A DNA stretch of 64,000 bases from a virus (Duplodnaviria; Heunggongvirae; Uroviricota; Caudoviricetes), in the IMG/VR virus record IMGVR_UViG_3300042887_002597, positions 46,234 through 110,233 of that record. One strand, given 5' to 3'. A program made the position numbers and the translations under genes. Every line of letters starts with the position of its first letter. The first letter of the stretch is position 1. The notes under the pieces were generated by a model. The model was given only the letters and a program-made list of their open reading frames with translations. It did not search any database and was not told the origin of the DNA. This document shows positions 1 to 64,000 of the stretch, in pieces.

Positions 1-2864
1 AGAATCCTATCTAACTCTTTCATTTGTGGTCCAGTTAAGATAGTCTTCATTTCCGACCATACATGACGAGGTGGAACAAAATAGTTTGGATATAGGTCAG
101 TTCTTTTAAAGGTCGTATCGTATAGACATAGTTTAACGTGCGCTAATCCTGTTCTTGGATTGCCTGATCTATAGAACTTCAGTTTATCTGTTAAATGCTC
201 TGCTTGTATTTCTTCTAGGTCATATTTGTTTATTCCAGAATCAGCTTCTTGTCCCCACGCTATTGAGCTATGATTAAAATTTGCAGTTACGTTTATTGTT
301 CGAGTTCGTCTTGGTACTGTAAATGTTTTATTTACAGCAAAAAATGCTGCTGCGCCTGTGTCTGAAACTGGAAAATTGCCATTTGCTAATTGTGCAAAGT
401 AGTCTATTGGGTAGTTTTGTCTTAGAAACTCTTGACCAATTGTTATGCCTGGCCCACTTCCATCTCCATAAGCGTACTTGTATAACGTAAACAACTCCTG
501 TCCGCCTTTGTAAGTTACCGGCGTGTAGTCATTTGCCAAGGTTAGTTTTGTTGTTTTTTGAAAAAGTCTAGTAAGAACTGTCGATAAGAATACCTTTTCT
601 TTTACTGCAAAGATATCATCTTCATTAGGCCCATTTAAAGTGTCCATGCCTAATTGCTCTCCAAAAGCATCTACATACTCTAACTCAAAGCTCACCGTAT
701 CGTTGCATTTTGGAAACACATCAATGCGTGTCATTCTAGTTAAGTCGTACTTTGGATCAATTGCACCCTTTCCACCTTCAGCCATTTGCTTTAGTCCGTT
801 GAAATCAACTACTAAAGTGTTGAGAAACTTATCAGGTGCTGCTGGTGCAAATATGTAGTTGTCGATTATCTCTCCTCCCTGTATGCTTTCATACACATAA
901 AACCTTAGTATGTTATACACGTAATTATAGTAATTACTAAATTGAACACCTAGGTCTGGGCTTGTTAGGTCGTATGGTTGTGCTGTTTTTTTTGCAAATG
1001 TAGTGGATAAGTCTCTAGCTCTCTGGTATCTGTTGCTTTGTAATACAATCCCTAAAAGAGGTGCATTGTTATTAAGAACATCGCTTATGCTGTTAATAGT
1101 ATCCCCTGTATAATCTGTTATGTGGTAAGATACTAATGCAAATACTAACGAAACTAACGTATCGTAATTTTCACCTTCAGACTCCTCGCTTAAGTTTAGG
1201 TTAAATAAATTATTAAGAACTTGCACTACTCTCTGGTATACGAGTTCTTCGGCTACTCTAAATCTTTTATCTAATTGTGCTTTTATTTGAGCTTGTGCTG
1301 CCAAGCGCGTGTTGCTATTGCCTGATTGAATACCACTATCAATGAGCGGTAAAAAAGACGTTAGTTCTGGGTACTTAGCGCTCTGCTCCGGTGTAAGATT
1401 TCCTGCAAATAGGGTGCTGTTAAACACATCTACAAAATCCTTTCCTTCGCGGTTTTGTGATCGTGTATATAGCTCTTGCATGATTGGATATTTCCATGCA
1501 GGTGGAGTGTAGAAAAACGGATACTCTTCAAATGGTGGAATACCAATTTGGTTTAATTTAGTGTTTGTTCTGGATGCAATGTTGTTTGATGGTATCAAAT
1601 TAATGCCAATTGATCCAATAGGTGTTGATACTTGTGGTAATGTCCTTAAGCTATCACTTTCAGTCTTTGCAGCCCAAAACGTATTATTAATACGATCAAA
1701 TAAATCTTGATCTCCAGGGCCTGGGCCTTGATATGGCCCAAATTTGATTCTAAATTCATAAGAGCTTATACCCAATCCAACGTAAGCAAAGAAATTTCCA
1801 ACTAAATTTTCTACTCCACAAACTTTGCCATCCGCAAACGCATTTATATTTGACAAATCAATTGCTTGTGTCATTCTGCTTACTGGGTCATCGTTTCGTT
1901 GTACTGGTGGTTTGGTAAAGTAAGTCTTTACTTCCTTCATCTCGTGAAACAATCCTAACTTGCCAGTATTTGCATTAAAATCATCTACATACCTTTTAGA
2001 CGGAAAAAAACAAGCAAACTCATCTCCAGGATCCTCATTGCTAATTAAATTTGGTTTATTGTTACCATAATGCCAATTGTAGAAGGAGTTTAGCAATTCT
2101 GGTAAAGTTCCTTGCTTCCAGTTCTGGTAGAAGTAGTTGAAGTTTACCCATGCGTTGGAGCTACAAAATCGAAACGGCAGCTCCGGTTGAGTAGTTATGT
2201 ATTGGTCTGCTGATGTCCATAGTTTGTTCTCAATTAGAATACTTGCAAAGTTTTTGCTATCGTTAATTGTTGGTGAAAACTCACTAACAACTATACCGTT
2301 TGTAAGCGTCCAATTATCTGTTCCAGCTTCTCCACTGCTATTTTTTATTAAGTTATTATACAACTCTGGAACTCTGAGTCTATTATAGATGTTGATTGCT
2401 AAAGCTGCTGTTGTGGTGGTGCCAGTATCGTTGCTCACTTCTAACGTGTAGTCTCCTGTAAGGTTTTGTGTAGCTTGGTCAGTTGTGAAGGTTATATTGT
2501 TGTATCCTCTATAATTGTTAAGATTGTTTACGCTGTGGATATAAGATCCATTCTTAAGCCATTTAAACCTCAGATTGCTGGTGTCCCATGGATTTTCAAT
2601 GTTGTCAGGATCTAGTGCTGTTACTGTGATTGTAAACGCTGTGCCTTCTAAGAGACTTATGCTATTGAGATCGTTTACGACTTTTTTGAAGTTACCACTT
2701 GTGTCTACAAGAGTTGTTTGCTCTACCTTATATTGTGTACTTGCTCCATCTTCAGCGGGTAGTATCACAGGAGCTCCTGTGCGTTCGCTGTATAGAGCAA
2801 AGTTTGGCTTGAGACCTCCCTTTTGAAACGTCTTGGTTGGTTTTATCTTAATTACCCTTTGCAT
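1..2864 (-). CDS. very large virion structural protein (tail fibre-like), C-terminally truncated by window start
   Basis: My own translation of the minus strand gives an uninterrupted ORF from ATG (rc of 2862-2864) to position 1, at least 954 aa, Asn/Thr/Tyr-rich beta-type composition, N-term MQRVIKIKPTKTFQKGG. It sits in the tail module. Confidence 0.75.
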   Translation of the reverse strand, partial: MQRVIKIKPTKTFQKGGLKPNFALYSERTGAPVILPAEDGASTQYKVEQTTLVDTSGNFKKVVNDLNSISLLEGTAFTITVTALDPDNIENPWDTSNLRFKWLKNGSYIHSVNNLNNYRGYNNITFTTDQATQNLTGDYTLEVSNDTGTTTTAALAINIYNRLRVPELYNNLIKNSSGEAGTDNWTLTNGIVVSEFSPTINDSKNFASILIENKLWTSADQYITTQPELPFRFCSSNAWVNFNYFYQNWKQGTLPELLNSFYNWHYGNNKPNLISNEDPGDEFACFFPSKRYVDDFNANTGKLGLFHEMKEVKTYFTKPPVQRNDDPVSRMTQAIDLSNINAFADGKVCGVENLVGNFFAYVGLGISSYEFRIKFGPYQGPGPGDQDLFDRINNTFWAAKTESDSLRTLPQVSTPIGSIGINLIPSNNIASRTNTKLNQIGIPPFEEYPFFYTPPAWKYPIMQELYTRSQNREGKDFVDVFNSTLFAGNLTPEQSAKYPELTSFLPLIDSGIQSGNSNTRLAAQAQIKAQLDKRFRVAEELVYQRVVQVLNNLFNLNLSEESEGENYDTLVSLVFALVSYHITDYTGDTINSISDVLNNNAPLLGIVLQSNRYQRARDLSTTFAKKTAQPYDLTSPDLGVQFSNYYNYVYNILRFYVYESIQGGEIIDNYIFAPAAPDKFLNTLVVDFNGLKQMAEGGKGAIDPKYDLTRMTRIDVFPKCNDTVSFELEYVDAFGEQLGMDTLNGPNEDDIFAVKEKVFLSTVLTRLFQKTTKLTLANDYTPVTYKGGQELFTLYKYAYGDGSGPGITIGQEFLRQNYPIDYFAQLANGNFPVSDTGAAAFFAVNKTFTVPRRTRTINVTANFNHSSIAWGQEADSGINKYDLEEIQAEHLTDKLKFYRSGNPRTGLAHVKLCLYDTTFKRTDLYPNYFVPPRHVWSEMKTILTGPQMKELDRI

Positions 2865-2872
2865 GTATATAA

Positions 2873-5473
2873 TTATGGGTATTCTATTTTTGGTGTTCTA
2901 AAATAAACCAGTCCGGTTGATCCAAAGTCTATCTTAGCCGTTACCGTATCTTCCGTAGTTACCTCTCCTCCACCGTAGCCTGGTTCATTTCCCCAATGCC
3001 TTACTCCTGCGTATATTGCTGCTATTTGGTTTGATGGTATGTCAACTTGAAACTTTCTTACAGACTCACTGTATCCCTCTCTTGGATACATTCCCATACG
3101 ACGCACAACGCCTGGGCGTCCTATATCTGTGTTTGGAGTACCGTCAACAAAGTTATCGATACGTGCTTCGTACTGTGTAACTGGTGCAGGCCATAAATGT
3201 GCCAATCTTCCTGGACCCACTTCACCAGTATACTCACTTAATTCATTGGCCAGTTCCACTGTTAAGTATGGAAACACTTTTCTTTTCCACCCTTCTCCAC
3301 CAAAAGCTTGAACTTCTATTCTAATAACATGTTCTCCGGAAAAGTTTGTGTATGCTGGTTCTTGGTCTGTACCTTTTCCTACTGCTACTGACCCGTCTGA
3401 TGCGTAGGTTAGTGTGTCATATATTAGAGTGTTTGTAGTTATGTCTGTTATTCTGATTCGTCCGTTTATATCATCGTCATCGTGACTATCTCGCATACCG
3501 TCTCTAAATCCCCACCATCCTGCGTTATCAAATTTTCTATAAAAGCTAATGTATACGATGCCTTGTATATCTAATATTGTCGATAAGCCGGTGATGTTGC
3601 TCGCTGCGTCTTCAAAGGTAACTTGCGACGTATACACGTCTATTGGACTCGGTCTCGCTTCTACCTCTTTTGGTACTACCTCAACCAAACCTCTTTTAAA
3701 ACCACTTATGTCTTGTGTTGTGGGTATGATAGGTTCCAATACAAGTCCTAAGCCAGTAGCCATTGCGTGCGATGAGTTTCCTGGTCTTATTTGCTCTCCT
3801 AATGGTCGATCTTTGTATTGTGAACCTTGGTTTTGTTGAAAAACAGAGAGTACTGATTTTCTATATTCCTTGAATAGGAGCTTTATGTAAGGCTTTCTCC
3901 AAATTTCCAAATCAAAAAGATCGTTAGATATTATATCAGGTGCAATTTCGTTCATTCTAGTTGTCGAAATGTCAAACCGTATAGTAACTCTAATTTTATT
4001 TGTTCTTGTGTTGAGTTTGCTAATTACAAAGTCCTTGTATTCTGCATACTGCCCGTAGGCATAATGCTCTTGCTTGTTGGGGTATATTTTGTTGTAGAGA
4101 TTCAATACCTGAGCTTGTCCTCCTTCTATAGGTTTTAGTATCACTACATCGTTGTCAGCTGTCTTAACAGATGGTATTGGTGGTTGTACTGGGTCTGTTT
4201 GAGTTTGTTTATATAGTGATGAGAGTGCATCTACTATCTGTATATTATCGACAAGCTTTTCTTCTCCATTTTCGTAAATGGTGCTTTGTAGTGGTGTCTC
4301 TCCTTCGTATTCTTGCACAATTACTGTTACAACCTCTTCTAAAAAAGCAGGTCCTGCTAAAACAAAGTTCTCATATGAAATTCTAGGTGCGTTTGAGTAG
4401 TAAAATTCCTCCTTATTTCGCTCGTCTGGGCCTAGTATGTCAATTGTTGGAATAAAGCGTGTAATAGCGTTTCCAAGTATGCAACCAAAGTATGCTCTAA
4501 CCCCTTTTGATCCATAAGCTTTACCGCTAATATAATCGGTAATTTCGCTAAGGTCTACGTCTTGGTATATTGCTGCTTGATTTGTTCCACCGGTTGCTAT
4601 ATATTGAATCGGCCCTCTTGTAAAATACGCAGCGTTTCTCTTAAGTAAATCTGCAGGAGCAAAGCCGGTTATGCCATTTGCTCTAACGTTAAACGGATGT
4701 GGGTATATTTCACCTGGTGCATGTCCAAATACTGATGCGTTTGGTTGCTTTGCCTTTGCCTCTTGCTCTTTTGTAAGCATTGGTTTTGTCGTAACATCGC
4801 CAATAAGAGTTGTCCAATTATTGGTTGTATCTAGAGCAAATCCATTTTGGATTGCATTTCTACGATTAAATGGTGCAAATGGATCATCTGATCGGATTGG
4901 ATCGAGAACTTCAATTGTTATATCTTCTGATGTTACTTGTCCTATATCGTTAGTTACTGTGCAGGTGTATGTTCCTTGCATTCTTTTTGTGACATTTACA
5001 AACTCAAGTACATTATCTAAAGGACGTCTCTTATCTACTCTCTCATCCAAAAAGGACGGTTCTACGTCAAATACTAAATTACCATCAACCAGCCATTCAT
5101 ATCTAAGGTCTCCTGAGGCAGGTTTTATAATGGGTATGCCATTTTCTACATTAAGTACGTTTGGCTGTTGTGCTGATACTGCTAACTTAAACGATGATCC
5201 TACAACCACCCTAATAGTTCCAGTACTATCATAATATAAATTATTCTGCCCAGGTTCAAAGCTTTGATCGCTTACAATCTGTGGCTCTGAGCTTTCGTAA
5301 ACGTTTTTTGTGAAAATTGGAACGTCGTTTAACTCATACGGAAACAAGTTATACACAGTTTGGTTTTCATTTGTAGTTGAAAACTCAATCTGCGGTATGG
5401 ACGCTGATACATAAGCACCCTCTGCATCATTCAAGTCCGCTATTAGGTACTTTCCGTTTAAGGTTCTAGCCAT
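2873..5473 (-). CDS. large virion structural protein (tail/fibre associated)
   Basis: 866-aa ORF with beta-rich, N/T/Y-rich composition. Tightly packed against neighbouring structural genes (8-nt gap to the downstream gene). Confidence 0.8.
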   Translation of the reverse strand: MARTLNGKYLIADLNDAEGAYVSASIPQIEFSTTNENQTVYNLFPYELNDVPIFTKNVYESSEPQIVSDQSFEPGQNNLYYDSTGTIRVVVGSSFKLAVSAQQPNVLNVENGIPIIKPASGDLRYEWLVDGNLVFDVEPSFLDERVDKRRPLDNVLEFVNVTKRMQGTYTCTVTNDIGQVTSEDITIEVLDPIRSDDPFAPFNRRNAIQNGFALDTTNNWTTLIGDVTTKPMLTKEQEAKAKQPNASVFGHAPGEIYPHPFNVRANGITGFAPADLLKRNAAYFTRGPIQYIATGGTNQAAIYQDVDLSEITDYISGKAYGSKGVRAYFGCILGNAITRFIPTIDILGPDERNKEEFYYSNAPRISYENFVLAGPAFLEEVVTVIVQEYEGETPLQSTIYENGEEKLVDNIQIVDALSSLYKQTQTDPVQPPIPSVKTADNDVVILKPIEGGQAQVLNLYNKIYPNKQEHYAYGQYAEYKDFVISKLNTRTNKIRVTIRFDISTTRMNEIAPDIISNDLFDLEIWRKPYIKLLFKEYRKSVLSVFQQNQGSQYKDRPLGEQIRPGNSSHAMATGLGLVLEPIIPTTQDISGFKRGLVEVVPKEVEARPSPIDVYTSQVTFEDAASNITGLSTILDIQGIVYISFYRKFDNAGWWGFRDGMRDSHDDDDINGRIRITDITTNTLIYDTLTYASDGSVAVGKGTDQEPAYTNFSGEHVIRIEVQAFGGEGWKRKVFPYLTVELANELSEYTGEVGPGRLAHLWPAPVTQYEARIDNFVDGTPNTDIGRPGVVRRMGMYPREGYSESVRKFQVDIPSNQIAAIYAGVRHWGNEPGYGGGEVTTEDTVTAKIDFGSTGLVYFRTPKIEYP

Positions 5474-6570
5474 TATCGTACTACTTTAAAGATCCAATTT
5501 TTATCGTAGACGTACTCTTCTGCTGAAGATGTCTTTGATTTAATTAGCAATCTGTAGTATCTTTCTGGGGCTAATCCGTTAAAGTTTAGAATGAAGTAAC
5601 TACCGTTGCCATCAGCACTAATTTTTGTGTTAGTTTCATCAAATGGAATCACTACATCACTTGTGTGTGCATCCCTTACACTATAAAAACTTGAACTAGG
5701 TAAGCGATATACATCGTAGTAGTAGCTCATTGTTGTGTATGTACGATCTGGGTATTTTGGCCTTGCTGATACGTTAATCCTCGCTTTAGAGTCTTCAACG
5801 TACTGAGGTTGTAAATTGCTTAGGTTTACTGCAACCTCTTCGTTATAGTTAACGAGAGTAGATGAGGTAAGATATAATGAATCATCGTATCTCATCTCCA
5901 GTCTAGGTCCATATACTGTGTGAGTATCTTTGCTGAAGAACCTTAGACTATTGAAGGTGTTTGAGCTTTGTTCGTCGACATCGCTCTTTTTGATTATAAA
6001 ACCTTCATTGACCTTTGTGCCAGCAATCCATTGTCTTACTGCAGTAGTTACATCCATCAACACATCTGTTGTTTGATAATCAAAGCTTTGAGAGTGTGCT
6101 GATGCTGTAAACCAAGTACCTCCTCCAGGATTTACTGCCCAACTTCCAATTGTTCCATCTGCAAAAGAAGCTGTTAACCATGCTGATGCTGTATTTGCAC
6201 TTGTCAATCTATAATTCCATGACACCCCATCACTGCTGGTGATAGCTGTAGTATACCTTCCAGTGCCCATATTCCAACTTTGCGATATTGGATATGCAAA
6301 TAACGTATAGCTTGTGGGAATCTCACTTGGCTCTGTGGCTGTTAGCCTTAGGTAATAACTTGCTGTTTGTGTTAATAATGCAGAGTCGAAGTTATTCGTA
6401 AAGTTCGATAAGTCAAACTTAACAGCAATTCTTGAATTATAATATACGTTAGTAGACCCTGATACTGTTGATGTTTTATTTATCTCCAACACAGCATCTA
6501 AACCAGTATTAAGTGATGGATACTGTTCGTATAGGGTTGCGTCTTTTACGCTAAAAATGCTGTATATCAT
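5473..6570 (-). CDS. virion structural protein
   Basis: 365-aa ORF, S/T/Y-rich. Its start overlaps the upstream gene's stop (ATGA-type overlap), consistent with an operon. Confidence 0.75.
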   Translation of the reverse strand: MIYSIFSVKDATLYEQYPSLNTGLDAVLEINKTSTVSGSTNVYYNSRIAVKFDLSNFTNNFDSALLTQTASYYLRLTATEPSEIPTSYTLFAYPISQSWNMGTGRYTTAITSSDGVSWNYRLTSANTASAWLTASFADGTIGSWAVNPGGGTWFTASAHSQSFDYQTTDVLMDVTTAVRQWIAGTKVNEGFIIKKSDVDEQSSNTFNSLRFFSKDTHTVYGPRLEMRYDDSLYLTSSTLVNYNEEVAVNLSNLQPQYVEDSKARINVSARPKYPDRTYTTMSYYYDVYRLPSSSFYSVRDAHTSDVVIPFDETNTKISADGNGSYFILNFNGLAPERYYRLLIKSKTSSAEEYVYDKNWIFKVVR

Positions 6571-6571
6571 A

Positions 6572-8458
6572 TTAGAAAGATGTTATTCTGCCTTCGATGT
6601 CTCTGTCTGGGAATTTTACTTCAAAGATAGCTGGATCTAGGCTTGGGTATGTTATTCCGTTTTTGGTTGCTCCTGCTATATCGTAGAGCACGTCACTATA
6701 TCCATCAGCTACGCTATTTAGGTTTTGGATTGCTAAATTAGAAACTGTCTGTACCCCTTTCACTCCCAATAATGCCATCATAATTTCACTATGCACAATA
6801 GGTTGATTGATTTGCCATCTATCAACATTAAAGTGATCTTTTAATCTCTGTATGCAGCGAGCTAGGACTTCATTACTATTGAAGTTAGGGCTTGGAAGTA
6901 TATCAAATTTAACTCCAATATTAATAATATAGGCATCTCTGATGTTGATGCTATCGGTGAGCATTCTGTAGTGATCCAAATAATTTGCTAAGTTGGTCTT
7001 TACCGCCTTGTTTACCGTAGAGCATTGCTTGCTATCGTTATATCCTAACACAAACAAATTTAGTGCCAATGGATTTGCTACCGTATCATTAACCTCCGAT
7101 GTACCTATGTTATTTTGCTCATCAGGCGCTATGAAAGCCTTGGCTACTGAACCAAATATACTTGGCATTGAGTAACAACGCACGATATAATCCTCTCTAG
7201 TAACAGCCCTATTTTGTGAAGAAAACTGTGCTAATGCATTTTGTCTTATCTCCTCTATTGTCTCTTCATTCCTACCTCCAGCAGCTGCAGTTGTATTGTT
7301 TACAATAACACTCTGTATTACTGTGTTGTTGAGTGTTGCTGTGTTTGTTGGTAATGTTGAGTTTGTAGTGTCTATTGACGTAATCTCTGTAATTGTGTTT
7401 GACGGTACATTGGAAGCTACGCCTCCTCCTGTGTAGTAGCTAACTGTTAGAGTTGTGTTTGATGGAGCTATTCCATATGTAGATGTTAGTAGTGGATTGC
7501 TTGGATCCAAAGATGCATCTGTATCTGCTTTACCGGTTGCAGTAGCTATTGCAATCTGTTCTGGCGTTGCCAACAACTCTTCGTCTGGTGTATTTGATAC
7601 TCCAGAGCCAAACTGTATTTCCAATCCACCCTCTACTACACGAGTTATAAACCTTCTTGGTACTTTTTTTAATCTAAGAAGGTATGGAGTTTCGTTACTA
7701 TAAACTGCTGCGTCTGGGTCATTGTATGCTGTATTCTCTACTCGCTCAAATATAGTATCTTGAGCTAGGTATGGAACCTCATACCAGGTATTTCCATCTG
7801 AGTCTACTATGCTATCTAATCCTATAATTGGATTCGTAGCAGAAGTTGGTAAAAATACTTTTGTAAACCTTTCGCGAGATGTTATCGTATAAGTTTGCGT
7901 CTGCAAAGCAGCGCTAATCGCTTTGACTGTTTTTTTAGCTAAATAATATATTGGATTACCAGTACTATTATCTATACTATAAACCGAGTATTCTGTGGGA
8001 TTGAATGTGTTATTAATTCTAAAATCAATAGCATCCTGCACAGTAAAGGTAATGCCTGTTCCTGTTGATCTTGCTTCCAAACCTGGTTCAATCTTTAAAC
8101 CGTACCTTATGTCTGGTGTGCTGCCGTTTCCAGAACCACTTGCAGGTATTAGTTGATACACATCTAAATCTACCTGCGCAGGTACCGATAGCTTAGGCTT
8201 GTAGCCAAGTGCTGACGCTATACTCAATAGATTTCTACGCTCTTGAGCGTGCAATAACATAGACTCCTTAAAATTAGCGTCTGTGTAGTATCCCAACACA
8301 TCACCTACATAAGCTGCTAAATCAATAAACAACGATCCTGGTGACGCTTCGTTAAAGTCTGTGTAGGAATCCGGATAGTAAGCTCTAGCAAACTCAATTA
8401 AACCTTGTTTAATGGAATCGAAATCTCTTCCGTAGTATTTTATATCTTGATTAGCCAT
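6572..8458 (-). CDS. virion structural protein (baseplate/tail)
   Basis: 628-aa ORF, Thr/Asn-rich. Overlaps the upstream gene by 8 nt. Confidence 0.8.
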   Translation of the reverse strand: MANQDIKYYGRDFDSIKQGLIEFARAYYPDSYTDFNEASPGSLFIDLAAYVGDVLGYYTDANFKESMLLHAQERRNLLSIASALGYKPKLSVPAQVDLDVYQLIPASGSGNGSTPDIRYGLKIEPGLEARSTGTGITFTVQDAIDFRINNTFNPTEYSVYSIDNSTGNPIYYLAKKTVKAISAALQTQTYTITSRERFTKVFLPTSATNPIIGLDSIVDSDGNTWYEVPYLAQDTIFERVENTAYNDPDAAVYSNETPYLLRLKKVPRRFITRVVEGGLEIQFGSGVSNTPDEELLATPEQIAIATATGKADTDASLDPSNPLLTSTYGIAPSNTTLTVSYYTGGGVASNVPSNTITEITSIDTTNSTLPTNTATLNNTVIQSVIVNNTTAAAGGRNEETIEEIRQNALAQFSSQNRAVTREDYIVRCYSMPSIFGSVAKAFIAPDEQNNIGTSEVNDTVANPLALNLFVLGYNDSKQCSTVNKAVKTNLANYLDHYRMLTDSINIRDAYIINIGVKFDILPSPNFNSNEVLARCIQRLKDHFNVDRWQINQPIVHSEIMMALLGVKGVQTVSNLAIQNLNSVADGYSDVLYDIAGATKNGITYPSLDPAIFEVKFPDRDIEGRITSF

Positions 8459-8867
8459 TTACTTCCAATAATATTGATCTTGTATCGAACCCTAACTCAT
8501 CCAAACTTATATCCAACTTAACAAAAAGCGTGTTTGTTTCTGCGTCTGGTGTAAGTTCTAGCTTTTGTATAAATATGTAAGGTAAAAATGTTTGGAAGCT
8601 ATTTCTTATTCTTAGATTTAAAGCTTGTAGAGTTTCTTGTGTGAGGTTTTCAAAAATAGTCTTTTTTAAACCACATCCGAAATCTGGAAGCATTACTCTT
8701 TCGCCAGGCTCAGTTAGCAAAAGGTTTTTGGCATTAGCTTCTGCTTGATCTATCGTAAAGTAGTTTTGCTTAAAAGTCGCTCCTCTCTCTCCCGCTAATG
8801 GAAGATCTAAACCCAAAGCTACGTTCTTCTCTAGGTCTACTGGGTTGACTTGTATAATATATGCCAT
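8451..8867 (-). CDS. hypothetical tail-module protein
   Basis: 138-aa ORF, translationally coupled to its neighbours. Confidence 0.7.
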   Translation of the reverse strand: MAYIIQVNPVDLEKNVALGLDLPLAGERGATFKQNYFTIDQAEANAKNLLLTEPGERVMLPDFGCGLKKTIFENLTQETLQALNLRIRNSFQTFLPYIFIQKLELTPDAETNTLFVKLDISLDELGFDTRSILLEVNG

Positions 8868-9328
8868 TATGGTCTAAAGTTTGGATTGCTTAATTCTTCC
8901 GATCTTTTTAAGACAGATGAATAATCCTTAACAAATATATCTGTTGCTGATGATCCTATTGTTGGAAAGTCTGGGTTTGCTTGCTCCACTGACTCTTCTC
9001 CAAAACCAGCCATTGTTTGTGCTGTTTCGTTTAGTAAATCGCCTAGAGGTCCTCCTACCGTGGTAAATGGCTCATCAAGAGTTACTAGCGGTGTGGTTCT
9101 TTTGTTTACTTGCAAAGCTTGGTTTGGTTTAGGCATAGGCTGCTTACCTTCATTAAGCTTTTTAATCTCAGTACGCACTGCGATTTGAACCTCCTCACGG
9201 ATAAGCTCACGCAACATGGACTTAAATTGACTTAGTTTCATATTTTTGTTTTTTATAAATAGTGCTTTATTGTAGTATTCTGTTAGTAACCTATGACATA
9301 GTCTTGTTTTGATAAGTACCCACGCCAT
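8867..9328 (-). CDS. hypothetical tail-module protein
   Basis: 153-aa ORF immediately downstream of the tape-measure-like gene. Confidence 0.65.
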   Translation of the reverse strand: MAWVLIKTRLCHRLLTEYYNKALFIKNKNMKLSQFKSMLRELIREEVQIAVRTEIKKLNEGKQPMPKPNQALQVNKRTTPLVTLDEPFTTVGGPLGDLLNETAQTMAGFGEESVEQANPDFPTIGSSATDIFVKDYSSVLKRSEELSNPNFRP

Positions 9329-12300
9329 GTAAACGGTGCAATTCCGGTACTTAATGGTGGTATGGCTATACCGCTCATACGCTCAAGTTGGCGGTTAAAT
9401 CCTTCTCCCAACTCTTCTGCATATCCTTGTGCACCATTTTCGCTCAAAGCTTGCATTTGGGGGTAAAATCTACCAACATTAGTTACAATAAATTTAGTAC
9501 CGTATTGATTTGTCCAACTAATTCCCGTCCAAAACAATCTTCCAGCTAATCCAAAAATAAAAGACATGATTTTAGCATCAAGATTTATCTTAGAATCGGC
9601 TTTTGCTTTAGCATACGCTGCGACATCCTGTTCGAGTTTTTCTTTTTGCTTTGCGGCCTCTCCTTTTATGTAGGCAATCACAGGATCCAGAAGATCTTCT
9701 ATAAGCTCTACTATCTTTTTAAAGAACAATCCTATACCGTCAATTATTGGTAAAATTAAATCTGATACTTTTGACAGCTTGTATCTAAGGTAAAGAAGTC
9801 CAGGATCTCTCGTATCTTGTGGTATAAAACTTCCTAATCCAGCAGCTTTTACTCTCAGTCGTTTAAACGCTGCCTTTTCTGCTCTTATTATTGAGTACGC
9901 TAAATCGCCTTGAGCCTTTAGTTGCCCTGGTATAGCTGCAAGCTCTTGTAATGTTGGTTTGCTTCTTGCTCCATCTAATATCTCCATTAGATTTTCGAAA
10001 ACTCCAGTTGCTGCTCCTTGGATAGCAGTTCCCTTAGCTACCACTTTCTCTTCGTATATTTTTTTAATTTGAGCTACTAACCCCGTTTCTTTACATTCCT
10101 CTATGATTCGCTTAAAGAATAGAAATATCTGCTCGTACGCTTTTAAGTCTGCAACCTTAGCGTTGAACTTCTTAATATCAGCTTGCTTTTGGTCTCTTGT
10201 GATTTTGCCCCTTTCGAGTTGTAGTTCTAAAAAGGTGTTAACTAACTGTCTAACACCAGCTTCGTTTTGTGTTATGGGTGCATCAGTGTTTTGTGTCAAT
10301 CCCACAAATACACGAGGAGCATTTACAACGAGTTGATATGCCAATCGAGCCTCCTTAGCAAGCTTTCTAAACTTATTTAATTTTTCCTTCGCCTTTGCTA
10401 TATTAAACTCATTCTTCCTTTTTTTATTTCTTATTCGTTTAGCTGTTGGATTAGTGTCTAATAGTGTATTAATGTATTCATCTAAGTATTGTTGTTCTTG
10501 TACTACAGCTAATAGCTCTTCCTCTTTATCGCTAATTAATCTCTGTACTGCCGCTTCCGCCTCATCTATTTTGTTATTGATTACACGACAGCTTCTAATT
10601 AAACGCAAATACGTCATGTGCCTATCAGCCTCTCCTCTCACAATACTTGCTACGCCAACTGCACCACCTTCAACGGAATTGTAATCTTCTGTGATGCGAT
10701 CTACCTCTTGCATGAGTTGTTGATAGTACGGATCGTTGGGTTTTATTGATAGCAGCTTCTTTAGTCTAGGTATATCAACGGTTAGCATAGTTTCAACACT
10801 CTTTGTAACAAGCATAACCTTATCGCCACCTCTTCTCAGAAAAGCTGCTACTTGTGGCGGATTCAATTTATACAAGCTTTGAACTTGCTCCATTATCTGC
10901 CTTACTATAGGCGTACTATCTCCAACACTCTCAAGAAGTTGAGCTGTTGTTGTATCTGCGTTTACTAGCTTTGTATTTTTTTCAAAAGCCTGTAATGCTC
11001 GTTGCCTTGCTTCTTTTGCAGCTGCTGATATTGACTCTTCAATGTTAGACTTAATCTCACCGTACTTTTCTTTTACGTCTGCTACCGTATCTATTGCTTG
11101 CTGTATGGCTTGTTTTATTGTCGTATATATTGTAAACAGCTTTGTGAATATAGTTTGTATAGTGTCCAGTATCAGCCTATAGTGTCGTATTGCTCTGCGA
11201 ATCTTTTTTGCTTTTGCTTTTACTCGCTTTGCAGTTTCTCTAACCTTTCGACCAGCTGCTAATCTCTCCTTTCTCTTAGTCCGTCCATTTAGCTCTTTTT
11301 CTTTTGCAATTTTGCTTTGTACACGCTTAATTGTATCCGCCAATCTGTTTTTTAAGTCATCTAACTTCTTATCTAATTGAGCTCTAACGCTTATTTTCTT
11401 AGCTTCTACTTTAGCTAATAACTTCTTCTTAAGCTCCTTTAGTTTTTTGTTGTTTTCGATAATTTGAAGCATTGTATTGCCTATCACCTTTCCACCTGGA
11501 ACGTAGATCAATTCTTTCCAGTACCCAATAAACTTCTCAGGATTAATGAAGCCGTTAAGTATTTTCATAAACTCGTTTACAACAGCTCTTATTTTTTTAG
11601 ATACGTAAGTTTTAAAGTTAGCTTCTCTGGTGAAAGTGTTTTTATACTTATTCACTATGTTTTTAGAGCTACGCGCATAGTTTGTTAGTGTTTGGAAGGT
11701 TTCCTCTATCGAAGCTATATTTAAGCTCGGCTCTACTTTTAGGCTCAGCAACGATTGCAGGTCTGCAATTTCTTGAGCCATCACTTCATTGAAGTTAAAT
11801 TCTGAAAGGTTTTGTGCGTTTAGTTGCTTAAACCTATCTCCCAAAGACTTAACCTCATCTAAAGCGCTCTTTATTATCTCCTTTTTTGTACTAATAAACT
11901 TTTTAAATTCAGGTACAATACTTTGTATCTTTTCTCTTATCTCACGAAGCTGGTCATCTAGGTTTTGTATCTGTATTTGTAGGTCTTGAATCTCACTAGT
12001 TAGTTTATTGTAGGTTGTAATTGCCGATTGAATATCTTGCGATAGTGATTGTATCCTAAGTTTTCCTTGGGATATCTCTTTACCAACAAAATACACTCTA
12101 ACTGTATTGTAAAAGATTCTTTCTCTTGTCTTATTTGTAATTGAGTTTCCTGGACCTACTGGTACTGGTGTACCTGCTGCTAATGGAGAGGGCATTGTCA
12201 ATGGGATACCGTTTGGAGCGTTTAGAGACAACGAAGACATGTAATGCTTGGTAATTCCAGCAGCAAAGTCGTCTGCATTTGCATACACACCTTGCTCTAG

Positions 12301-12342
12301 GTCGTTGGCTAGTCTCTTAGTAAAAATCTCTTGGAAGTCCAT
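9283..12342 (-). CDS. coiled-coil rich tape-measure-like / internal virion protein
   Basis: 1019-aa ORF, extremely Lys/Glu/Gln-rich with long heptad-like stretches (LKELKKKLLAKVEAKK...). Size and composition are typical of tail length tape-measure proteins. Inference from composition only. Confidence 0.6.
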   Translation of the reverse strand: MDFQEIFTKRLANDLEQGVYANADDFAAGITKHYMSSLSLNAPNGIPLTMPSPLAAGTPVPVGPGNSITNKTRERIFYNTVRVYFVGKEISQGKLRIQSLSQDIQSAITTYNKLTSEIQDLQIQIQNLDDQLREIREKIQSIVPEFKKFISTKKEIIKSALDEVKSLGDRFKQLNAQNLSEFNFNEVMAQEIADLQSLLSLKVEPSLNIASIEETFQTLTNYARSSKNIVNKYKNTFTREANFKTYVSKKIRAVVNEFMKILNGFINPEKFIGYWKELIYVPGGKVIGNTMLQIIENNKKLKELKKKLLAKVEAKKISVRAQLDKKLDDLKNRLADTIKRVQSKIAKEKELNGRTKRKERLAAGRKVRETAKRVKAKAKKIRRAIRHYRLILDTIQTIFTKLFTIYTTIKQAIQQAIDTVADVKEKYGEIKSNIEESISAAAKEARQRALQAFEKNTKLVNADTTTAQLLESVGDSTPIVRQIMEQVQSLYKLNPPQVAAFLRRGGDKVMLVTKSVETMLTVDIPRLKKLLSIKPNDPYYQQLMQEVDRITEDYNSVEGGAVGVASIVRGEADRHMTYLRLIRSCRVINNKIDEAEAAVQRLISDKEEELLAVVQEQQYLDEYINTLLDTNPTAKRIRNKKRKNEFNIAKAKEKLNKFRKLAKEARLAYQLVVNAPRVFVGLTQNTDAPITQNEAGVRQLVNTFLELQLERGKITRDQKQADIKKFNAKVADLKAYEQIFLFFKRIIEECKETGLVAQIKKIYEEKVVAKGTAIQGAATGVFENLMEILDGARSKPTLQELAAIPGQLKAQGDLAYSIIRAEKAAFKRLRVKAAGLGSFIPQDTRDPGLLYLRYKLSKVSDLILPIIDGIGLFFKKIVELIEDLLDPVIAYIKGEAAKQKEKLEQDVAAYAKAKADSKINLDAKIMSFIFGLAGRLFWTGISWTNQYGTKFIVTNVGRFYPQMQALSENGAQGYAEELGEGFNRQLERMSGIAIPPLSTGIAPFTWRGYLSKQDYVIGY

Positions 12343-13127
12343 TATACTATCTTATTCATGAATAGGTCCCACGCTATCCACGAGTTTGCTAATTTATCTT
12401 TTGGTATCGCTCCATTATTATTAACGTATCCAGTAAACGGTAGATTGTTTACCCAATCGACAATCTCTTGTTTGCTTGTTGGTGCTTTGCCGTTAGCTTG
12501 CTTATATATGTTGTACAATGGAGCTTTTAGTCCCATAGAAGCAGCTGCAATAAAGTCAGGGCTGTATGTTGCTGATTGTCCTACATAGGTAAATACCTCA
12601 TTTGTAGGCCCATACCAAACAAAACCGTACTTGTAGCTATTTTCGATTAACCACTCAAAGTAGGTAGAAGGGTCTTGAAATACGATGGTTTTTCCTGTGC
12701 GACGTGGATCCAATGGCTGTGTATTTGGCCAACCATAGACGTACGATAATCCAGAACTTTTAAAAAAAGGCGATGGCCAAGTTAAACTAAACTTATCAAA
12801 AGCAGCCCATGCTTTTCCAGCATTAGGATGCTTTGACATATCAAATTCACTAACACGACCCATAAAGTTGCTTATGGTTGTACGATCCTCTTCTGTAGGG
12901 TCTGGTTTTGCTATGAGACCCTTTACTTTTTCGAACTCTTCAATCTTAGATTCCTGAACTATTGCGCATGGTGCCATCTCTGTATACCAATCCCACTCAG
13001 ACACGTACCCATAGAGTAATGGCATCTCGCTACCAAAGGCTGTGACCATCTCACTATACTTTGCTGCTGCTTCAGTATCCAAGTTAACTCCCATTACCGA
13101 CGACATTGTTCCTGTTAAATTAGCCAT
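12342..13127 (-). CDS. hypothetical virion protein
   Basis: 261-aa ORF, Trp/Tyr-rich, translationally coupled to neighbours. Confidence 0.7.
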   Translation of the reverse strand: MANLTGTMSSVMGVNLDTEAAAKYSEMVTAFGSEMPLLYGYVSEWDWYTEMAPCAIVQESKIEEFEKVKGLIAKPDPTEEDRTTISNFMGRVSEFDMSKHPNAGKAWAAFDKFSLTWPSPFFKSSGLSYVYGWPNTQPLDPRRTGKTIVFQDPSTYFEWLIENSYKYGFVWYGPTNEVFTYVGQSATYSPDFIAAASMGLKAPLYNIYKQANGKAPTSKQEIVDWVNNLPFTGYVNNNGAIPKDKLANSWIAWDLFMNKIV

Positions 13128-13131
13128 ATAA

Positions 13132-14052
13132 TTAGTTTAGTGCAGGAATTGCTGGTCCTGCTGATTCGTAGTATCCTGGTTTGTTGACGTTTGGACCAGC
13201 TGGTACTGATGGTGTTGTCAGTGGGTTGCTGATACTAGCATTAACATTAACGTCAATAGAAGTTTGTGGCTTCGTAATCTCAGCGTCAGTCGGTGGTTTT
13301 GGTAAGGTATCAAAGTCGGGTTGTTCGTGTGAATATCCATCTACAAAAACTTCCGTAGAGATTAACTCTTGTAGTCTGGTCTGTAGTGCCATGAAATCCC
13401 ATTGCGTATCTTCCCTTGCTGTTGCGTAGCCAACTGGTGTTAGTGATTGTTGGTATTTTAATACCACAAGTAAATCGTCTAGCCAGTTTATTAATTTTAG
13501 TCCTAGCACCATTGGCTCGTAAGGAACATCTGGTGATGGATATGATTTTAGCTTTTTACCTTCTTTAAAGAATCTAGGGTCTCCAGGTATAATTGAGATT
13601 GGTTTAGGTGGTTGTCCTTTTGCTGGTATACCTAAGTAAACTCCAGAATCTCCAAATATAGTAACACTTTCGTCAGCATCTATGTTTACTCTTGTTGGTG
13701 ACGTAAGTGCAACACCTTGTGCACCTGCTATAATAGTCTGACTATCTTTTGAATTAACAATGACTCGTCCTGAGTTTATGAGAATGGATGGGCTTCCAGC
13801 ATCGTGATCATTTACGATAAACTTTCCGTTTGCAACTAATCCAACTGCTTTAAGCCCTGCACCTGGTTGTATTGGATCGACTGTTATACCTTGATCGTAT
13901 AAGTAATCTTTCATTGGCAACCCAAATACGCTACCAGATCCTGATGTAGCTGAGCCACTTGCATTGGATCCTGATCCGTTGTTACCAGAAGCTTCGAAGC
14001 TTCCTGCAATCAGTGTGCCTTGTTGACTTATCTCTTGTATTGATTGACTCAT
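13132..14052 (-). CDS. hypothetical virion protein with Gly/Ser-rich N-terminus
   Basis: 306-aa ORF with SGNNGSGSNASGSATSGSGS low-complexity linker. A promoter-like TAAATATACAAAA box lies just upstream at about 14063. Confidence 0.7.
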   Translation of the reverse strand: MSQSIQEISQQGTLIAGSFEASGNNGSGSNASGSATSGSGSVFGLPMKDYLYDQGITVDPIQPGAGLKAVGLVANGKFIVNDHDAGSPSILINSGRVIVNSKDSQTIIAGAQGVALTSPTRVNIDADESVTIFGDSGVYLGIPAKGQPPKPISIIPGDPRFFKEGKKLKSYPSPDVPYEPMVLGLKLINWLDDLLVVLKYQQSLTPVGYATAREDTQWDFMALQTRLQELISTEVFVDGYSHEQPDFDTLPKPPTDAEITKPQTSIDVNVNASISNPLTTPSVPAGPNVNKPGYYESAGPAIPALN

Positions 14053-14095
14053 ACTTTAACTTTAAATATACAAAATTTTTAGTTTAAATCAAACT

Positions 14096-15745
14096 CTACA
14101 CCCCTCTTCCCACCACACCAGCTGCATAAAGCGCGTTTCCTATTTCTAGAGCCTTTAAATGTCCTTCCGATCCTCTCACCTCGCCACCACCATGATTTGC
14201 TCTCACAAACCAATACACAGCATCGTCTATTGATGTAAAACTATTTTTTTCTTTTTGAATTTTGCTTCCTCCAATTCCATTTAACAAAAACTTAACAGCT
14301 ACAACAGCAGCTGTTGGCACATCGTTAAGTTGGTCTGGGTTACTTACTAGGTCTATGCCAGCAAGTTCACCATATTTTTTATATAACGCTTTGAAAGTAA
14401 CTTGATTAAAACCACGACCTCGATACAACCAACCGTCTCCTGGATTATCGTTCATAGTATTCCAGCTTGGACCTGGGTCTTGTTTATATCCGTATATTAC
14501 GTCGTAAAATTCTACGTTATCTGCTTTTAATGCTGTTAGCTGCGGTTCATCAAAGCGTTTTAATCTAGCCCCAAACAGATGTCTCAATCTCTCATTTGAT
14601 GTGTTACCATATCCATATTCGTTCTTTGGTATGAATCCACACTCTTTTCCAACAACTCCTAATATACCAATTTGCGAAAACGGATTTGTTATACCGGCTT
14701 GTTGCATTGCATTTATTAACACTCGAATATTGTCATCTTTTGTTCCTCCACTTCCTAATGATCCAATATCAAAACCACCACCTCCTCCTACAAATCCGGC
14801 AACATTTAAGTTAATTTCAAATCTAAAGTTAGGATCATATACGCCATCTACTGTAGCCTGTAGCCTTGTAGACTCAAAGTCTTCTACTCTCTGGAATGGT
14901 TTTGGTCTGGTTACCTTTACGTTCCATGTATCCATTCTTTTGCTAGTTGCAACTTCCATTGGAATTATTTGTGTGCTTGTGAGATACACAACAGAGTCCG
15001 TTTCGTTGATTGAAGGTTTTATAAGATAGGACTCGTCAGTTGTTATCTTTTTACTTGCTTGCAGTATCGTTATAGGATCCCCATCTTCTGTAGTTTGTAC
15101 CTTGCTTAGGACATCTGACCCTATGTGCAGGTCGCTATATATATCCTTTACAATAATCTTATCCATCGTACTTGTGAATAAGATGGAACTACCAAACCTT
15201 CCTTCAAGAATTGTATCACCTTCTCTCAGAGAGGTTACTCCATAACTTGAGTTTTGATAATCCTCATATGGTATTTGTAGCTTATCTTGAAATCGAGTAG
15301 CTAATAAAGGCTCATTTACCAGAGCATCTAACAAATCTCTATCAATGTTAAAGGCTGTAGTCGATAAAAACGGCTCTGATCCATATGCAATATTCAGCGA
15401 CTGCTTTACAATAGTTCCGTATGCATACGTCAATCTCGTACCTACTAATACTGGGTATATCATTACTTGCTCCCCTGGTAAAGGTACTTGGTATCTTGAT
15501 CGGTTTGCTGGGAATGCGAACAAACTGACGTTCTTCTCTTCTTTTTTGTAGTCTTCTGGTATTGCTCGAAAGCGTATTGCTCCTACTCCGTACTCGGAGC
15601 TGTAGTATGGAGATGATTCGTCTAAGATTACGTCTAGTACATGCCCAAGCAATATTCTCTCAGAACCCTTCTTACGTGATGATGGATTTGGCTTTGTGTT
15701 TTTAGGCCCTAATACTTCTGATAAACCACTAAATGTACTACCCAT
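14096..15745 (-). CDS. tail-associated lysin paralog 1: conserved N-terminal module + C-terminal GH19-like lysozyme/chitinase domain
   Basis: 549 aa. N-term MGSTFSGLSE and internal REGDTILEGRFG, DGDPITI and YDPNF blocks are shared with the two upstream paralogs. C-term carries GILGVVGKECGF and YRGRGFNQVT, which I recognise as GH19 signatures; near-identical motifs occur in the 28954..29781 endolysin. Confidence 0.7.
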   Translation of the reverse strand: MGSTFSGLSEVLGPKNTKPNPSSRKKGSERILLGHVLDVILDESSPYYSSEYGVGAIRFRAIPEDYKKEEKNVSLFAFPANRSRYQVPLPGEQVMIYPVLVGTRLTYAYGTIVKQSLNIAYGSEPFLSTTAFNIDRDLLDALVNEPLLATRFQDKLQIPYEDYQNSSYGVTSLREGDTILEGRFGSSILFTSTMDKIIVKDIYSDLHIGSDVLSKVQTTEDGDPITILQASKKITTDESYLIKPSINETDSVVYLTSTQIIPMEVATSKRMDTWNVKVTRPKPFQRVEDFESTRLQATVDGVYDPNFRFEINLNVAGFVGGGGGFDIGSLGSGGTKDDNIRVLINAMQQAGITNPFSQIGILGVVGKECGFIPKNEYGYGNTSNERLRHLFGARLKRFDEPQLTALKADNVEFYDVIYGYKQDPGPSWNTMNDNPGDGWLYRGRGFNQVTFKALYKKYGELAGIDLVSNPDQLNDVPTAAVVAVKFLLNGIGGSKIQKEKNSFTSIDDAVYWFVRANHGGGEVRGSEGHLKALEIGNALYAAGVVGRGV

Positions 15746-15747
15746 TA

Positions 15748-17370
15748 CTATGCTCTTGGTGCTCTAAATATCACACAATTCCAGTTATTTGAACTTTGGC
15801 TTCTATAAACAAAAGAGCTACCATTGTAATTATACTTATTGTCTGTTGTCCAATTTCCTTTTCCTGTCAAAGCTCCTATGTACATTTGAGCATGTCCATA
15901 CTGTACGTGAGATGCTCCTGGGTTGCCATCTGACGCCCAGTAGGTTATTGCATCTCCTACATTCCATGGTACGTGATTATTGTTACTATCTAATGGACCT
16001 TTTTCACAAATAGCTATCATAGTAGCTTTTGGTATATTATTAACTTGGAACTTCGTATAGCCTATCTGCACCATATGGTTATGGAATCCAGATCCATTCG
16101 CATTTCCTCCAGCTGCGACATTCATTCCTGGTATCGCTGCTTGACCTTTGACTAATAAACTATAATTGTTTGCGTGGTTAAATGTTCCGCGAGCGCATTT
16201 ATGCTTCGTTTCACCTTGTGCAAAGGACGCTTCTAAAGCTTGCTTTACTAACTGTTCCTGTCTTGTTGATGCTGGTCCTGTTAGTGGTACTGGCTGACTA
16301 GCTCCTCCTTCAAAAACTTTATCGTTTGTTGGATCGTCATCAAAAGCTTCTCCAGGAAATACGACGTCAGCTGTCACAGATACTCTAAAGTCTGGGTCGT
16401 ATTCACCTTCAATGAAAGATTGTAATCGTGCTGCTTGGTCAATGTATGCTAATAACTTGTTGCCCTCTCTAGTAGTTCTCTGAATTTCAACTGCCCAAGT
16501 TGACATTTTTTTACTAGTGCCTATGATAAGTGGAATGTTTTGTGTTGTATTGAGATAGATTGTACTTTGATCCACATTAGGATCCTCGTCTACCAATTGT
16601 GGTATTCCATCATTAAATTGCGTTGTCTCAGGTTCTAATGGCTTTGAATTTTTTAGAATTAAGAAAGGATCCCCATCAGCACTATTATCTATTCTAGTCA
16701 TTTGACTATCGCTCCACACACCTTCCTTTTGTATCGTACTTGTAAACCTTATGCTATTTCCAAAGCGTCCTTCAACAATCATATCTCCTTCTCTCATTGT
16801 TGAGATAGTTCTACCCTCTTTGATAAAGGTAAATGGCTTATGCTCAAGTCTTAGTTGAAATCTAGCGTTTGCAACTTCCTGTGTTATTGTGTTGAGTAAT
16901 CCGCTCACAAAACCTTCTGGTTTAGATATACGGTCTATTTTTGTAAGTGCTTTAGGGTCTGCTGCATACCTCGGTATGTTAGCTCCTGTTACTACATTTG
17001 TATATAGCTCAACTTTTCTTTGTGGTGCGCCAGAATTGCTTTGTGTTGACATAATTAGAACCAGCTCACCAGGTACCGGTAGTCGCATATTGCTACGATC
17101 AGCTGGATACGCTATACTGGCTACTTCGTCTTCGTACTTGTTGTCGTCTGTGGTTTGTCGCTTATATCTTATGGCTCCTATTAACTGATAGTTAACGGTT
17201 GTATTAAGCTCATCTATTAGTCCTTCCAAAGTAGCTTGCTCTACATCCTCACCTGTAACTACATTAAGTACTTGAGCTAAGAATAGAGTTTTATAGTCGG
17301 ATATGTTAGATTGCTCTAATGTTTTAATGTTATTAACAAACTCCGATAAACCTGTAAATGTACTACCCAT
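15748..17370 (-). CDS. tail-associated lysin paralog 2: conserved N-terminal module + C-terminal Cys/His (CHAP-like) peptidase domain
   Basis: 540 aa. N-term MGSTFTGLSE plus REGDMIVEGRFG, DGDPFLI and YDPDF blocks. C-term has Cys (KHKCARGT) followed by His-rich HVQYGHAQMYIG, and ends NWNCVIF. The CHAP assignment is inference. Confidence 0.6.
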   Translation of the reverse strand: MGSTFTGLSEFVNNIKTLEQSNISDYKTLFLAQVLNVVTGEDVEQATLEGLIDELNTTVNYQLIGAIRYKRQTTDDNKYEDEVASIAYPADRSNMRLPVPGELVLIMSTQSNSGAPQRKVELYTNVVTGANIPRYAADPKALTKIDRISKPEGFVSGLLNTITQEVANARFQLRLEHKPFTFIKEGRTISTMREGDMIVEGRFGNSIRFTSTIQKEGVWSDSQMTRIDNSADGDPFLILKNSKPLEPETTQFNDGIPQLVDEDPNVDQSTIYLNTTQNIPLIIGTSKKMSTWAVEIQRTTREGNKLLAYIDQAARLQSFIEGEYDPDFRVSVTADVVFPGEAFDDDPTNDKVFEGGASQPVPLTGPASTRQEQLVKQALEASFAQGETKHKCARGTFNHANNYSLLVKGQAAIPGMNVAAGGNANGSGFHNHMVQIGYTKFQVNNIPKATMIAICEKGPLDSNNNHVPWNVGDAITYWASDGNPGASHVQYGHAQMYIGALTGKGNWTTDNKYNYNGSSFVYRSQSSNNWNCVIFRAPRA

Positions 17371-17371
17371 A

Positions 17372-18976
17372 TTACCAAGACATTAAAAGTGTATAAGTGA
17401 ATGCCGGTTGTCCGCTTGCTTCTGCTTGACGCAATACCTCGGCTAATGATGTTGGTGCTGCAAAGACTTGACAGCCAGCACTGTATTGGCCAACGTTTTG
17501 TGTAACACTATTAGCACTAGCTCTGTGCAAGTTCATTCCAAATACTCCACTTGCATTTTGTGGAGTTGCATCAGGTACATCATCTCGATTACGGTCTGTA
17601 TATATGACATATGCAGTTGACTCTCTAAATGCTTTATATTGGCTATTGTGTTGACCTATCTTGTATACGCTATTATACTGACCTGGCTTTAGGATAGCTG
17701 TTCTACTCTGTCCTTCGAAGAAGTTTTCTAAGTAATACTTTCCTGGTACTGTTGTTGCCGGGAAGAACTTGACTTCTCCAGTGTTACTATTAACAACGCC
17801 AACTAAATCTGCAAACTTGTTTTTAGTTTGCACTCCCGAGTTGTTTATGTTAATGTTTGTTACGGATCGTATACCTACGAAGTGTACACCAGTTGGAAGA
17901 CTGTATCCTAGTTCTTGGAACTTTAATTTAATTTCATCAAAAGACTTAGCTTTTGCAGAGGAACCTGGTACACCTGGGTCGCTAACTCCTGTAATATTAC
18001 CCAATCCGTTTGACGCATTAGGATCGTAAGCTAAGCTTTCAAGTCCACTAACATTAACACTTGGTACAAAGTTAGGGTCATAGGTCAGTTCTGGGAAGAA
18101 TGATTGGAATCGTGCTGCAGGATCATCACTTAAACCAAACTTACCTTTTGTTATATTCACACTCCAACTACTCATAGATACACTTGCAGCTAGTTTTATT
18201 GGCACGTTTTGCGACGTAGTTAAGTAGAAGCTTGAATCTTCTACATTAATGTCGTCATCTTCTATCAGATTAGATTCCTGTATTATTTCGTTAACTTCTT
18301 TTCTCCTAACACTAGCTTTCATTATCAACATAGGATCACCATCAGCGCTCTTACCTATATTAGTTATTTGTGTTTCTGGGTTCCATACACCATCCTTTGT
18401 GATCGTATGTGTGAATTTTATTACACCTCCCATCCTACCTTCGAGAATAGAGTCTCCTTCTCTAACACGAGTAAACGATCCTGCTCTACCATTTAGGGCA
18501 TTGTCGCTAAAATCGTTTTTTAACGCAAATCGTTGCGCTTCAATTTCTGGATCGACTGTGATGGCTGGTGCACCTGACGAGTCAAAGGCGTCTTGCAAGA
18601 GTGTTGGATTGATATTGTTTCGTAGAAAGAAAGACGGTGTTACCACATCAAAATAGTAATACCTTCCTAACTTTCTAACAATTAATACTTGCTCTCCAGC
18701 AAAGGGTAGTCTGTAGTTTGCTCTGTCTAATGGCTCTGCTATTAATGTAACGTCTTTCTCCGCTTTGGTACCACTATTTGCTTTTAAGAAACGAATCATC
18801 CCTATGACATAGGGATCCTGTGTTGGGGTTATCTCACTAACTCCAATTGTGAACTTTGAAGTACTCTTTCCAACATCTAATACTTGTCCTATAAAGACCT
18901 CACCATCCTTAAAGGTGTTACTAGGTGCAGCTGCTGCGCCGTAGTACTCGGTTAGGCCTTTAAAGACACTACTCAT
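17372..18976 (-). CDS. tail-associated lysin paralog 3: conserved N-terminal module + C-terminal His/Cys LD-peptidase-like domain
   Basis: 534 aa. N-term MSSVFKGLTE plus REGDSILEGRMG, DGDPMLI and YDPNF blocks. C-terminal 130 aa (YTDRNRDD...GVFGMNLHRAS...SAGCQVF...FTYTLL) aligns by eye to the free 198-aa protein at 29787..30383. Confidence 0.65.
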   Translation of the reverse strand: MSSVFKGLTEYYGAAAAPSNTFKDGEVFIGQVLDVGKSTSKFTIGVSEITPTQDPYVIGMIRFLKANSGTKAEKDVTLIAEPLDRANYRLPFAGEQVLIVRKLGRYYYFDVVTPSFFLRNNINPTLLQDAFDSSGAPAITVDPEIEAQRFALKNDFSDNALNGRAGSFTRVREGDSILEGRMGGVIKFTHTITKDGVWNPETQITNIGKSADGDPMLIMKASVRRKEVNEIIQESNLIEDDDINVEDSSFYLTTSQNVPIKLAASVSMSSWSVNITKGKFGLSDDPAARFQSFFPELTYDPNFVPSVNVSGLESLAYDPNASNGLGNITGVSDPGVPGSSAKAKSFDEIKLKFQELGYSLPTGVHFVGIRSVTNININNSGVQTKNKFADLVGVVNSNTGEVKFFPATTVPGKYYLENFFEGQSRTAILKPGQYNSVYKIGQHNSQYKAFRESTAYVIYTDRNRDDVPDATPQNASGVFGMNLHRASANSVTQNVGQYSAGCQVFAAPTSLAEVLRQAEASGQPAFTYTLLMSW

Positions 18977-19317
18977 TTTGCTTTATCTAAGAGTTCTTGT
19001 GCTTCAGACATCAACTGAGCTCTCTCTTGTTCGGTTAAGCCTAATTCACCTTCTTTGTTTTCTTTGCTACCAGTAACCAGCAACCTTTGAATGATTGCAG
19101 TTAGACGAACTAGATTGTCGTCATTCTTGACCGACACTTCTAAATACTCCTTAATCATAGGAACCATCATAGAAGCGTCTGTAATGTTTCTTATCAACCC
19201 TTTAAGTTGATCTATTAAACCGTTAATTTGAGTTTCTTTCTTTTTTGTGTTCTGATAAACATCTCTCAACAAGTCGCTAAACGTTTTATCATCGAACAAT
19301 ACACTATCCTTATCCAT
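18973..19317 (-). CDS. hypothetical coiled-coil protein
   Basis: 114-aa ORF, overlaps the downstream gene by 4 nt. Confidence 0.6.
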   Translation of the reverse strand: MDKDSVLFDDKTFSDLLRDVYQNTKKKETQINGLIDQLKGLIRNITDASMMVPMIKEYLEVSVKNDDNLVRLTAIIQRLLVTGSKENKEGELGLTEQERAQLMSEAQELLDKAK

Positions 19318-19347
19318 AGCCTTATGTTTCTAATAAATACAGGCAGA

Positions 19348-19596
19348 TTACCTTTTCGCTATAGTGTCTGTATTTTCTACTTGCTCAAGTAGTTCCATTA
19401 GAGCTTTTATTCTAGCTCCAGCAATCCAAGAATCGACATTATTAAAATAACCTAACTCTCGCAATTGCTTTGGATCAGTGTTTTTAGGATCAAATTCAAA
19501 CGCAAGAAGGTTGGGACCACCGCCAACCTTCTCCCAAGCCTTAAGCTCTGCTTTTATAAATTTGATTAAATCTTCTTTGCTATAGTATATTAGCAT
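19348..19596 (-). CDS. hypothetical protein
   Basis: 82-aa ORF, stop/start coupled to 19596..20300. Confidence 0.55.
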   Translation of the reverse strand: MLIYYSKEDLIKFIKAELKAWEKVGGGPNLLAFEFDPKNTDPKQLRELGYFNNVDSWIAGARIKALMELLEQVENTDTIAKR

Positions 19597-20300
19597 TAGT
19601 AAATTATGTTTCGTGGAATAAATCCCATCTTATCGTAATCATTATACATCTTAACGTATTTCTCTTTAAGAGACTTGATCACCTTAGTTATGTGTTGAGT
19701 ATTTGCATTTGTCATCTCTCTAATGTAAATGTACAAAGCTTTCTTATTGAATATTTCCAAAGACTCTTTTTTACGAAACAACTCCATTACAGCATCTACT
19801 ACGATTTGATCATTCTTTTTAGGATACACCTTAGTTAGGTTTGTATCAAAGTATCCTATCATATCCTGGATGAAGTGATCGATTGGGGTTGGCTCTTCTT
19901 CTACAACTAATGCAGAACTATTACCATTTGCTCCTTCAAGTTGCTCACTATCTACTAACTTTTTAAAGTTCTTATTGTTATTTAGTATTAAGTAATTTTT
20001 AGCAACAATGCTGAAATAACTAAAAGCCTTTCCTTTGTCAGCTGTAAACTTAGGTAGCTTTTCTACTAAGAAGCTCACTACTTCGTGTTGTAAATCCTTA
20101 AGGGAAATACCATCAGTGTAGTAAAATTTAAAAGTGTGAATTATATTTTCAACAAGCTTTTCAAAGGCTGGTTTAATTTCTTGGCGGTAGATTCTATCTC
20201 TTTCGAGTTGATCCTCTGTGGCATTAAGCTGCTTAATACTAACATCTACTTCAGCTGTGAAGTAGTAGTTCTTAGTTTTCTTTTTCCTCGGTTTGGACAT
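19596..20300 (-). CDS. hypothetical protein
   Basis: 234-aa ORF, Lys-rich N-terminus. Confidence 0.65.
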   Translation of the reverse strand: MSKPRKKKTKNYYFTAEVDVSIKQLNATEDQLERDRIYRQEIKPAFEKLVENIIHTFKFYYTDGISLKDLQHEVVSFLVEKLPKFTADKGKAFSYFSIVAKNYLILNNNKNFKKLVDSEQLEGANGNSSALVVEEEPTPIDHFIQDMIGYFDTNLTKVYPKKNDQIVVDAVMELFRKKESLEIFNKKALYIYIREMTNANTQHITKVIKSLKEKYVKMYNDYDKMGFIPRNIIY

Positions 20301-20580
20301 AGCGCTTAATATATTCGTCTAACTCATCTACACATTCTTTCATGCTCTCAAAAGCAGCTCCTACCTCATCATCAGCCTTAAAGGAACCTCTATGATCGAT
20401 TACGTTCATAGTATTCACAGTGTCTTGAAACTTGCGATAGAGCGATGCTATAAAGCTATTGTATACAAAGAATCCATTCTCTGCATACTCAACTGCCTTT
20501 ACGTACTTACGATAGTTAGCAAAAGCCAACCAGCAAGCAGCAACCAAAAGCAGCGATAGTATTATTATTGTTATAACCAT
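20272..20580 (-). CDS. small membrane protein
   Basis: 102 aa with N-terminal hydrophobic helix MVITIIILSLLLVAACWLAF. Confidence 0.55.
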   Translation of the reverse strand: MVITIIILSLLLVAACWLAFANYRKYVKAVEYAENGFFVYNSFIASLYRKFQDTVNTMNVIDHRGSFKADDEVGAAFESMKECVDELDEYIKRYVQTEEKEN

Positions 20581-21341
20581 TAGAATAAGTCTTTAAATGC
20601 GTTAAGTAAGTCACTCTTCTGATCCTCAGATAAAGCTGTGGTATTTTCTATATTAGCAGTCTTCTTAGGCTTAATTGCTGTAGCTGTTAGCGGTGATTGT
20701 TGTGCAGCCCATTGCTGGTACTCAACACGAGCAGCTAACTGGTCTGCTTGATGTAGTATGTACGGAAGGTTTGTACGTAAGCGAGAGTTGACATCATAGC
20801 TGATGTAGTAGTGCTTATTGCTTTCGTCGTACATACCATCGTGCAACTTAATACCAAACCATTCGTTTTCGGATACTGAGATACCACGTTCAGCCAATAG
20901 GCGTAAGCTGCGATCAGGTACAGTCATAAAGGCATTAGCAGGATTCATTTTATAAATCTTACCTTGATTCTTTCTATGCCACTCAGAGTCGTTCATTACA
21001 TACATCTCAGCTTCTTCTGTACCAATCTTACCTAAGTCATGATTAAGCGCAGCAAATACCAACTCTTCTGTAGTAAAGCTATCGATTGCACCGTAACCAT
21101 CCCATAATTGTGCCACATCTAATGCAACATCTATTACTCGAATAACGTGATCAACATAACCGCCAGCAAAGCAGTTATGATAATGCTCATTACCACTTGC
21201 AGGCATGAGCATAATACGTTCAGCATGATCTTCATAAAGCTTCTTTAGCTTTTCCTTTCGCTCTCCAGAAATATAGAGATCGATGTACCCTACAAGCTTA
21301 AAGAAGTTGGCTTGTAGTTCCTCCGCAGTGAAGTTTTTCAT
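20580..21341 (-). CDS. HD-domain phosphohydrolase
   Basis: 253 aa. The LNHDLGK motif (the HD dyad) is preceded by His residues (HYHN, DHVIR) and followed by IKLHDGMYDE. Confidence 0.6.
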   Translation of the reverse strand: MKNFTAEELQANFFKLVGYIDLYISGERKEKLKKLYEDHAERIMLMPASGNEHYHNCFAGGYVDHVIRVIDVALDVAQLWDGYGAIDSFTTEELVFAALNHDLGKIGTEEAEMYVMNDSEWHRKNQGKIYKMNPANAFMTVPDRSLRLLAERGISVSENEWFGIKLHDGMYDESNKHYYISYDVNSRLRTNLPYILHQADQLAARVEYQQWAAQQSPLTATAIKPKKTANIENTTALSEDQKSDLLNAFKDLF

Positions 21342-21742
21342 AATTGTTTTTGTAACCTTTTAATTTGTGACTCAAGCTTTTTAGCATAAGTCTTTCTTGT
21401 TTCTTTCTTTAACGCAATCTTCAACTTTTGTAGCTCAGCCAACGCTTTTTGCTTCTCTTGTGCCTTCTGTGCCTTAGACTTTTTTATCTTAGGTTCAATA
21501 ACAGTAGGATCTAAAGTGCCTTTAAGCAATGGTTGCTCTACACCTTTGTGATAGACCGTGCCATCTGAATATACAAAAACTTTCATGAATTTCCAACCCT
21601 TTGGGAAACCCTTCTTTTTAGGTGCTTGGGAGTATGCTGGTGCTACAACTTCTCTGACGCAATCAAAGCACATCTTAACAACAGTGCCTACTGGTACGTT
21701 AGGTTGTAGTGCTCCACAATTTTGACACTCTACAACGCACAT
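21338..21742 (-). CDS. zinc-ribbon protein with Lys-rich coiled-coil tail
   Basis: 134 aa. N-term CQNC...CFDC four-Cys ribbon; C-term KKSKAQKAQEKQKALAELQK. Confidence 0.55.
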   Translation of the reverse strand: MCVVECQNCGALQPNVPVGTVVKMCFDCVREVVAPAYSQAPKKKGFPKGWKFMKVFVYSDGTVYHKGVEQPLLKGTLDPTVIEPKIKKSKAQKAQEKQKALAELQKLKIALKKETRKTYAKKLESQIKRLQKQL

Positions 21743-21743
21743 A

Positions 21744-21923
21744 ATTACTGCTCTAAATCGATATATTGTCTTAGTGATTCAATGAGCAATAAGCATTGGT
21801 ATAACTGCTGCTTTGCGTAGTCTGGCGTCATATGAGGCTTACCACTATCAATGTCATTGTGTAATAGGTCTAAAACCTGGTTTAATCTGGCTGCTTGATC
21901 TTCAATTGCTTGTTTGTTTCTCA
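21744..21923 (-). CDS. small hypothetical protein (59 aa)
   Basis: My own translation: MRNKQAIEDQAARLNQVLDLLHNDIDSGKPHMTPDYAKQQLYQCLLLIESLRQYIDLEQ. It fills an otherwise empty gap on the coding strand and falls below the ORF-track length cutoff. Confidence 0.45.
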
Positions 21924-21931
21924 TGTTATGT

Positions 21932-22348
21932 TTAATTTGGTGATACTGGTGGTATCGTAAAGTTTGTGTTAAATAATACGGTGTGTATCCCTACTTTGCG
22001 TATTACGTGTTTTGTTCTGTAGATTGGCACATCGCCGTTAACGTTGGTAGCTGCTTTTATAGCTGTATCAATTAATCGTTTACTGCGACAAGCTATCATT
22101 AAGAATCTATCATACTGGAGGTAGTATAACCGCTTACTGTTAGTATCTATATTATACAACTCATTAAAGAATCCCAGCGAATTTCCAACATGATAGTAAG
22201 CTTGTTGATTGAGATTCTTATCAAATGTATGCCTAAATTCATCGCCAAAAATAGGATGCTCGTTAACAAGCAGACGCTTAGCCTTGAGTATCTCAAAGGG
22301 TGCATCAGCCATAAACTTATTACCTACAAGGGCTTGAAAGCAACTCAT
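21932..22348 (-). CDS. hypothetical protein
   Basis: 138-aa ORF. Confidence 0.6.
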   Translation of the reverse strand: MSCFQALVGNKFMADAPFEILKAKRLLVNEHPIFGDEFRHTFDKNLNQQAYYHVGNSLGFFNELYNIDTNSKRLYYLQYDRFLMIACRSKRLIDTAIKAATNVNGDVPIYRTKHVIRKVGIHTVLFNTNFTIPPVSPN

Positions 22349-22530
22349 TTCTTTTCTTTTTTATTAGCTAACTGCTTGCCTAAACTATCGATGTAATCGA
22401 TAAGAAATTGTTGCTTAACAGATGCATGCTCCAGATCAGAGCGCAAGTCTTTTATTTCGTACGACAGCTTTAGTATAAAAATACTTGCTATTATCAATAA
22501 TATACTTAATCCAATTACTACACTAATCAT
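22345..22530 (-). CDS. small single-pass membrane protein
   Basis: 61 aa, MISVVIGLSILLIIASIFIL helix, 4-nt overlap with the downstream gene. Confidence 0.5.
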   Translation of the reverse strand: MISVVIGLSILLIIASIFILKLSYEIKDLRSDLEHASVKQQFLIDYIDSLGKQLANKKEKK

Positions 22531-22606
22531 ATAACTACTTTTTAAATTTACTACTTATTACTATTATATATAGAAGTTATACCTAAAAATTCAGAAAGTC
22601 AACAGT

Positions 22607-22780
22607 TAGTCGTTGTCTTCTCCAAAAATATCTCGGTTTTTCCACTTCTTTGCACTTTGACGTTCCTGCTTCTTCTTTTTATCCTCTACAACTTTGGTAC
22701 GAAACCTTCCATCATAGAAGCCAGCTTCCTTAGCATTTTCACGCTGCTTTGCCTTGGCCATATTAAACAACTTCTTATTC
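22607..22780 (-). CDS. small basic hypothetical protein (57 aa)
   Basis: My own translation: MNKKLFNMAKAKQRENAKEAGFYDGRFRTKVVEDKKKKQERQSAKKWKNRDIFGEDND. Lies in an intergenic gap. Confidence 0.35.
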
Positions 22781-22933
22781 ATAACTAATCACAAAATAAT
22801 AAACATACACTGATAAGGATGTATGTGAATATAAACACACCAACCTCTACGTCAGGCTCATACTTTTGCCTGAGCATTGCTTTCCCTATTAGACGGGATA
22901 TACACGTATAAAATATTGACTTGAGGACAAACA

Positions 22934-23350
22934 TCATAATAACTGGAGACATATGATTAATAACGCTAGAAATAAGCTTACACCGGACTTAGCCGTTATT
23001 CCCTCTCCCAGCAACACGCTCGTAAGGATAGTGAACACCACCATACCGATAGCAAACGCCATAAATCTACCAGGCCAAAGCTTACCATTCATACCGTCAT
23101 ACGCTAAGTTACTTGCCAGCATAAGCAGATAGCTAATAGGTACACCACCTAAACTAACAAGAAAAGGATGCTCTTTAACCCAAGGCCAAATAAATTGTCC
23201 GTTAATCTGTAGCCAAGCTAGTGTCTGGGCTGCAAAGAATGTTATTATCGATAGAATTATCAGCATCTTTATTGAGAAATTTTGCGTTTGGTTTGACGAT
23301 GGATCGAGCCATTGCAGCTTCTTGCCTATGTCTTTTCTTAACTTTATCAT
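22934..23350 (-). CDS. multi-pass membrane protein (holin/lysis-associated candidate)
   Basis: 138 aa with at least 3 hydrophobic helices. The true start may be the internal MLIILSII, because the 5' end overlaps the next ORF in another frame. Confidence 0.55.
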   Translation of the reverse strand: MIKLRKDIGKKLQWLDPSSNQTQNFSIKMLIILSIITFFAAQTLAWLQINGQFIWPWVKEHPFLVSLGGVPISYLLMLASNLAYDGMNGKLWPGRFMAFAIGMVVFTILTSVLLGEGITAKSGVSLFLALLIICLQLL

Positions 23351-23579
23351 TTAGTTCAGTTATCTGAATTACACGAGGAGCTTTCACTTTACCTCTGTGA
23401 ATATAATTAGTTCCCTTGTAGTAGGTTTTGCCTTCGTAAGGCTCACCTTGCACTCTTCTTGCTCCTTTAAAAGCGCGAAAGGTCTCGCAAGTTACGCGAG
23501 ACCATTCAATATTATCATAGGATATTTCTAAGCAGAGTTGTCTTGGGAAGTCGTATATGAGTTTATGACTTCGGCTCAT
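23202..23579 (-). CDS. hypothetical basic protein
   Basis: 125-aa ORF. The frame overlaps 22934..23350 by about 150 nt, so one of the two starts is probably annotated too long. Confidence 0.45.
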   Translation of the reverse strand: MSRSHKLIYDFPRQLCLEISYDNIEWSRVTCETFRAFKGARRVQGEPYEGKTYYKGTNYIHRGKVKAPRVIQITELNDKVKKRHRQEAAMARSIVKPNAKFLNKDADNSIDNNILCSPDTSLATD

Positions 23580-24114
23580 CGTATAATATGTGTTTTACAG
23601 TTCTACCTCTTCCATGAACATCGTCCATTCCATATCCCCACACCCACTCATCAGCTATTTCATATACAACTAACGTCTCTGTTACACGCGGATCTTGCAC
23701 ATATGGAGTGCTCTTTCGTTTAAGTAGAACCACAGGAGTAACTGCAGTTGCACCCAATGAAAAGCATGTCTTAACAAAGAAATCTATAGTGTTGCCACTA
23801 TCGAGTATGTCGTCAAAAATAAACACCGCTTTCCCTTGAATTAAGTCAGGCTTAGGCATTTTATATGCGTTTATCATTTGACGATTTTGTCCATCGTAAC
23901 TCGAAGCTCCTACATAATCTACGATAGGATCCCATGCAAAATTACGGGATAGGTCTGTAAAAAATGAAGTGACTCCTTGTAGGATTGGCAAGCAAACAGC
24001 GTCTTTATACTCTGGATTAGTACCGACTCTCTTGTTTATTTTCATGCCAAGATCGAAAAGATCTTTTTGGATTTGATCGTAACGGTGAAGTATTTTCATA
24101 ATATGAATATACAA
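23563..24114 (-). CDS. hpt: hypoxanthine-guanine phosphoribosyltransferase (purine salvage auxiliary metabolic gene)
   Basis: 183 aa. PRPP-binding motif VFIFDDILDSGNT and C-terminal EWVWGYGMD...RG, both typical of type I PRTases of the HGPRT class. Confidence 0.75.
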   Translation of the reverse strand: MYIHIMKILHRYDQIQKDLFDLGMKINKRVGTNPEYKDAVCLPILQGVTSFFTDLSRNFAWDPIVDYVGASSYDGQNRQMINAYKMPKPDLIQGKAVFIFDDILDSGNTIDFFVKTCFSLGATAVTPVVLLKRKSTPYVQDPRVTETLVVYEIADEWVWGYGMDDVHGRGRTVKHILYDEPKS

Positions 24115-24135
24115 CTCTTTTTTCGAAAAAGCAAC

Positions 24136-24591
24136 TTATTTTTTAATTAGATAGAATATGGCACCACCCAAAGCTAAATCGCCAATTCCAAGCCACATGG
24201 CAGTCTTTTTCCAACGAGCTTTGCGATTAATCTCATCACTCAATTCCTTTTTAGTGAGTTGATGCAATCCCCATTCCATCTCATACTTAGTCTTGTATTC
24301 ATTAGCTAAGCTGGTCATCTCTCCAAACTTAACATAAAGGGTGTCGTATGCCTTACGCTCTAGTATAGTCTGCCTATCGCAGTTGATCTGATAGTCAAGT
24401 AGGCGTGCATTTTCTTTTTTAAGTCCCTCGCTTTGTTTTAGGAGTTGTAGTAGAGCCACTTCTTGAGTGCGCACAAAGAACACACCAGTATCACCGTTGT
24501 ATACTATACGCTTAGGGGATAGGGATGGCTGACCAAGCGCTATCAAGCTGCTCAGTACTAAAGTTGCTAATATTGCTAACGTCTTGTGCAT
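24136..24591 (-). CDS. secreted/membrane-anchored coiled-coil protein
   Basis: 151 aa. N-terminal signal peptide MHKTLAILATLVLSSLIALG, central coiled coil, C-terminal TM AMWLGIGDLALGGAIFYLI. Confidence 0.55.
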   Translation of the reverse strand: MHKTLAILATLVLSSLIALGQPSLSPKRIVYNGDTGVFFVRTQEVALLQLLKQSEGLKKENARLLDYQINCDRQTILERKAYDTLYVKFGEMTSLANEYKTKYEMEWGLHQLTKKELSDEINRKARWKKTAMWLGIGDLALGGAIFYLIKK

Positions 24592-24844
24592 TTTGTATTC
24601 TTATTGTTACTATGTCTGTTTTTATATTCGCCTGTGCGCTATCGTAGTCGTGTCGTGCATCTAGTAATTGAGCGTTAAGTTGCTCTACAACACATTGCAA
24701 GCTATCGATACGATTGTCCACTGGTGGCGCTGGTATAGGCCTGTTTATATGCCTATGTTGTGCATAGATTACTACTAATAAGATTAGCACTATAACCCAA
24801 GGCAGTGCATACATTCGGTATTTCTTAAAAAAAGTTTGCATCAT
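24512..24844 (-). CDS. small membrane protein
   Basis: 110 aa, N-terminal TM ALPWVIVLILLVVIYA; overlaps the downstream gene. Confidence 0.45.
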   Translation of the reverse strand: MMQTFFKKYRMYALPWVIVLILLVVIYAQHRHINRPIPAPPVDNRIDSLQCVVEQLNAQLLDARHDYDSAQANIKTDIVTIRIQNAQDVSNISNFSTEQLDSAWSAIPIP

Positions 24845-24858
24845 TTTATATAAATATG

Positions 24859-25515
24859 TTAACTGTTGCTCTTTTCTGATGCATACTTAACCCCCATAAT
24901 AGTACCTACTATACTAAACGAGTTGGTTAGCAATATACCAAACATGTTTGACCATGCTGAGCTTATTATTGTAGTGTCATAGTTCATGACCATAGCAAAG
25001 ACAAACATACCAGTGGTAGCAACACCGACGCCTAAGATAATATATAATGCTACCCTAACGATGTTGTTTATCAACTCAAACTGAGTCTTTTTCTGCATTA
25101 GATCCAAATCATTTTCGGCAACTAACTTAGCATTCTCAGCAACCCTTAACGCTTCACGCAAATCTATATCCATCTTCTCATTCTCTTCCTTCCATTCCAA
25201 CAACTCTTTATTCTGACACTCAATTTGTGCTTTAGAAGTCTCCATATCAGCTAAGGAAGCTTGCAGCTCTTGCATTAGCTTCTCATTCTGCTCTTGAGCT
25301 TCTGTAAGTTCTGTGTTTTGTGTTTGTATACGCTTAGTGATTTCCAAACGCTTACGTCTACTCTCCTTATCTCTATCAGCACATATCTTGAGATACTCAG
25401 CAAACTCAGTATCATCCTCAGGATCAATTAGCTTAAGGATATTGCCCTCAAGGCATATATTCTTTGTCTTGTATACGTTTAGTAACTGTTCTTTTGTAAC
25501 CTTTCCTACTATCAT
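24859..25515 (-). CDS. coiled-coil protein with C-terminal double TM
   Basis: 218 aa. Long Glu/Lys coiled coil, then two hydrophobic helices at the C-terminus. Confidence 0.55.
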   Translation of the reverse strand: MIVGKVTKEQLLNVYKTKNICLEGNILKLIDPEDDTEFAEYLKICADRDKESRRKRLEITKRIQTQNTELTEAQEQNEKLMQELQASLADMETSKAQIECQNKELLEWKEENEKMDIDLREALRVAENAKLVAENDLDLMQKKTQFELINNIVRVALYIILGVGVATTGMFVFAMVMNYDTTIISSAWSNMFGILLTNSFSIVGTIMGVKYASEKSNS

Positions 25516-25967
25516 TATCTATACACTTTAAACGATGCTGTTCTAGATTCGTATGCTGAGTAGTCTTTTCTAAACTCCTCGAGTCGCGGTTCAATATCGT
25601 CAGACTTTATGATCCAGAACTGCGCTCCGGCCTGTACCGCCTTAGCCTGCTCTTCTGCTTCGTTGCTTGAAGATATGATTCCAATCACTACATGATTACC
25701 ATACATAAAGTTAATTCGTCGAATCAACTCTATACCGTCAAATGACGATCCTATAATGTTCAAATCAACGAATACACACTTTGGTTTATCAGCAATATCG
25801 CCAGTCTCAAACCATCTTTTAAACCTCTTTTCTGCTTCATCAGCGCTGTTAATTGCCTCTAAAGACAGTGTTATGTCTAATAAGCTACAAGCATCTTCAA
25901 ACACTAAGTGAAACAAATCTTCATCGTCTACTAGCAATATAGACTCAATCATATTTAGGTCAATCAT
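25515..25967 (-). CDS. stand-alone response regulator receiver (CheY-like) domain protein
   Basis: 150 aa. N-term acidic pair LLVDDEDL, putative phospho-acceptor Asp in VFVDLNI, conserved S/T in IGIISSS and Lys in WIIKSD. No output domain. Confidence 0.65.
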   Translation of the reverse strand: MIDLNMIESILLVDDEDLFHLVFEDACSLLDITLSLEAINSADEAEKRFKRWFETGDIADKPKCVFVDLNIIGSSFDGIELIRRINFMYGNHVVIGIISSSNEAEEQAKAVQAGAQFWIIKSDDIEPRLEEFRKDYSAYESRTASFKVYR

Positions 25968-27270
25968 TTTTAATTTTAATTTTCATTTTAGTTCCTATAC
26001 TACTTCTTTCGCAACTTAATTTAAAACCGTGCTCCTCTAATATAGCAACGCATATATTCAAACCAAGACCTTTCTCGTCTTCTGTGATATTAGCCTTCTT
26101 TGAATATTTTGCTAAATGCTTTTCAAATTGTTTTTGTGTAAATCCTCGACCATTGTCCTCGACCACAATGCAATCCTCTTGCTTATATATACTAACCTTT
26201 TTAGTTTCGCTATCATTATAAGTTAATCCATTTTTAATTAAATTTTCAATAGCATTACAAAATAGCGTTTCATTTACATCTAACTCACCTAAGTCCTCTA
26301 TTTCTACTTGAGAGCTGTAGGAGTTTGGTGCTATATAACTGTGGATTAGGTTCTTTAGGTCTACCTTCACTTTATTTAAAACAACGTCTTGTTTTACGAG
26401 ATTGGTAAATTCGTATACGCTTTTATATACTCTTTGGGTATGATTTAAGCCTTCCTTAACCATTTTTAATGGACCTTCGATCTTTAGTCTTTGAATATCC
26501 TCAACAGTCAATCTCTTCTCTAGAGAATTTATACCTCTAGGCATGTACGTGTTAATACCTGAGTGCATGTCGTGACGAATGATTCTAGCAGCGTGTTCTA
26601 AGTAGCTATTCTTCTTAGCTATATCATTTAACTGCTCTTCAATCTCCACATCTTGTATTTGTATTCTTCTTCTCTGCAATACTACTGCTAATACTAAACC
26701 AAACAACAACACAACCCCAATAGCCCAGTAGAGGTATCTCTTTAACACCTCTTTTTGTTTTTCTAAATCTGTTTTTTCGACTATTAAATCATCAGTTTCT
26801 AAAGTTAAACCAATGATGTTCTTTTCTTTTCCTAAGGCGTTAATTGTATTTTCTTTTGATTTAATTAATTCATCATTTCTAATTGCTTGTGCTAATAACG
26901 AATCTCGCTCAGCTGTTAATTTATTAAGTTTATTATCAATTTGAGCTAATACATTTTTTAAATCTTCTTTTGGTAAATCAGTATATGATTTAGGTAAATC
27001 TGTTAAGAATTGAACATCTTGGGCGATATTAGCTAAATCAGCCTCTGACAATTGTGTCATATCAACTGGTTCTGGCTCTGGTTCTGGCTCAATCCAAGTA
27101 GTGACAATTTCTTGTATGTCCATTGCTGCGACTTGAGTGGTATCAGCATCAGCTCTCCAAGAAGCATCAATTCCATTAACTAAGGTGTCACTGTAATCTA
27201 CATCTTGTGAATATAAGTTAGTAGATGCAAATAGGATTGCAAATAGTAGTAGTGTGCGTCTCATTATCAT
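25960..27270 (-). CDS. membrane-anchored sensor histidine kinase
   Basis: 436 aa. Signal peptide, extracytoplasmic acidic/coiled-coil region, TM (YWAIGVVLLFGLVLAVVL), then H-box-like RIIRHDMHSGINTY and HATPase_c N/G1/G2 boxes (NLIKNGLTYND, DNGRGF, GLGLNICVAILEEHGF). The C-terminal half is paralogous to 27872..28951. Confidence 0.7.
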   Translation of the reverse strand: MIMRRTLLLFAILFASTNLYSQDVDYSDTLVNGIDASWRADADTTQVAAMDIQEIVTTWIEPEPEPEPVDMTQLSEADLANIAQDVQFLTDLPKSYTDLPKEDLKNVLAQIDNKLNKLTAERDSLLAQAIRNDELIKSKENTINALGKEKNIIGLTLETDDLIVEKTDLEKQKEVLKRYLYWAIGVVLLFGLVLAVVLQRRRIQIQDVEIEEQLNDIAKKNSYLEHAARIIRHDMHSGINTYMPRGINSLEKRLTVEDIQRLKIEGPLKMVKEGLNHTQRVYKSVYEFTNLVKQDVVLNKVKVDLKNLIHSYIAPNSYSSQVEIEDLGELDVNETLFCNAIENLIKNGLTYNDSETKKVSIYKQEDCIVVEDNGRGFTQKQFEKHLAKYSKKANITEDEKGLGLNICVAILEEHGFKLSCERSSIGTKMKIKIKND

Positions 27271-27875
27271 TTTGATTCTTCTAGTAAACTTTTATTTTTC
27301 CAAATCCAATTTTCACGACTGCGAAGAAATCCTTCGAAGTTTATAAATTTCAAAGTACTAAAGTAACTAACAGGTGAAGGAAACTTCTTATCATGTTCTT
27401 CTCTGAGCTTCACATACTCTGTATATTCTTGCTTAGTCATCTTCTCAAATACAAACACACTACCATCCTCATAACTATACAGATTGTAATCGTCTAGATT
27501 TACAAAATACACTTTATTGTAAGGAGGTAGCATATATAGAAAGCTACCATGCATAGCCATTTCACGAATAGTCAAATTCAATTCATCTGCCCACTTATAG
27601 GTAGTATCAGCAACATATTGGATACTATCAAGGACCCTAGAATTCCCAGCAGCCATCTTTAAGCTATCAACAACCTTATTCAACAATGCAATCTTTCTAG
27701 TTTGTTCTCGAATAATTCTTTTTTGCGTTTCGATAGCTTTATTGATATCAATTGATTGCTTAATAGACAAGATAACAACAGAATCCCCCTTATAGATTGT
27801 CTGAATTGGGTACTTAGTCTGACTAAGCCCAAACACAGATGTTAATAAAAAACCTAATAATATTAGTGTTCTCAT
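27267..27875 (-). CDS. secreted protein of unknown function (within the two-component cluster)
   Basis: 202 aa with signal peptide MRTLILLGFLLTSVFGLSQ. Translationally coupled on both sides to the kinases. Confidence 0.6.
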   Translation of the reverse strand: MRTLILLGFLLTSVFGLSQTKYPIQTIYKGDSVVILSIKQSIDINKAIETQKRIIREQTRKIALLNKVVDSLKMAAGNSRVLDSIQYVADTTYKWADELNLTIREMAMHGSFLYMLPPYNKVYFVNLDDYNLYSYEDGSVFVFEKMTKQEYTEYVKLREEHDKKFPSPVSYFSTLKFINFEGFLRSRENWIWKNKSLLEESK

Positions 27876-28951
27876 TTTATTTTGATTTTCATTTTAGTTC
27901 CTACGTCATTTTTTTCGCAACTAATATGAAACCCATGCTCCTGCAGTATAGCAACGCATATATTTAAACCTAACCCAGAACCAGACTCTTTCTGACCTTC
28001 CTTTCGTGTATACGGCTTAGAGAGGTGCTCAAAATCTTGTTGAGTCAATCCTCTACCATTATCTTGGATAACAAGCGTATCACTATCCTCTATATAGATG
28101 GTTACCATCTTAGTATCCGAATCATTATATTTTAAACCATTACGAATTAGATTATCAATAGCTGTACAGAATAGCGCTTCGTTAACATCTACAGTAGGTA
28201 GGTCTTTAATTACCACTTGACTTTTGTATGAGGTTGAGGCTAGGTAGGATTCCAGTATATGCTTTAGATCGCATAACTCCTTTTCTAGCACAACATCTTT
28301 CTTAACTAAATTAGTGAATTCATAAACGCCTTTATAGACTTTTTGAGCGTGTGATAATCCTTCTTTGATCATTTTAAGAGGAGCTTCTATCTTTAATTTC
28401 TGGATATCCTCCGACTTAAGTCTTCTCTCTAACGAACTAATACCTCTTGGTATGTATGTGTTAATACCCGAATGCATGTCATGTCTAAGGATTTTAGCTG
28501 CATGCTCTAGGTACATATTCTTTCGATTCAGCTCCATAGACTGCTTCATCAATGCAGTAACATCTTGTCTAATGGATGAAAATCCCTTCAACTTTCCACA
28601 CTTATCAAAACGAGCTCTAATGTAGGTATCTACCCAATAATAGTCACCCTCTTTAGTTTTATTGCAGACAATGTCATTCCATATCTCACCCCTCAACACC
28701 GTCTCATACATATTACCCCAATAGCCATCAGGTTGCGTTCCAGAGTTAACTATGGAGTGATCCTTACCCCTAACCTCATCCAACGTCCATCCAGAAACCC
28801 TCTCAAACTTATCGTTAACATAAACTATCTTACCATATTCGTCGGTTATAGAGATAATAGCCGCCTTATCGATAAACTTATCAGCTTCGTTTAGTTCAGA
28901 ACTAAATAAAGCTCTATAAAAAGAAGAGACTATGTTCTTTAGGTAGTTCAT
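27872..28951 (-). CDS. cytoplasmic PAS-domain sensor histidine kinase
   Basis: 359 aa. N-terminal PAS-like region (ITDEYGKIVYVNDKFERVSGWTLDEVRGKDHSIV), H-box KILRHDMHSGINTYIPRG, HATPase_c boxes NLIRNGLKYND / DNGRGL / GSGLGLNICVAILQEHGF. Confidence 0.7.
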   Translation of the reverse strand: MNYLKNIVSSFYRALFSSELNEADKFIDKAAIISITDEYGKIVYVNDKFERVSGWTLDEVRGKDHSIVNSGTQPDGYWGNMYETVLRGEIWNDIVCNKTKEGDYYWVDTYIRARFDKCGKLKGFSSIRQDVTALMKQSMELNRKNMYLEHAAKILRHDMHSGINTYIPRGISSLERRLKSEDIQKLKIEAPLKMIKEGLSHAQKVYKGVYEFTNLVKKDVVLEKELCDLKHILESYLASTSYKSQVVIKDLPTVDVNEALFCTAIDNLIRNGLKYNDSDTKMVTIYIEDSDTLVIQDNGRGLTQQDFEHLSKPYTRKEGQKESGSGLGLNICVAILQEHGFHISCEKNDVGTKMKIKIK

Positions 28952-28953
28952 TG

Positions 28954-29781
28954 TTATTTCAACAAACTATAATACTCCTTAAAGTGCTTTATTCTATCAG
29001 GTAGTCCAATAGTGCCACCATTCACTCGTTTAGTCACAGCCGTCACAGTAGCATCGTCAGCTCCCTTATCGCAAATAGACCAAAGGTTGTTGGAGTTAAA
29101 GAAGAATGCTGCAGATGCAAGTGGATACTTGGTAGCTACTAAGTCTGGATCGTTTACCGTATCTTCGCCAATGAATTTAGCAAAGTTTGTATAGTTTGAC
29201 TTACCGGTTAACTGAATATAACCACGTCCACGATACTTGTATCCTTCACCGGTAGACTCATCACCATTACCCATTCTTGATCCATAAACACGAGATGCGA
29301 TCTTTGCTGGTTGCTTAGCATATGAGTTAGCCAAATCACCAGGGAAGTACTTGCCAAATATCTTTTTAAGGCCGTCTGCAGAGTAGTTTAAGTTCTCTTG
29401 GATTGCTTTAAACCCAGCTGATTCATGTCCACATTGAGCTAAGAAATGAGCTAAACGTAGTGGGTTCGTGATGTTAAACTTAGCTGCAGTGTCTGGAATT
29501 TGAGCAATTACTGCATCAGGGATGTGCCCTTTTAGCGCATCTAACTTAAATGCTGATGGTGGAATTGCTACAGGAGCAGTTGCCTGTACAGGAGTTGCTG
29601 TACCGAACATCTTACCCCACGTACCAGGTCCTACGATACCATCTGCCGTTAGACCATTAGCTGCCTGCCATTCTTTAACCTTAGCCTCAGTGCCAGGTCC
29701 AAATACGCCATCCGCTCCTAAGCCTAATAGCGTTTGAAGTTGCTTAACTTCTTCTCCTTTCGATCCGTTCTTTAATAACAT
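28954..29781 (-). CDS. endolysin: peptidoglycan-binding domain + GH19-family lysozyme
   Basis: 275 aa. N-terminal PG_binding_1-like repeat (LKNGSKGEEVKQLQTLLG...DGVFGPGT). Catalytic region AHFLAQCGHESAGF ... YRGRGYIQLTGKSNY is a classic GH19 signature. Confidence 0.8.
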   Translation of the reverse strand: MLLKNGSKGEEVKQLQTLLGLGADGVFGPGTEAKVKEWQAANGLTADGIVGPGTWGKMFGTATPVQATAPVAIPPSAFKLDALKGHIPDAVIAQIPDTAAKFNITNPLRLAHFLAQCGHESAGFKAIQENLNYSADGLKKIFGKYFPGDLANSYAKQPAKIASRVYGSRMGNGDESTGEGYKYRGRGYIQLTGKSNYTNFAKFIGEDTVNDPDLVATKYPLASAAFFFNSNNLWSICDKGADDATVTAVTKRVNGGTIGLPDRIKHFKEYYSLLK

Positions 29782-29786
29782 AAGCT

Positions 29787-30383
29787 TTATTTAATGTCGC
29801 TTGACTCGATAAGCGTGTAAGTAAAAGAGTTTCCGTGAATATCACGAGACTTACGACAGATAGTCATAAATGCTTCAAAGTCTGCTGCCTTCTTAAACAC
29901 TTGACAGCCTTCTGACCAGTTCTCAACGTAAGTAGAGTCTGCACCAGCCTTGTGTATATTGATTCCGAATACACCCTCTTGGATTTTATTCTCGTCATAA
30001 GTCATGTCACGATTAGCGTCGCGATAAACCTTAACTGGCTTATTCTGACCTAATGCTTCGTACTTACCTTGGTGTAATCTGATGATATGCGAACTGCGAT
30101 ACTGTCCTTCTACAAGACGAGCAACACCAGCTGCATTATGATACTCCTTAACTCCCTTCTTACCAGGATCGGTTGTAGCAGCCCAGCAGTGGAATTTCCA
30201 CACACCATTCTCTTTATATGAAATCGTTAGCAAATCATCAAACACATTAGTTACAGTCTGACCTGTCGCAGAATTGCGAATACCTACGATATTAACGTCG
30301 TAACCCTTGTTGTTAGCGTCTTCAAACCAAACGTATCCTTTGGATTTGACAGCTGCTTCTACCTGTTCTCTTGTATAGCTCAT
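29787..30383 (-). CDS. putative peptidoglycan peptidase with His...Cys motif (YkuD/LD-peptidase-like)
   Basis: 198 aa. GINIHKAG ... SEGCQVF motif. Homologous by eye to the C-terminal domain of tail paralog 3. Sits next to the endolysin. The fold assignment is inference. Confidence 0.6.
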   Translation of the reverse strand: MSYTREQVEAAVKSKGYVWFEDANNKGYDVNIVGIRNSATGQTVTNVFDDLLTISYKENGVWKFHCWAATTDPGKKGVKEYHNAAGVARLVEGQYRSSHIIRLHQGKYEALGQNKPVKVYRDANRDMTYDENKIQEGVFGINIHKAGADSTYVENWSEGCQVFKKAADFEAFMTICRKSRDIHGNSFTYTLIESSDIK

Positions 30384-30417
30384 AATATATCCTTTAAGGA
30401 TAAATATGGGCTATTAG

Positions 30418-30585
30418 TGGTAATCTACTTGCAAATCATCGTAAGCTTGTTGGTACGCAAAACTCTTACGCATACCAGCATCTATATGAGATTTTGCACG
30501 CTCAGTAACCTCTTTTCCTAAGCCTTTTTTGTAAGCTTTCCAAAGGATTTCCTCGATTAATTCGTCGTTTGTAACGCTCATGGAT
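30418..30585 (-). CDS. small hypothetical protein (55 aa)
   Basis: My own translation: MSVTNDELIEEILWKAYKKGLGKEVTERAKSHIDAGMRKSFAYQQAYDDLQVDYH. Preceded upstream by a TATAAATATACGC promoter-like box at 30601. Confidence 0.4.
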
Positions 30586-30864
30586 TGTGGGGTATATAGC
30601 TATAAATATACGCAAAAAATGCAAAGTGTAGATAGCAATTTTTAGTGGAAAATTAAGCCAATTTTTAGGAATATCGTAGGTGAATAACCCGCATTGTATG
30701 AAGTCGTAAAATTGGTTTTAAACGGTCAAATCTTCGTTTTAAACGAGTCATTTTTTTCGCATAGAATTGGGCTCATTTTGACTAAAAAATGCCGGTAAAA
30801 ACGGGCTAAAAGTGTTTTATAACTAGTTGAGAATCAAGTAGTTATAGACGGTAAAATGCGGTGT

Positions 30865-31104
30865 TTAAGCGTTTGGTTTGAACCAATTACTGCACCATTT
30901 AGAAGGGTCTTTTATCGGATTTTTTGCGTCGTCTAACAGGCGTTCTGTACCCATATATTTTACGTAATCGACGTTATTGCACTTATGTATTCCATCCTCT
31001 TCGTAGTAGAATTTACACACGTGACAACCGAAGCCATCTTTGGAATACATATAAGGAACGTATTGCTCCTTCTCTTCGTTTAGTATCTGTGTTAATTTAA
31101 TCAT
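30865..31104 (-). CDS. small Cys-containing hypothetical protein
   Basis: The ORF track gives 30865..31182. Starting instead at the internal MIKLTQILNEEKEQ removes the out-of-frame overlap with the upstream gene. Contains a CHVC...C cluster. Confidence 0.45.
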   Translation of the reverse strand: MIKLTQILNEEKEQYVPYMYSKDGFGCHVCKFYYEEDGIHKCNNVDYVKYMGTERLLDDAKNPIKDPSKWCSNWFKPNA

Positions 31105-31531
31105 TATCGGTAAAGGTAAAAGTAATGTCAGGGTATTTAGACTCCATACGTCTCCAGAAGCCACCACTGACATCTCGATCAACTACCACTTCAAAAGGAG
31201 TATCCTTATGACGTCTAATCACTTCTGCAATAGCTTCAAATAGCTTTTGACCATGTCCTGGTAGGTTGGATTCTTTGTTATTCACAATAGTCTTTACTAT
31301 GACCTTGATAGTACCGTCAAGCTCTTCGACAGCAATCCATAATGCTGTAGGCTTTGCCTTAGAGTCGATATGTACAATTGGTCTGTTGCGAGCATCTAAG
31401 ACAGTTGATGCTACTATGTTGTTCCTATCAATCAGAACGTTAGGTAGTAGCTTCTTGATAGCTTGCTCAAGCTCTTTTATTAAAGAGTTGGTTTGGATCA
31501 TTTCCTCAAGCAGATTGTAAAGACTCGTCAT
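31097..31531 (-). CDS. hypothetical protein
   Basis: 144-aa ORF. Confidence 0.6.
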   Translation of the reverse strand: MTSLYNLLEEMIQTNSLIKELEQAIKKLLPNVLIDRNNIVASTVLDARNRPIVHIDSKAKPTALWIAVEELDGTIKVIVKTIVNNKESNLPGHGQKLFEAIAEVIRRHKDTPFEVVVDRDVSGGFWRRMESKYPDITFTFTDND

Positions 31532-31555
31532 CTAATATAAATAGGTCGCAAAAAG

Positions 31556-31588
31556 GAAAAGCCCCAAAAGGGGCTTCACCATTAACAC
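31556..31588 (-). terminator. rho-independent terminator
   Basis: On the minus strand: GAAGCCCC-TTTT-GGGGCTTTTCCTTTTTG, a 7-bp GC-rich stem followed by a T-run, directly after the stop of 31602..32390. Confidence 0.6.
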
Positions 31589-31601
31589 AAAACACAAAAC
31601 C

Positions 31602-32390
31602 TTATGGTTGAATCAACACAGGTGCTTTACCATCTGTAATGATAACACGATTGGTACTCCAACGAAGTGCATCAATATAACGCTCCATTAAAATCTCCTT
31701 AGTCAAACCTTTCGACTTAATAGTATTAGTCTCCTGTTCAATCTGAGCTTTCTCTTTTTGCATACGAGCTACTTCTAATTCATTACGAACCTGCTCTGCC
31801 ATCTGCTTCTGATTGTTACGCAGTTCGATAGCATTAGCCATAGAAGAAGGTGGTGTTAGTCCAGATGTAAGGCTATTAAGCTTAAAGTACTTAGACTCAA
31901 ACTCAGACTTCAAACGCTCCTGTACTTTGTTTTCGAATGCATTTAGATTATTCATCAAAGAGTCTGTTGTAAAGTTACGAGCTTCTTCACGAAAGGCATT
32001 TATCACAATAGGATTCAGAATCATGTTCTCGACATTATCCATGTTCTCATCAAAGTTAGTGTGCTTATAGTTGAATACAATATCAATACCCTTACCACGA
32101 ATAGCTTCATAGGTGAAAGATGGATCGACAGTAAACGTACCAGCATCCTTAGCTGTAATGCTTACTTGTGTAGGGTCAGCTGCTTGTTCGTACATTGGCA
32201 CTTGATACAACTCAGTACCAGGTCCTAAGATACCTTGACTACCAGTCACGACTGTAAAGTCGGCCATACCATTACGGCCATAGTTCTGCATAAGTACACC
32301 TTCAAAGTTAGGTTGAACTGGGTTACACGCTGTGAATAAAGTAGCTACAAACATAAGAGCTACAAGGGGGAATAAGATTGATTTTTTCAT
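31602..32390 (-). CDS. lipoprotein
   Basis: 262 aa. Signal peptide MKKSILFPLVALMFVATLFTAC with lipobox Cys. Confidence 0.65.
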   Translation of the reverse strand: MKKSILFPLVALMFVATLFTACNPVQPNFEGVLMQNYGRNGMADFTVVTGSQGILGPGTELYQVPMYEQAADPTQVSITAKDAGTFTVDPSFTYEAIRGKGIDIVFNYKHTNFDENMDNVENMILNPIVINAFREEARNFTTDSLMNNLNAFENKVQERLKSEFESKYFKLNSLTSGLTPPSSMANAIELRNNQKQMAEQVRNELEVARMQKEKAQIEQETNTIKSKGLTKEILMERYIDALRWSTNRVIITDGKAPVLIQP

Positions 32391-32410
32391 TTTACTTTAT
32401 TTATTTTGAT

Positions 32411-32584
32411 TTATTTTACGTTAAACATTTTATGATAAGGAAGACTAAACAACACAAAGATGTGTGTTACAACTCCAATCCAAGCTATCCAAGGTAGCGG
32501 TGAACGGAAGGTGATTAACCATAGCCAAAGCATTCCTGCATTAGCTATAATGAACAGCAAGGCTGTAAATAATACTTTTTTCAT
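32411..32584 (-). CDS. small two-helix membrane protein (57 aa)
   Basis: My own translation: MKKVLFTALLFIIANAGMLWLWLITFRSPLPWIAWIGVVTHIFVLFSLPYHKMFNVK. ATGA-type overlap with the upstream gene's stop. Confidence 0.4.
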   Translation of the reverse strand: MKKVLFTALLFIIANAGMLWLWLITFRSPLPWIAWIGVVTHIFVLFSLPYHKMFNVK

Positions 32585-33183
32585 TTCGTCAATTGTTTTA
32601 TTGTGATTTCTAATAACGCTTTGTAAGCTGATAGTGATAGTTTCTTGGCAGTAAGACTTGTTAGTGCATTAGGGACTTCATCTGAGTCTTTGTATAAGAC
32701 CTTAGCTAATCGTAAAGCTCGTCTACGTAACTGCTCCTCAGTACGACCTGTCCACTTGAGTACTGCCTTGCTGAAACTATCAATAGGCAGCACTCGTATA
32801 ACACAATCTTGTACCATATGCTCGAACACATATCGCTTTGCACTCTCCTCAATCTCTTTGGTTAGGTAACCGTGCTTAATACACTTTGCAATAGCATATT
32901 GTTCAGCAACGTACTCTTGCATGTAAGCGTAGTTACGTTCACCCTTTACTATATGACCGACTTCGTGCATACAGACATAGAAGCTATACCTGTCAGTAGG
33001 TACTGGTATGCTCACTTGTCCGTGGTCTATAAACGCTTCATACACTACATCACGACTTGTTCTACGACCGTTGTAGGGTAGCCATTTGCGTACTCTAATC
33101 AAGTGATAATCTAAGTGATCTCTCACAATCTTTAGCATCTTTTGGTCTGCCTTTGCAAGGCGTTGTTTCGTCGTTTTCTTCAT
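32581..33183 (-). CDS. HExxH zinc metallopeptidase-like protein
   Basis: 200 aa with CMHEVGHIV motif. Confidence 0.55.
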   Translation of the reverse strand: MKKTTKQRLAKADQKMLKIVRDHLDYHLIRVRKWLPYNGRRTSRDVVYEAFIDHGQVSIPVPTDRYSFYVCMHEVGHIVKGERNYAYMQEYVAEQYAIAKCIKHGYLTKEIEESAKRYVFEHMVQDCVIRVLPIDSFSKAVLKWTGRTEEQLRRRALRLAKVLYKDSDEVPNALTSLTAKKLSLSAYKALLEITIKQLTK

Positions 33184-33854
33184 ATCTTAGCTTTAGCAAA
33201 TGCCTCGTAAACTCTCGGCGTAAGTTCCTCGTAATTCATGTCAAATCGTGTAGACATAACAGCTTGTATACCTTGGTTAGTGTATGGCGAATTACTCGGA
33301 GAACTCCACTTGCGAGAATGCTGCATCCAGTTATAAAAGTGAATGTAAGCGTTAGCTTTCTTAATGTAATCCTTTACGTCAATACTAAGCTTCCACTTCT
33401 TGATAAGTCGCACAGTACGACGCTCATTATCCAACTCCAAATCGCGCGATACGCCTAAGTGATTCTTGATACGATGCACGCGCTTACCGCCGAGCCATTC
33501 GTCAATTTTCTGCATAGAGTTACCCGCTTTATCCCACAAATCGATACCCTCATCCCACTGAGTTAAATGTGCATATTCGTGTGCTAAAATACCTAAAGCA
33601 TCAGGACGATTCATCGAACAAACAAGCGCCTTACCCTCAGAATCAAAGTACCCAGAACAGCGGATATTGCTAACTTTTACGTACTTTGTAGGACGCAAAT
33701 CGCACTTGATTCCAGTACGTTTACACTCAGCCTTAACGTGCTCAATAAACGCTAAATCTTCCTTAGTAAATCTTGTCATCATCGCAATAGCGCGAGCCTT
33801 TCTTGAGTATTTTTTTATGCGTTTCATAGTTGTTTTTTTATTCTTCATTACCAC
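33180..33854 (-). CDS. HExxH zinc metallopeptidase-like protein (second copy)
   Basis: 224 aa with ILAHEYAHLTQWDEG motif. Adjacent to, and translationally coupled with, the other HExxH protein. Confidence 0.55.
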   Translation of the reverse strand: MVMKNKKTTMKRIKKYSRKARAIAMMTRFTKEDLAFIEHVKAECKRTGIKCDLRPTKYVKVSNIRCSGYFDSEGKALVCSMNRPDALGILAHEYAHLTQWDEGIDLWDKAGNSMQKIDEWLGGKRVHRIKNHLGVSRDLELDNERRTVRLIKKWKLSIDVKDYIKKANAYIHFYNWMQHSRKWSSPSNSPYTNQGIQAVMSTRFDMNYEELTPRVYEAFAKAKI

Positions 33855-34152
33855 GTTCTTTCGCCATCTTCTTGAATATCTTATCGTCAGAAAATGCGTT
33901 GTTTGACTTCCTAATCATGTTGACAAACCACGCGACAGACTTGGCCTGTTGCCAAGCCTCTCGCACTGAATTTGCTGGCGGATACAAGAGCTCTGCCGGT
34001 ACGACAGACTCTGCATCTTCACCATGTACTACGGAATAGTGACCCGCACTATTCATCGCAGTCCGAGCTCCGGGAAATCGCTTCTCAATGAAGCGTTTCA
34101 TCTTCTGAAATTCCTTCTGCTCTGGGGATAATACAATCTTCTGCTTACGCAT
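33838..34152 (-). CDS. hypothetical protein
   Basis: 104-aa ORF. Confidence 0.55.
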   Translation of the reverse strand: MRKQKIVLSPEQKEFQKMKRFIEKRFPGARTAMNSAGHYSVVHGEDAESVVPAELLYPPANSVREAWQQAKSVAWFVNMIRKSNNAFSDDKIFKKMAKERGNEE

Positions 34153-35336
34153 TAGAACGGCATTTTAGAAGAAGTGTAATCCTCATTCATCAAGGTCTCA
34201 TCAGAGCCATCAGTCACGTATTTCTGCACTAACTGCTTAACAAACGTACGCTCAGACTGCAAGCCACCCTCCGCAGAATACAAAGGATAGATAGCTACCT
34301 CAGCACACTCTTCAAGCGTGAATCCGTCAGACATAAGACCCGCCATCTCCACTACAGAACGTGTAGAGATAGGAGTCTGAATGCGCGGAGAATCCGTACG
34401 CATCTCAGTACGAGTAGCAGACGCAATCTCTGCAAGATTCATAGCAATAGCTCTCGATAAAGTAGGCTGTACCTGGCAGATAAGAGTAGCCTCTTGAGCC
34501 GGCTCTAAGAAAGGAATCTCAGCAATAACGAAGCGGTCTAACAACGCACGGTCCATCACACGAACTGCGGTATACTCACTACCAATGTTAGCAGTACCGA
34601 TGAAACATACACCCTCTGCAACCTTAACAGTCGGAGAGTTTACAGCCTCGTCAAGACGCAAGTAACGCTGGTTAGGATCAAGTACAGTCATAAGGATGTT
34701 CCAAGCCTCTGGATGTGCGCGAGATACCTCGTCAAGCAAAATCACAGTATTCGGAGTCTTCAGAGCCTTAACAAAAGCAGACTCGTTAAAGAACGTACCT
34801 GCATCCTTAGAGAAGTGCGTGTTACCAATCAACGCACCACGCGGATCTTGCGTAGCTCCTAAGTTGATATAGAAAATCTCACGCTCCATAGCCTTCGCTG
34901 CAGCGAACGCAGTCTGCGACTTACCACAACCGGTAGGACCCGTCAATAGCATGTTAGTACCGCGCAATACAGAGCGACATATAAACTTCCACGTCAAATC
35001 CTCGCAGAACAAGGTCTCAGGACGTTTCTCTACGCACGTGTTAAGGAAAGCCATAACAGTGTTCTCTGCTGCAGGAACTGCAGTCTCATTAACTGATTTT
35101 TTACTCATAGTCTTAGTATTAGGTGAAACCTGGCGCCATTTGCCGGATTCGTTAGACAACCACATCCCAGCCTTGAAAGCCTTAGATAGCGTCATATACG
35201 TGATTTCACTGGTAATGTCAGCGCCGTTAATAGTGTTAAAGGCTCTTACTGATTCGCCACGTTTTCCAGCGGCTAAACAAACTTCTGCGATAATTGCGGT
35301 GTTCATAGTGTTTTGTGTTTTTGTGTTATTTTTCAT
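34152..35336 (-). CDS. MoxR/CobS-like AAA+ ATPase
   Basis: 394 aa. Walker A LLTGPTGCGKSQTA, Walker B VILLDEVSRAHPE, arginine-finger-like region. AAA_5 type, as found in phage CobS-like proteins. Confidence 0.7.
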   Translation of the reverse strand: MKNNTKTQNTMNTAIIAEVCLAAGKRGESVRAFNTINGADITSEITYMTLSKAFKAGMWLSNESGKWRQVSPNTKTMSKKSVNETAVPAAENTVMAFLNTCVEKRPETLFCEDLTWKFICRSVLRGTNMLLTGPTGCGKSQTAFAAAKAMEREIFYINLGATQDPRGALIGNTHFSKDAGTFFNESAFVKALKTPNTVILLDEVSRAHPEAWNILMTVLDPNQRYLRLDEAVNSPTVKVAEGVCFIGTANIGSEYTAVRVMDRALLDRFVIAEIPFLEPAQEATLICQVQPTLSRAIAMNLAEIASATRTEMRTDSPRIQTPISTRSVVEMAGLMSDGFTLEECAEVAIYPLYSAEGGLQSERTFVKQLVQKYVTDGSDETLMNEDYTSSKMPF

Positions 35337-35442
35337 ATGGTAAAGATCACCCCATTATTTGGATTCACAACCGGTTGGGGTGATAATTTTCCGGAAGTTA
35401 TGAACCGAGTTATGAACCGACTAAAAGCCGGTACTTGTGCGC

Positions 35443-36486
35443 TTAGAGCGCAGCCTGGTCCTTGCACCAATCGTAGATTGAATCAGCTACTGAGTCAACC
35501 ATAGCATCTGCTACTGAACGCTCGTCCCACGACGTTTCTACGCTAAAATCGCGACCGTAACCGGAGTTAATCTCCACGTCAACTGCGCTCTCGCAATCGA
35601 CCTCTCCAATAGAGTCAATCAGCGCACTACGCAAGTCAAAGTCCTCTTCAAATGCACGCATTACGGCGATCCAATCGATCTGCCCCGTTGCGTCGTTAGT
35701 GGCGATAGCAGCAGGCTGTACAGCCGGTTCTACTGGTGTTGTATTACACTTAGCAAGTGCGATAGCTCTCGCTTCTAAGTCGTTCAACAAAGTCCTAAAT
35801 CCACTGGCTCCTAACAACACATCGAGAGTCTGCGCAATAACTGCACCATTAGCAGCCAACGACGTATTACCAGTCCACTCGTAATCAATCACCTCAAACT
35901 CCTCTGTATTTGCGTTCTCTACAACAGCTTTATATATGAAGGTCACGCCAGTAGGCAATGTCACTGGGATTGCGATGTGGTACTGTTTGTACGGCGTATC
36001 AATAGCAGGTGTACCGATATTAAGGATGTTGCTAATTGCGTTGTTTGTCGTCTCTGAATTTTGCATGTTTTGCGTGTTTATTGTGTTATTTATTTCTTGA
36101 TTTAGTGCGGTAAATGCGGCCTTTACGCCTTCGCAAATTACCTCTTTTGGTATGGCTCCTTGACGGAGTCTATTCACGTATAGTGCGTAATCACTACACC
36201 CTTGAACGCGTCTCATCTCCACTTCGAAGACGTCAGACCCCATAGTAATAGTGGGATGTGCGGCAACGTAATCCAGCATGGATGTAGTCCTAAATTCGCG
36301 GTTAACACCCCAGTACTTAGTACGCGCGCCAAACGTGCGCATTTCGGTGAAAATTCGGTTATAGCCTTCGCCTGGTTTCATGCCAATAGTCTCCATCATT
36401 TTCTTGCGGTATTCGCGCAAAACTGGTACTAAGTACGGGTAATCGAAAGGGTGAATGTGCTCGTAGCGGTCTGTTAATTTCTGCAT
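35443..36486 (-). CDS. hypothetical protein
   Basis: 347-aa ORF, acidic C-terminus. Confidence 0.65.
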   Translation of the reverse strand: MQKLTDRYEHIHPFDYPYLVPVLREYRKKMMETIGMKPGEGYNRIFTEMRTFGARTKYWGVNREFRTTSMLDYVAAHPTITMGSDVFEVEMRRVQGCSDYALYVNRLRQGAIPKEVICEGVKAAFTALNQEINNTINTQNMQNSETTNNAISNILNIGTPAIDTPYKQYHIAIPVTLPTGVTFIYKAVVENANTEEFEVIDYEWTGNTSLAANGAVIAQTLDVLLGASGFRTLLNDLEARAIALAKCNTTPVEPAVQPAAIATNDATGQIDWIAVMRAFEEDFDLRSALIDSIGEVDCESAVDVEINSGYGRDFSVETSWDERSVADAMVDSVADSIYDWCKDQAAL

Positions 36487-36512
36487 TTTCTGTGTGTTTT
36501 TTGTGTGTTAAT

Positions 36513-36653
36513 TACTTCAATCCAAGGGCGTCTCCTACCCATAATGTAGCGATAAAAATCGCAAGGATAGTGGTGAAAAAGGTTGCTGCTTTCAGCAATT
36601 CTAGCGGGTTCTCAACCCACGCATTTTTGAGTGTTTTTATCATTTCTTTCATA
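36513..36653 (-). CDS. small membrane protein candidate (46 aa)
   Basis: My own translation: MKEMIKTLKNAWVENPLELLKAATFFTTILAIFIATLWVGDALGLK. Confidence 0.3.
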
Positions 36654-36746
36654 GCCTAAAGGTCCCTCTTTTTTTTGGTTCTACAACCGCGCAATTACTG
36701 CGGAGCGTTGTGTGTAACTGTGTGATTGTCAGCAAGTTAAGCGCTT

Positions 36747-36765
36747 ATTTAGACGTTCTCTAAAT
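36747..36765. promoter_or_regulatory. 19-bp perfect palindrome ATTTAGA-CGTTC-TCTAAAT
   Basis: One of four copies; the others are at 37718-37736, 42064-42082 and 47804-47822. Confidence 0.5.
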
Positions 36766-37009
36766 TAGTGTTTTCCGCGTTTTCTGCAGCAGAATAATGA
36801 GCATCTAAGAACTCCCAAATCTGGTCAGTTAACTCAAGGTCATCCAGCTCGTAACCGTGCTTAGTACGCATGATTGAGTCGATTACTTTCCCGTCTTTGT
36901 TTATGTACTCAAGGACGTGAATCACGTCGTCTGACGCGGTTTTCAACACGGTTCTCTGAACCGTCAGTACTTCTGTTTCTGTATATAAAATATCCATGAT
37001 TTTATGCAA
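36749..37009 (-). CDS. hypothetical protein
   Basis: 86-aa ORF. Confidence 0.55.
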   Translation of the reverse strand: MHKIMDILYTETEVLTVQRTVLKTASDDVIHVLEYINKDGKVIDSIMRTKHGYELDDLELTDQIWEFLDAHYSAAENAENTNLENV

Positions 37010-37018
37010 TTTTAGTGA

Positions 37019-37240
37019 TTATTTCTTTGACTTGTTCTTCGCATCAATAGCGTCTTCTGCAGCTCTCAAAAGCTTGATGAACAGCGGGTTATCCTTCTCG
37101 ATCTCCTCGTTGTTATCGCAGTCGCGAACTTCGTATTCCCACGATAATCCCGTGTCTGCAACGCGTACTTCGTAGTTAATGTCTTCGTGCTCAATATCCA
37201 CGAGATACGAGCTAAATGTGGTAATGTTAAAAACGTCCAT
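37019..37240 (-). CDS. hypothetical protein
   Basis: 73-aa ORF. Confidence 0.5.
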   Translation of the reverse strand: MDVFNITTFSSYLVDIEHEDINYEVRVADTGLSWEYEVRDCDNNEEIEKDNPLFIKLLRAAEDAIDAKNKSKK

Positions 37241-37263
37241 TTTATGTGTGTATTAAAGGGTTA

Positions 37264-37623
37264 TTACTTAGTTTGTGCGGTTAATGCGATCAACTGACCA
37301 TTCACCATCTTATGCGGAACTCCGCCTACCATCACGTACTTAGACTGCATAGCATTCAACGGTACACGTGGGTTATTAGCACGTACCTTGGAGATACGCT
37401 GTAATACCGGGATAGCAGTAGTCTTAGACTCAATAGCAACCACAGCAGGCGTAGAAGCCTCGAAAGATGCAGAGTTATTGAACTCTAACGCTTTCTGGCG
37501 GTAGTAGTGGGATTGCCAGTTGATCTCTTCACGCTTTTCAGCAGGGACTAACGTGAACTTCGCAGTAGATGCGGGTGTATACGCTTTTAGCGCGTTTTTC
37601 GGTTGTGTGTTCTTTTTATTCAT
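37264..37623 (-). CDS. hypothetical protein
   Basis: 119-aa ORF preceded by a promoter-like element at 37627-37662. Confidence 0.6.
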   Translation of the reverse strand: MNKKNTQPKNALKAYTPASTAKFTLVPAEKREEINWQSHYYRQKALEFNNSASFEASTPAVVAIESKTTAIPVLQRISKVRANNPRVPLNAMQSKYVMVGGVPHKMVNGQLIALTAQTK

Positions 37624-37717
37624 ATAGTAAAGATACTCCTAATATCCAGATGTACAACCGCGCGTGGCCTGCGGCCCCCTTTGCATAACCCAGTGATTAC
37701 CAACACGTTACCGTGTT

Positions 37718-37736
37718 ATTTAGAATGTCTCTAAAT
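37718..37736. promoter_or_regulatory. 19-bp palindrome ATTTAGA-ATGTC-TCTAAAT
   Basis: Copy 2 of 4. Confidence 0.5.
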
Positions 37737-37752
37737 TAGTGTTTCCCGCATT

Positions 37753-38190
37753 TTATGGGGCGACTTTTTTTACACCCGTCTTGTAAACCTTTAACCACAC
37801 GCGTGCGTTGTTCCACCACCCACTATACAAGTGGTAGCAAATGTCGTCGTTGGGATGCTTAAACTCGCTACTCCACACGAAGTTCACAATGTTCCCTGTC
37901 TTTGGATTATACAGCGTAATCTCTGTGTATTTACCCTTGCTATACTCATACAGCCGTCTACCAAACGCATTAGCCTTGGTGACCAAGGTGGAAGCATCTT
38001 CATCGTAATGAAAAGCGTCCTTCGTAAGATCCGCATGAATCGTGGTTAAAGGAGGCGCTACAACTTGGTCCAATGCCTCTTTGATCCACTCAGCTGCCGT
38101 GGGGCCTACAGTGATTTGTGTGGTTTGATATCTGCTATTCATGCCGTGTAGCAGCTTGCTTAGCAATGAGTCTTCTTCAGTAGGTTCCAT
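37753..38190 (-). CDS. hypothetical protein
   Basis: 145-aa ORF. Confidence 0.6.
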   Translation of the reverse strand: MEPTEEDSLLSKLLHGMNSRYQTTQITVGPTAAEWIKEALDQVVAPPLTTIHADLTKDAFHYDEDASTLVTKANAFGRRLYEYSKGKYTEITLYNPKTGNIVNFVWSSEFKHPNDDICYHLYSGWWNNARVWLKVYKTGVKKVAP

Positions 38191-38192
38191 GT

Positions 38193-38531
38193 TTATATCT
38201 TTTTATATGCTCCATTGTAACGCGCAGTAGCCGCGTCTCTCCATACGTTCATACGCAAGTGTACTCCCTTGTACACTGCTTGGTACACTATGCACAAGGG
38301 ACTTGCGGTAAGCTTGGTAAACTGCACGATTACGTCAGTCTCTATATTCTCCACGTCAATAGGGTGTTGTGTCCAATCATCCTCCATAGTAGGTGGATCG
38401 GAGAACACATCGTAACGTGTAATGTGCAGTGTACGTGAAGTTTCGTCATATACAGTTGAGCTATCTATGCTAATCTTAAAGGCTATGTCTAAATCTTTCA
38501 TGTAATGTAGGTTGTTTATTAGTTGGTGCAA
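38193..38531 (-). CDS. hypothetical protein (paralog of 39207..39536)
   Basis: 112 aa. Shares RTLH(I/V)T, GVY and VW(R/L)D blocks with 39207..39536. Confidence 0.55.
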   Translation of the reverse strand: MHQLINNLHYMKDLDIAFKISIDSSTVYDETSRTLHITRYDVFSDPPTMEDDWTQHPIDVENIETDVIVQFTKLTASPLCIVYQAVYKGVHLRMNVWRDAATARYNGAYKKI

Positions 38532-39174
38532 CGCACGTCATGTGCAGTAAGTCTACCATAAGGTATAGATCGTTCAGCATATCGCGGAACGCCACGCGTC
38601 TCTCGCTAGCCGTGACCATCTCAAAGTCCGCGTATCCGTCAGTATCCGTGTTGTGTACGCGTATGATGCAATACCCAATGTCTTTGCACGATTTGAGCAG
38701 ATCCTTATGCCGTAATAGTGCGCCATCCGAGATGGTTACAATACGTGACTTCTCATCAAATGACATCACATGGCCTTCTTGGAAGATATCTATGAACACC
38801 ACGTTATCCACGGTTGCTACGCCATCAGTCTCCTTGACATGGTACGATATACACGACGCTAAGCCAGATTCTCCAACAAGCGTCTGTCTCCCGCTATTAT
38901 CAATGATCCCATATAGTACTGTGGATCTATGCGCTGGAGTAGGGTGCTTGCCAATCGCAAATACCTTGGCCTTTGTGTACCTTGGCATAGCTAAATTCTC
39001 ATGCTTGTTGTCAAACAGCATCTGCTCGAACATATCCTTGAACTGCGGGTAAGTATGTCCAGGTTCTACAACCCACACGTACTGCCCCATCTTGAATTTT
39101 GGTTTGTCTTTCATACCTGCGTTTTTTGTGTGTTTTCTATTATTGTGTAAAAGCGTTGCTCTGAGTCTATTCAT
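38476..39174 (-). CDS. hypothetical protein
   Basis: 232-aa ORF. Confidence 0.6.
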   Translation of the reverse strand: MNRLRATLLHNNRKHTKNAGMKDKPKFKMGQYVWVVEPGHTYPQFKDMFEQMLFDNKHENLAMPRYTKAKVFAIGKHPTPAHRSTVLYGIIDNSGRQTLVGESGLASCISYHVKETDGVATVDNVVFIDIFQEGHVMSFDEKSRIVTISDGALLRHKDLLKSCKDIGYCIIRVHNTDTDGYADFEMVTASERRVAFRDMLNDLYLMVDLLHMTCVAPTNKQPTLHERFRHSL

Positions 39175-39206
39175 TTATGTATGTTATATGTGACCAAACG
39201 CGCGAT

Positions 39207-39536
39207 TTATGCGGGTTTGGTAACGTTTATGTTACCTTCTTCTACTGCACGATCTCTGGTATCCTTGTCTAGCCACACGTCAAGGTACAATGTCTTACTC
39301 CCGTAAACACCCTGGAACATTGCGCGATTTGCTTCTGGCCCTGTATCCATCCATGGTCTGAACACCACGGATATATTGGTCTCTGTGTTAGTTACACGAA
39401 TGTCATCTTTGCACCAAGCCCCGAACCCAGTGTTACGTAGAAACAGATTGTCTACTGTAACGTGCAATGTACGCATGTCTTCCTCGTATATGAAGTCTCC
39501 TTTTGATGGATTAAGTATTAATGTATATTCTGCCAT
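39207..39536 (-). CDS. hypothetical protein (paralog of 38193..38531)
   Basis: 109 aa. Confidence 0.55.
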   Translation of the reverse strand: MAEYTLILNPSKGDFIYEEDMRTLHVTVDNLFLRNTGFGAWCKDDIRVTNTETNISVVFRPWMDTGPEANRAMFQGVYGSKTLYLDVWLDKDTRDRAVEEGNINVTKPA

Positions 39537-39539
39537 AAT

Positions 39540-39868
39540 AGTGTTGTTTCTTGTGTATGCTAATGTCTCTTATAGGCCCATCGGGGGGTGGGATAGACAC
39601 CACACACCGTGTGGGGTTGAGTGTCTGTTTCCTATAGGAAAAAAAATTTGTGCGGGATATAAACCCGTCTAGTTGGCGTTTTAAAACGCGCTTATACCCC
39701 CGGTTTTCACGTTATTATAGGGGTGTATACCCCCCCTATATTCGCCGGAAATCATAGGGGGGACCCCCCTTGTTTACAGCTGTTCTAGAGGGGGGGACCC
39801 CTCCCGCTTATACCGGCGTATGTACCCCCCCTATGCCCCCATGTTTCTATGGGTGTATCCCCCTATGC
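39540..39868. repeat. intergenic cluster of G-run/C-run inverted repeats (GGGGGG-N-CCCCCC hairpins) with TATAGGGG/CCCCTATA motifs
   Basis: At least 6 copies: ATAGGGGTGTATACCCCCCCTAT, CATAGGGGGGACCCCCCTTG, GAGGGGGGGACCCCTCCC, TACCCCCCCTATGCCCCCATG, GGGTGTATCCCCCTATG, and CCACACACCGTGTGG. The only strongly GC-rich stretch in the window. Confidence 0.6.
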
Positions 39869-42001
39869 CTATGCTTTCGCAGATGGTGCGAGGAACTTGC
39901 TGTTCAATGTTCTTGCTATCCCTAGCATGTCCTGCGCAGTTACTGCGAAGCTGTTCTTCACTCCGTACATCCCTGAGAAGTAATCCTTCACTACTGGCTT
40001 ACGGTTGTTATCCCCGTATGACCCGTACTCTATGAAGAAGCTTATTATCTTCATCCCTAACTGGTTCTCTAAGAGCTGCATGTACTTGCGGGTATGCTTA
40101 GATGCTGCTTCCCCGTAGTAATTGCCTGTTCCACCTGGAGCTCCGTCAGAGAAGTTAATGAAGTAGCTGTCGCAGTTAGTGCTGCTTGGCACGAACATGT
40201 TACGCTTGTATTGCGCTTCGAAGCATAGTCCCTCCGGAGTCACGCTACAAGTGCTGGTTAGCGCTAAGGCTTGCATAAGCTGTTGTAGCGGGTTAATGCG
40301 GCTGTCGTAAACAGTGATGATTACTGGGCTGCTTAGCTTATCGTTAGCAGTATGTCTAAGGCTTACTTGTACGTGCATGTTAGTGCAGTGTCTAGCAGCC
40401 TTGGCAATTGCGATGGTCATAGACGATGTCTGTTCCCACTTGTCTCCTCCCATACTACCACTTGCATCCAGCGATAAGTGCAGGTTTACACCCTTATACT
40501 TATCTACGTGGATCTGCTTGAAGATGTTCTCTACTCCGTATCCTGCGTGGGCTATACGCTTAGCATCTAGACCACCAGTTCTCAAGCGGTTTGTAACCAA
40601 CTCTCTCTCCTCGTTTCTAAGCTGCAACTTACGTCCCAACATAGCTCCCTGGTTGAATCCCGCTTGTACTGCCTTGTCCTTACCTGCACTTACTCCTCTG
40701 TAGAAGTAAGAGCCTATTGCTTCGTTCAAGATATGCGCGTACACACGTTGTCTATCCTCAGGTACAGTGGAGCTTAGAAGCGCCATGTATTCCATGAAGA
40801 TACGGCCGTTCTTAGTAAGGTCGTAGGTTACTGCAGTAAAGCTCTGGATACTATCATCGCCTCCAACCTGCTGTATTTCTGCAGCAGCTTGCGTTAAGCT
40901 TTGTACCTTTCTCTGCAGGTTCTTAGTACCTTCCTTTCTCTCACCAACTCTGCCCTCTCCTAGATCCTTCTGTTTCTGCAGCTGTTCGAGAGCCTCTCGC
41001 ATCTGCGCATTAGTAAGGTCTTCTAGAGTCTCTCCTTCTCCTTCCCCACTATCTTCGCCAGACTCATCATCCTCGCCATCTTCCCCACCAGAATTGCCGT
41101 CTCCACCTTCTTCCTCATCATCCTCTTCACCGCCATTACCCTGGCCTTTGCCACCCTTGTCCTTAGACTGCTTATCCTGCGGATCTCCGTCCTTCTCCTC
41201 TTGCTCCTGCAGTTCCTCCGCCTTAGCGATAGCTTGTTCGATCAAGTCATGCACTTCCTGTGCAAGATCTATAACATCCTGGGTAGTCTTCAAACGTGCA
41301 ATGTTCGCAGTGTCTATAAGATCCAAGACTTGCTTAAGCCCAGGCATAGCGTTAGGATCCGAAGCTGGGTTCAGACAGTTGATGATACGCATCTCCCACG
41401 ACTCCCACTGCGAAGCATCACGGAACTTGCGACTCTTCAGAGCCTTAGTAATCGCATCAGCTACGAAGTACGTATCGTACAACTTGTGATAGTATGCGCG
41501 ATACCCGGGGGAAGTAGAGAACACGAACTGGTCAATACGTCTGTCCTCAATCCAGTTAATAAGCGGGAATAAGGTCTGCCACTTCATATGACCAGTGTCC
41601 ATGCGTGTTTGCGTAGTAGCATCAAAGTCAGTCATAATGCAGTGTGCAGACTCGTGTAGAGCCAGCGCTACGTGCAGGTCAAAGTTAGCATCCTTAATGT
41701 CCGCAGATAACGAGATGGTCTTGCCATCCGTATAGCTCTGGTTTCCCTGGAAGACTAGCTTGATATCCTTCTTAGTCAGGATCTTTGCGAAGTTCCCGAT
41801 GGCACGGTGATAACCCGCTAATTTAATAGCTTTGATCACATCACTGGTACCCTTGGAACCTGCACCAAGTCCGGAGAACTTATCTGATGCACCCCAGCTC
41901 TTGTCCATCCAGAAACTGCTATAATTGCGGGTTGTATCGTACTTAGACTTCGCAGTCTTTGCGTGTTTCCCGACGATCGATTTAATGCTTGCGTTTTTCA
42001 T
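39869..42001 (-). CDS. CobT-like protein: N-terminal HExxH motif, acidic Gly/Glu/Asp linker, C-terminal von Willebrand A (MIDAS) domain
   Basis: 710 aa. LHESAHC (HExxH); about 60-aa poly-acidic stretch GEEDDEEEGGDGNSGGEDGEDDESGEDSGEGEGE; MIDAS motif HLSLDASGSMGG. This architecture partners MoxR/CobS AAA ATPases. Confidence 0.65.
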   Translation of the reverse strand: MKNASIKSIVGKHAKTAKSKYDTTRNYSSFWMDKSWGASDKFSGLGAGSKGTSDVIKAIKLAGYHRAIGNFAKILTKKDIKLVFQGNQSYTDGKTISLSADIKDANFDLHVALALHESAHCIMTDFDATTQTRMDTGHMKWQTLFPLINWIEDRRIDQFVFSTSPGYRAYYHKLYDTYFVADAITKALKSRKFRDASQWESWEMRIINCLNPASDPNAMPGLKQVLDLIDTANIARLKTTQDVIDLAQEVHDLIEQAIAKAEELQEQEEKDGDPQDKQSKDKGGKGQGNGGEEDDEEEGGDGNSGGEDGEDDESGEDSGEGEGETLEDLTNAQMREALEQLQKQKDLGEGRVGERKEGTKNLQRKVQSLTQAAAEIQQVGGDDSIQSFTAVTYDLTKNGRIFMEYMALLSSTVPEDRQRVYAHILNEAIGSYFYRGVSAGKDKAVQAGFNQGAMLGRKLQLRNEERELVTNRLRTGGLDAKRIAHAGYGVENIFKQIHVDKYKGVNLHLSLDASGSMGGDKWEQTSSMTIAIAKAARHCTNMHVQVSLRHTANDKLSSPVIITVYDSRINPLQQLMQALALTSTCSVTPEGLCFEAQYKRNMFVPSSTNCDSYFINFSDGAPGGTGNYYGEAASKHTRKYMQLLENQLGMKIISFFIEYGSYGDNNRKPVVKDYFSGMYGVKNSFAVTAQDMLGIARTLNSKFLAPSAKA

Positions 42002-42019
42002 ATGTGTGTGTATTATAGG

Positions 42020-42082
42020 ATAAAGATCACCCTATTATTTGGATATACAACCGGTGTGCATAAATTTAGAATGATTCTAAAT
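42020..42082 (-). promoter_or_regulatory. early-type promoter (GGTGATCTTTATCC -7 variant, CGGTTGT -33) preceded by ATTTAGA-N5-TCTAAAT operator-like palindrome
   Basis: The same arrangement recurs at 35342-35375, 37627-37736 and 47761-47822. Confidence 0.45.
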
Positions 42083-42106
42083 AAGTAACCAGCTGAGTAT
42101 CAGTAA

Positions 42107-42128
42107 ACTAAGAACCCCCTTTGACGGG
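42107..42128 (-). terminator. terminator-like hairpin
   Basis: AACCCCCC-GTCAAA-GGGGGGTT stem-loop following the stop of 42167..42499. The T-run is weak. Confidence 0.4.
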
Positions 42129-42166
42129 GGGTTCATTAGCTTTGTAACACACACAAAACCACTAAG

Positions 42167-42499
42167 TTAGGCTAGAAACTTCTCGCCCTTCTTAGTAATA
42201 CGATATACACCGTTGTCTACGCGCTTTAACAGCTTCTCAGACACGGCAGTACGTGCAGCACGCAATACTACACCATCGAATGAACGATTGTCCATTTCTG
42301 TAGTAGGGATGCGCATTCTACGACGTAGGGTTGAACGGTCAATAGTTTCCTCGTTTGATGCAGCGTAGAGGACACGCTCTTTCCATGTTTTGGTCATAAC
42401 CTTATGTATTGATTTATATTTACAATATACGCTAAACATTCCGTTAAAACAACGGGTTGGGTGTTTATTTTTTATAGAAAAAAATTTGCGGATCGGCAA
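42167..42499 (-). CDS. putative DNA-binding protein (winged-helix-like C-terminus)
   Basis: 110-aa ORF; the likely real start is the internal MTKTWKERV. C-terminal GVYRITKKGEKFLA resembles a wing/recognition segment. Inference. Confidence 0.45.
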   Translation of the reverse strand: MPIRKFFSIKNKHPTRCFNGMFSVYCKYKSIHKVMTKTWKERVLYAASNEETIDRSTLRRRMRIPTTEMDNRSFDGVVLRAARTAVSEKLLKRVDNGVYRITKKGEKFLA

Positions 42500-42830
42500 A
42501 AGAATTTGTTAGTTTTCCTTTCCCCCCTAATTTTCATGAGTGTCTATCTTTTTTTAATATGTCTTGTTTATACGCCCTAAGGAAACAATAGGCTAAAAGT
42601 ATCTAAGTGTCTATCCTATCCTTATGTATACAATAAAGGGGGAAGCTTTCGTTCTCCCCCCCGTACTATACTATGTGTATCTATCCCTTCTTACCCCTCT
42701 TGTTCTTCCACTTTCTCTCTTGTATCTTCTCTCGTACTAACCCCCCTAACAATAGTACTAATAGCCCTGTACTGACTATAAGGGTCATCCAATGTATTTC
42801 TATTCTATCCATCTATATGCCCTCCTTCAG
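42480..42830. repeat. intergenic regulatory region with direct repeats GTGTCTATC (x3), a GGGGGAAG...CTCCCCC hairpin and a 160-nt pyrimidine-rich tract
   Basis: GAGTGTCTATCTTT (42536), AAGTGTCTATCCTATCC (42605), ATGTGTATCTATCCC (42672). Plus-strand sequence from 42700-42830 is about 75% C/T. Confidence 0.5.
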
Positions 42831-43090
42831 TAGGTTTCGTATGTCTGTTCAAAGATATTTGGTTTGCATGGATAGTATTCTCCTTGCACTCCTTTAATGA
42901 TCCAATCCCCTTCTGTAGCTATATGCTGCCCTTCTAAGGTTGGAATGATACAAGTACATTTGCCATCTATTCTCTTCTCGATTGTAAGAGTGTGTGCCTT
43001 GCCTTGTGTGAAGGATTGTACTGCTTTCCAATTCATTCTGGTGAACTGTACTGCTTCTATCACTATTGGTTTCTTTCTGAACTTTGCCAT
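42827..43090 (-). CDS. hypothetical protein
   Basis: 87-aa ORF. Confidence 0.55.
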   Translation of the reverse strand: MAKFRKKPIVIEAVQFTRMNWKAVQSFTQGKAHTLTIEKRIDGKCTCIIPTLEGQHIATEGDWIIKGVQGEYYPCKPNIFEQTYETY

Positions 43091-43102
43091 TGTTTTATCT
43101 AT

Positions 43103-43261
43103 TGCCTTTTCTTTATGCTATCATACACTACAACGTAGATCATTGTTACCATTAGTAATAGTATCCCTACTGCTGGCCATAGGAACATTGATACTGCGAA
43201 CCCTAATAGTCCTAATAGGATTGCTGTTGTTATTAAGTGTGCCTTTGTGTTGCTCATTGCT
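43103..43261 (-). CDS. small two-TM membrane protein (52 aa)
   Basis: My own translation: MSNTKAHLITTAILLGLLGFAVSMFLWPAVGILLLMVTMIYVVVYDSIKKRQ. The antisense plus-strand ORF 42897..43274 is Leu-rich and looks spurious. Confidence 0.4.
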
Positions 43262-43262
43262 T

Positions 43263-43613
43263 TTACTTCTTTAGCCAGTATAGATTCTCTGAGTCCCCAT
43301 CCATATAGAATGCTACCTCTCCTATCTTAGGCTTATTGTTAGTATAGAATACCACTCCGTTCTCTGATGTTACTTCCCACTTGTATCCATCCATGTTTGT
43401 TTTGGTTACACTTGTAATAGGTACTGGGAACAATGGTGTAAGGAGATCAGTTGCTGTGTCTGGGATGCTTGTTGTTGTATTGCTACTGCTGCTATCCCTT
43501 GCTGCTTTCCATAATAGCTTTTGTGCTACTTGAGGTGTTAGTGACTCTTCCCCTTGGCAAGATGTCATTAGTGTTATAGCTATTGCTGCTAATGTTATGT
43601 ATGCTCTTTTCAT
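43263..43613 (-). CDS. lipoprotein
   Basis: 116 aa. MKRAYITLAAIAITLMTSC signal peptide with lipobox. Confidence 0.6.
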   Translation of the reverse strand: MKRAYITLAAIAITLMTSCQGEESLTPQVAQKLLWKAARDSSSSNTTTSIPDTATDLLTPLFPVPITSVTKTNMDGYKWEVTSENGVVFYTNNKPKIGEVAFYMDGDSENLYWLKK

Positions 43614-43626
43614 TTGCGTTTGTGTA

Positions 43627-44112
43627 TTAGTGTCTTATCTCGTTAATGGTATCCTGTTGGGATGTTGTGTCTGCTGGGTACATGATTATAGTCCCGAAGT
43701 CGTATACTGTGTCCTGCTTCTCTATTGTTACTATGATAGGTACTCGTTCCCCATACTGATCTACCCAGTACAAGTCTTGTGTTACCTTTGGTGAGCATCC
43801 TATTAGTAGTGTTACCATTGCTACTGAGAGTATTCGTAATGCGCCTGCCATGTAACCCTTTACCCAGATGTCCTTGTCTTGCTCTGTACACCCGTCACAT
43901 CCTTCCCATGCTTGCTCTGCCATCCCTTGTAGTTCTGACACACGTTCCATTCTACGCATCTGCTCAGTCTTAATTAAAGCGTCTGCATAGTCTGATACAG
44001 ACTTCTTAACATCCTGAGGTGTCTCTTGTAATAGTCTCTCTACCGTCTTAGTCTTCATCGTTCCCCCTCCAGTTCTTTGATTAGAGCCTTCATTGCTTCG
44101 TATTGTCCCCAC
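43627..44112 (-). CDS. membrane protein
   Basis: 161 aa with internal TM ALRILSVAMVTLLIG. Confidence 0.55.
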   Translation of the reverse strand: MGTIRSNEGSNQRTGGGTMKTKTVERLLQETPQDVKKSVSDYADALIKTEQMRRMERVSELQGMAEQAWEGCDGCTEQDKDIWVKGYMAGALRILSVAMVTLLIGCSPKVTQDLYWVDQYGERVPIIVTIEKQDTVYDFGTIIMYPADTTSQQDTINEIRH

Positions 44113-44396
44113 GTTAGTTGGAATCTGCTATCCATCATAATGTTCCCACTCACTTCTACATCAAAGCCTTCCCCATTGTGCCACTCACATACTTCTATGT
44201 AGTCGTTTGGTTTAGCTAAGTGGTCGAACTCAGTGAGCTCAGCGAACACAGCTTTGCGGTTGTATCCTTGTATAGTACTCTTTTGCATCTCCATCTCTTT
44301 AGCCTGCTCAAAGGCTGATTGGAATAGTTGTTCTTGCTCGTACGTAAGTCCGCTCTTTAGGACCTTCTCTAGCCATTCAATTGTGTTCTGTTTACT
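44055..44396 (-). CDS. small MSKQ-family protein, paralog 3
   Basis: Start re-set to the internal MSKQNTIEWLEK (the track ORF begins 40 codons upstream and overlaps the upstream gene out of frame). The upstream paralog's stop overlaps this start. Confidence 0.55.
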   Translation of the reverse strand, partial: SKQNTIEWLEKVLKSGLTYEQEQLFQSAFEQAKEMEMQKSTIQGYNRKAVFAELTEFDHLAKPNDYIEVCEWHNGEGFDVEVSGNIMMDSRFQLTWGQYEAMKALIKELEGER

Positions 44397-44613
44397 CATT
44401 GCTATCTCTATATGTTTCGTTGTAGTATTGTTCAGAAGTACCACATTGTCCACCTGATATACCATCATACCAAGCAGTTTCAATCTGCTCCTTCTCCATC
44501 TCTTTGGCTTGTTCAATCATATGAGTAGGAATCCAATTGCCATTTTTATGAATTTCTTCCCCATTTTTATTAATTTCTTCCACCAACCATTCAACCGCAG
44601 TTTGCTTACTCAT
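44392..44613 (-). CDS. small MSKQ-family protein, paralog 2
   Basis: MSKQTAVEWLVEEINK ... YYNETYRDSNE. Shares its N-terminus and YYNETY C-terminus with paralog 1. Confidence 0.55.
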   Translation of the reverse strand: MSKQTAVEWLVEEINKNGEEIHKNGNWIPTHMIEQAKEMEKEQIETAWYDGISGGQCGTSEQYYNETYRDSNE

Positions 44614-44833
44614 TGTTACCTCCATACGTCTCGTTGTAGTATAGTTCTGCTCTGCCCATATTAGGATCGAAGTTTGTTCCCATAGAGTCGTACACTGCTT
44701 TCATTAGCTGCTCCTTCTCCATCTGGATAGCTTGCTCCACTATATCCTTCCACTGCTCTCCTGAGAGTGTCTTCTGGTTCTCTTCATCGGCTACTTGTTC
44801 CATTAGCCAATGTACTGCTGTTTGCTTACTCAT
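44606..44833 (-). CDS. small MSKQ-family protein, paralog 1
   Basis: MSKQTAVHWLMEQVADEE ... YYNETYGGNNE. Its start overlaps the stop of 44830..45099. Confidence 0.55.
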   Translation of the reverse strand: MSKQTAVHWLMEQVADEENQKTLSGEQWKDIVEQAIQMEKEQLMKAVYDSMGTNFDPNMGRAELYYNETYGGNNE

Positions 44834-45099
44834 AGTTTTTCTAGTTCTTGTTTTACTTTCCCCCAATATCTAAACTCTGAATCCATGTTCTGAAGTTCGA
44901 GTGATTCACCTCTACCATAGTCAGTAAGTGCTTGTTCTATCTCATCTACTGCTATCAAGGCACATTGCTTAATTTGGCTGTCGTACATAGAGACAGGTAG
45001 TCCTTGAGAGTACTTGTTCTTACCTCTTAACTTCCGATAATGAATCACATTCATCTTGGCTAATAAATCTTCTGCCTTTTCTTTTGGTGTCATAGTCAT
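44830..45099 (-). CDS. hypothetical protein
   Basis: 89-aa ORF. Confidence 0.55.
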   Translation of the reverse strand: MTMTPKEKAEDLLAKMNVIHYRKLRGKNKYSQGLPVSMYDSQIKQCALIAVDEIEQALTDYGRGESLELQNMDSEFRYWGKVKQELEKL

Positions 45100-45225
45100 T
45101 TAGTTTTAGATAATTCCTCTGGTCACTAAGTCAAGTACAATTATGCCTACGATGCCTCCAATAGCAAACCCTAATGTAAATCCGTTCATAAACACTTCTT
45201 CTTTCTTTTCCATAGTCATTTAGTT

Positions 45226-45795
45226 TTATAGGTCTGAACCATACAATCCGTTCTTCTTATCTTCTTCCATCAACTCAATAAGAGCTTCCTTCTGCTTACC
45301 CTTTGTGTAATAGTCTCTCTCGATCTTACTGGCCATGTCTTGTAGTTCTCGGTCTGCTACAATACTGATACGTAAGTCATACCACTCCCACTTGGTCTTC
45401 CAGTCCATGAACCTTATTCCTTTAGTCAGTCTCTGAGATAGTTTGCTCAGTCTCCAATTACGTACTCTCACAATAGACTTATCGTTGCCGAATAAATCCA
45501 GTAAGCGTAGGAACCATCTTGGACATAGTGCTGGCTTAGCCTTCTTGTCCATAGCAAGTACTAACGGTCGTATCACTTCACTTATGTCACTACCTTCAGT
45601 TGTGTGAATGTAGCCTAAGTAACCATACTTCTCGTTGAAGTCCTTTGGAAAGAATACCTCACGTAGATCGTTCCACGTGATATCTCTCGTGTGAATCATA
45701 CCTTTCTTTCTACCCTTCCAGAACATAGCACTACGACCGAAGTCTGCTGCACGTTGCTGGAAGGTTCTATTATCTACTATCTTGAACTTACTCAT
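45226..45795 (-). CDS. hypothetical protein
   Basis: 189-aa ORF, Trp/Arg-rich. Confidence 0.6.
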   Translation of the reverse strand: MSKFKIVDNRTFQQRAADFGRSAMFWKGRKKGMIHTRDITWNDLREVFFPKDFNEKYGYLGYIHTTEGSDISEVIRPLVLAMDKKAKPALCPRWFLRLLDLFGNDKSIVRVRNWRLSKLSQRLTKGIRFMDWKTKWEWYDLRISIVADRELQDMASKIERDYYTKGKQKEALIELMEEDKKNGLYGSDL

Positions 45796-46091
45796 ATTAT
45801 TACTGCTACGTCTTTATCTGTTACATCGAACTCACTTGTGCCAACTGCAATGTTATGCACTTCAAAGTCCACAAAGCCTGCATCCATCCCTGGTAGAATC
45901 TCAGTGTCAGGATGCACTGGTAGTTCTTCGTATCGTGTTGTAGTTGACAGTACTTCCCCATCAAACTCCTGCACAACCTCCTTCACAAAGTTGAATCGTA
46001 CGACCCAGCCTTTGCTTTCTGTGTACGCTAACTTACCGGTCATAGTCCTATCTTTGGTGCTATTGTATTGGTGGATGCGAATTGTATCCAC
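45792..46091 (-). CDS. hypothetical protein
   Basis: 99-aa ORF, 4-nt overlap with the downstream gene. Confidence 0.55.
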   Translation of the reverse strand: MDTIRIHQYNSTKDRTMTGKLAYTESKGWVVRFNFVKEVVQEFDGEVLSTTTRYEELPVHPDTEILPGMDAGFVDFEVHNIAVGTSEFDVTDKDVAVII

Positions 46092-46354
46092 TTAGCTACA
46101 TCGTCTGCACTGCAGTGTCCTAAGACTTCATCATGCTTCTCCTCGAACTCATACCAGGTTCCATTAGCATCCCAGATAGCAATCTCTGCTGTAGTGCATT
46201 GTGTCTTGGACTCCTTGTTCTTGTTTGCACAGTAGTTGCCCATACCGAACTGAACGCTAATGGTATTGCCGTTACTGAACTTCATAGTGAATCCAGATGG
46301 GACTAGCGTCTGCAGTTCCTGCATGGATTTAGGGTGTTTGTTTATCTTTATCAT
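46040..46354 (-). CDS. hypothetical protein
   Basis: 104-aa ORF. Confidence 0.5.
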   Translation of the reverse strand: MIKINKHPKSMQELQTLVPSGFTMKFSNGNTISVQFGMGNYCANKNKESKTQCTTAEIAIWDANGTWYEFEEKHDEVLGHCSADDVAKWIQFASTNTIAPKIGL

Positions 46355-46360
46355 TGCGTG

Positions 46361-46705
46361 TTATTTATCATATCCTACGAACTTCGCATCAAAATCCTCG
46401 ACATACCCCATCTCCACTAACTCATCCCAACACCAGTCATTCAACCAGTAGTTCTGTACCATTTCAAGATTGCGAATAGCATCCATATGGATAGCGTCTA
46501 CATCGTAGCCAGTTCCAAAGCTATATCCGCATACACTCTTTGCAATCTCCATTACGTCGGTAGTCTTGCTATGATACAATGCCTTGTCTAACGCCTCTTT
46601 GATTGCAGTTTTCATCTTGTCAGCAACCATGTCATTGTGCTCGTACATTGCGGGATTCCAAGGTTTAGTAATCTCAATGCCGTGTTTTGTTCCTAATACT
46701 TTCAT
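46361..46705 (-). CDS. hypothetical protein
   Basis: 114-aa ORF preceded by a promoter-like element at 46736-46762. Confidence 0.6.
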   Translation of the reverse strand: MKVLGTKHGIEITKPWNPAMYEHNDMVADKMKTAIKEALDKALYHSKTTDVMEIAKSVCGYSFGTGYDVDAIHMDAIRNLEMVQNYWLNDWCWDELVEMGYVEDFDAKFVGYDK

Positions 46706-46774
46706 ATGTGTGTTTTTTTGTGTTTGATAAATATACGCTGATTATTTCGTTGAGACAACAGTTGTTCATAACTC

Positions 46775-47737
46775 TTATGACATAACTAAGTAAAGTATTG
46801 TCTTATCCATAACTGCTGCAAAGGTTGTAGCATTACGTCTGTTAAACACTGCAAATCCACCAGTAGCTGGGTTAGTCATAAGGATGTTCTTCAACAAATT
46901 CGGCTCAATCCCGTGATTAGCGACGTCATCCCACTTTCCAGTAAAGGTACGTATTTCTGGATTCCACTGAAATAGTGTGGATAATACGCTTATGTTGTTT
47001 GATATCTTCTTAAGCACAGGGTTAGCTGGCTTAGGTGGCGCTACAACAACCTTAGGTGTCGCAGTACTTGCGATGCTATCAATCATATGCATTCCTTCTT
47101 TCACGTGCCATCCTTTGATGTACACCTCTACTTCACCCATCTTCTGACATAAATCCTGCATCTCCTTCTGGAAACGTGCAACATCCTGCTGATTACGCAC
47201 ATACTGGATACCAGTACCTTTTACGCACACAGGTCCAACACCCGTAGCTTGCGACCTCCAGTCAGTTAACGACTTACCGCAACAACGGCATACACTAACA
47301 CTTCCGGTCCAATCAGCCTTGACAGTAGCTGTAAAGCCACGTCTATCGCGGTTCTTGATCTGAGTAACCACAAGTGTAGTGGGGTTCATAGACCATCCAA
47401 CAGACTTTGCGATATGTCTCGCAGAGGTAGCAGATACTACAATTGGAACATTGCATGAATCCACCAATACCTCGTTAGGATCTGCCACTGGCTTCGGGGT
47501 TAAGCACTTCTTAGCTGCTTCCCACTGCCTATCGCTGAGTTTACCGTACTTGCATAGTTTACTACGCAAATCTAGCACGAATCCGAATGTACCAGCATAC
47601 GCCATCAAATCCTTGTGTACTTGCTCGAGTCCCGTAGGAACTACGATAACTGCAGGTTTGCGTGGTGCTGTAGTTGCACTATTAGTGCGTTTTTTATAAG
47701 ATCGTGCGTAAATTGCGCCTGCCATAGGAAATGCCAT
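46775..47737 (-). CDS. hypothetical protein with Cys cluster
   Basis: 320 aa with a CRCCGKSL...GPVC cluster. Preceded by the promoter-like element at 47761-47796. Confidence 0.65.
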   Translation of the reverse strand: MAFPMAGAIYARSYKKRTNSATTAPRKPAVIVVPTGLEQVHKDLMAYAGTFGFVLDLRSKLCKYGKLSDRQWEAAKKCLTPKPVADPNEVLVDSCNVPIVVSATSARHIAKSVGWSMNPTTLVVTQIKNRDRRGFTATVKADWTGSVSVCRCCGKSLTDWRSQATGVGPVCVKGTGIQYVRNQQDVARFQKEMQDLCQKMGEVEVYIKGWHVKEGMHMIDSIASTATPKVVVAPPKPANPVLKKISNNISVLSTLFQWNPEIRTFTGKWDDVANHGIEPNLLKNILMTNPATGGFAVFNRRNATTFAAVMDKTILYLVMS

Positions 47738-47803
47738 AGTGTGTGTTTTTAATTGTTAGGTAAAGATACTACCATTATTTAGCTGAGACAACAGCTAAAC
47801 GTA

Positions 47804-47822
47804 ATTTAGACACATTCTAAAT
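47804..47822. promoter_or_regulatory. 19-bp palindrome ATTTAGA-CACAT-TCTAAAT
   Basis: Copy 4 of 4, about 10 bp upstream of the -33 element of the 47737 promoter. Confidence 0.5.
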
Positions 47823-47876
47823 AAGAACCCCTGAGAATCAGTAAGTTACATAACTCGTTGATAATCAGGGGTTTAC

Positions 47877-48170
47877 TTACACACACATCTCTTCCACATT
47901 CTCCAGGGTAATCTCACTCAAGAGATCCTCCAATGGTGCGAATCTAGTGATGCTGAACGATGGCTCAAACATTCCACCCAGCAAACTACGCACGCTTTCA
48001 GGATTGCGAATCTCTTGTAGCAGTACTCCTGCTTTGTCTAAATGGTCATAGTAGCGTATCTCACGCACTACATACGTCTTATTCTTGATTGGTCTGTTAG
48101 GTATCGCTTCAATACTCTGTGGAGCGAACGCATCGTTAATACAAACCACTTCAGTTCCTTCTTTTATCAT
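47877..48170 (-). CDS. hypothetical protein
   Basis: 97-aa ORF. Confidence 0.55.
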   Translation of the reverse strand: MIKEGTEVVCINDAFAPQSIEAIPNRPIKNKTYVVREIRYYDHLDKAGVLLQEIRNPESVRSLLGGMFEPSFSITRFAPLEDLLSEITLENVEEMCV

Positions 48171-48400
48171 TTCTTACTTGAATGTTCGTGGTTACACTTT
48201 GAATGATCGTGTTGATTACTGCTAACGATAGCGGTTACAGTGATTAGTGTCGCTAAAACTACCACCACTACAAAGTGGTCTGATATCCATTGTACTAACT
48301 TATGCATTCTTCTTGGTTTTACGTTTAACATGATACTTAACTGGTACGTCAACTGTCGTTGTGACATTGCTTTCGAATCCTGGATCCTCTTCCATGTCAC
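48167..48400 (-). CDS. small membrane protein
   Basis: 77 aa with a C-terminal hydrophobic helix VVVVLATLITVTAIV. Confidence 0.5.
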   Translation of the reverse strand: MTWKRIQDSKAMSQRQLTYQLSIMLNVKPRRMHKLVQWISDHFVVVVVLATLITVTAIVSSNQHDHSKCNHEHSSKK

Positions 48401-48533
48401 TCAATACGCGATTAAGAAGGACAGTGATGTCTAACAACTTACGAATGTCCATAGATTGCTTCTTAGCTACGTGCTCTACCACAGTGTCTCTAATCAACTC
48501 TACACGAGTCTTGTTTAATTCTTTACGTTTCAT
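48300..48533 (-). CDS. hypothetical protein
   Basis: 77-aa ORF. Overlaps the 48167..48400 frame, so its start is uncertain. Confidence 0.4.
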   Translation of the reverse strand: MKRKELNKTRVELIRDTVVEHVAKKQSMDIRKLLDITVLLNRVLSDMEEDPGFESNVTTTVDVPVKYHVKRKTKKNA

Positions 48534-48540
48534 GTGCGTA

Positions 48541-48894
48541 CTATTTTAAGATTTTATGAATTTTAATGTTAACTCTACGTTTGAAGCAGTTCCAGGTGGT
48601 AGCAAAGGATTGGTCTCCTTCGCCATTAGTGGCTAAGTAAGCCTTACACTTATTCATACGACCGACAATCCCCGTTCTATACTGCTTTGCAAGCTCAAAG
48701 AATAGATTCTTGTTGGTCATATGATCGTTAGCCCACTCTCCACCTGGGATCTTGCCTCCAGTATTGAACCAAGACACAAGCTTAGTGCGTGTTTGATTGA
48801 ATACATCGTAAAGATACACTACGATTTCGTTAGTTTCTAACTTAGACTCGAACCAAAGTTCGTAGTTTCCGTTCTCAATTGTCATTTTTTCCAT
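48541..48894 (-). CDS. hypothetical protein
   Basis: 117-aa ORF with the promoter box TTGTAAATATACGACC at 48911. Confidence 0.6.
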   Translation of the reverse strand: MEKMTIENGNYELWFESKLETNEIVVYLYDVFNQTRTKLVSWFNTGGKIPGGEWANDHMTNKNLFFELAKQYRTGIVGRMNKCKAYLATNGEGDQSFATTWNCFKRRVNIKIHKILK

Positions 48895-48910
48895 ATGTGT
48901 GTTATTTAGA

Positions 48911-48946
48911 TTGTAAATATACGACCATAATTCTGTTCAGACAACG
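48911..48946 (-). promoter_or_regulatory. Bacteroidota-type sigma-A promoter (TTG -33 / TAnnTTTA -7)
   Basis: On the minus strand: CGTTGTCTGAACAGAATTATGGTCGTATATTTACAA. TTG and TATATTTA are 20 nt apart and 17 nt upstream of the 48894 start. Confidence 0.5.
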
Positions 48947-48970
48947 TTTTTTTAAACTATTTTCGATTTC

Positions 48971-49504
48971 TTAACCTTTCTGCGGTGTAGAAGATGCCGA
49001 ATTACCATTCTGTGCGTTGTTTGGACGACGTCCTCTACGCTTATTCGACTTAGGACGTGGAGTCTCGTCATTCGCTTTCATCTTAGGTAACCCTAACTGG
49101 TCAACTTGCTTAGGCTGGTTGTTATTGTTACGCTTCTTGTAAGGTTTACGCTTCTTCTTCTTAGGAGCTTCCACCTCAAGTGTGGCTGATGGTGATTTCG
49201 TATCGAGACCTACATTGCCATTCGAATAAATGTATGTGCTCTCAGTTTCCATAGGCGATCCTTCAACTGTTCCATCCCAATAGAAGGTGGGAGTATCTGG
49301 TGAGTTAGCTTCTACCCATTCTTGAGTGTGCCCAGTGTTTGTTGGTTGCTCCTCACGTACAGCTTGTTCTGCTGGAAGTGTTGTAGGGATTGTTGGCTCG
49401 AATTTGCTATTAAGCAATGACTTGAAAAATGATTTGATTTTTTTAAACATATTTTGTTGTTTTATTATTTCTACAAATATACAAAGAAAAAGCCCGTCTT
49501 GCAA
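48971..49504 (-). CDS. highly basic protein (nucleic-acid binding candidate)
   Basis: 177 aa. C-terminal KKKKRKPYKKRNNNNQPKQ ... KSNKRRGRRPNN. Confidence 0.55.
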   Translation of the reverse strand: MQDGLFLCIFVEIIKQQNMFKKIKSFFKSLLNSKFEPTIPTTLPAEQAVREEQPTNTGHTQEWVEANSPDTPTFYWDGTVEGSPMETESTYIYSNGNVGLDTKSPSATLEVEAPKKKKRKPYKKRNNNNQPKQVDQLGLPKMKANDETPRPKSNKRRGRRPNNAQNGNSASSTPQKG

Positions 49505-49515
49505 CGGGCTTCCTT
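49488..49515 (-). terminator. rho-independent terminator
   Basis: On the minus strand: AGCCCGTTGCAAGACGGGCT followed by TTTTCTTTGT, after the stop of 49534..49818. Confidence 0.55.
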
Positions 49516-49533
49516 AAAAAGTTTTAATGTTGG

Positions 49534-49818
49534 TTATTTCTTTGTCACTTCGTCCTTTACTTCTTCGCTACCAACCTTCTTACCGAAGATCTTATCTACT
49601 GAAGCAAGTCCTAAGCAACCGAATGCTAACAATGCTACTGCATCAACTAAGTATTGTGCTGGAGCGATGTCTACGGTTGTAAAGCTATTGTGATACATTG
49701 TGATACAAAGTGTAACACCAGCGATGATGCCTACAACTCGTTTAGATGATGGGTTACCAGTCTCATCTTTAAAAATACCACCTATCCAAGTGAATAGGGT
49801 GTTAACTGCGTCTTTCAT
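49534..49818 (-). CDS. small membrane protein
   Basis: 94 aa with two hydrophobic segments. Confidence 0.55.
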   Translation of the reverse strand: MKDAVNTLFTWIGGIFKDETGNPSSKRVVGIIAGVTLCITMYHNSFTTVDIAPAQYLVDAVALLAFGCLGLASVDKIFGKKVGSEEVKDEVTKK

Positions 49819-49854
49819 ACTTATAGGTTTTGTGTTTCCTATAAATAGTCTGCC

Positions 49855-50106
49855 TTACATGATTTCCTCGCTTGGCTCTGGTATTTCCTCGTAGATGTGT
49901 TCTTGTCCAATCTCATCATCGTTGAACTCTCCTTCAAGAGTCATGTCGTTGAATTCTTGTACTGGTGCTGGTACAACTACGCTCTTGGTAGTGGTTGTGT
50001 CAGGAGCTGCCTTTCTTTGATTAGGGTCTGACATAAGTGGTGGTGTGCATGCTGATAACAGTAATGCTGCAAAGATTATTGATTTTTTCATGTTAATAAA
50101 TATCAA
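49855..50106 (-). CDS. small lipoprotein
   Basis: 83 aa. Signal peptide MKKSIIFAALLLSAC with lipobox. Confidence 0.55.
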   Translation of the reverse strand: MIFINMKKSIIFAALLLSACTPPLMSDPNQRKAAPDTTTTKSVVVPAPVQEFNDMTLEGEFNDDEIGQEHIYEEIPEPSEEIM

Positions 50107-50329
50107 TGAATATACGTTTTATTATCTCCCACTTTGACTTAAAGTCGATCCGTTCAAACCTATTATCTGCGCCTACTACCCAAGCGAACATATCCTTACT
50201 CCAACGTTTGTAAGTACAATGCCTACACACTAAGTTCTTGCCCTGATGCTCAGGACGCTGATACGGTCTAGGGTTTCTGGTGAACATGAATAATGGATAT
50301 GTTCGCTTGCAATCAAAGCACTTCTTCAT
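50093..50329 (-). CDS. small zinc-ribbon protein
   Basis: 78 aa. CFDC ... CRHC. Confidence 0.5.
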   Translation of the reverse strand: MKKCFDCKRTYPLFMFTRNPRPYQRPEHQGKNLVCRHCTYKRWSKDMFAWVVGADNRFERIDFKSKWEIIKRIFIDIY

Positions 50330-50330
50330 A

Positions 50331-50813
50331 TTACTCTATTGTCAAGTTATCTTCTCGCAACATCTCTCTGATGACATCTCTCAATCTGTAGCATACATCC
50401 ATTTCTTCTGCTGTTGCTTCCCCGTTACCTTCAAGGGCAGCACCATACTTATGTACACTGCGTAGCTTCTGATCTAATTCCCAGATGAAATGCTTATACT
50501 TATGCCCGTCTATTGCAACACGAGCATCATTCTCTTCGTCTTCTGTAAATTCAATTATTATTTTTGCCATGTCTTTTGTTTTGTATTGTTTCTCTTCTGT
50601 ATGCTCATAAGCGCCATCAGGTCCTATCTGGAAGTCACTGGATACAGTTGGGTCTATTCTACTAATGGAATCCCTCAACTTATCGCCATGCCAACGTAAC
50701 CATTCGGTATAAGACCAATAGTACTTATCTGGATTCTGCTCCAAAAACATTTTATATTGTGATTCCAACGTACTCATATCAATCCCACCAACCTCTAATT
50801 CCTGAACCATCAA
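50331..50813 (-). CDS. hypothetical protein
   Basis: 160-aa ORF. Confidence 0.6.
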   Translation of the reverse strand: MMVQELEVGGIDMSTLESQYKMFLEQNPDKYYWSYTEWLRWHGDKLRDSISRIDPTVSSDFQIGPDGAYEHTEEKQYKTKDMAKIIIEFTEDEENDARVAIDGHKYKHFIWELDQKLRSVHKYGAALEGNGEATAEEMDVCYRLRDVIREMLREDNLTIE

Positions 50814-51327
50814 ACTGATCTAAGAACTCTGACTTCTTACTGAACTTAGAATAGTCTTGTCCATCAAGTAAGTGCATAAGCTCCTTCCAACCTTTCTTTT
50901 GTATGTCGTGAGCTCTTCTTAGTATTCGCTCATTGACCTTCATCTCTTCTTCAGTAAGGTCTTCTACTAACTTATACAAGTCTGGTCTATCTTCTAAAGG
51001 CTCGAAGTGGTTACGATAGGTCATTTCCAATCCCAACTCCTTCTCAGCTTCTTCTACGAAGTCATCATTAGCAAATAGGTTGAGTAGGTACTCACATCTC
51101 TTCATTGCTTCTACTTTCTTCCCTTTGGATACCCACTCTTCGATACCACGTTCTTCTATGTTGGTATGCATATCTTTTATAGCATCTGCCATAAGCGGAA
51201 ACACTGAATGATGTCCTCCATACCAACGATAATTCCATAAGGCTTTACGGAATACCCACATGTTTCTAAAAAATCTAGGTAGGTCGTATCTAAACAACAC
51301 CCAGTAACGTTGTAATCTGTATCTCAT
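50779..51327 (-). CDS. hypothetical protein
   Basis: 182-aa ORF. Confidence 0.6.
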   Translation of the reverse strand: MRYRLQRYWVLFRYDLPRFFRNMWVFRKALWNYRWYGGHHSVFPLMADAIKDMHTNIEERGIEEWVSKGKKVEAMKRCEYLLNLFANDDFVEEAEKELGLEMTYRNHFEPLEDRPDLYKLVEDLTEEEMKVNERILRRAHDIQKKGWKELMHLLDGQDYSKFSKKSEFLDQFDGSGIRGWWD

Positions 51328-51830
51328 ATATTAACCCATTTTGATTGATAATCCTTTACTACTGCTTTCTTAGCATAGGTATCCACACAAGCTTTTCCAG
51401 TGTGATACTTTCCTGCTGATTTGGTCCATGATTTAGTCTTGGCATAGTTTGATGCCATTATCTTCATGGAAATATACACATTTAATTCTATACTATCACG
51501 TAATTCTTGCTTAGTTACTGGGAATCCAGCATGATAAGATGCATACTTAGGCATGATCTGCATTGCTCCAACAGCACCACAGCGAGATGTCTTACGGTGA
51601 TCGTAAGTGCTATCAAGAGGACCTCGATAAGTTGTCTCCAAATAAGCCATGTTAAAGGCTACGTGAAGTGGTATATTGAATGAGTCTGCAAAGAGTACGA
51701 TAGCATCGTGAAGTCTCTCGGCATTAGTCTTAGGTTTGACTGGTGTGATTGGTTCTGGCTCCACAGAATACTGCGAATACACGTAAAATCCAACAATACA
51801 TACACAAATAAGGAGAATAATCTTCTTCAT
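51324..51830 (-). CDS. membrane-anchored lytic transglycosylase (SLT domain)
   Basis: 168 aa. N-terminal TM. SLT motifs: catalytic Glu region MAYLETTYRG, then GAVGAMQIMPKYA. Confidence 0.6.
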   Translation of the reverse strand: MKKIILLICVCIVGFYVYSQYSVEPEPITPVKPKTNAERLHDAIVLFADSFNIPLHVAFNMAYLETTYRGPLDSTYDHRKTSRCGAVGAMQIMPKYASYHAGFPVTKQELRDSIELNVYISMKIMASNYAKTKSWTKSAGKYHTGKACVDTYAKKAVVKDYQSKWVNI

Positions 51831-51853
51831 AACTGTTATTTTTTGGTTAGGAT

Positions 51854-51888
51854 ATAAATATACGACCTAAATTCCAATAAGACAACAG
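51854..51888 (-). promoter_or_regulatory. Bacteroidota-type promoter
   Basis: CTGTTGTC...GGTCGTATATTTAT on the minus strand, upstream of the 51830 start. Confidence 0.45.
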
Positions 51889-51931
51889 ATAGATGAAATA
51901 AAATTGCGGATGCGCTAATGACGGGTTAAAT

Positions 51932-52312
51932 TTATCCTTTAATTACTTGTTTTTTTTCTCTTAGTGTATCAAAATAAGTGTCAATCAACTTATCGATACG
52001 CTTATCTGTGTACGAGTTGCTTTGCGTTACTGAGTCAGTGATTTGATCGTTGATTTTCGCATGCATCTCACGTTGAAGATCGGTTATCTGATGATAAGTG
52101 CCTTGCTCCAGAGCTTCATGTTTGCGATCAATCTCATCACGTAGACGATGAACGTTTTCCCACACATTACGATCATTATTCATGATCCACTCTTCTTGCT
52201 GTTTGATTGCTTTTAACAATTTTGTAATCTTAACTATACCCCAAACAATTGCAGCTACAAAAGCAACTCCAATAATCGAGAGCATACCTAAAACGAAATA
52301 TATTGTTTCCAT
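51932..52312 (-). CDS. membrane-anchored coiled-coil protein
   Basis: 126 aa with an N-terminal TM. Confidence 0.55.
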   Translation of the reverse strand: METIYFVLGMLSIIGVAFVAAIVWGIVKITKLLKAIKQQEEWIMNNDRNVWENVHRLRDEIDRKHEALEQGTYHQITDLQREMHAKINDQITDSVTQSNSYTDKRIDKLIDTYFDTLREKKQVIKG

Positions 52313-52360
52313 ATTAGTTCCTCCTATTTGTTAATATGTCAAAGAGCGCATCCACAATTG

Positions 52361-52434
52361 TGCGCCTTCCTGGGATCGAACCAGGTACCTACTGATTATG
52401 AGTCAGTTGCTCTAACCTAATGAGCTAAAGGCGC
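52361..52434 (-). tRNA. tRNA-Met/Ile2 (anticodon CAT)
   Basis: Folded by hand on the minus strand: acceptor GCGCCTT/AAGGCGC, D-arm GCTC-ATTAGGTTA-GAGC, anticodon arm ACTGA-CTCATAA-TCAGT, T-arm CCTGG-TTCGATC-CCAGG, discriminator A. Confidence 0.8.
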
Positions 52435-52435
52435 T

Positions 52436-52530
52436 ACTGTACTCAAGGAAGGAATTGAACCTTCACGAAGATCCTCGCTGGAAAGGCTATAACAGTTTGG
52501 ATAACTGCTTATACCTTAAGCAATCCTTTT
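52436..52530 (-). tRNA. aberrant tRNA-like element (T-arm GAAGG-TTCAATT-CCTTC present; rest does not fold canonically)
   Basis: Good T-arm and a possible acceptor GCTTAAG/CTTGAGT with 2 G-U pairs, but no clean D or anticodon arm by hand. About 82-90 nt, so possibly a type II tRNA, a pseudo-tRNA or an interrupted tRNA. Confidence 0.25.
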
Positions 52531-52811
52531 ATAGATCTTCTCGTTTGCTCCCCTTAGCGTCTACCATCGACCAGGGCCTCCTGATCCTTTCGCCACTTGA
52601 GTATGTTGCCCCACCTGAGATTAGGGTGAGTAGTTGTATCGGTTTGTTTCTTTCAAAAAACCTGCTGGGCATCCCCGTTAAAAAAAGTCAACACTCTTGG
52701 GAGGAGTTGTGTAGTTCTCCTTTGTTCCCACTATGTCCCACTCGCGCCGTAGACATTCTGCGAAATCATTGTTTAAGTCTTGATTCAAAGACTCTGAGTA
52801 TCTCTTACTCA

Positions 52812-52911
52812 TTGCAATCAGGATAGGATTCGAACCTATATTAACGCAAGTAGATTGGTACTGACCTTTCGGTTACTCCCGTTTCGCTGTGCTACCCAAT
52901 TACACCACCTG
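52812..52911 (-). tRNA. aberrant or intron-containing tRNA-like element (about 100 nt)
   Basis: Acceptor AGTCAGG/CCTGATT, D-arm GTGT-AATTGGGTA-GCAC and T-arm ATAGG-TTCGAAT-CCTAT fold. About 27 extra nt sit where the anticodon arm and variable region should be, and I could not identify an anticodon. Confidence 0.3.
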
Positions 52912-52929
52912 ACTGTGTTTTATTTTCTG

Positions 52930-53001
52930 TAGTCGATACGGGAATCGAACCCGTGTTACCAGAATGAAAATCTGAGGTCCTGACCCCTAGACGAATCGAC
53001 C
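52930..53001 (-). tRNA. tRNA-Glu (anticodon TTC)
   Basis: Acceptor GGTCGAT/ATCGACT (G-U at 1:72), D-arm GTCT-AGGGGTCA-GGAC, anticodon arm TCAGA-TTTTCAT-TCTGG, T-arm ACGGG-TTCGATT-CCCGT. 72 nt. Confidence 0.75.
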
Positions 53002-53007
53002 TTATAG

Positions 53008-53079
53008 AGCTTCCTGTAGGAATCGAACCCACTTATCCTGAGTACAAATCAGGTGCATCACCTTTTATGCTTAAGAAGC
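53008..53079 (-). tRNA. tRNA-Thr (anticodon TGT)
   Basis: Acceptor GCTTCTT/AGGAAGC, D-arm GCAT-AAAAGGTG-ATGC, anticodon arm CCTGA-TTTGTAC-TCAGG, T-arm GTGGG-TTCGATT-CCTAC. 72 nt. Confidence 0.8.
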
Positions 53080-53084
53080 TTTAG

Positions 53085-53158
53085 TTGCGGGAGCAGGAAT
53101 CGAACCTGCGTCATTTGGCTTATGAGACCAAGCTGGTACCTTCTCCAGTCCACCCCGC
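53085..53158 (-). tRNA. second CAT-anticodon tRNA (Met or lysidine-Ile) with non-canonical acceptor stem
   Basis: D-arm CTGG-AGAAGGTA-CCAG, anticodon arm TTGGT-CTCATAA-GCCAA and T-arm GCAGG-TTCGATT-CCTGC are clean. The acceptor GCGGGG(T)/TCCCGC pairs 6 bp with one extra or bulged nt. Confidence 0.55.
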
Positions 53159-54375
53159 CACATTAGAAAAAGCCTGAGACTACAGCTTATATGCTAGATC
53201 TTTTGTCGGATTATTGATTCCCTTCTTGTCCAGTTCCTTTTGAGAACTATTCTAGCAATGCCGATTGGTTAGACCAATCACTCCTTGAGCTACTTGTTTT
53301 GAACTACTCTCGTCGTACTCCATCTGTTCAACTCTGCCGAGCTGATTCATCCTTGCGGGATTACAAACTTTTAAAACGAATCACCTTAGGCTTGCGACCT
53401 TCGATGGCATCCGACAGCCGGATACTATGTAGGCATCTTTCGTTTGTAGCTGGTAAGCGCTTGGGCTTTGTTAATTTTTAGTTTTTTGCTAATCATATGC
53501 AAAGTTGTATCGGTTGCAGATCGTGAAAGTAGTGGCTTACCTTTAAGCTAACCCATCTTTTGGACGAGTCAATACTCAACTACTCTCTGAAGTGTCCCCA
53601 CCTCCATACTTTGAGAATTCTACGCAAACAAACCTTGGTGGGTTTATCTACGGTGCAGTAACGACACCACTCGTACACTGACGTTGCCTTTCGGCTTTAA
53701 GATTCCTCTCATATTGGAACCCGTAATCATATACTCGGATAAGCATATTCCTCACGTAAAAGTCAAGTTCCTATAGGTTATTCTTATTGCTTTTCCAAGC
53801 TCAACCAGATGACCTGCATCACCCAGTTACCATTCCACTTCCCCTACAGTGTTACCCTCAGGTACAAAGGAATGGTAATATCCTACTTGCCTACTCGAGC
53901 TCCTTGCGAAGCCGCAAACCACATTAACCAATGCAATTCACATTATCCTGGTTTCCCAGTTTATTTAACGACCATAGGCGGCCGTTGTATCGCTACTCGC
54001 TTGTCATGGGCGAACCAACGTGGTGGGAGTAGCAATGTCTTAATACTTTAAAGAACGTTTTGGTCTTTCGTGTGACCGTTATATTCTAAATATACGACCT
54101 TTTTTTCGAAAGGGCAACTTTTATTTAGTTTTTTTCTTCTTTCTTTCTGGTGGTGCATTGTGATATGCTATCTCCACCTTAATAGGACCATTCTTAAACT
54201 TTGCTAAATCGTAGGTCCAAGTTGACGTAGTATCCTCACCTGCGTATACAACTGAGTACTTTTCTCTTCTTAATGCCATAATGATGCAATTGCTTTGAAT
54301 ATAGTTGCTACACTGAACATTACGATCATTAGTACACCAGTCAATGCCGCTACTGCGAATATGACGTCTCCTATG

Positions 54376-54762
54376 TTAGTTTTTCTCTTCATCTCCTATA
54401 ATATAAGTTATCGTATGTTCTCCGTTTATATACTTACGGATGGAAGCTCTCACAATATCATCCTTATGGATTTCAATCTCCTTCATTAAGAACTCCTCAC
54501 TATTCTCTTCGTGTAATGTACCAGCATCTGCTACACCACCATTGTACTCAACATAGTAAGCTCCGTATGGATTATTCTCAACCATAGTCTCTACCTCAGG
54601 TATCCATCCTTCTTTTCCCGCTTCATCTAAATTGGTCACAAAGGTCTGCTTTGAGTATCCACACATATTACAAAAGATATGTTCGCTCCATCGATCCATG
54701 TCGATAAAAGCATCCTTTGCTTTGCAGTGAGGACAGTCTATATAATCTATTACGCTTGCCAT
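54376..54762 (-). CDS. small zinc-ribbon protein
   Basis: The track ORF runs to 54777 with a non-ATG start. The first ATG gives MASVIDYIDCPHCKAKDAF ... CNMCGYS. Confidence 0.55.
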   Translation of the reverse strand: MASVIDYIDCPHCKAKDAFIDMDRWSEHIFCNMCGYSKQTFVTNLDEAGKEGWIPEVETMVENNPYGAYYVEYNGGVADAGTLHEENSEEFLMKEIEIHKDDIVRASIRKYINGEHTITYIIGDEEKN

Positions 54763-54780
54763 ATTGTAAATATACAAAAG

Positions 54781-55584
54781 TTATTTCAATTTTCCAACAG
54801 AAAATTCATTATTCTCATAGATTAGATAAGTGTTCGTTGTATCAAAGGTATCAATGAAGTAATATCTACCACCCGTTGCTTTCCCTTCAATATCAATCTT
54901 TCTCACCTTAGTATGCCCTACTACCTGGATATAGTCTGTCTTCAGGAACGTGTCTCTGTTTCCAGCTATCAAAGCCTGTGGGCGAATCCAAATAGGTGTC
55001 TGCGTCTTAGAGTTACCATATGGATCGATTCCGTAGAACATGAAGCGATTAGGTTGGTACTTCCAGATAGCATTGATGAAATCTGACACACTACCAGGAT
55101 CTACTCCTTTCTCATAGCTGTTTTGGTACGTTAGCCAATCATGTCCAACGCCAGCATGCGTACATAGTATGCCATCAAACTCATAGGCCATCTGCATAAG
55201 ATGCTCATTGTCCTTCAATAGTTGTCTATTGATAGGAGCTGCTCCTACTCGGAATCCTGAGTACGTCTCGCCACCTGGGAAGTAGTGATAGTCGTGATTG
55301 CCAATCAGCAAAATGACTTCACACTCCCCTTTCTTCTTGAACTCAATAATCTCCTTGAAGTTATATTGCTGTTCAACTGGCTCAATGTCAAAGCTATCAA
55401 AGTAATCTCCAATGAAGATAACTCGGTCAGGCTTCTCTTGGGCTACAATGTCCTTCCAGATGCTACGACCGTGTACATCTCCTATGAATACTGTTTTTAG
55501 TATGTCCTTGTGTTCCATTCGTAGTTTACGTATAAAAAGGCAGCATTCACTACAATCATAAACAATCCGTGTTTCCACATGCAT
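54781..55584 (-). CDS. calcineurin-like metallophosphoesterase (Ser/Thr phosphatase / Ap4A hydrolase-like)
   Basis: 267 aa. Signature motifs GDVHG, IFIGDYFD, GNHDYH, and a later HAG. Confidence 0.65.
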   Translation of the reverse strand: MHVETRIVYDCSECCLFIRKLRMEHKDILKTVFIGDVHGRSIWKDIVAQEKPDRVIFIGDYFDSFDIEPVEQQYNFKEIIEFKKKGECEVILLIGNHDYHYFPGGETYSGFRVGAAPINRQLLKDNEHLMQMAYEFDGILCTHAGVGHDWLTYQNSYEKGVDPGSVSDFINAIWKYQPNRFMFYGIDPYGNSKTQTPIWIRPQALIAGNRDTFLKTDYIQVVGHTKVRKIDIEGKATGGRYYFIDTFDTTNTYLIYENNEFSVGKLK

Positions 55585-55730
55585 GGATCGAATAGTTCAG
55601 CTACTCCCATTCCTATTAGAATTACTTGTAAGGCCATCAAAACCTTGATAGTTGTCGATGCTCCGGCAACTCTTTTTAAAATCTCTTTCATTTGTTTAGT
55701 GTTTAAATTATAACTCTTTTGCTTCCTCAA
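55497..55730 (-). CDS. small membrane protein
   Basis: 77 aa with two hydrophobic helices. Confidence 0.45.
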   Translation of the reverse strand: MRKQKSYNLNTKQMKEILKRVAGASTTIKVLMALQVILIGMGVAELFDPCMWKHGLFMIVVNAAFLYVNYEWNTRTY

Positions 55731-56016
55731 TATGTCTGCACTTTGCTCTGTACAAGTAACCTTGACAGTCGCAGCTATAGTGAGTCTTAGTCTGTGTCAC
55801 CGTATAGAACTTACCAGGCTTGCTGGAAGGAATCTTGTGATACTTTGTACTCACCGGAATCACTGACTGTGTAACTATAATAGGCTCTGGATAGTCTGAT
55901 AATTGGCTACCTTTCGGTATCTCTATCCACTTACCATTGCGAATTAAGTAGGATTTGTCTTGTAAATCGATAATGCACTGCATATGTTTAATTTTGGAAT
56001 GTAAAGATACGTCCAC
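55708..56016 (-). CDS. SWIM-type zinc-finger protein
   Basis: 102 aa. C-terminal CDCQGYLYRAKCRHIEE matches the CxC...CxH SWIM pattern. Confidence 0.5.
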   Translation of the reverse strand: MDVSLHSKIKHMQCIIDLQDKSYLIRNGKWIEIPKGSQLSDYPEPIIVTQSVIPVSTKYHKIPSSKPGKFYTVTQTKTHYSCDCQGYLYRAKCRHIEEAKEL

Positions 56017-56072
56017 TTTCTCGATTCAGCAACAGTTGTTCATAACTTTCTAATTCGCTGAGCCTCATTGTG

Positions 56073-56474
56073 TTAGAAATCACCCTCCGTATCTTGCGGC
56101 TCTTGGAAGTCATTTCGCATAAACTGCAGGAACTTCAATAGAGCTGGTTCTAACTTTTCCTCCATAGCAGCAAAGAACTCTGTAATCTTCGCATCTACCG
56201 GGTATCCTAACTCATATAAGTCTTGGATCATGTCATTAAACGTGCTGTCTCGGTGCTTCTGTATAATGTAGTCCGTTAACTTTGCGTCTTGCATCATTAT
56301 CCATGTCAGATAATTCTGGAAGTTTAGCGACAATGGACTATTGTCATCTTTAAAATAGACAGTGAATGCCTTGTGTTTGTAGTCCGGTACTACTGTTGAA
56401 ACTTCCGGAAGATAGCGTGTTTCCATTGGTGTGTGTGTTTTGGAATAGGCTGGAATAAATAATATATCTATCAT
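56073..56474 (-). CDS. hypothetical protein
   Basis: 133-aa ORF with the promoter box TTGTAAATATACGACC at 56500. Confidence 0.6.
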   Translation of the reverse strand: MIDILFIPAYSKTHTPMETRYLPEVSTVVPDYKHKAFTVYFKDDNSPLSLNFQNYLTWIMMQDAKLTDYIIQKHRDSTFNDMIQDLYELGYPVDAKITEFFAAMEEKLEPALLKFLQFMRNDFQEPQDTEGDF

Positions 56475-56499
56475 CCAATCCCATAGTAATTTTTTATCA

Positions 56500-56536
56500 T
56501 TGTAAATATACGACCAATTTCTTCTCTTTGCAACAG
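56500..56536 (-). promoter_or_regulatory. Bacteroidota-type promoter
   Basis: CTGTTGCAAAG...TGGTCGTATATTTACAA on the minus strand, upstream of the 56474 start. Confidence 0.45.
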
Positions 56537-56610
56537 TAAAAAGTCTAAAAGATCAGGATGCGACATATTGTCTGGGCATAATCCTATAACATGGAGTATT
56601 TCGTGCATAA

Positions 56611-57054
56611 CTAGTATTGTTTTATATCATTATTCTTATCTAACAAGCCTCTACCGTGCTTCTTAACTCTATCCCAGTACCTCTCCTTCACGTGTTCATG
56701 GATAGGTCTTGGCTTACCATCGTCATCAATGCGCACAAACACCATCTTTGTATGGGTAACCGTCTCCTGTTCTCCAGTATACACGTTATGTTTACGTACA
56801 TCAATCATAATAGTCACTGACGTATTGCCAAAAGCAATCACCTTACCATATATCTTCAGGATGCTTCCTACCTTAACTGCTCGTTTGAATATAAGCTCGT
56901 CAATCTTTAAGGTGACTATCTTTTGCGTATCACATATTTGCGATGCATATGAAGCAGCAGCATCGTCAATAAGCGAGAGAATAGTCCCACCAAACATATT
57001 ATCGTGAACTCCAATGTCTCCCTTTTTGCATATATAGGTCGTTATCAACTCCAT
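56611..57054 (-). CDS. hotdog-fold acyl-CoA thioesterase
   Basis: 147 aa. VHDNMFGGTILSLIDDAAASYA matches the 4HBT/YbgC thioesterase core. Confidence 0.6.
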   Translation of the reverse strand: MELITTYICKKGDIGVHDNMFGGTILSLIDDAAASYASQICDTQKIVTLKIDELIFKRAVKVGSILKIYGKVIAFGNTSVTIMIDVRKHNVYTGEQETVTHTKMVFVRIDDDGKPRPIHEHVKERYWDRVKKHGRGLLDKNNDIKQY

Positions 57055-57236
57055 TACCTATGCTTCTTTGGAGAGCATTGGTGGTTTAGCTGACTCTTGC
57101 CTTTATTAACTCTCTTAGTCTGCTTGTACATTGTCTGCTGACGTTTAGAGTGGCTCTTGTAGTTGTAGCCGTGTTGTGGTGCTGCGCATGATGTCAATAG
57201 CGCAACTACTGCTAAAAATAATATAATCTTTTTCAT
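57054..57236 (-). CDS. small lipoprotein
   Basis: 60 aa. MKKIILFLAVVALLTSC lipobox signal. Confidence 0.5.
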   Translation of the reverse strand: MKKIILFLAVVALLTSCAAPQHGYNYKSHSKRQQTMYKQTKRVNKGKSQLNHQCSPKKHR

Positions 57237-57247
57237 ATCTATAACTA

Positions 57248-57502
57248 TTATGCGTCTCCGCGTTCACCCATATAAACTCCTGCACCACCATCCTTCACAA
57301 GTAGGTAGTCAGTAACTTCCATATACTTGCCAATAGTGTCGTTGTGACTAAGCACTACATCTCTCACTAATGTGGCTTCTCGCTCAATCTTCTCTAATCT
57401 CCTTAACTCCTGCTCGATTTTAGTAAGCTTCCCGTAAGTTCCAAGAAACATAACGAATAGGAATATGGATACTATGCTGAATGTAACTGTAATTGCTATC
57501 AT
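57248..57502 (-). CDS. small membrane protein
   Basis: 84 aa with an N-terminal TM. Confidence 0.5.
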   Translation of the reverse strand: MIAITVTFSIVSIFLFVMFLGTYGKLTKIEQELRRLEKIEREATLVRDVVLSHNDTIGKYMEVTDYLLVKDGGAGVYMGERGDA

Positions 57503-57729
57503 TTGTAACTCCCCATCTGTTTACGATACGCCTCCAAGTTAGCAACTGCCTTTGGATCGCGGATAATTTCTACTTCTTGATTAAGCTCACCCTTCTCAGG
57601 ATCACCGTAGCTCACAATATTTGCACTATACCTTCCCGTCGTTGAATGCTGTACGCAGGTATTAGTGTGTGGTAATGCTTTTAGTCTTCCTTCTGGAATA
57701 GCTTCGTTACAAATGCAACAATTTTTCAT
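57499..57729 (-). CDS. TraR/DksA-family C4 zinc-finger transcription factor
   Basis: Start re-set to MKNCCICNEAIPEGRLKALPHTNTCVQHS, because the track start lies inside the promoter box. The C-x2-C...IPE.RL.A.P....C..H pattern matches TraR. Confidence 0.6.
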   Translation of the reverse strand: MKNCCICNEAIPEGRLKALPHTNTCVQHSTTGRYSANIVSYGDPEKGELNQEVEIIRDPKAVANLEAYRKQMGSYK

Positions 57730-57753
57730 AAGTGTGTGGTTTTTTATTATTGA

Positions 57754-57790
57754 TTGTAAATATACAACCATTTTTCTAAAAAGACAACAG
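57754..57790 (-). promoter_or_regulatory. Bacteroidota-type promoter
   Basis: CTGTTGTCT...GGTTGTATATTTACAA on the minus strand, about 25 nt upstream of the revised TraR-like start. Confidence 0.45.
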
Positions 57791-57795
57791 GCAGA

Positions 57796-58023
57796 TTAAT
57801 TTTCTGCCTGTTTTTTTCTGATCTCTTGTTCTATGCGAGTTATATACAATAACCCATCCATCATCTCTTCTCTGAAGTGGGTTATCCAGTCAAGTAGGTC
57901 CAGATCCTGGCGATCCAGGTCTGTTCCATACTTAGCCTTCCCAAATTCAGCACGTGTTAGAAATCTATTAACGATCTCTTCCACAACGCTATCTGGTTTG
58001 AAGTCATTACTTTCCATATACAT
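57796..58023 (-). CDS. hypothetical protein
   Basis: 75-aa ORF. Confidence 0.5.
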   Translation of the reverse strand: MYMESNDFKPDSVVEEIVNRFLTRAEFGKAKYGTDLDRQDLDLLDWITHFREEMMDGLLYITRIEQEIRKKQAEN

Positions 58024-58234
58024 CTGGTGTGCAAGATGGACAGATTACGTCAACAATGCGAGATTGGCTTGCTGAGCTAATTTCAAACTCCACTTGAGTG
58101 CCTTTCATGTACGAAGTAACACGAGCTTCTGCTTCTGTTACACTCATAGCGTCTACAAGATACTTTTCGGTCTTTGTCTTTGTCTTTCCTTTGTCGTCTT
58201 CGAAACGAACTTTCACTGAAACTGAATGATACAT
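58007..58234 (-). CDS. hypothetical protein
   Basis: 75-aa ORF. Confidence 0.5.
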   Translation of the reverse strand: MYHSVSVKVRFEDDKGKTKTKTEKYLVDAMSVTEAEARVTSYMKGTQVEFEISSASQSRIVDVICPSCTPDVYGK

Positions 58235-58250
58235 ATTGTTTGGTTTTTAT

Positions 58251-59165
58251 TTATACTAATATACTAAATTTTTCCTTGTAAGACAACACTGCCTTCTCTT
58301 TTGCCTTGGCTTCGAACATTATATCCGCTTTCTCGAGGACTTCTTGTGGGACTTCGTCGTAGATGTAATCTGCGTGGGCTTGTATTTTTGCTGTTGAATC
58401 CTCAAATAGTCGTTTGGCGGAACTGTAATGGACGATTGGTCTTGCAGTAGTCCAAGTACTTGCAGCAAGGTGAAAACTATCCATAGCGGTGAGATCACCA
58501 GGATGGCAATTATGGTGATGGAAGTCCATAACAATAGGAATACCAACCTTACTATGTACTCGAGTATAGAGGTCATAAACCGTGTAAAGGGATGCTTTGT
58601 CGTCATTTTCAATAGTTAATCGTTTTCTAGTATGCTCATCTAATAGGTTATAATTCTCACACCACTTATCGCATACAGCCCACTTATCCTTGTAAGCTGC
58701 ACCAATGTGAATGTTAATCTTGTTGTAATGCGATGGAGCTAATTCCATCATATCAAACAACTGCGAATGTTGCCTAAGCTCTTTTATAGTTCGACGAACT
58801 ACCTCAGGCTTGCTACTAGCAAGGATATTGAAAGGTCCTGGATGAAAGGTCAGACGTAAGTTATTCTCAGTAGCAAACTTACCGATCTCTTCGCAAACAG
58901 CTTTAATCTCCTTATACTGAGGCAGTTGTTCGAGCTCATACTCGCTTTGCCAAGGAAAGATATCGCTTGGCATGCGGTAAAGTAGTATACCATTGGATAC
59001 ATTCCATTGGCAAATAGTGTAAATGTCTTTAAGATTTTGTAATGCTAACTCACCTACATAGGGTAAACCATTCTGTTGGAAGGTAGCTTTACGGCAAGTA
59101 CGACCTCCAAGGATCTTTTTCTTACCAAGTTGTGTGTTGATACAGGCATAGCCAATAGTAATCAT
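58251..59165 (-). CDS. uvsE: UV-damage endonuclease (UvdE/UvsE family)
   Basis: 304 aa. Blocks GYACIN, LRLTFHPGPFN, TIENDDK and VMDFHHHN resemble UVDE TIM-barrel endonucleases. Assignment from memory of the family motifs. Confidence 0.55.
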   Translation of the reverse strand: MITIGYACINTQLGKKKILGGRTCRKATFQQNGLPYVGELALQNLKDIYTICQWNVSNGILLYRMPSDIFPWQSEYELEQLPQYKEIKAVCEEIGKFATENNLRLTFHPGPFNILASSKPEVVRRTIKELRQHSQLFDMMELAPSHYNKINIHIGAAYKDKWAVCDKWCENYNLLDEHTRKRLTIENDDKASLYTVYDLYTRVHSKVGIPIVMDFHHHNCHPGDLTAMDSFHLAASTWTTARPIVHYSSAKRLFEDSTAKIQAHADYIYDEVPQEVLEKADIMFEAKAKEKAVLSYKEKFSILV

Positions 59166-59181
59166 AAGGTGTGTGTTATTT

Positions 59182-59220
59182 TATATAAACATACAACCAA
59201 AATATCGTTTAGGCAACAGC
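59182..59220 (-). promoter_or_regulatory. Bacteroidota-type promoter
   Basis: GCTGTTGCC...GGTTGTATGTTTATATAA on the minus strand, upstream of the uvsE-like start at 59165. Confidence 0.4.
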
Positions 59221-59498
59221 TAACTAAAAGTATCTATCATCTCCGCATCAAACTCGTATTCTAGAAGCGTATCTACTGTTGCAACCGCATGTTCCTTCTC
59301 CGCAAAAGCTTTTACTACATACTTTCCTTTACTATCGATAAGGTAAGCGCAAGTTGTCGCTTGAGTCTGTTCGTATCCCAGTATCGTTTGCAGAGACTCT
59401 ATGACGTATTGGAACTCCAAGTCGTCGCTATTGTGGACTACGACTTGGTATCTACGACTCTTCTTACCATTTTTTGAGCGGGCAGCTGTCATTCTCAC
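59220..59498 (-). CDS. clpS: ClpS-like Clp protease adaptor
   Basis: 92 aa. YQVVVHNSDDLEFQYVIESLQTIL ... AFAEKEHAV follows the ClpS pattern Y.V.L.NDD.T...FV..L ... E.AE.K. Confidence 0.6.
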   Translation of the reverse strand: MRMTAARSKNGKKSRRYQVVVHNSDDLEFQYVIESLQTILGYEQTQATTCAYLIDSKGKYVVKAFAEKEHAVATVDTLLEYEFDAEMIDTFS

Positions 59499-59850
59499 TT
59501 CTTACTTTAGCAGCTAATGCACAGCCACATTGATCACAATACATTCCTTTTATCTGATGAACGTCGTTTCCAACCATTATGGTATTCAACTTTCCGTTAT
59601 ACTTTGCCAATGGACAAGTACTACATACAGCAGCTCTTGCTTTAGCCATCTTTTCTATTGCTGTATCCTTCACAACCATGTGAGAGAATCCACTAACAAT
59701 GTCCTGAAACTTAGCTTGTGAGGATGGCTTACGTTTTAGCTTACGCGCTATCCAATAGAAAGGCATAGCTAATAACACAAAAGGATATAGCAATCCTGCT
59801 ACAAACGCTCGTATGATTCGTTTTATTTTTTTCTTGGTTCTTCGCTTCAT
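59464..59850 (-). CDS. membrane protein with C-terminal Cys-rich zinc ribbon
   Basis: 128 aa. TM LLYPFVLLAMPFYWIA; cluster CSTCPLAKY...CDQCGCALAAK...CPL. Confidence 0.55.
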   Translation of the reverse strand: MKRRTKKKIKRIIRAFVAGLLYPFVLLAMPFYWIARKLKRKPSSQAKFQDIVSGFSHMVVKDTAIEKMAKARAAVCSTCPLAKYNGKLNTIMVGNDVHQIKGMYCDQCGCALAAKVRSENDSCPLKKW

Positions 59851-60509
59851 AGGTTTTCTAATGATCTTAGTAGTTCGTGTTTCTCTTCATCCGTCAATAC
59901 ATCCAATGTGTTTGGATCAACTCCCTGGTCTAACATCTCTTGTGATGATGGTAGTGCTACTGGTACTTCTGCTCTTTGTGATATATGAGACATCTTCATC
60001 TCTTTCTTTCTCAACTCTCCTACTTGTAAGAAGTAGCAATTGTAGCACAATATCTCAAGGTTATCGAGTTTGTGGTCTGTTATGTCTGAGTTGATATGAT
60101 GTAATACAAGGGGAGATTTGAAGTCATTTGGTCTCTTTGAGCAGAAACCACATGAGTTGCATTTCTCTTCCTTATACCCGTTCATAATAAGTCTAGCGAG
60201 TAGCTTCTCTCTTGGATATTGAGGATGCTTTCCTGTAAGGATGTCATCTAATCTAAACTTAGTATTATCCTTCTTAACAGCATTTGGATTAGGTTCCTTA
60301 GTTGCTTTTGATATGCCCTTACCTGATCTATTGAGATGTATGTCAAATAGACTACGACCAGTTACCGGATCCTTATATGCTTTAGCAAATCGTTTGTAAA
60401 GATTGTAACCGACACGTAGATACTCAGCAGCAGCTCTATTACTGCGCGTAACTTTCATTGCTTGCTCTATCTGAGCTTGCATCAATGCTTTCGTCCTGGC
60501 TTTCCTCAT
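59847..60509 (-). CDS. HNH endonuclease
   Basis: 220 aa. CNSCGFC ... LVLHHINSDITDHKLDNLEILCYNCY is a canonical HNH motif with flanking zinc-binding Cys pairs. Confidence 0.7.
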   Translation of the reverse strand: MRKARTKALMQAQIEQAMKVTRSNRAAAEYLRVGYNLYKRFAKAYKDPVTGRSLFDIHLNRSGKGISKATKEPNPNAVKKDNTKFRLDDILTGKHPQYPREKLLARLIMNGYKEEKCNSCGFCSKRPNDFKSPLVLHHINSDITDHKLDNLEILCYNCYFLQVGELRKKEMKMSHISQRAEVPVALPSSQEMLDQGVDPNTLDVLTDEEKHELLRSLENL

Positions 60510-60690
60510 AACTTACACTTGGTATATGGTTGCAGAATAAATAGTATCCTGATGGTTGGTGTTTGAATACTGTATCGCAATTGAGATACTCTTTCCACTC
60601 ATCTACTATAGGATCGTTTTCTATCTTTACCCTTCTCTTTATTATATATAACTCTTCTCTAACTTCTATAACTTCACTCTGTATTATCAT
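60439..60690 (-). CDS. hypothetical protein
   Basis: 83-aa ORF. Confidence 0.5.
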   Translation of the reverse strand: MIIQSEVIEVREELYIIKRRVKIENDPIVDEWKEYLNCDTVFKHQPSGYYLFCNHIPSVSYEESQDESIDASSDRASNESYAQ

Positions 60691-61178
60691 AACTGTTGTA
60701 TTAGCTTTGCTACAATGTCACAAGCTTCATATTTCTCCACACTCTCATAGTACGCTAAAGCACTTCTTAAACCAGCTTCCCAGTTTTCTCTCTTTGAAGT
60801 GATATACTCACCAGTACCATTAAGTTCAAATAGTCTTATATCTGTTACACTTGCTTGTATGCCTTCTGCTACTGCTTGCATTACTCTATTGTAAACGAAC
60901 TCTTCATTGTCCTCAAAGAACTCTTCTGCATCTGCTTCTTCTAAGACTGGTATGCTTGGTATCTCGGAGTACTTGAATTCAGTCTTCTTGCTATCGTGTA
61001 TAATGATATCAATGGTATTGTATAAGTCACACCAGTGCCATACCAAATCGTCCCTTGACTTAGTACCAGAGACAACAACATCCTCTATTGTAGAGTTGTC
61101 GTTTATCAACATCACTCTATACTTCTTCCCAGCATTGAGCTTGTGAACGTGTATTTCCATGTGTAGCTCGTTTCCCAT
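60687..61178 (-). CDS. hypothetical protein
   Basis: 163-aa ORF. Confidence 0.6.
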   Translation of the reverse strand: MGNELHMEIHVHKLNAGKKYRVMLINDNSTIEDVVVSGTKSRDDLVWHWCDLYNTIDIIIHDSKKTEFKYSEIPSIPVLEEADAEEFFEDNEEFVYNRVMQAVAEGIQASVTDIRLFELNGTGEYITSKRENWEAGLRSALAYYESVEKYEACDIVAKLIQQL

Positions 61179-61341
61179 AAATAGTCTTATTGGATCTGTA
61201 CTACTTCATATAGCTTAAGAAATGTATCTACATCCATATCTTTCTTGAAAGCAAAATCTCTCTCAGCTTGTCGCTTTGATGTGTAAGATGCTTTTGTGAT
61301 GAATTCCTTTGTCTCATCTTCTTTGCTGTAAAATCCGTACT

Positions 61342-61584
61342 TCATTTTATTCTTACTTTAAGTGGTTGTATTTCTTCAAGGAACTCTGACACTGCTAGCA
61401 CCTTTCCTTTCTCATTAACTATCTTTAATATCTCAAGTATTTCTGGTTCTGCTTCTACAATTCCCATTAAGACTCGTAGTGCTGATCCACCCCAAAAATT
61501 ACCAAAGCTAGCTTCTCCTAATAGATTAGCTTCGTTCATCGCATCTTGCTCCGTATCACCTGGAGCCATTAGGTAGTATTGCAT
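61342..61584 (-). CDS. hypothetical protein
   Basis: 80-aa ORF, stop/start coupled to the glycosyltransferase-like gene. Confidence 0.5.
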   Translation of the reverse strand: MQYYLMAPGDTEQDAMNEANLLGEASFGNFWGGSALRVLMGIVEAEPEILEILKIVNEKGKVLAVSEFLEEIQPLKVRIK

Positions 61585-62864
61585 TAGTGTATTGTATAAA
61601 GGTGTTGTTGTTTAACTTCAGGGTTTGTTACTTTGATTAACTCTGTTGCTCGATCTTGTATCTTGTTAATGGTTACGGTAAATGGTCCATACTCAAAAGT
61701 ACCTACATCGTCCATCTCTCCAATTATATCCTGCAACTTAATTATAAACGTAGGTACGTAGGTGTAATCTACTTGGTTTAGATTGAACTCCACTATCACA
61801 TCCCCAGCACTTTCTGATAATGGCTTTATCCTATCAGAGGCTTTTTGCGTATTGTACAGATAACCATACTCTTTCCAAGTCTCATCAGAGATACCAAGAA
61901 GCTTGTTAGCAACAATATGCAATCGATCGTAGTAATCTTGCACTACCTTCACTATAGCAGTATCCTCTACATATACAGAGTCGAAGAAGGTTTCGAAGTT
62001 AACAAACTTCTGCAACTCCAATGTTCCTCCCAATACGTTTGCTACGATGTTGTAGTGCTTCACCTTTTGTGTATCGTGAGAGAATTTTCCCCATTTTTTG
62101 AAGAATCTACCCATCTCAACATTGTCTGCTGTTTGTTGTAGTTGTGCTCTCTCTTGAGCTTGTTGGTTATTCTTATCAAACCAATTCGATCCTCTACTGG
62201 AGGTACAAGTAAAGTGATACACTAAAGCTGACCAGGTTTGTGTAATGGTTGCACCACTCAACACCAGTCTTGTGAGCACATCACTATCCTCTCTCGATCT
62301 TCTAAATTGAGTATCATGTCCTCCTATAGAATTCCAAACCTCTTTGTACAAGGTAAAAGGTGCAAAGAAGTATTCGGTATAATCATCCTTCTTCTGGGAC
62401 TCAGCAAAGTCAGTAAAAGCTTTTAGGTTAAACTGCTTTGGGTCTAATCCAAAGTCGTGAGTAATTTTCTCACCAGAGTTACCATGCAATGGTGGTTCTA
62501 CTCTTGTGGAGCAGAGTATCATTCCTGGTTGTATTCTCTTGAGTAGTTCTAGGTCATAGTTTTTACAAACAACCATATCCGATTGTAAGTAAGACACTAT
62601 TGAGTTGCTGGCTTGCTTAAACAACTCGTTTATGTTCCTTTGGTAGCCATAAGGAATTGGTAAGTTGTTTCTTAGAATCTTGAGGTTAGGAAATGTTTGC
62701 TTTTGGGATAGCAACCACTCAAAGGTTCCTTGATTATCGCTATCAATAAACACAACAATCTCGTGATCGGTATGAGACAAGTTTTGCTCCAGAGAGTGAA
62801 ACAATAGCTTAATGTGATCGATTTCATTCCTAGCAGTGTTAATGCAAAAGCTTATCTGACTCAT
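61584..62864 (-). CDS. putative glycosyltransferase (GT-A fold, DxD)
   Basis: 426 aa. N-terminal ISFCINTARNE ... EIVVFIDSDNQGT resembles GT2-like nucleotide-sugar transferases. Inference. Confidence 0.45.
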   Translation of the reverse strand: MSQISFCINTARNEIDHIKLLFHSLEQNLSHTDHEIVVFIDSDNQGTFEWLLSQKQTFPNLKILRNNLPIPYGYQRNINELFKQASNSIVSYLQSDMVVCKNYDLELLKRIQPGMILCSTRVEPPLHGNSGEKITHDFGLDPKQFNLKAFTDFAESQKKDDYTEYFFAPFTLYKEVWNSIGGHDTQFRRSREDSDVLTRLVLSGATITQTWSALVYHFTCTSSRGSNWFDKNNQQAQERAQLQQTADNVEMGRFFKKWGKFSHDTQKVKHYNIVANVLGGTLELQKFVNFETFFDSVYVEDTAIVKVVQDYYDRLHIVANKLLGISDETWKEYGYLYNTQKASDRIKPLSESAGDVIVEFNLNQVDYTYVPTFIIKLQDIIGEMDDVGTFEYGPFTVTINKIQDRATELIKVTNPEVKQQHLYTIH

Positions 62865-63631
62865 ACCTTTAGCTTTTTATAGACTCTACTTATTCCTTTT
62901 GCTAAACCTACCAATGGAGTTAAGATAGGAAAGTATTGACCAACATAGGCATCCGCCATTCCTTCGTTCTGTATCTTGATATCCACTTGGTGCATATCTA
63001 AGGTGTTTATGTAGCCTGCTATCTCAGATAATGTGAGATTGTAATTATAACAACAATCAACTTCTTTGATTGGATTCTCTGCGCTAATGTAGTAGTCTAC
63101 TAAAGATACCAAATCCTCCATGTAAAAGAAATCCATATACTTGTTTTGGTGGATTACCATTGGTTCGTGGTTTATGTATCTGAGTAGATTTCCTTTTATG
63201 AAACGAGTGTCTAACTCATTCTCATCAAACACAGCACGAATCCTTAGATTATAGTAGTCATGCTTACTTTCCATGGAATCAGCTATTACTCGCTTACTAA
63301 ATCCATAAGGTTCCCACGCCATAGTCAACTCAGCTCCAGATCCAAAGGTTATAAACCGATCAAAATGATCATCTAATGACACAAGATTGAAATACATTTG
63401 TAGGTTTCGATATACCACACTCTCATCATCTGCTATCAATCTCATTCCACCAACAACTGCTGTATGTATCACTACATCAAAATGCTTATCTGCAAACCAT
63501 CTAGCTGTTTGTGCATAGTTTGTTAAATCAAAGTCTTGTCTGGTAATGCAGGTTATATCATATTTGTCCTTTAACTTGCTGAAAAGACTCTTAGCAATAT
63601 AACCGTTACCTCCTGTAATCAGTATCTTCAT
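62861..63631 (-). CDS. NAD(P)-dependent epimerase/dehydratase (SDR Rossmann fold)
   Basis: 256 aa. N-terminal MKILITGGNGYIAKSL is the GxxGxxG dinucleotide-binding motif. Confidence 0.65.
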   Translation of the reverse strand: MKILITGGNGYIAKSLFSKLKDKYDITCITRQDFDLTNYAQTARWFADKHFDVVIHTAVVGGMRLIADDESVVYRNLQMYFNLVSLDDHFDRFITFGSGAELTMAWEPYGFSKRVIADSMESKHDYYNLRIRAVFDENELDTRFIKGNLLRYINHEPMVIHQNKYMDFFYMEDLVSLVDYYISAENPIKEVDCCYNYNLTLSEIAGYINTLDMHQVDIKIQNEGMADAYVGQYFPILTPLVGLAKGISRVYKKLKV

Positions 63632-64000
63632 TTGTTTTTAAGCTTTTGTGCAACTTCTAGAATTAAATCTTCTTGACCAGCTACCAACTTTCTGTTTCCC
63701 AACTCAAAGATAAGAGAGGAATACTCAACCCCATATAGCTTTGAAGCTTTTATGATAGGCTTTTCGAAGCCTGAGAATAATCTTGTCAGTCCAGTAAGAA
63801 CATTGATAGGTGTAGTTATTGGAGCTTGTGGAACCAAATAGTCCATCACTTTATCAGCCTCTTTGATAGTCTCCTCAAAGCTAATACCAGTAGAGTATCC
63901 ACTCTTTTCAAATACTGGTAGGATTAGTTCTAGTGGTGCATTGCCTGCTCCTGCTCCAAATCCTCTTATGCAGGCATCGATATAGGTTGCACCAGCTTGC
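63628..64000 (-). CDS. DRE-TIM metallolyase / HMGL-like enzyme, N-terminally truncated by window end
   Basis: My translation shows the ORF continues past 63849 to the window edge: ...QAGATYIDACIRGFGAGAGNAPLELILPVFEKSGYSTGISFEE.... The GAGNAPLE motif is typical of the pyruvate carboxyltransferase/HMGL-like family. Only the C-terminal part lies in the window. Confidence 0.5.
   Translation of the reverse strand, partial: QAGATYIDACIRGFGAGAGNAPLELILPVFEKSGYSTGISFEETIKEADKVMDYLVPQAPITTPINVLTGLTRLFSGFEKPIIKASKLYGVEYSSLIFELGNRKLVAGQEDLILEVAQKLKNK

Follow-up and report, generated by a model that had tools for sequence, protein, structure and literature searches.

A conserved, hairpin-rich non-coding element in the genomes of uncultured freshwater phages

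Between two co-directional genes of an uncultured tailed phage lies a gap of 332 nt (39537-39868 in the open reading frame listing) that is crowded with G-run/C-run palindromes. The question raised by this locus is whether the gap ends transcription, starts it, binds a protein, folds as an RNA, or serves replication or packaging. The window, the whole 64-kb stretch of DNA analysed here and to which all coordinates refer, covers about a third of the phage genome. An earlier, sequence-only reading of the locus holds in its hairpin-rich gap and its second copy of a box. It does not hold in the orientation it gave, the skew inflection it proposed as a check is absent, and its name for the neighbouring gene, "CobT-like", is weak. 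Here, we describe the anatomy of the gap, its conservation among relatives and the duplication of one of its parts, and we weigh the explanations that these features allow.

Position and anatomy of the gap

The large open reading frames of the window are all on the minus strand. The gap had been described as upstream of the CobT-like gene; given this orientation, it instead follows the stop codon of that 710-aa gene and lies 5' of a 109-aa gene (Table 1). The CobT-like label is itself weak, as the Pfam CobT match has an E-value of 1.9 and JGI annotates two homologues as vWA-domain proteins. Near the 710-aa gene there is also a partner gene of the AAA/MoxR (CbbQ-type) kind. The GC content of the gap is 50%, against ~38-46% in its surroundings. 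ARAGORN found no tRNA in the gap, Tandem Repeats Finder returned no tandem repeats there, and a 24-codon open reading frame within it was rejected by eye, its start being missing in the L085-lineage sequence. The 330-bp gap is a genuine non-coding element, and in every relative it occupies the same kind of site, between co-directional genes, directly after a stop codon and 60-130 nt ahead of the next start.

Read 5' to 3' on the minus strand, the element has three parts. The first consists of G-run/C-run stem-loops spaced ~34 nt apart, the second of an invariant ATAAT.ACGTGAAAA block followed by a stem-loop and T8, and the third of a palindromic box, TTTCCTATAGGAAA..ACAC, followed by a further hairpin. 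In the first part, the long M1-U1 helix is 99% paired by alignment pair count, has G7 and C7 in nearly all relatives, and has a small stem at its apex (39805-39819); an alternative for U1 is to fold by itself as GAGGGG-UCCC-CCCCUC. Each of the nine related loci checked has U2 starting exactly 34 nt from U1, and 4-5 of the 8 nt that follow U2 are T in 15 of 19 relatives; U2 is the most terminator-like unit of the element. The G7 of U3 is conserved, and its C-run partner has been lost in some lineages. The block of the second part is nearly invariant in its consensus, and CGTGAAAA within it is invariant. The 48-nt stem-loop beyond the block ends 7 nt ahead of the invariant T8, which lies 4-8 nt past its preceding stem. 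The loop of the hairpin that follows the box is not conserved (GGT, AAT, GGG, TGC, TAC), and the leader hairpin VIII appears in relatives as CCCATC/GATGGG and CCCACC/GGTGGG.

Table 1. Coordinates of the gap, its component features and the neighbouring genes
Feature	Coordinates	Strand	Description
109-aa gene	39207..39536	minus	start codon 39534-39536
Intergenic gap	39537-39868		332 nt
Hairpin VIII	39577..39592	minus	CCCACC..GATGGG; in leader of 109-aa gene
Hairpin VII	39600..39614	minus	CCACAC-GGT-GTGTGG; 100% paired; compensatory changes at three positions across lineages
Box A	39613..39659	minus	CCGCACAAA, T8, palindrome TTTCCTATAGGAAA, CAGACAC, TCAACCC; candidate promoter/operator
Box A CAGACAC	39620-39626	minus	followed by TCAACCC
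Box A palindrome	39628-39641	minus	TTTCCTATAGGAAA; perfect 14-bp palindrome
Box A T8	39639-39646	minus	
48-nt two-tier stem-loop	39654..39701	minus	outer stem GGGGGTATAAGC / GGGTTTATATCCC around hairpin V; -20.0 kcal/mol
Hairpin V	39676-39689	minus	GCGTTTTAAAACGC; inside 48-nt stem-loop
Block	39704..39718	minus	ATAATAACGTGAAAA; single-stranded in all folds
U3	39716..39740	minus	TATAGGGGGGGTATACACCCCTATA; -11.8 kcal/mol
U2 hairpin	39748..39771	minus	AAGGGGGGTCCCCCCT; T-rich tail TATGATTT; -9.7 kcal/mol
M1-U1 long hairpin	39787..39840	minus	G5, then CATAGGGGGGG (M1) paired with TCCCCCCCTCT (U1); -24.1 kcal/mol
First weak G/C unit	39847..39867	minus	CATAGGGGGATACACCCATAG; closest relatives only; -5.1 kcal/mol
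710-aa vWA/"CobT-like" gene	39869..42001	minus	stop TAG 39869-39871 is upstream border of element
Second canonical intrinsic terminator	42112-42134	minus	G-run/C-run
76-aa protein gene	42167..42397	minus	weak winged-helix (Mrr_N) match, E 7e-4; first gene of cassette
Box B, Box A paralogue	42441..42500	minus	CCGCAAA-T7-CTATAAAAAATAAACACCCAACCC and hairpin CCGTTGTTTTAACGG
Canonical intrinsic terminator	42637..42662	minus	G7..C5; ~140 nt upstream of Box B

The strings quoted in the sequence-only reading were all found in place, and a repeat search that listed 22 inverted-repeat pairs bears out its closely spaced inverted repeats. All five ATAGGGG sites of the window fall in 39717-39866; as their total is no more than chance (4.5 expected per window), the non-random part is their clustering within 150 nt. 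Nine of the 14 G6 runs of the window fall in 39583-39831, and the remaining five in 42126-42746, in the gaps upstream of the 710-aa gene and on both sides of the 76-aa gene. Chance expectation is 5.7 G6 runs per window, and a count of 14 was attained by one of 100 shuffles. As for the suggested G-quadruplexes, the canonical intramolecular form, which takes at least four G-runs of at least three with loops of ~1-7 nt, up to ~12, does not fit the gap: measured from the 3' end of each run to the next, most of the 5-6 sense-strand G-runs are 27-34 nt apart, and a single adjacent pair is 10-11 nt apart. Non-canonical structures with long loops, or intermolecular ones, may still occur.

Conservation, hairpin covariation and the duplicated box

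Copies of the element are present in 23 distinct sequences, from uncultured phages and from freshwater metagenomes, and it is better conserved (72-93% identity) than the DNA of the neighbouring gene (59-80%). Its identity to L018, L085 and L016 is 80%, 72% and 93%, respectively, compared with 63%, 59% and 80% for the DNA of the adjacent 710-aa gene. Among the 23 sequences the spacing is essentially indel-free over ~250 nt. Counted from CGTGAAAA, most lineages have the 3' ends of their G-runs near -113, -86, -52 and -18, with a shift of ~10 nt in the L093/L096/L102 group, and in every lineage 63-66 nt separate CGTGAAAA from the T-run. Lineages whose proteins are 36-93% identical carry the element as one unit of fixed geometry. 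Within the window, the blocks ATAAT.ACGTGAAAA and GGGGTCCCCCCC occur once each.

The genes around the element are not constant. Those directly downstream differ among lineages, small unrelated open reading frames precede the element in L093, L096, L101 and L102, and in L090 it lies ~8 kb upstream of the CobT-like gene, with no element after that gene. Neither megablast nor blastn matched the gene or the element to any of 50,697 deposited phage records, and the box pattern was absent from 185,579 bacterial and archaeal genomes. Two more distant relatives, Mel-JY01 and the 484-kb phage LR756508, have the CobT-like gene and lack the element, and scans of IMG/VR with the 16-mers GTGAAAACCGGGGGTA and TTTTTCCTATAGGAAA gave chance matches except for one true relative. 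The nearest cultured relatives are Mel-JY01, whose capsid coding sequence is noted as "T4-like bacteriophage", and the Flavobacterium myovirus immuto; the phage has T4-type baseplate wedge PHROG matches, and its kinship to T4 is distant. The element belongs to a clade of uncultured freshwater T4-like phages.

Hairpin formation was assessed by comparing the duplex energy of each lineage's own arms with that of arms swapped between lineages in 5000 permutations. The cognate arms of hairpin VII paired at -7.68 kcal/mol, against -4.96 for permuted arms (0/5000), those of hairpin V at -5.07 against -2.89 (0/5000), those of the M1-U1 apical stem at -2.87 against -0.95 kcal/mol (0/5000), and those of the outer stem of the 48-nt stem-loop at -8.51 against -7.45 (17/5000). 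These four hairpins have lineage-specific complementarity and are therefore real. Additionally, 92% of cells are paired in alignment A5, compared with at most 67% when partners are slid, and seven pairs have changed on both sides. A long-range helix proposed by RNAalifold (~39785-39776 with 39668-39661), for which pair counts in 13 sequences had looked good, failed the same test over 22 lineages (-6.76 against -7.05, 3833/5000). The test supports local hairpins and not the long-range helix. The G7/C7 runs are invariant and do not covary.

A second copy of the "AAAAAAAATTTGTGCGG" box, which the sequence-only reading had placed near 42485, was confirmed by nhmmer. The box profile has exactly two significant matches in the window, at 39659-39613 (Box A, E 2e-14) and at 42500-42453 (Box B, E 2e-11). 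The likeness of Box B to the 3' module of the element extends back to CATGAAAATTAGGGGGG (~42537-42521). The two boxes are in direct orientation, 2.85 kb apart, and downstream of each come a hairpin and, after it, a gene. Box B lies 45-60 nt upstream of the 76-aa gene, so that the two boxes bracket a two-gene cassette comprising the 76-aa and 710-aa genes. The 76-aa gene has 87% DNA identity to L018, and the encoded protein, with its weak winged-helix match, is a candidate regulator that may bind the boxes.

A candidate transcription-boundary cassette and its alternatives

We tentatively favour reading the gap as a composite transcription-boundary cassette of the minus (sense) strand, built like an enlarged PeSL, the promoter-early stem-loop cassette found in T4-like myoviruses (Arbiol, Comeau & Krisch 2010, PMC2839356; Comeau et al. 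2014, PMC4122927). Most likely, the element ends one transcription unit and starts the next. In its 5' two-thirds, the phased and very stable G-run/C-run RNA stem-loops (M1-U1, U2 with its U-rich tail, U3, and the 48-nt stem-loop with U8) would terminate or attenuate the transcription that leaves the 76-aa and 710-aa operon, and may also shield the 3' end of that mRNA. In its 3' third, T8, the box and the leader hairpin would form a promoter/operator specific to the phage, from which transcription starts again into the 109-aa gene and the genes beyond. A paralogous box and hairpin lie ahead of the 76-aa gene. Of the roles offered by the sequence-only reading, a terminator stack or an array of recognised sites comes closest; the element is more than a terminator stack, because its 3' palindromic box and hairpin are conserved and are duplicated upstream of the neighbouring operon.

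PeSLs flank gene cassettes in T4-like phages and mediate their shuffling (PMC2839356; PMC4122927). Like a PeSL, the present element is an intergenic composite between co-directional genes in a non-structural (hyperplastic) part of the genome of a large T4-type myovirus, and it has the succession of polyG...polyC stem-loop, AT-rich tract, putative promoter region and start of the next gene. U1, U2, U3 and M1-U1, at -9.7 to -24.1 kcal/mol and conserved in relatives, are stem-loops of the PeSL kind. Furthermore, in both systems the repeat is better conserved than its surroundings, and copies flank cassettes and coincide with differences in gene order among relatives; as with PeSLs, blocks of genes seem to have been exchanged at the element, presumably by recombination, so that it would act as a conserved linker. 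The differences are substantial. At ~330 nt and with three to five phased stem-loops, the element is about four times longer than a PeSL, which has ~70-100 nt and one stem-loop; a T8 tract is present and a sigma-70-like -35/-10 is not, whereas PeSLs have a -35/N17/-10 early promoter. The invariant ATAAT.ACGTGAAAA block, the palindromic CTATAGG box, the extra hairpin downstream of it and the fixed geometry retained across divergent lineages also set the element apart, as do its two box copies in 64 kb, compared with tens of PeSLs per genome.

As putative terminators, the hairpins of the gap resemble the phage's own canonical G-run/C-run terminators on either side of the 76-aa gene, being G/C-clamped, on the transcribed strand and just past a stop codon, with a U-rich tail at U2. 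However, a consensus scan of both strands of 39537-39868 found no canonical terminator (hairpin and T-run), most of the hairpins have no adjoining U-tract, the distance from the preceding stem to T8 is a non-canonical geometry, and the conservation of sequence, run length and spacing goes far beyond the needs of termination. On the promoter side, there is no sigma-70-type match at the box and the only candidate is a 9/12 match that overlaps the start codon, judged against a consensus that may not be the host's, and the Bacteroidota motifs TAnnTTTG and TTTG, which likewise may not be the host's, are absent by inspection from both strands at both boxes. A T7-type promoter reading of CTATA|GG was rejected, since only the hexamer is shared and no single-subunit RNA polymerase is in view. 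By analogy only, the box also recalls the nut sites of lambdoid phages (boxA and boxB hairpin) and the put RNAs of HK022: a linear motif, AGACAC.CAACCC, is followed by a covarying hairpin, and the motif occurs twice, each time at the start of a transcription unit. The loop of its hairpin varies among lineages, neither an N-like nor a Q-like protein was identified, and there is no sequence similarity to these sites.

The indel-free ~250 nt and the invariant ATAAT.ACGTGAAAA block exceed the needs of a simple terminator and promoter and are better fitted by a folded RNA or a phased nucleoprotein complex. It is possible, if rather unlikely, that the ~250-nt core (39,840-39,590) is an undescribed structured RNA with a function of its own, either a new phage ncRNA of ~200-250 nt ending at U8 or a riboswitch-like or attenuator leader that senses a ligand or a protein. 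Its phased G/C-clamped stems would act as a scaffold for the invariant AUAAU.ACGUGAAAA core and determine if transcription ends at U8 or runs on into the genes downstream. The fixed spacing, the covarying hairpins, the unpaired invariant block and a conservation above that of the flanking coding DNA all suit a folded RNA, and the same phage carries the large ncRNA GOLLD. The sense strand of the gap folds at -119.6 kcal/mol (z = -2.9, against z = -1.0 for the opposite strand), G-U wobbles are on the sense strand, and the sense fold beats its shuffles (mean z -3.0) with an energy always below that of the antisense. The asymmetry is modest, however, with the antisense almost as structured (mean z -2.6), and the covariation supports local hairpins only. 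In addition, the G7/C7 runs are invariant instead of covarying, several lineages have lost the U3 hairpin, the 3' module stands alone at Box B in the absence of the hairpin array, and no promoter was found for such an RNA. Rfam 15 gave nothing in the gap at gathering thresholds, and even at E <= 10 no family matched beyond microRNA/sRNA noise far below threshold. A resemblance of U3 and its A-rich tail to preQ1-I was discarded for want of an Rfam match and because several lineages no longer have that hairpin.

A phased array of DNA sites for a phage protein, in which the G-run units and the palindromic box would be bound, whether in a nucleoprotein complex of the operator or enhancer kind or, by a dedicated factor, in a linker for recombination, seems unlikely to us. 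The strict 34-nt spacing of the units would suit it, and so would the spacers after U1 and U2, which are alike in any one genome and vary in step from lineage to lineage (GCTGTA, CCGCG, CGGCG, CGGTGYA). The box core is palindromic, the winged-helix-like 76-aa protein encoded next to it, itself highly conserved, is a candidate for the binding factor, and the PeSL authors themselves speculated that a DNA-binding protein could target GGGG...CCCC stems (PMC2839356). However, the centres of the G/C palindromes vary in length (T, A, AT, TA, ATA), so that half-site spacing changes, and the stems covary, for which double-stranded binding sites have no need. Moreover, seven of 19 sequences break the box palindrome with a G instead of C, and 34 bp is a non-integral number of helical turns.

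We regard a replication origin as very doubtful. Such an origin would combine iteron-like repeats with an A/T tract and hairpins, as in lambda ori, or would prime replication from an R-loop through its sense-strand G-runs, as in T4 oriF/oriG, ColE1 or mitochondrial CSBII. T4 origins consist of a promoter and a downstream unwinding element. In the element, the T8 tract and palindromes come after directly repeated units of fixed spacing, and the non-template strand has 5-6 G-runs of at least 4, against 1-3 C-runs, with a local G-skew of up to +0.39. The proposed origin is nevertheless unsupported, as cumulative GC skew is monotonic across the whole window with no inflection here. The A/T tract is also very short, at merely 8 nt, no replication-initiator gene is adjacent, and the gene junction that holds the element varies from lineage to lineage.

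A packaging signal or terminal-repeat boundary (pac, cos or DTR), which could be argued for by analogy with the terminal-repeat palindrome CCCCCATAGGGGG at positions 27-39 of T7, is the most improbable of the explanations, and no evidence in the assembled contigs places the element at a genome end. Several assemblies start exactly at Box B, three of them with TCTATAG, and were considered as a possible genome terminus, but Box B is outside the 330-bp gap, other assemblies read straight through it, and these apparent contig ends arise because their first 55 nt are identical in two phages co-assembled from one sample, a branch point of the de Bruijn graph. The 16-mer TATAGGGGGGGTATAC lies near the ends of several unrelated viral contigs, but these share nothing else with the element; the likeness to T7 is that of a short G5/C5 palindrome with an ATA motif in phage non-coding DNA, and differs in arrangement, the T7 copy being single, C-run first and inside the 160-bp terminal repeat of a podovirus.

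Implications for phage regulation

The regulatory DNA and RNA of uncultured environmental phages are almost uncharted, and the element described here is a non-coding sequence that has varied less than the neighbouring protein genes, with its spacing fixed to the nucleotide. If it is an enlarged cassette of the PeSL type, it would extend the model of genome shuffling by mobile regulatory linkers from the T4 relatives among coliphages and vibriophages to distant freshwater myoviruses, and would provide a concrete promoter/operator motif for this clade. If it is instead a folded RNA, it would represent a new class of phage RNA in a genome that also carries GOLLD. Under either reading, the invariant motifs GGGGTCCCCCCC, ATAAT.ACGTGAAAA and T8-CTATAGG are handy metagenome markers for this phage clade.

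Position and composition of the gap

Because all sizeable genes of the window are on the minus strand in the ORF listing, the conserved hairpin-bearing gap (the element) falls between a 710-aa gene, after its stop codon, and a 109-aa gene, ahead of its start. It therefore lies downstream of the gene that the sequence-only reading called CobT-like and not upstream as that reading had placed it; the strings it quoted are all found in the window. The CobT label is itself weak (Pfam CobT match, E = 1.9), and two homologues of the 710-aa protein are named vWA-domain proteins by JGI. GC content forms a plateau (0.44-0.48, against ~0.38 elsewhere in the window) across the AAA/vWA gene region, possibly the mark of a block with another origin.

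Coordinates of the element and of associated features (window positions unless a locus or record is named)
Feature	Position	Strand	Remarks
Gap (element)	39537-39868		332 nt; between 710-aa stop codon and 109-aa start
710-aa "CobT-like" gene	39869..42001	minus	stop borders gap
109-aa gene	39207..39536	minus	start borders gap
MoxR/CbbQ-type AAA partner gene	34152..35336
Box A	39659-39613	sense	in element
Box B	42500-42453	sense	upstream of 76-aa gene
76-aa gene and leader	42167-42500	minus
Hairpin V	39676-39689		inner hairpin of 48-nt two-tier stem-loop
Hairpin VII	39614-39600		after Box A
Canonical terminators	42662-42637, 42134-42112		G-run/C-run hairpins with T-rich tails; terminator scan
G6 runs outside element (five)	42126-42746		gaps upstream of 710-aa gene
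A(T/C)AGACACT sites	42614, 42547, 41317, 39628	minus
Second repeated module	~47810-47738, 42075-42002, 37730-37624, 36755-36653, 35375-35337	minus
GC plateau	33000-42000
GOLLD RNA (Rfam RF02032)	53171-53587	minus	full-length; 260 bits, E 6e-73
tRNA genes (Met, Glu, Thr, Met)	52360-53159	minus
tRNA-like Rfam match	52815-52914		100 nt
Mel-JY01 gap	L089 5607-6449 (record 149966-150808)		unannotated; 840 nt
TATAGGGGGGGTATAC in L008	~11212-11227	minus

The clustering of G-run motifs in the gap far exceeds chance. All five ATAGGGG sites of the window are packed into 150 nt, and 9 of its 14 G6 runs lie inside 250 nt; 5.7 such runs are expected per window by chance, and 14 were reached in 1 of 100 shuffles. 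A repeat search of the gap returned 22 inverted repeats, as well as direct repeats at 33-34 nt spacing. The sense-strand fold has an energy of -119.6 kcal/mol (z = -2.9; antisense z = -1.0). The mean shuffle z-scores of the two strands are close (-3.0 sense, -2.6 antisense), and much of the structure of the element is therefore plain palindromy. G-runs outnumber C-runs on its sense strand.

Elsewhere in the window, a GOLLD RNA directly upstream of four tRNA genes shares one 1.4-kb non-coding stretch with them; Rfam reports a fifth, tRNA-like match there that ARAGORN did not call.

Conservation, modularity and the two boxes

The 710-aa protein has hundreds of homologues in metagenomes. DNA retrieved around homologues of 93, 91, 75, 53, 47, 46 and 45% identity, together with two pattern scans (JGI metagenomes and IMG/VR), yielded 23 distinct copies of the element, all of uniform architecture. 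Read 5' to 3' on the sense strand, this comprises G5 and ATAGGGGGGG; a unit of G-run, 1-3 nt and C-run, with GGGGTCCCCCCC in most lineages; and a second G-run/C-run unit exactly 34 nt on, which frequently carries a T-rich tail. Next come a G7 unit and the block ATAAT.ACGTGAAAA, which is nearly invariant, and then a two-tier stem-loop that varies, T7-9, CTATAGG followed by ..(G/A)ACAC, and a 6-bp hairpin. Spacing is nearly indel-free among relatives: in most lineages the G-runs end at about -113, -86, -52 and -18 counted from CGTGAAAA, and 63-66 nt separate CGTGAAAA from the T-run. Judged by identity to three relatives (L018, L085 and L016), the element is better conserved (80, 72 and 93%) than the adjacent coding DNA (710-aa gene; 63, 59 and 80%).

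The element matched no Rfam family and none of 50,697 deposited phage records, and it was not found in Microcystis phage Mel-JY01 or the 484-kb phage LR756508, both of which carry a homologue of the 710-aa gene. One gene downstream of its homologue, Mel-JY01 has a gap carrying TTAACGTGAAAAC, GGCGGGGGGAAGGGGGGC and a T-run; this gap could be a counterpart of the element that has diverged strongly.

The upstream neighbour of the element is not always the CobT-like gene. Small unrelated ORFs precede the element in L093 and L096/L101/L102, and in L090 it lies ~8 kb upstream of the CobT-like gene, after which no element occurs. The first genes downstream differ or are reordered among lineages.

A 48-nt box profile has exactly two copies in the window, Box A and Box B, which bracket the 76-aa and 710-aa genes; the box pattern had no match in 185,579 prokaryotic genomes. 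After each copy come CAACCC, a hairpin and the start of a gene, and the likeness continues upstream (CGTGAAAACCGGGGG in one copy, CATGAAAATTAGGGGGG in the other), indicating that the whole 3' module is duplicated. In the window the box core, TTTCCTATAGGAAA, is perfectly palindromic; in 7 of 19 relatives a C-to-G change breaks the symmetry. The 76-aa protein weakly matches the winged-helix domain Mrr_N (E 7e-4).

Many short contigs cover only the 76-aa gene (or Box B) through Box A. Three contigs begin exactly at TCTATAG of Box B, and a genome end there was rejected because their first 55 nt are identical in two different phages of one sample and other assemblies read through; these starts reflect a break in the assembly graph where a conserved island is shared.

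The 76-aa gene and its leader are conserved far above their neighbours (L014, L018, L019): the gene is 87% identical to L018 in DNA, the next gene 63%, and two phages with 710-aa proteins ~53% identical match fully over the initial 55 nt after the box. The 9-mer A(T/C)AGACACT occurs at four sites in 3 kb, two upstream of Box B, one in Box A and one within the 710-aa gene, and relatives have ATA(G/A)ACAC variants at matching places; ATAGACACT has one other copy only in the remainder of the 64 kb.

Covariation of the hairpins

Several hairpins of the element vary in sequence while pairing is kept. Hairpin VII reads CCACAC/GTGTGG, CCGCAC/GTGCGG, CCACAT/ATGTGG, or TTACAC with GTGTAA or GTGTAG, according to lineage. 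In an arm-swap test, duplex energies of cognate arms were compared with those of arms exchanged between lineages (5000 permutations). Cognate arms paired more stably in hairpin VII (-7.68 vs -4.96 kcal/mol; 0/5000), hairpin V (-5.07 vs -2.89; 0/5000), the apical stem between the first two G/C units (-2.87 vs -0.95; 0/5000) and the outer stem enclosing hairpin V (-8.51 vs -7.45; 17/5000), figures that are inflated by the shared ancestry of the lineages. Pair counts in a 13-sequence alignment agree: 92% of cells are paired, against at most 67% when the partners are slid, and in 7 pairs both sides have changed. Where wobble pairs were noticed, they are G-U when read on the sense strand. Several lineages have no C-run to partner the third G7 unit. 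A long-range RNAalifold helix, good in pair counts, failed the arm-swap over 22 lineages (-6.76 vs -7.05) and was rejected.

PeSL cassettes and competing readings

In 15 of 19 sequences the 8 nt after the second G-run/C-run unit (U2) include 4-5 T, and a stem-loop of -20 kcal/mol stands ahead of an invariant T8. No unit of the gap passes the canonical terminator scan, and a promoter scan of the gap found no sigma-70-type promoter. The best precedent is the PeSL cassettes of T4-like myoviruses, in which a polyG-loop-polyC stem-loop precedes an AT-rich region and an early promoter; they border small gene cassettes and mediate modular shuffling (PMC2839356; PMC4122927). Among cultured phages, those closest to this one are distant T4-type myoviruses. 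We tentatively favor, at somewhat under an even chance, an enlarged, clade-specific PeSL-like cassette of terminator/attenuator and promoter/operator.

The element lacks two features of PeSLs, the sigma-70 promoter and the high copy number, and it adds to a simple boundary a geometry fixed over ~250 nt and a single-stranded block that is invariant, neither of which such a boundary needs. Two other readings are kept for these reasons: a single folded RNA of a new structured type, which has a reasonable chance though well under an even one, and a phased protein-binding array, which is improbable; the geometry and block would suit either. Neither a replication origin, which is very doubtful, nor a packaging site or terminus, which is scarcely credible, has positive support: GC skew, named as a check by the sequence-only reading, has no inflection in the gap and no replication gene is adjacent. 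The likeness to the palindrome CCCCCATAGGGGG of the T7 terminal repeat is superficial.

A second repeated module precedes the 710-aa and AAA genes, among others. It consists of a palindromic TTAGA-N4-6-TCTAAAT(A/T), like the T4-type late promoter TATAAATA, and, ~40-55 nt later and just before the start codon, CGGTTGT..(G)GTGATCTTTAC. Ahead of the copies at 42075 and 47810 there is in each case a G/C-run hairpin whose tail is T-rich; the terminator scan confirmed only the one at 42134-42112.

IMG/VR phage contigs that are unrelated also carry the 16-mer TATAGGGGGGGTATAC, in several cases within 60-400 nt of a contig end (L002, L006, L007, L012 have it near their ends). L008 has this 16-mer too, and in it an array of the ATAGGGGGGG motif is interspersed with CCTAAAA repeats; the arrangement recalls the left end of T7, with its CCTAAAG repeats and CCCCCATAGGGGG.

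The element is real, strongly conserved and previously undescribed.

Follow-up and report, generated by a model that had tools for sequence, protein, structure and literature searches.

We analysed a window of 64,000 nt from the IMG/VR record IMGVR_UViG_3300042887_002597 (Caudoviricetes), which encodes phage proteins, including those of the baseplate, and which contains about 2 kb poor in ORFs. What does this stretch encode? The answer that we regard as probable, taken as a whole, is a minus-strand island of RNA genes, consisting of a full-length GOLLD RNA, four ordinary tRNAs and two tRNA-Leu look-alikes lacking an anticodon. The source is probably a large tailed phage without a cultured representative; its probable host, a freshwater Bacteroidota, is assigned from MAG labels and a single promoter-like motif. 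A megablast search for relatives among cultured phages, using 24 kb of the window, returned no match. The features of the locus, listed in the minus-strand direction, are:

54270-54392: 40-aa ORF, membrane-protein-like
54121-54279, minus strand: 52-aa ORF, with tblastn matches in four other loci (L196, L216, L154 and L017) and no Pfam match
54089-54117, minus strand: promoter-like site (TTGCCC, 17 nt, TATATT), ~100 nt upstream of the conserved GOLLD core
53171-53985, minus strand: complete GOLLD RNA, from Rfam RF02032 and alignment to env-38
53588-53985, minus strand: GOLLD 5' domain (the nanocage cap in env-38), 64% identical to env-38 residues 1-~420
53171-53587, minus strand: conserved GOLLD 3' domain, 63% identical to env-38
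53084-53159, minus strand: tRNA-Met(CAU) with a G1·A72 mismatch, from ARAGORN and Rfam (tRNA model, 41.5 bits)
53007-53079, minus strand: tRNA-Thr(UGU), from ARAGORN and Rfam (56.5 bits)
52929-53001, minus strand: tRNA-Glu(UUC), from ARAGORN and Rfam (57.7 bits)
52815-52914, minus strand: tRNA-like element 1, 100 nt, from the Rfam tRNA model and IMG/VR variants
52678-52812, minus strand: 44-aa ORF, conserved as a protein
52439-52602, minus strand: tRNA-like element 2, 164 nt, with boundaries from the ARAGORN intron mode and a separate tRNA-like scan
52360-52434, minus strand: tRNA-Met(CAU), from ARAGORN and Rfam (70 bits)

The 0.9-kb region at 53160-54060, for which the initial annotation had proposed either a structured RNA or a decayed gene, is a full-length GOLLD RNA. 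The Rfam model RF02032 (gathering score of 150 bits) matched it with 260.3 bits and E = 5.6e-73 over model positions 1-416 of 416, pseudoknot included. A 5' domain of ~400 nt was found upstream of the 3' domain, giving the total of more than 800 nt that GOLLD membership demands, and both domains are colinear, end to end and at 63-64% identity, with the env-38 construct solved by cryo-EM (sequence taken from PMC12286853, Supplementary Table 4). Using nhmmer, we aligned 70 homologues from IMG/VR, mostly from ~53985, the nearest being L216 with 83.6% identity. Their hairpins covary, for example CUGG-GAAA-CCAG, CCGU-GAAA-GCGG and CUAC-GAAA-GUAG, and the stem singled out in the initial annotation, CCGATTGG-TTAG-ACCAATC on the plus strand, aligns with a conserved hairpin of the 3' domain. 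The region contains no minus-strand ORF of at least 60 aa, as would be expected of a decayed protein-coding gene or a dead spacer. However, the full-length covariance-model match, the colinearity with a structurally solved GOLLD and the 70 homologues with covarying hairpins refute that reading, which retains practically no probability; the dead-spacer outcome, defined beforehand as the lack of both an Rfam match and conservation, fails on both counts. The higher GC reported for this region amounts to a slight rise (0.42-0.46 vs 0.35-0.40 in the flanks).

GOLLD, which ranks among the largest non-coding RNAs of bacteria, is an already known family, and the window copy is, therefore, a new member of it. 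According to the literature, GOLLD occurs in phages and prophages, often near tRNA islands. The genomic setting found here fits this description, since the RNA is phage-encoded and a tRNA-Met begins 12 nt downstream of its 3' end; among the 60 homologues with a complete 3' end, 16 have a tRNA-Met(CAT) 12-24 nt downstream. The env-38 GOLLD forms a 14-mer nanocage with D7 symmetry, as determined by cryo-EM (PDB 9MEE; Kretsch et al. 2025, PMC12286853). The window copy has a 5' domain of the same type and a comparable length (~815 nt vs 833 nt), is likewise encoded by a phage and abuts tRNA genes that include tRNA-Met. By homology to env-38, it should adopt a two-domain fold, with 14 copies self-assembling into a cage, although the two sequences are only ~63% identical and a conserved leader of ~95 nt precedes the RNA described here. 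Whereas earlier GOLLD hosts belonged to Lactobacillales and Actinomycetota or came from marine samples, this copy derives from a probable Bacteroidota phage and from freshwater-type metagenomes. Together with its 70 relatives, it extends GOLLD of the env-38 type to large phages of freshwater, which probably infect Bacteroidota, and the conserved leaders and frequent downstream tRNA-Met are useful features when picking an experimental GOLLD system.

The site at 54089-54117 is the sole minus-strand sigma-70-like match within 52200-54500, and its TTG...TATATT block is also kept in the aligned sequence of L139, which suggests a promoter role. Transcription would probably start near 54117-54089 and produce the GOLLD RNA first, as the ~95-nt leader followed by the conserved core of ~815 nt (53985-53171). 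If the island is co-transcribed, the 12-nt gap after the GOLLD 3' end would be followed, in order, by tRNA-Met, tRNA-Thr, tRNA-Glu, element 1, the 44-aa ORF, element 2 and the second tRNA-Met, and the RNase P and RNase Z of the host should excise the tRNA-shaped genes from the precursor. ARAGORN and Rfam confirmed, on the minus strand, all four tRNAs that had been folded by hand (two CAT, TTC and TGT). The tRNA-Met at 52360-52434 is widely conserved among phages, with 78-96% identity to the tRNA-Met of numerous phage loci and records.

Besides these tRNAs, two tRNA-shaped elements whose T-arms are perfect had been noted in this island, and both are present, even though ARAGORN in its default mode calls neither. 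The aberrant tRNA of ~100 nt placed at 52812-52911 is real and lies at 52815-52914. It scored 41.5 bits with the Rfam tRNA model (threshold 29), with 38 nt inserted where the anticodon arm should be. Element 1 comprises an acceptor stem (AGUCAGG/CCUGAUU, with A1-U72 as the first pair, a G2·U71 pair and U-A at 3-70), a Leu-type D-arm, a T-arm and G73, and its centre is a 38-nt module (GGGAGUAACCGAAAGGUCAGUACC...) closed by three base pairs, a stub of the anticodon stem. There are seven variants of it in IMG/VR, in which 97.8% of cells are paired and 10 of the 26 scaffold pairs in this subfamily have changes on both sides; 0 of 500 shuffles equalled these values. A blastn search of cultured phages with element 1 gave no match.

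The extent initially given to the second element (52436-52530, 82-95 nt) was wrong: acceptor pairing and the D-arm define a 164-nt form at 52439-52602. A short form (52440-52522; tRNA-Sec model, E = 0.54) was also considered and dropped. The 3' strand of the acceptor, CUUGAGU, pairs perfectly with ACUCAAG at 52602-52596, which is followed by U8-G9 and by a Leu-type D-arm (UGGCGAA...AUGGUAGACGC) whose loop is interrupted by a 7-bp hairpin. A rod-like centre of ~93 nt and a T-arm (GAAGG-UUCAAUU-CCUUC) complete the element, U48 and A73 being present; its fold has z = -2.3. Acceptor pairs 2 and 6 have changed in a compensatory manner in the element found at the same position in L017 (1959-2112, 154 nt). 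Searching the IMG/VR viral contigs with an exact 24-mer for relatives of the scaffold gave 0 matches, and a 21-mer search of JGI metagenomes retrieved only one unrelated tRNA-like sequence. The centre of element 2, having no close relative, is, therefore, without comparative support.

Both elements combine a tRNA-Leu-type acceptor stem, D-arm and T-arm with a different RNA module that replaces the anticodon and variable arms. They possess the 7-bp acceptor, the D-arm with G18G19 and the 5-bp T-stem and T-loop of a tRNA, but they are not decoding tRNAs, as they lack a 5-bp anticodon stem, a 7-nt loop, U33 and a conserved anticodon. The ARAGORN intron mode does propose anticodons, reporting a tRNA(CUA) with a 27-nt intron at 52814-52914 and a tRNA-Asn(GUU) with a 79-nt intron at 52439-52602, so that element 1 could be read as an amber suppressor and element 2 as an intron-interrupted tRNA-Asn, perhaps serving recoding. 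We consider this highly improbable, and it is largely refuted. CUA occurs only in the window and in L017, while five of the seven homologues have AAUCACUUG, AAACACUUG or AAACAACUUG; the proposed anticodon stem contains an A·G mismatch, and position 37 is a C. Introns of bacterial tRNAs are group I introns, usually of 200 nt or more, far above the 27-79 nt that this reading requires. An Rfam scan of 52250-54450 detected no group I intron or self-cleaving ribozyme at E <= 5, and the inserts measure 27-93 nt, which does not favour the intron-bearing tRNA suggested initially. As for the suggested suppressor, no stop-codon recoding is apparent in the window: the standard code fits it best, with 85% ORF coverage, and alternative codes shorten the mean ORF. 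Nor does the ARAGORN tmRNA mode find a tmRNA; there is no G3·U70 pair and no tag ORF.

The scaffold proved to be widespread. A pattern combining its 5' and 3' parts matched more than 120 viral stretches, from which we obtained 188 unique elements that fell into 151 clusters according to their centre sequence. The family is characterised by ~150 unrelated centres on a near-invariant top half, the invariance of the AGUCAGG ends being partly built in by the search pattern. The carriers are uncultured phages, which probably infect Bacteroidota. The elements occur within tRNA islands, up to nine per locus, and share the strand of the tRNAs in 126 of 129 loci. Further acceptor stems are found with the same D-arm (AUUUAGA, UGUAGUG, UGUCAGG, AUGGGAG and ACUCAAG). 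A loose tRNA-like detector gave false positives, such as L219 and L194, where the match is an ordinary tRNA-Met gene whose upstream sequence pairs by chance, and counts for acceptor stems other than AGUCAGG should, therefore, be read cautiously. ARAGORN recognises 32 of 139 family elements; its anticodon calls are scattered across the family or malformed, many being of 2 or 4 nt, which also argues against the intron and suppressor reading, and its intron mode labels some elements tRNA-Pyl. Whereas GOLLD is a known family, we found no description of this one in Rfam, GenBank phage records or the searchable literature, and none of the GenBank phage records holds both scaffold ends together.

Could these elements be decaying pseudo-tRNAs, that is, functionless duplicates of tRNA-Leu genes with drifted middles? 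Decay was one of the initial proposals; the anticodon arm is absent, and ARAGORN misses the elements by default. Taken over the whole family, the centres are hypervariable and rich in A and show only weak structure (mean z = -0.74), and a stem closing the centre is no commoner than in shuffled controls. Single-sequence folding of the elements is uninformative (z ~ -0.7 to -0.9). Element 2 is without relatives, and the entire block formed by element 1, the 44-aa ORF and element 2 is missing from L216, the closest GOLLD relative, indicating that the block is either dispensable or recently gained. However, decay would erode all parts, yet the acceptor, D-arm, T-arm, U48 and A73 are kept in ~150 independent centre types, and compensatory changes keep the stems paired. 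Within subfamilies, the centres are themselves conserved and covarying; a second subfamily, for instance, forms a cloverleaf with an 8-bp helix at the position of the anticodon stem, supported by four compensatory pairs. Moreover, element 1 is 93.5% identical to its counterpart in L017 (1734-1833), although the neighbouring intergenic DNA of the two phages cannot be aligned. Decayed copies are thus very unlikely to explain a scaffold conserved in this way across so large a family.

The identity of the retained parts is informative. Positions 5-26 of the family are 100% identical to an annotated Salmonella tRNA-Leu, and U48 is found in 132 of the 151 centre clusters and A73 in 137 (91%), although neither nucleotide was fixed by the search pattern. 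Both window elements carry U48, with A73 in element 2 and G73 in element 1. What they retain, namely a 7-bp acceptor, a Leu-type D-arm with A14, A15 and G18G19, U48 and a canonical T-arm, resembles an enterobacterial, type II tRNA-Leu, in which A14, A15, G18G19, U48, the T-loop and A73 together make up the identity set of leucyl-tRNA synthetase (LeuRS). The elements differ from tRNA-Leu in lacking a 5-bp anticodon stem with a 7-nt loop, an anticodon and a regular long variable arm, and in having A1-U72 as the first pair. These phages also encode a regular tRNA-Leu(UAA) as a distinct gene, its acceptor stem being GGCCGG. The E. coli LeuRS requires A73, A15-U48, G18G19 and A20a, while G73 is an antideterminant for LeuRS in tRNA-Ser. 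The A15-U48, G18G19, A20a and D/T-loop elbow of a LeuRS substrate are found in the elements, with a hairpin interrupting the D-loop in element 2. Given this match with the recognition set, the elements may be chargeable yet unable to decode, with the reservation that element 1, which has G73 and a G2·U71 pair, may not be chargeable.

A third explanation needs only the shape of the top half, which would serve as processing punctuation by recruiting RNase P and RNase Z to free the neighbouring tRNAs, GOLLD and small-ORF mRNAs, with the centres acting as filler. Conservation limited to the top half across the family is consistent with it, as is the position of element 1, which ends 2 nt ahead of the start codon of the conserved 44-aa ORF. 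Small ORFs, tRNAs and tRNA-like elements are also shuffled like cassettes among related islands. For punctuation, shape would suffice, whereas the elements preserve the Leu-specific sequence of the D-arm as well as U48 and A73, and their centres are conserved and covarying within subfamilies. Furthermore, two different acceptor stems bear the 38-nt module seen in element 1, and most junctions are already flanked by ordinary tRNAs. We consider punctuation unlikely, albeit less so than decay or introns.

The retained parts are the targets of RNase P, RNase Z, the CCA-adding enzyme and bacterial LeuRS, and our working model is, therefore, one of tRNA-processed RNAs. The elements would most likely be stable RNAs, matured like tRNAs and possibly charged with leucine, that display a variable module and are unable to read codons. 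In its full form, the proposal is tentative: elements 1 and 2 may represent a large and undescribed class of natural tRNA scaffolds encoded by phages, in which a top half, after maturation by RNase P, RNase Z and the CCA-adding enzyme, is charged by LeuRS and bears one of more than 150 interchangeable modules. If so, RNAs that carry leucine but do not decode could serve to titrate LeuRS, EF-Tu or the defence nucleases that target tRNAs, or to report on them; other possible roles are the donation of leucine for purposes other than translation and delivery of the module to a partner. One conceivable partner is the cage of the co-encoded GOLLD, for which a role in holding tRNAs has been proposed. 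A general linkage with GOLLD was rejected, as only L139 and L218 among the 70 GOLLD homologue loci (2/70) have an AGUCAGG-type element. Clustering the ORFs of 120 element-bearing loci revealed no protein family in more than 15 loci that could represent a partner. The search for antisense targets of both centres in the 64-kb window gave a longest complementarity of 11 nt, within the shuffled range. To detect known motifs in the centres, the window region and seven element-rich loci were scanned with Rfam by E-value, which retrieved, for the elements, only matches to the tRNA model.

The closest analogues of these elements are RNA C and RNA D of phage T4 (species 1 and 2 stable RNAs, of 139 and 119 nt), whose function is still unknown (PMC3014915). 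Like the window elements, whose own stability is predicted, they measure 100-170 nt, are not tRNAs and are encoded within a phage tRNA cluster, sharing its strand. The 3' end of RNA C has a perfect T-arm (CCGGG-UUCGAAU-CCCGG) and an acceptor-like stem, comparable to those of the window elements, but this stem is imperfect and there is no tRNA-Leu-type D-arm. The likeness is one of kind only, with no sequence similarity to the window elements and no existing family model. T4 has two such RNAs, whereas here one scaffold carries ~150 centres in up to nine copies per locus. The family described here might help with the 50-year-old puzzle of the role of RNA C and RNA D.

In engineered tRNA scaffolds, a cargo RNA takes the place of the anticodon arm. 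If processed and charged, the phage elements would be their natural counterpart and a parallel to the plant-virus tRNA-like structures. The principle of joining a tRNA top half to a non-tRNA module is shared with the tRNA-like domain of tmRNA, with the plant-virus 3' tRNA-like structures and with YrlA (PMC4201824). Unlike the plant-virus structures, the window elements are not located at a genome 3' end, and in YrlA the topology is reversed, the ends lying on the side of the anticodon; no Rfam match to YrlA was found here. These observations suggest that phage tRNA islands encode many tRNA-shaped RNAs that standard tRNA finders miss or mislabel. In annotation, such elements should not be taken as suppressor tRNAs or as evidence of recoding.

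The description of the locus as an ORF-free island holds for the 0.9-kb region with regard to minus-strand ORFs of 60 aa or more, but two small ORFs, of 44 and 52 aa, are conserved as proteins in other phage contigs. The 52-aa ORF is probably a real small gene, and the island, therefore, begins below it, its purely non-coding part spanning ~52313-54120 minus the 44-aa ORF. The latter has no Pfam match. Its tblastn relatives are found in L055 (79.5% identity over 44 aa), L204 (76%), L112 and L104, and each of them lies within a phage tRNA island.

The tRNA island at ~52313-54375 of the window had been described as free of ORFs. Its features, all on the minus strand, are listed below; two short ORFs lie inside it or at its edge, neither with a Pfam match.

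Features of the tRNA island
52360-52434, minus: tRNA-Met(CAU) (ARAGORN, Rfam)
52439-52602, minus: element 2, tRNA-like
52678-52812, minus: 44-aa ORF, beginning 2 nt past element 1; protein-level conservation in other phage tRNA islands
52815-52914, minus: element 1, tRNA-like, 100 nt; the fifth region matched by the tRNA model (Rfam, curated thresholds)
52929-53001, minus: tRNA-Glu(UUC) (ARAGORN, Rfam)
53007-53079, minus: tRNA-Thr(UGU) (ARAGORN, Rfam)
53084-53159, minus: tRNA-Met(CAU) with a G1·A72 mismatch (ARAGORN, Rfam)
53171-53587, minus: GOLLD RNA, Rfam-modelled conserved 3' part (RF02032)
53986-54081, minus: ~95-nt leader that follows the promoter-like site and precedes the GOLLD core
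54117-54089, minus: promoter-like site TTGCCC-17-TATATT, within an upstream stretch kept in closer GOLLD relatives
54121-54279, minus: 52-aa ORF; protein-level conservation in other phage tRNA islands

The four tRNAs folded by hand in the initial annotation are all correct and were returned both by ARAGORN and by Rfam at curated thresholds, leaving no reasonable doubt that they are real. The imperfect acceptor stem suspected in the second tRNA-Met is indeed present, at the top of the stem, in a tRNA that directly follows GOLLD. Its 1-72 mismatch is reminiscent of the bacterial initiator tRNA, but the three G-C anticodon-stem pairs of the latter are lacking. Of the 60 homologues whose 3' end is complete, 16 have a tRNA-Met(CAT) 12-24 nt after GOLLD, the same arrangement as in the window.

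The 0.9-kb stretch suspected of encoding a structured RNA does so, and this RNA is almost certainly GOLLD: the Rfam match has a score of 260.3 bits (threshold, 150; E = 5.6e-73), with all 416 model positions matched, and the stem singled out by eye is a conserved hairpin of the 3' domain in the Rfam alignment. GOLLD RNAs, usually >800 nt long, are encoded by phages and prophages, often close to tRNA islands, and assemble as a D7-symmetric 14-mer nanocage (PMC12286853). The Rfam model covers the conserved 3' half alone; in env-38, the GOLLD whose nanocage was solved by cryo-EM, the variable 5' region comprises residues 1-420 and the conserved 3' region residues 421-833 (PMC12286853). Window positions 53985-53171 aligned end to end with the env-38 construct (Supplementary Table 4 of PMC12286853; machine-read copy of 815 nt); identity is 64% across the 5' domain and 63% across the 3' domain. 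Using a conserved 25-mer of the 5' domain, 69 IMG/VR stretches were retrieved, and 70 loci were aligned by nhmmer with the window GOLLD as the query, most running from ~53985 to the 3' end. The 5'-domain hairpins CUGG-GAAA-CCAG, CCGU-GAAA-GCGG and CUAC-GAAA-GUAG covary in a three-way alignment. Every GOLLD feature testable in sequence was found, and the window RNA is a newly found member of a known family. Closer relatives (the viral loci L139, L180, L197 and others) also keep ~100-130 nt upstream of the core, and only they keep the leader hairpin GGUC-ACACGAAA-GACC. This conservation suggests that the mature RNA may be ~910 nt long rather than 815 nt. Two uncultured phage genomes of ~640 kb (LR756502.1 and LR745206.1) match the 5' domain at ~53684-53983 with 67-70% identity, pointing to GOLLD of the window type in very large phages as well.

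Elements 1 and 2, initially noted as malformed tRNAs, are very probably non-decoding tRNA-like RNAs maintained by selection. The Rfam tRNA model fits element 1 in its acceptor stem, D-arm and T-arm (hereafter the scaffold), with 38 nt replacing the inner anticodon arm. A 93.5% identical copy is present in L017, a related phage contig, and further variants were found in viral contigs by a search with the central motif. We tested covariation in an alignment of seven sequences, using 500 shuffles and slid controls. The scaffold is well supported as cloverleaf-like: 97.8% of its cells are paired, compared to just 29-41% in slid controls, and both partners have changed in 10 of the 26 pairs, values matched by none of the shuffles. 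The variants include two wholly distinct acceptor stems (AGUCAGG/CCUGACU and AUGGGAG/CUCCUUU) and a covarying 3-bp stub at the anticodon-stem position (GCG/CGU, ACG/CGU, CGG/CCG). The invariance of the inner helices is uninformative, because 21 of their bases were fixed by the search pattern.

A suppressor tRNA serving stop-codon recoding had been proposed, and ARAGORN in intron mode does call element 1 as tRNA(CUA) with a 27-nt intron. For this call, the anticodon stem must contain an A·G mismatch, and position 37 is C. Moreover, the supposed anticodon, ...AAUCUACUUG, is restricted to the window and L017, the other five homologues reading AAUCACUUG, AAACACUUG or AAACAACUUG. Under the standard code, ATG-started ORFs of at least 60 aa cover 85% of the window's minus strand, TAG terminates 6 of 94 such ORFs, and mean ORF length falls when any stop codon is read as sense; suppression was, therefore, rejected. 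Neither did the suggestion of intron-bearing tRNAs hold, with no Rfam intron or ribozyme family matching at E <= 5, nor that of decaying copies, given a conservation pattern opposite to that expected from decay. ARAGORN also rejected a tmRNA.

Element 2 had been correctly recognised as tRNA-shaped, but not its extent: it spans 52439-52602 (164 nt) instead of 52436-52530. With GCUUAAG at 52521, its 3' strand CUUGAGU can form a stem that includes two G·U pairs, and the D-arm is absent; with ACUCAAG at 52602, it can form seven Watson-Crick pairs. The longer form continues with U8-G9 and GGCGAA...AUGGUAGACGC, a tRNA-Leu-type D-arm whose loop is split by a 7-bp hairpin (GAUCAGG-AGGC-CCUGGUC), and it folds better than shuffles (z = -2.3). 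In L017, a 154-nt element occupies the same place relative to the conserved tRNA-Met, and its acceptor (AGUCAGG/CCUGACU) departs from that of the window at pairs 2 and 6, in both cases by compensatory changes. The short form had a weak, non-significant Rfam match to tRNA-Sec (E = 0.54). Relatives with the exact scaffold were not found in IMG/VR or JGI metagenomes, which leaves the centre of element 2 unsupported by comparison.

Elements 1 and 2 are members of a large family. Viral contigs were searched for the scaffold pattern AGTCAGGTGGNGNAAT, a 50-80 nt gap and GGTTCGARTCCTRTCCTGA, which matched more than 120 stretches. A wider gap gave 139 unique elements of 71-180 nt, 32 of them called by ARAGORN, with scattered anticodons and many malformed loops; adding near variants gave 188, whose centres form 151 clusters. 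The elements lie within phage tRNA islands; in 126 of 129 loci their strand is that of the real tRNAs, and a locus can have as many as nine copies. Their phages also encode a normal tRNA-Leu(UAA) with a different acceptor stem. They also occur in contigs fetched through a neighbouring protein and, hence, unselected for the element (L017, L019, L022-L025). The same D-arm and T-arm accompany further acceptor stems (AUUUAGA, UGUAGUG, UGUCAGG, AUGGGAG, ACUCAAG), and L019, L092, L093 and L116 have hairpins inserted in the D-loop, as element 2 does. Across the family, centres are rich in A (34%) and show only mild structure (mean z = -0.74), with no general closing stem; within subfamilies they are conserved and covarying, as in a five-member cloverleaf subfamily where an 8-bp helix takes the place of the anticodon stem and four pairs are compensatory.

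No cultured phage record contained an element. A search of 185,579 species genomes for the exact 24-mer of the scaffold 3' end gave only 18 contigs, all from metagenome-assembled genomes and none from isolates; roughly half have a Bacteroidota label (Chitinophagia, Sediminibacterium, Flavobacterium and Saprospiraceae among them). The 3'-end sequence was not found in the searchable literature (shorter 10-mers did match papers, all of them unrelated among the matches listed), nor did keyword searches retrieve a description of the family. The island pairs an ordinary, if interesting, GOLLD with members of a large and apparently undescribed family of tRNA-Leu-derived RNAs. No neighbouring protein family accompanies the elements consistently, and an antisense role against the 64-kb window was not supported.

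Long tRNA-like elements, exemplified by L190:77-227 (151 nt) and L223:2144-2314 (171 nt), recur in five contigs that carry GOLLD, at distances of ~1.3 kb and 2.6 kb upstream of its 3' end, with acceptor UGUAGUG or UGUCAGG, a Leu-type D-arm, G73 and centres sharing CUCCUGUCUCG...GGGGUAGACCACC. A phage tRNA island carrying five tRNA-like elements (L036) also contains the orphan motif freshwater-1 RNA (RF02979; 4124-4186, plus strand; 70.1 bits, slightly below the threshold of 72).

The tRNA top half kept in the elements is the part on which RNase P, RNase Z and the CCA-adding enzyme depend. A typical element matches an annotated Salmonella tRNA-Leu at 100% identity over positions 5-26, and U48 and A73, neither fixed by the search pattern, occur in 132 and 137 of the 151 centre clusters, respectively. 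For leucine identity in E. coli, A15-U48, G18G19 and A20a are essential and A73 is crucial, while the anticodon and long variable arm are not (PMC9976931). Together, these observations lead to a working model in which the elements would probably be processed as tRNAs through the retained top half. Leucylation of typical members is a tentative extension drawn from their sequence; element 1 of the window has G73 and G2·U71 and may differ in this respect.

The nearest analogues of the elements are RNA C (139 nt) and RNA D (119 nt), two stable RNAs from the T4 tRNA cluster; the 3' end of RNA C has a perfect T-arm with an acceptor-like stem, and the roles of both RNAs are still unknown (PMC3014915). 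In tmRNA, plant-virus tRNA-like structures, YrlA and engineered tRNA scaffolds, too, a tRNA top half is joined to another module, but the defining features of each are absent from the elements.

In L216, the closest GOLLD relative at 83.6% identity, the order is GOLLD, tRNA-Met, 52-aa ORF homologue, tRNA-Glu and, directly after it, the second tRNA-Met and the 126-aa gene; the ~490-nt block of element 1, 44-aa ORF and element 2 is lacking. L017 has element 1, the long element and tRNA-Met without GOLLD, and the 44-aa protein is conserved in four other tRNA islands. By these distributions, tRNAs, tRNA-like elements, small ORFs and GOLLD act as shuffled cassettes. The elements have no specific tie to GOLLD, an AGUCAGG-type element being present in just two (L139 and L218) of the 70 GOLLD homologue loci.

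Genes beside the island
54376-54777, minus: zinc-ribbon protein, sub-threshold match to Lar (restriction alleviation)
54781-55584, minus: calcineurin-like metallophosphoesterase, 267 aa (Pfam Metallophos, E = 1.3e-10)
56611-57054, minus: 4HBT thioesterase (E = 1.9e-13)
58251-59165, minus: UvdE UV-damage endonuclease (Pfam, E = 1.2e-56)

The metallophosphoesterase may be an RNA-end-healing or tRNA-repair enzyme. Its gene lies just upstream of the island and has a weak PHROG match to an RNA-ligase family. Homologues are present in 26 viral contigs and, among those scanned for tRNAs, a tRNA island is directly upstream of the gene.
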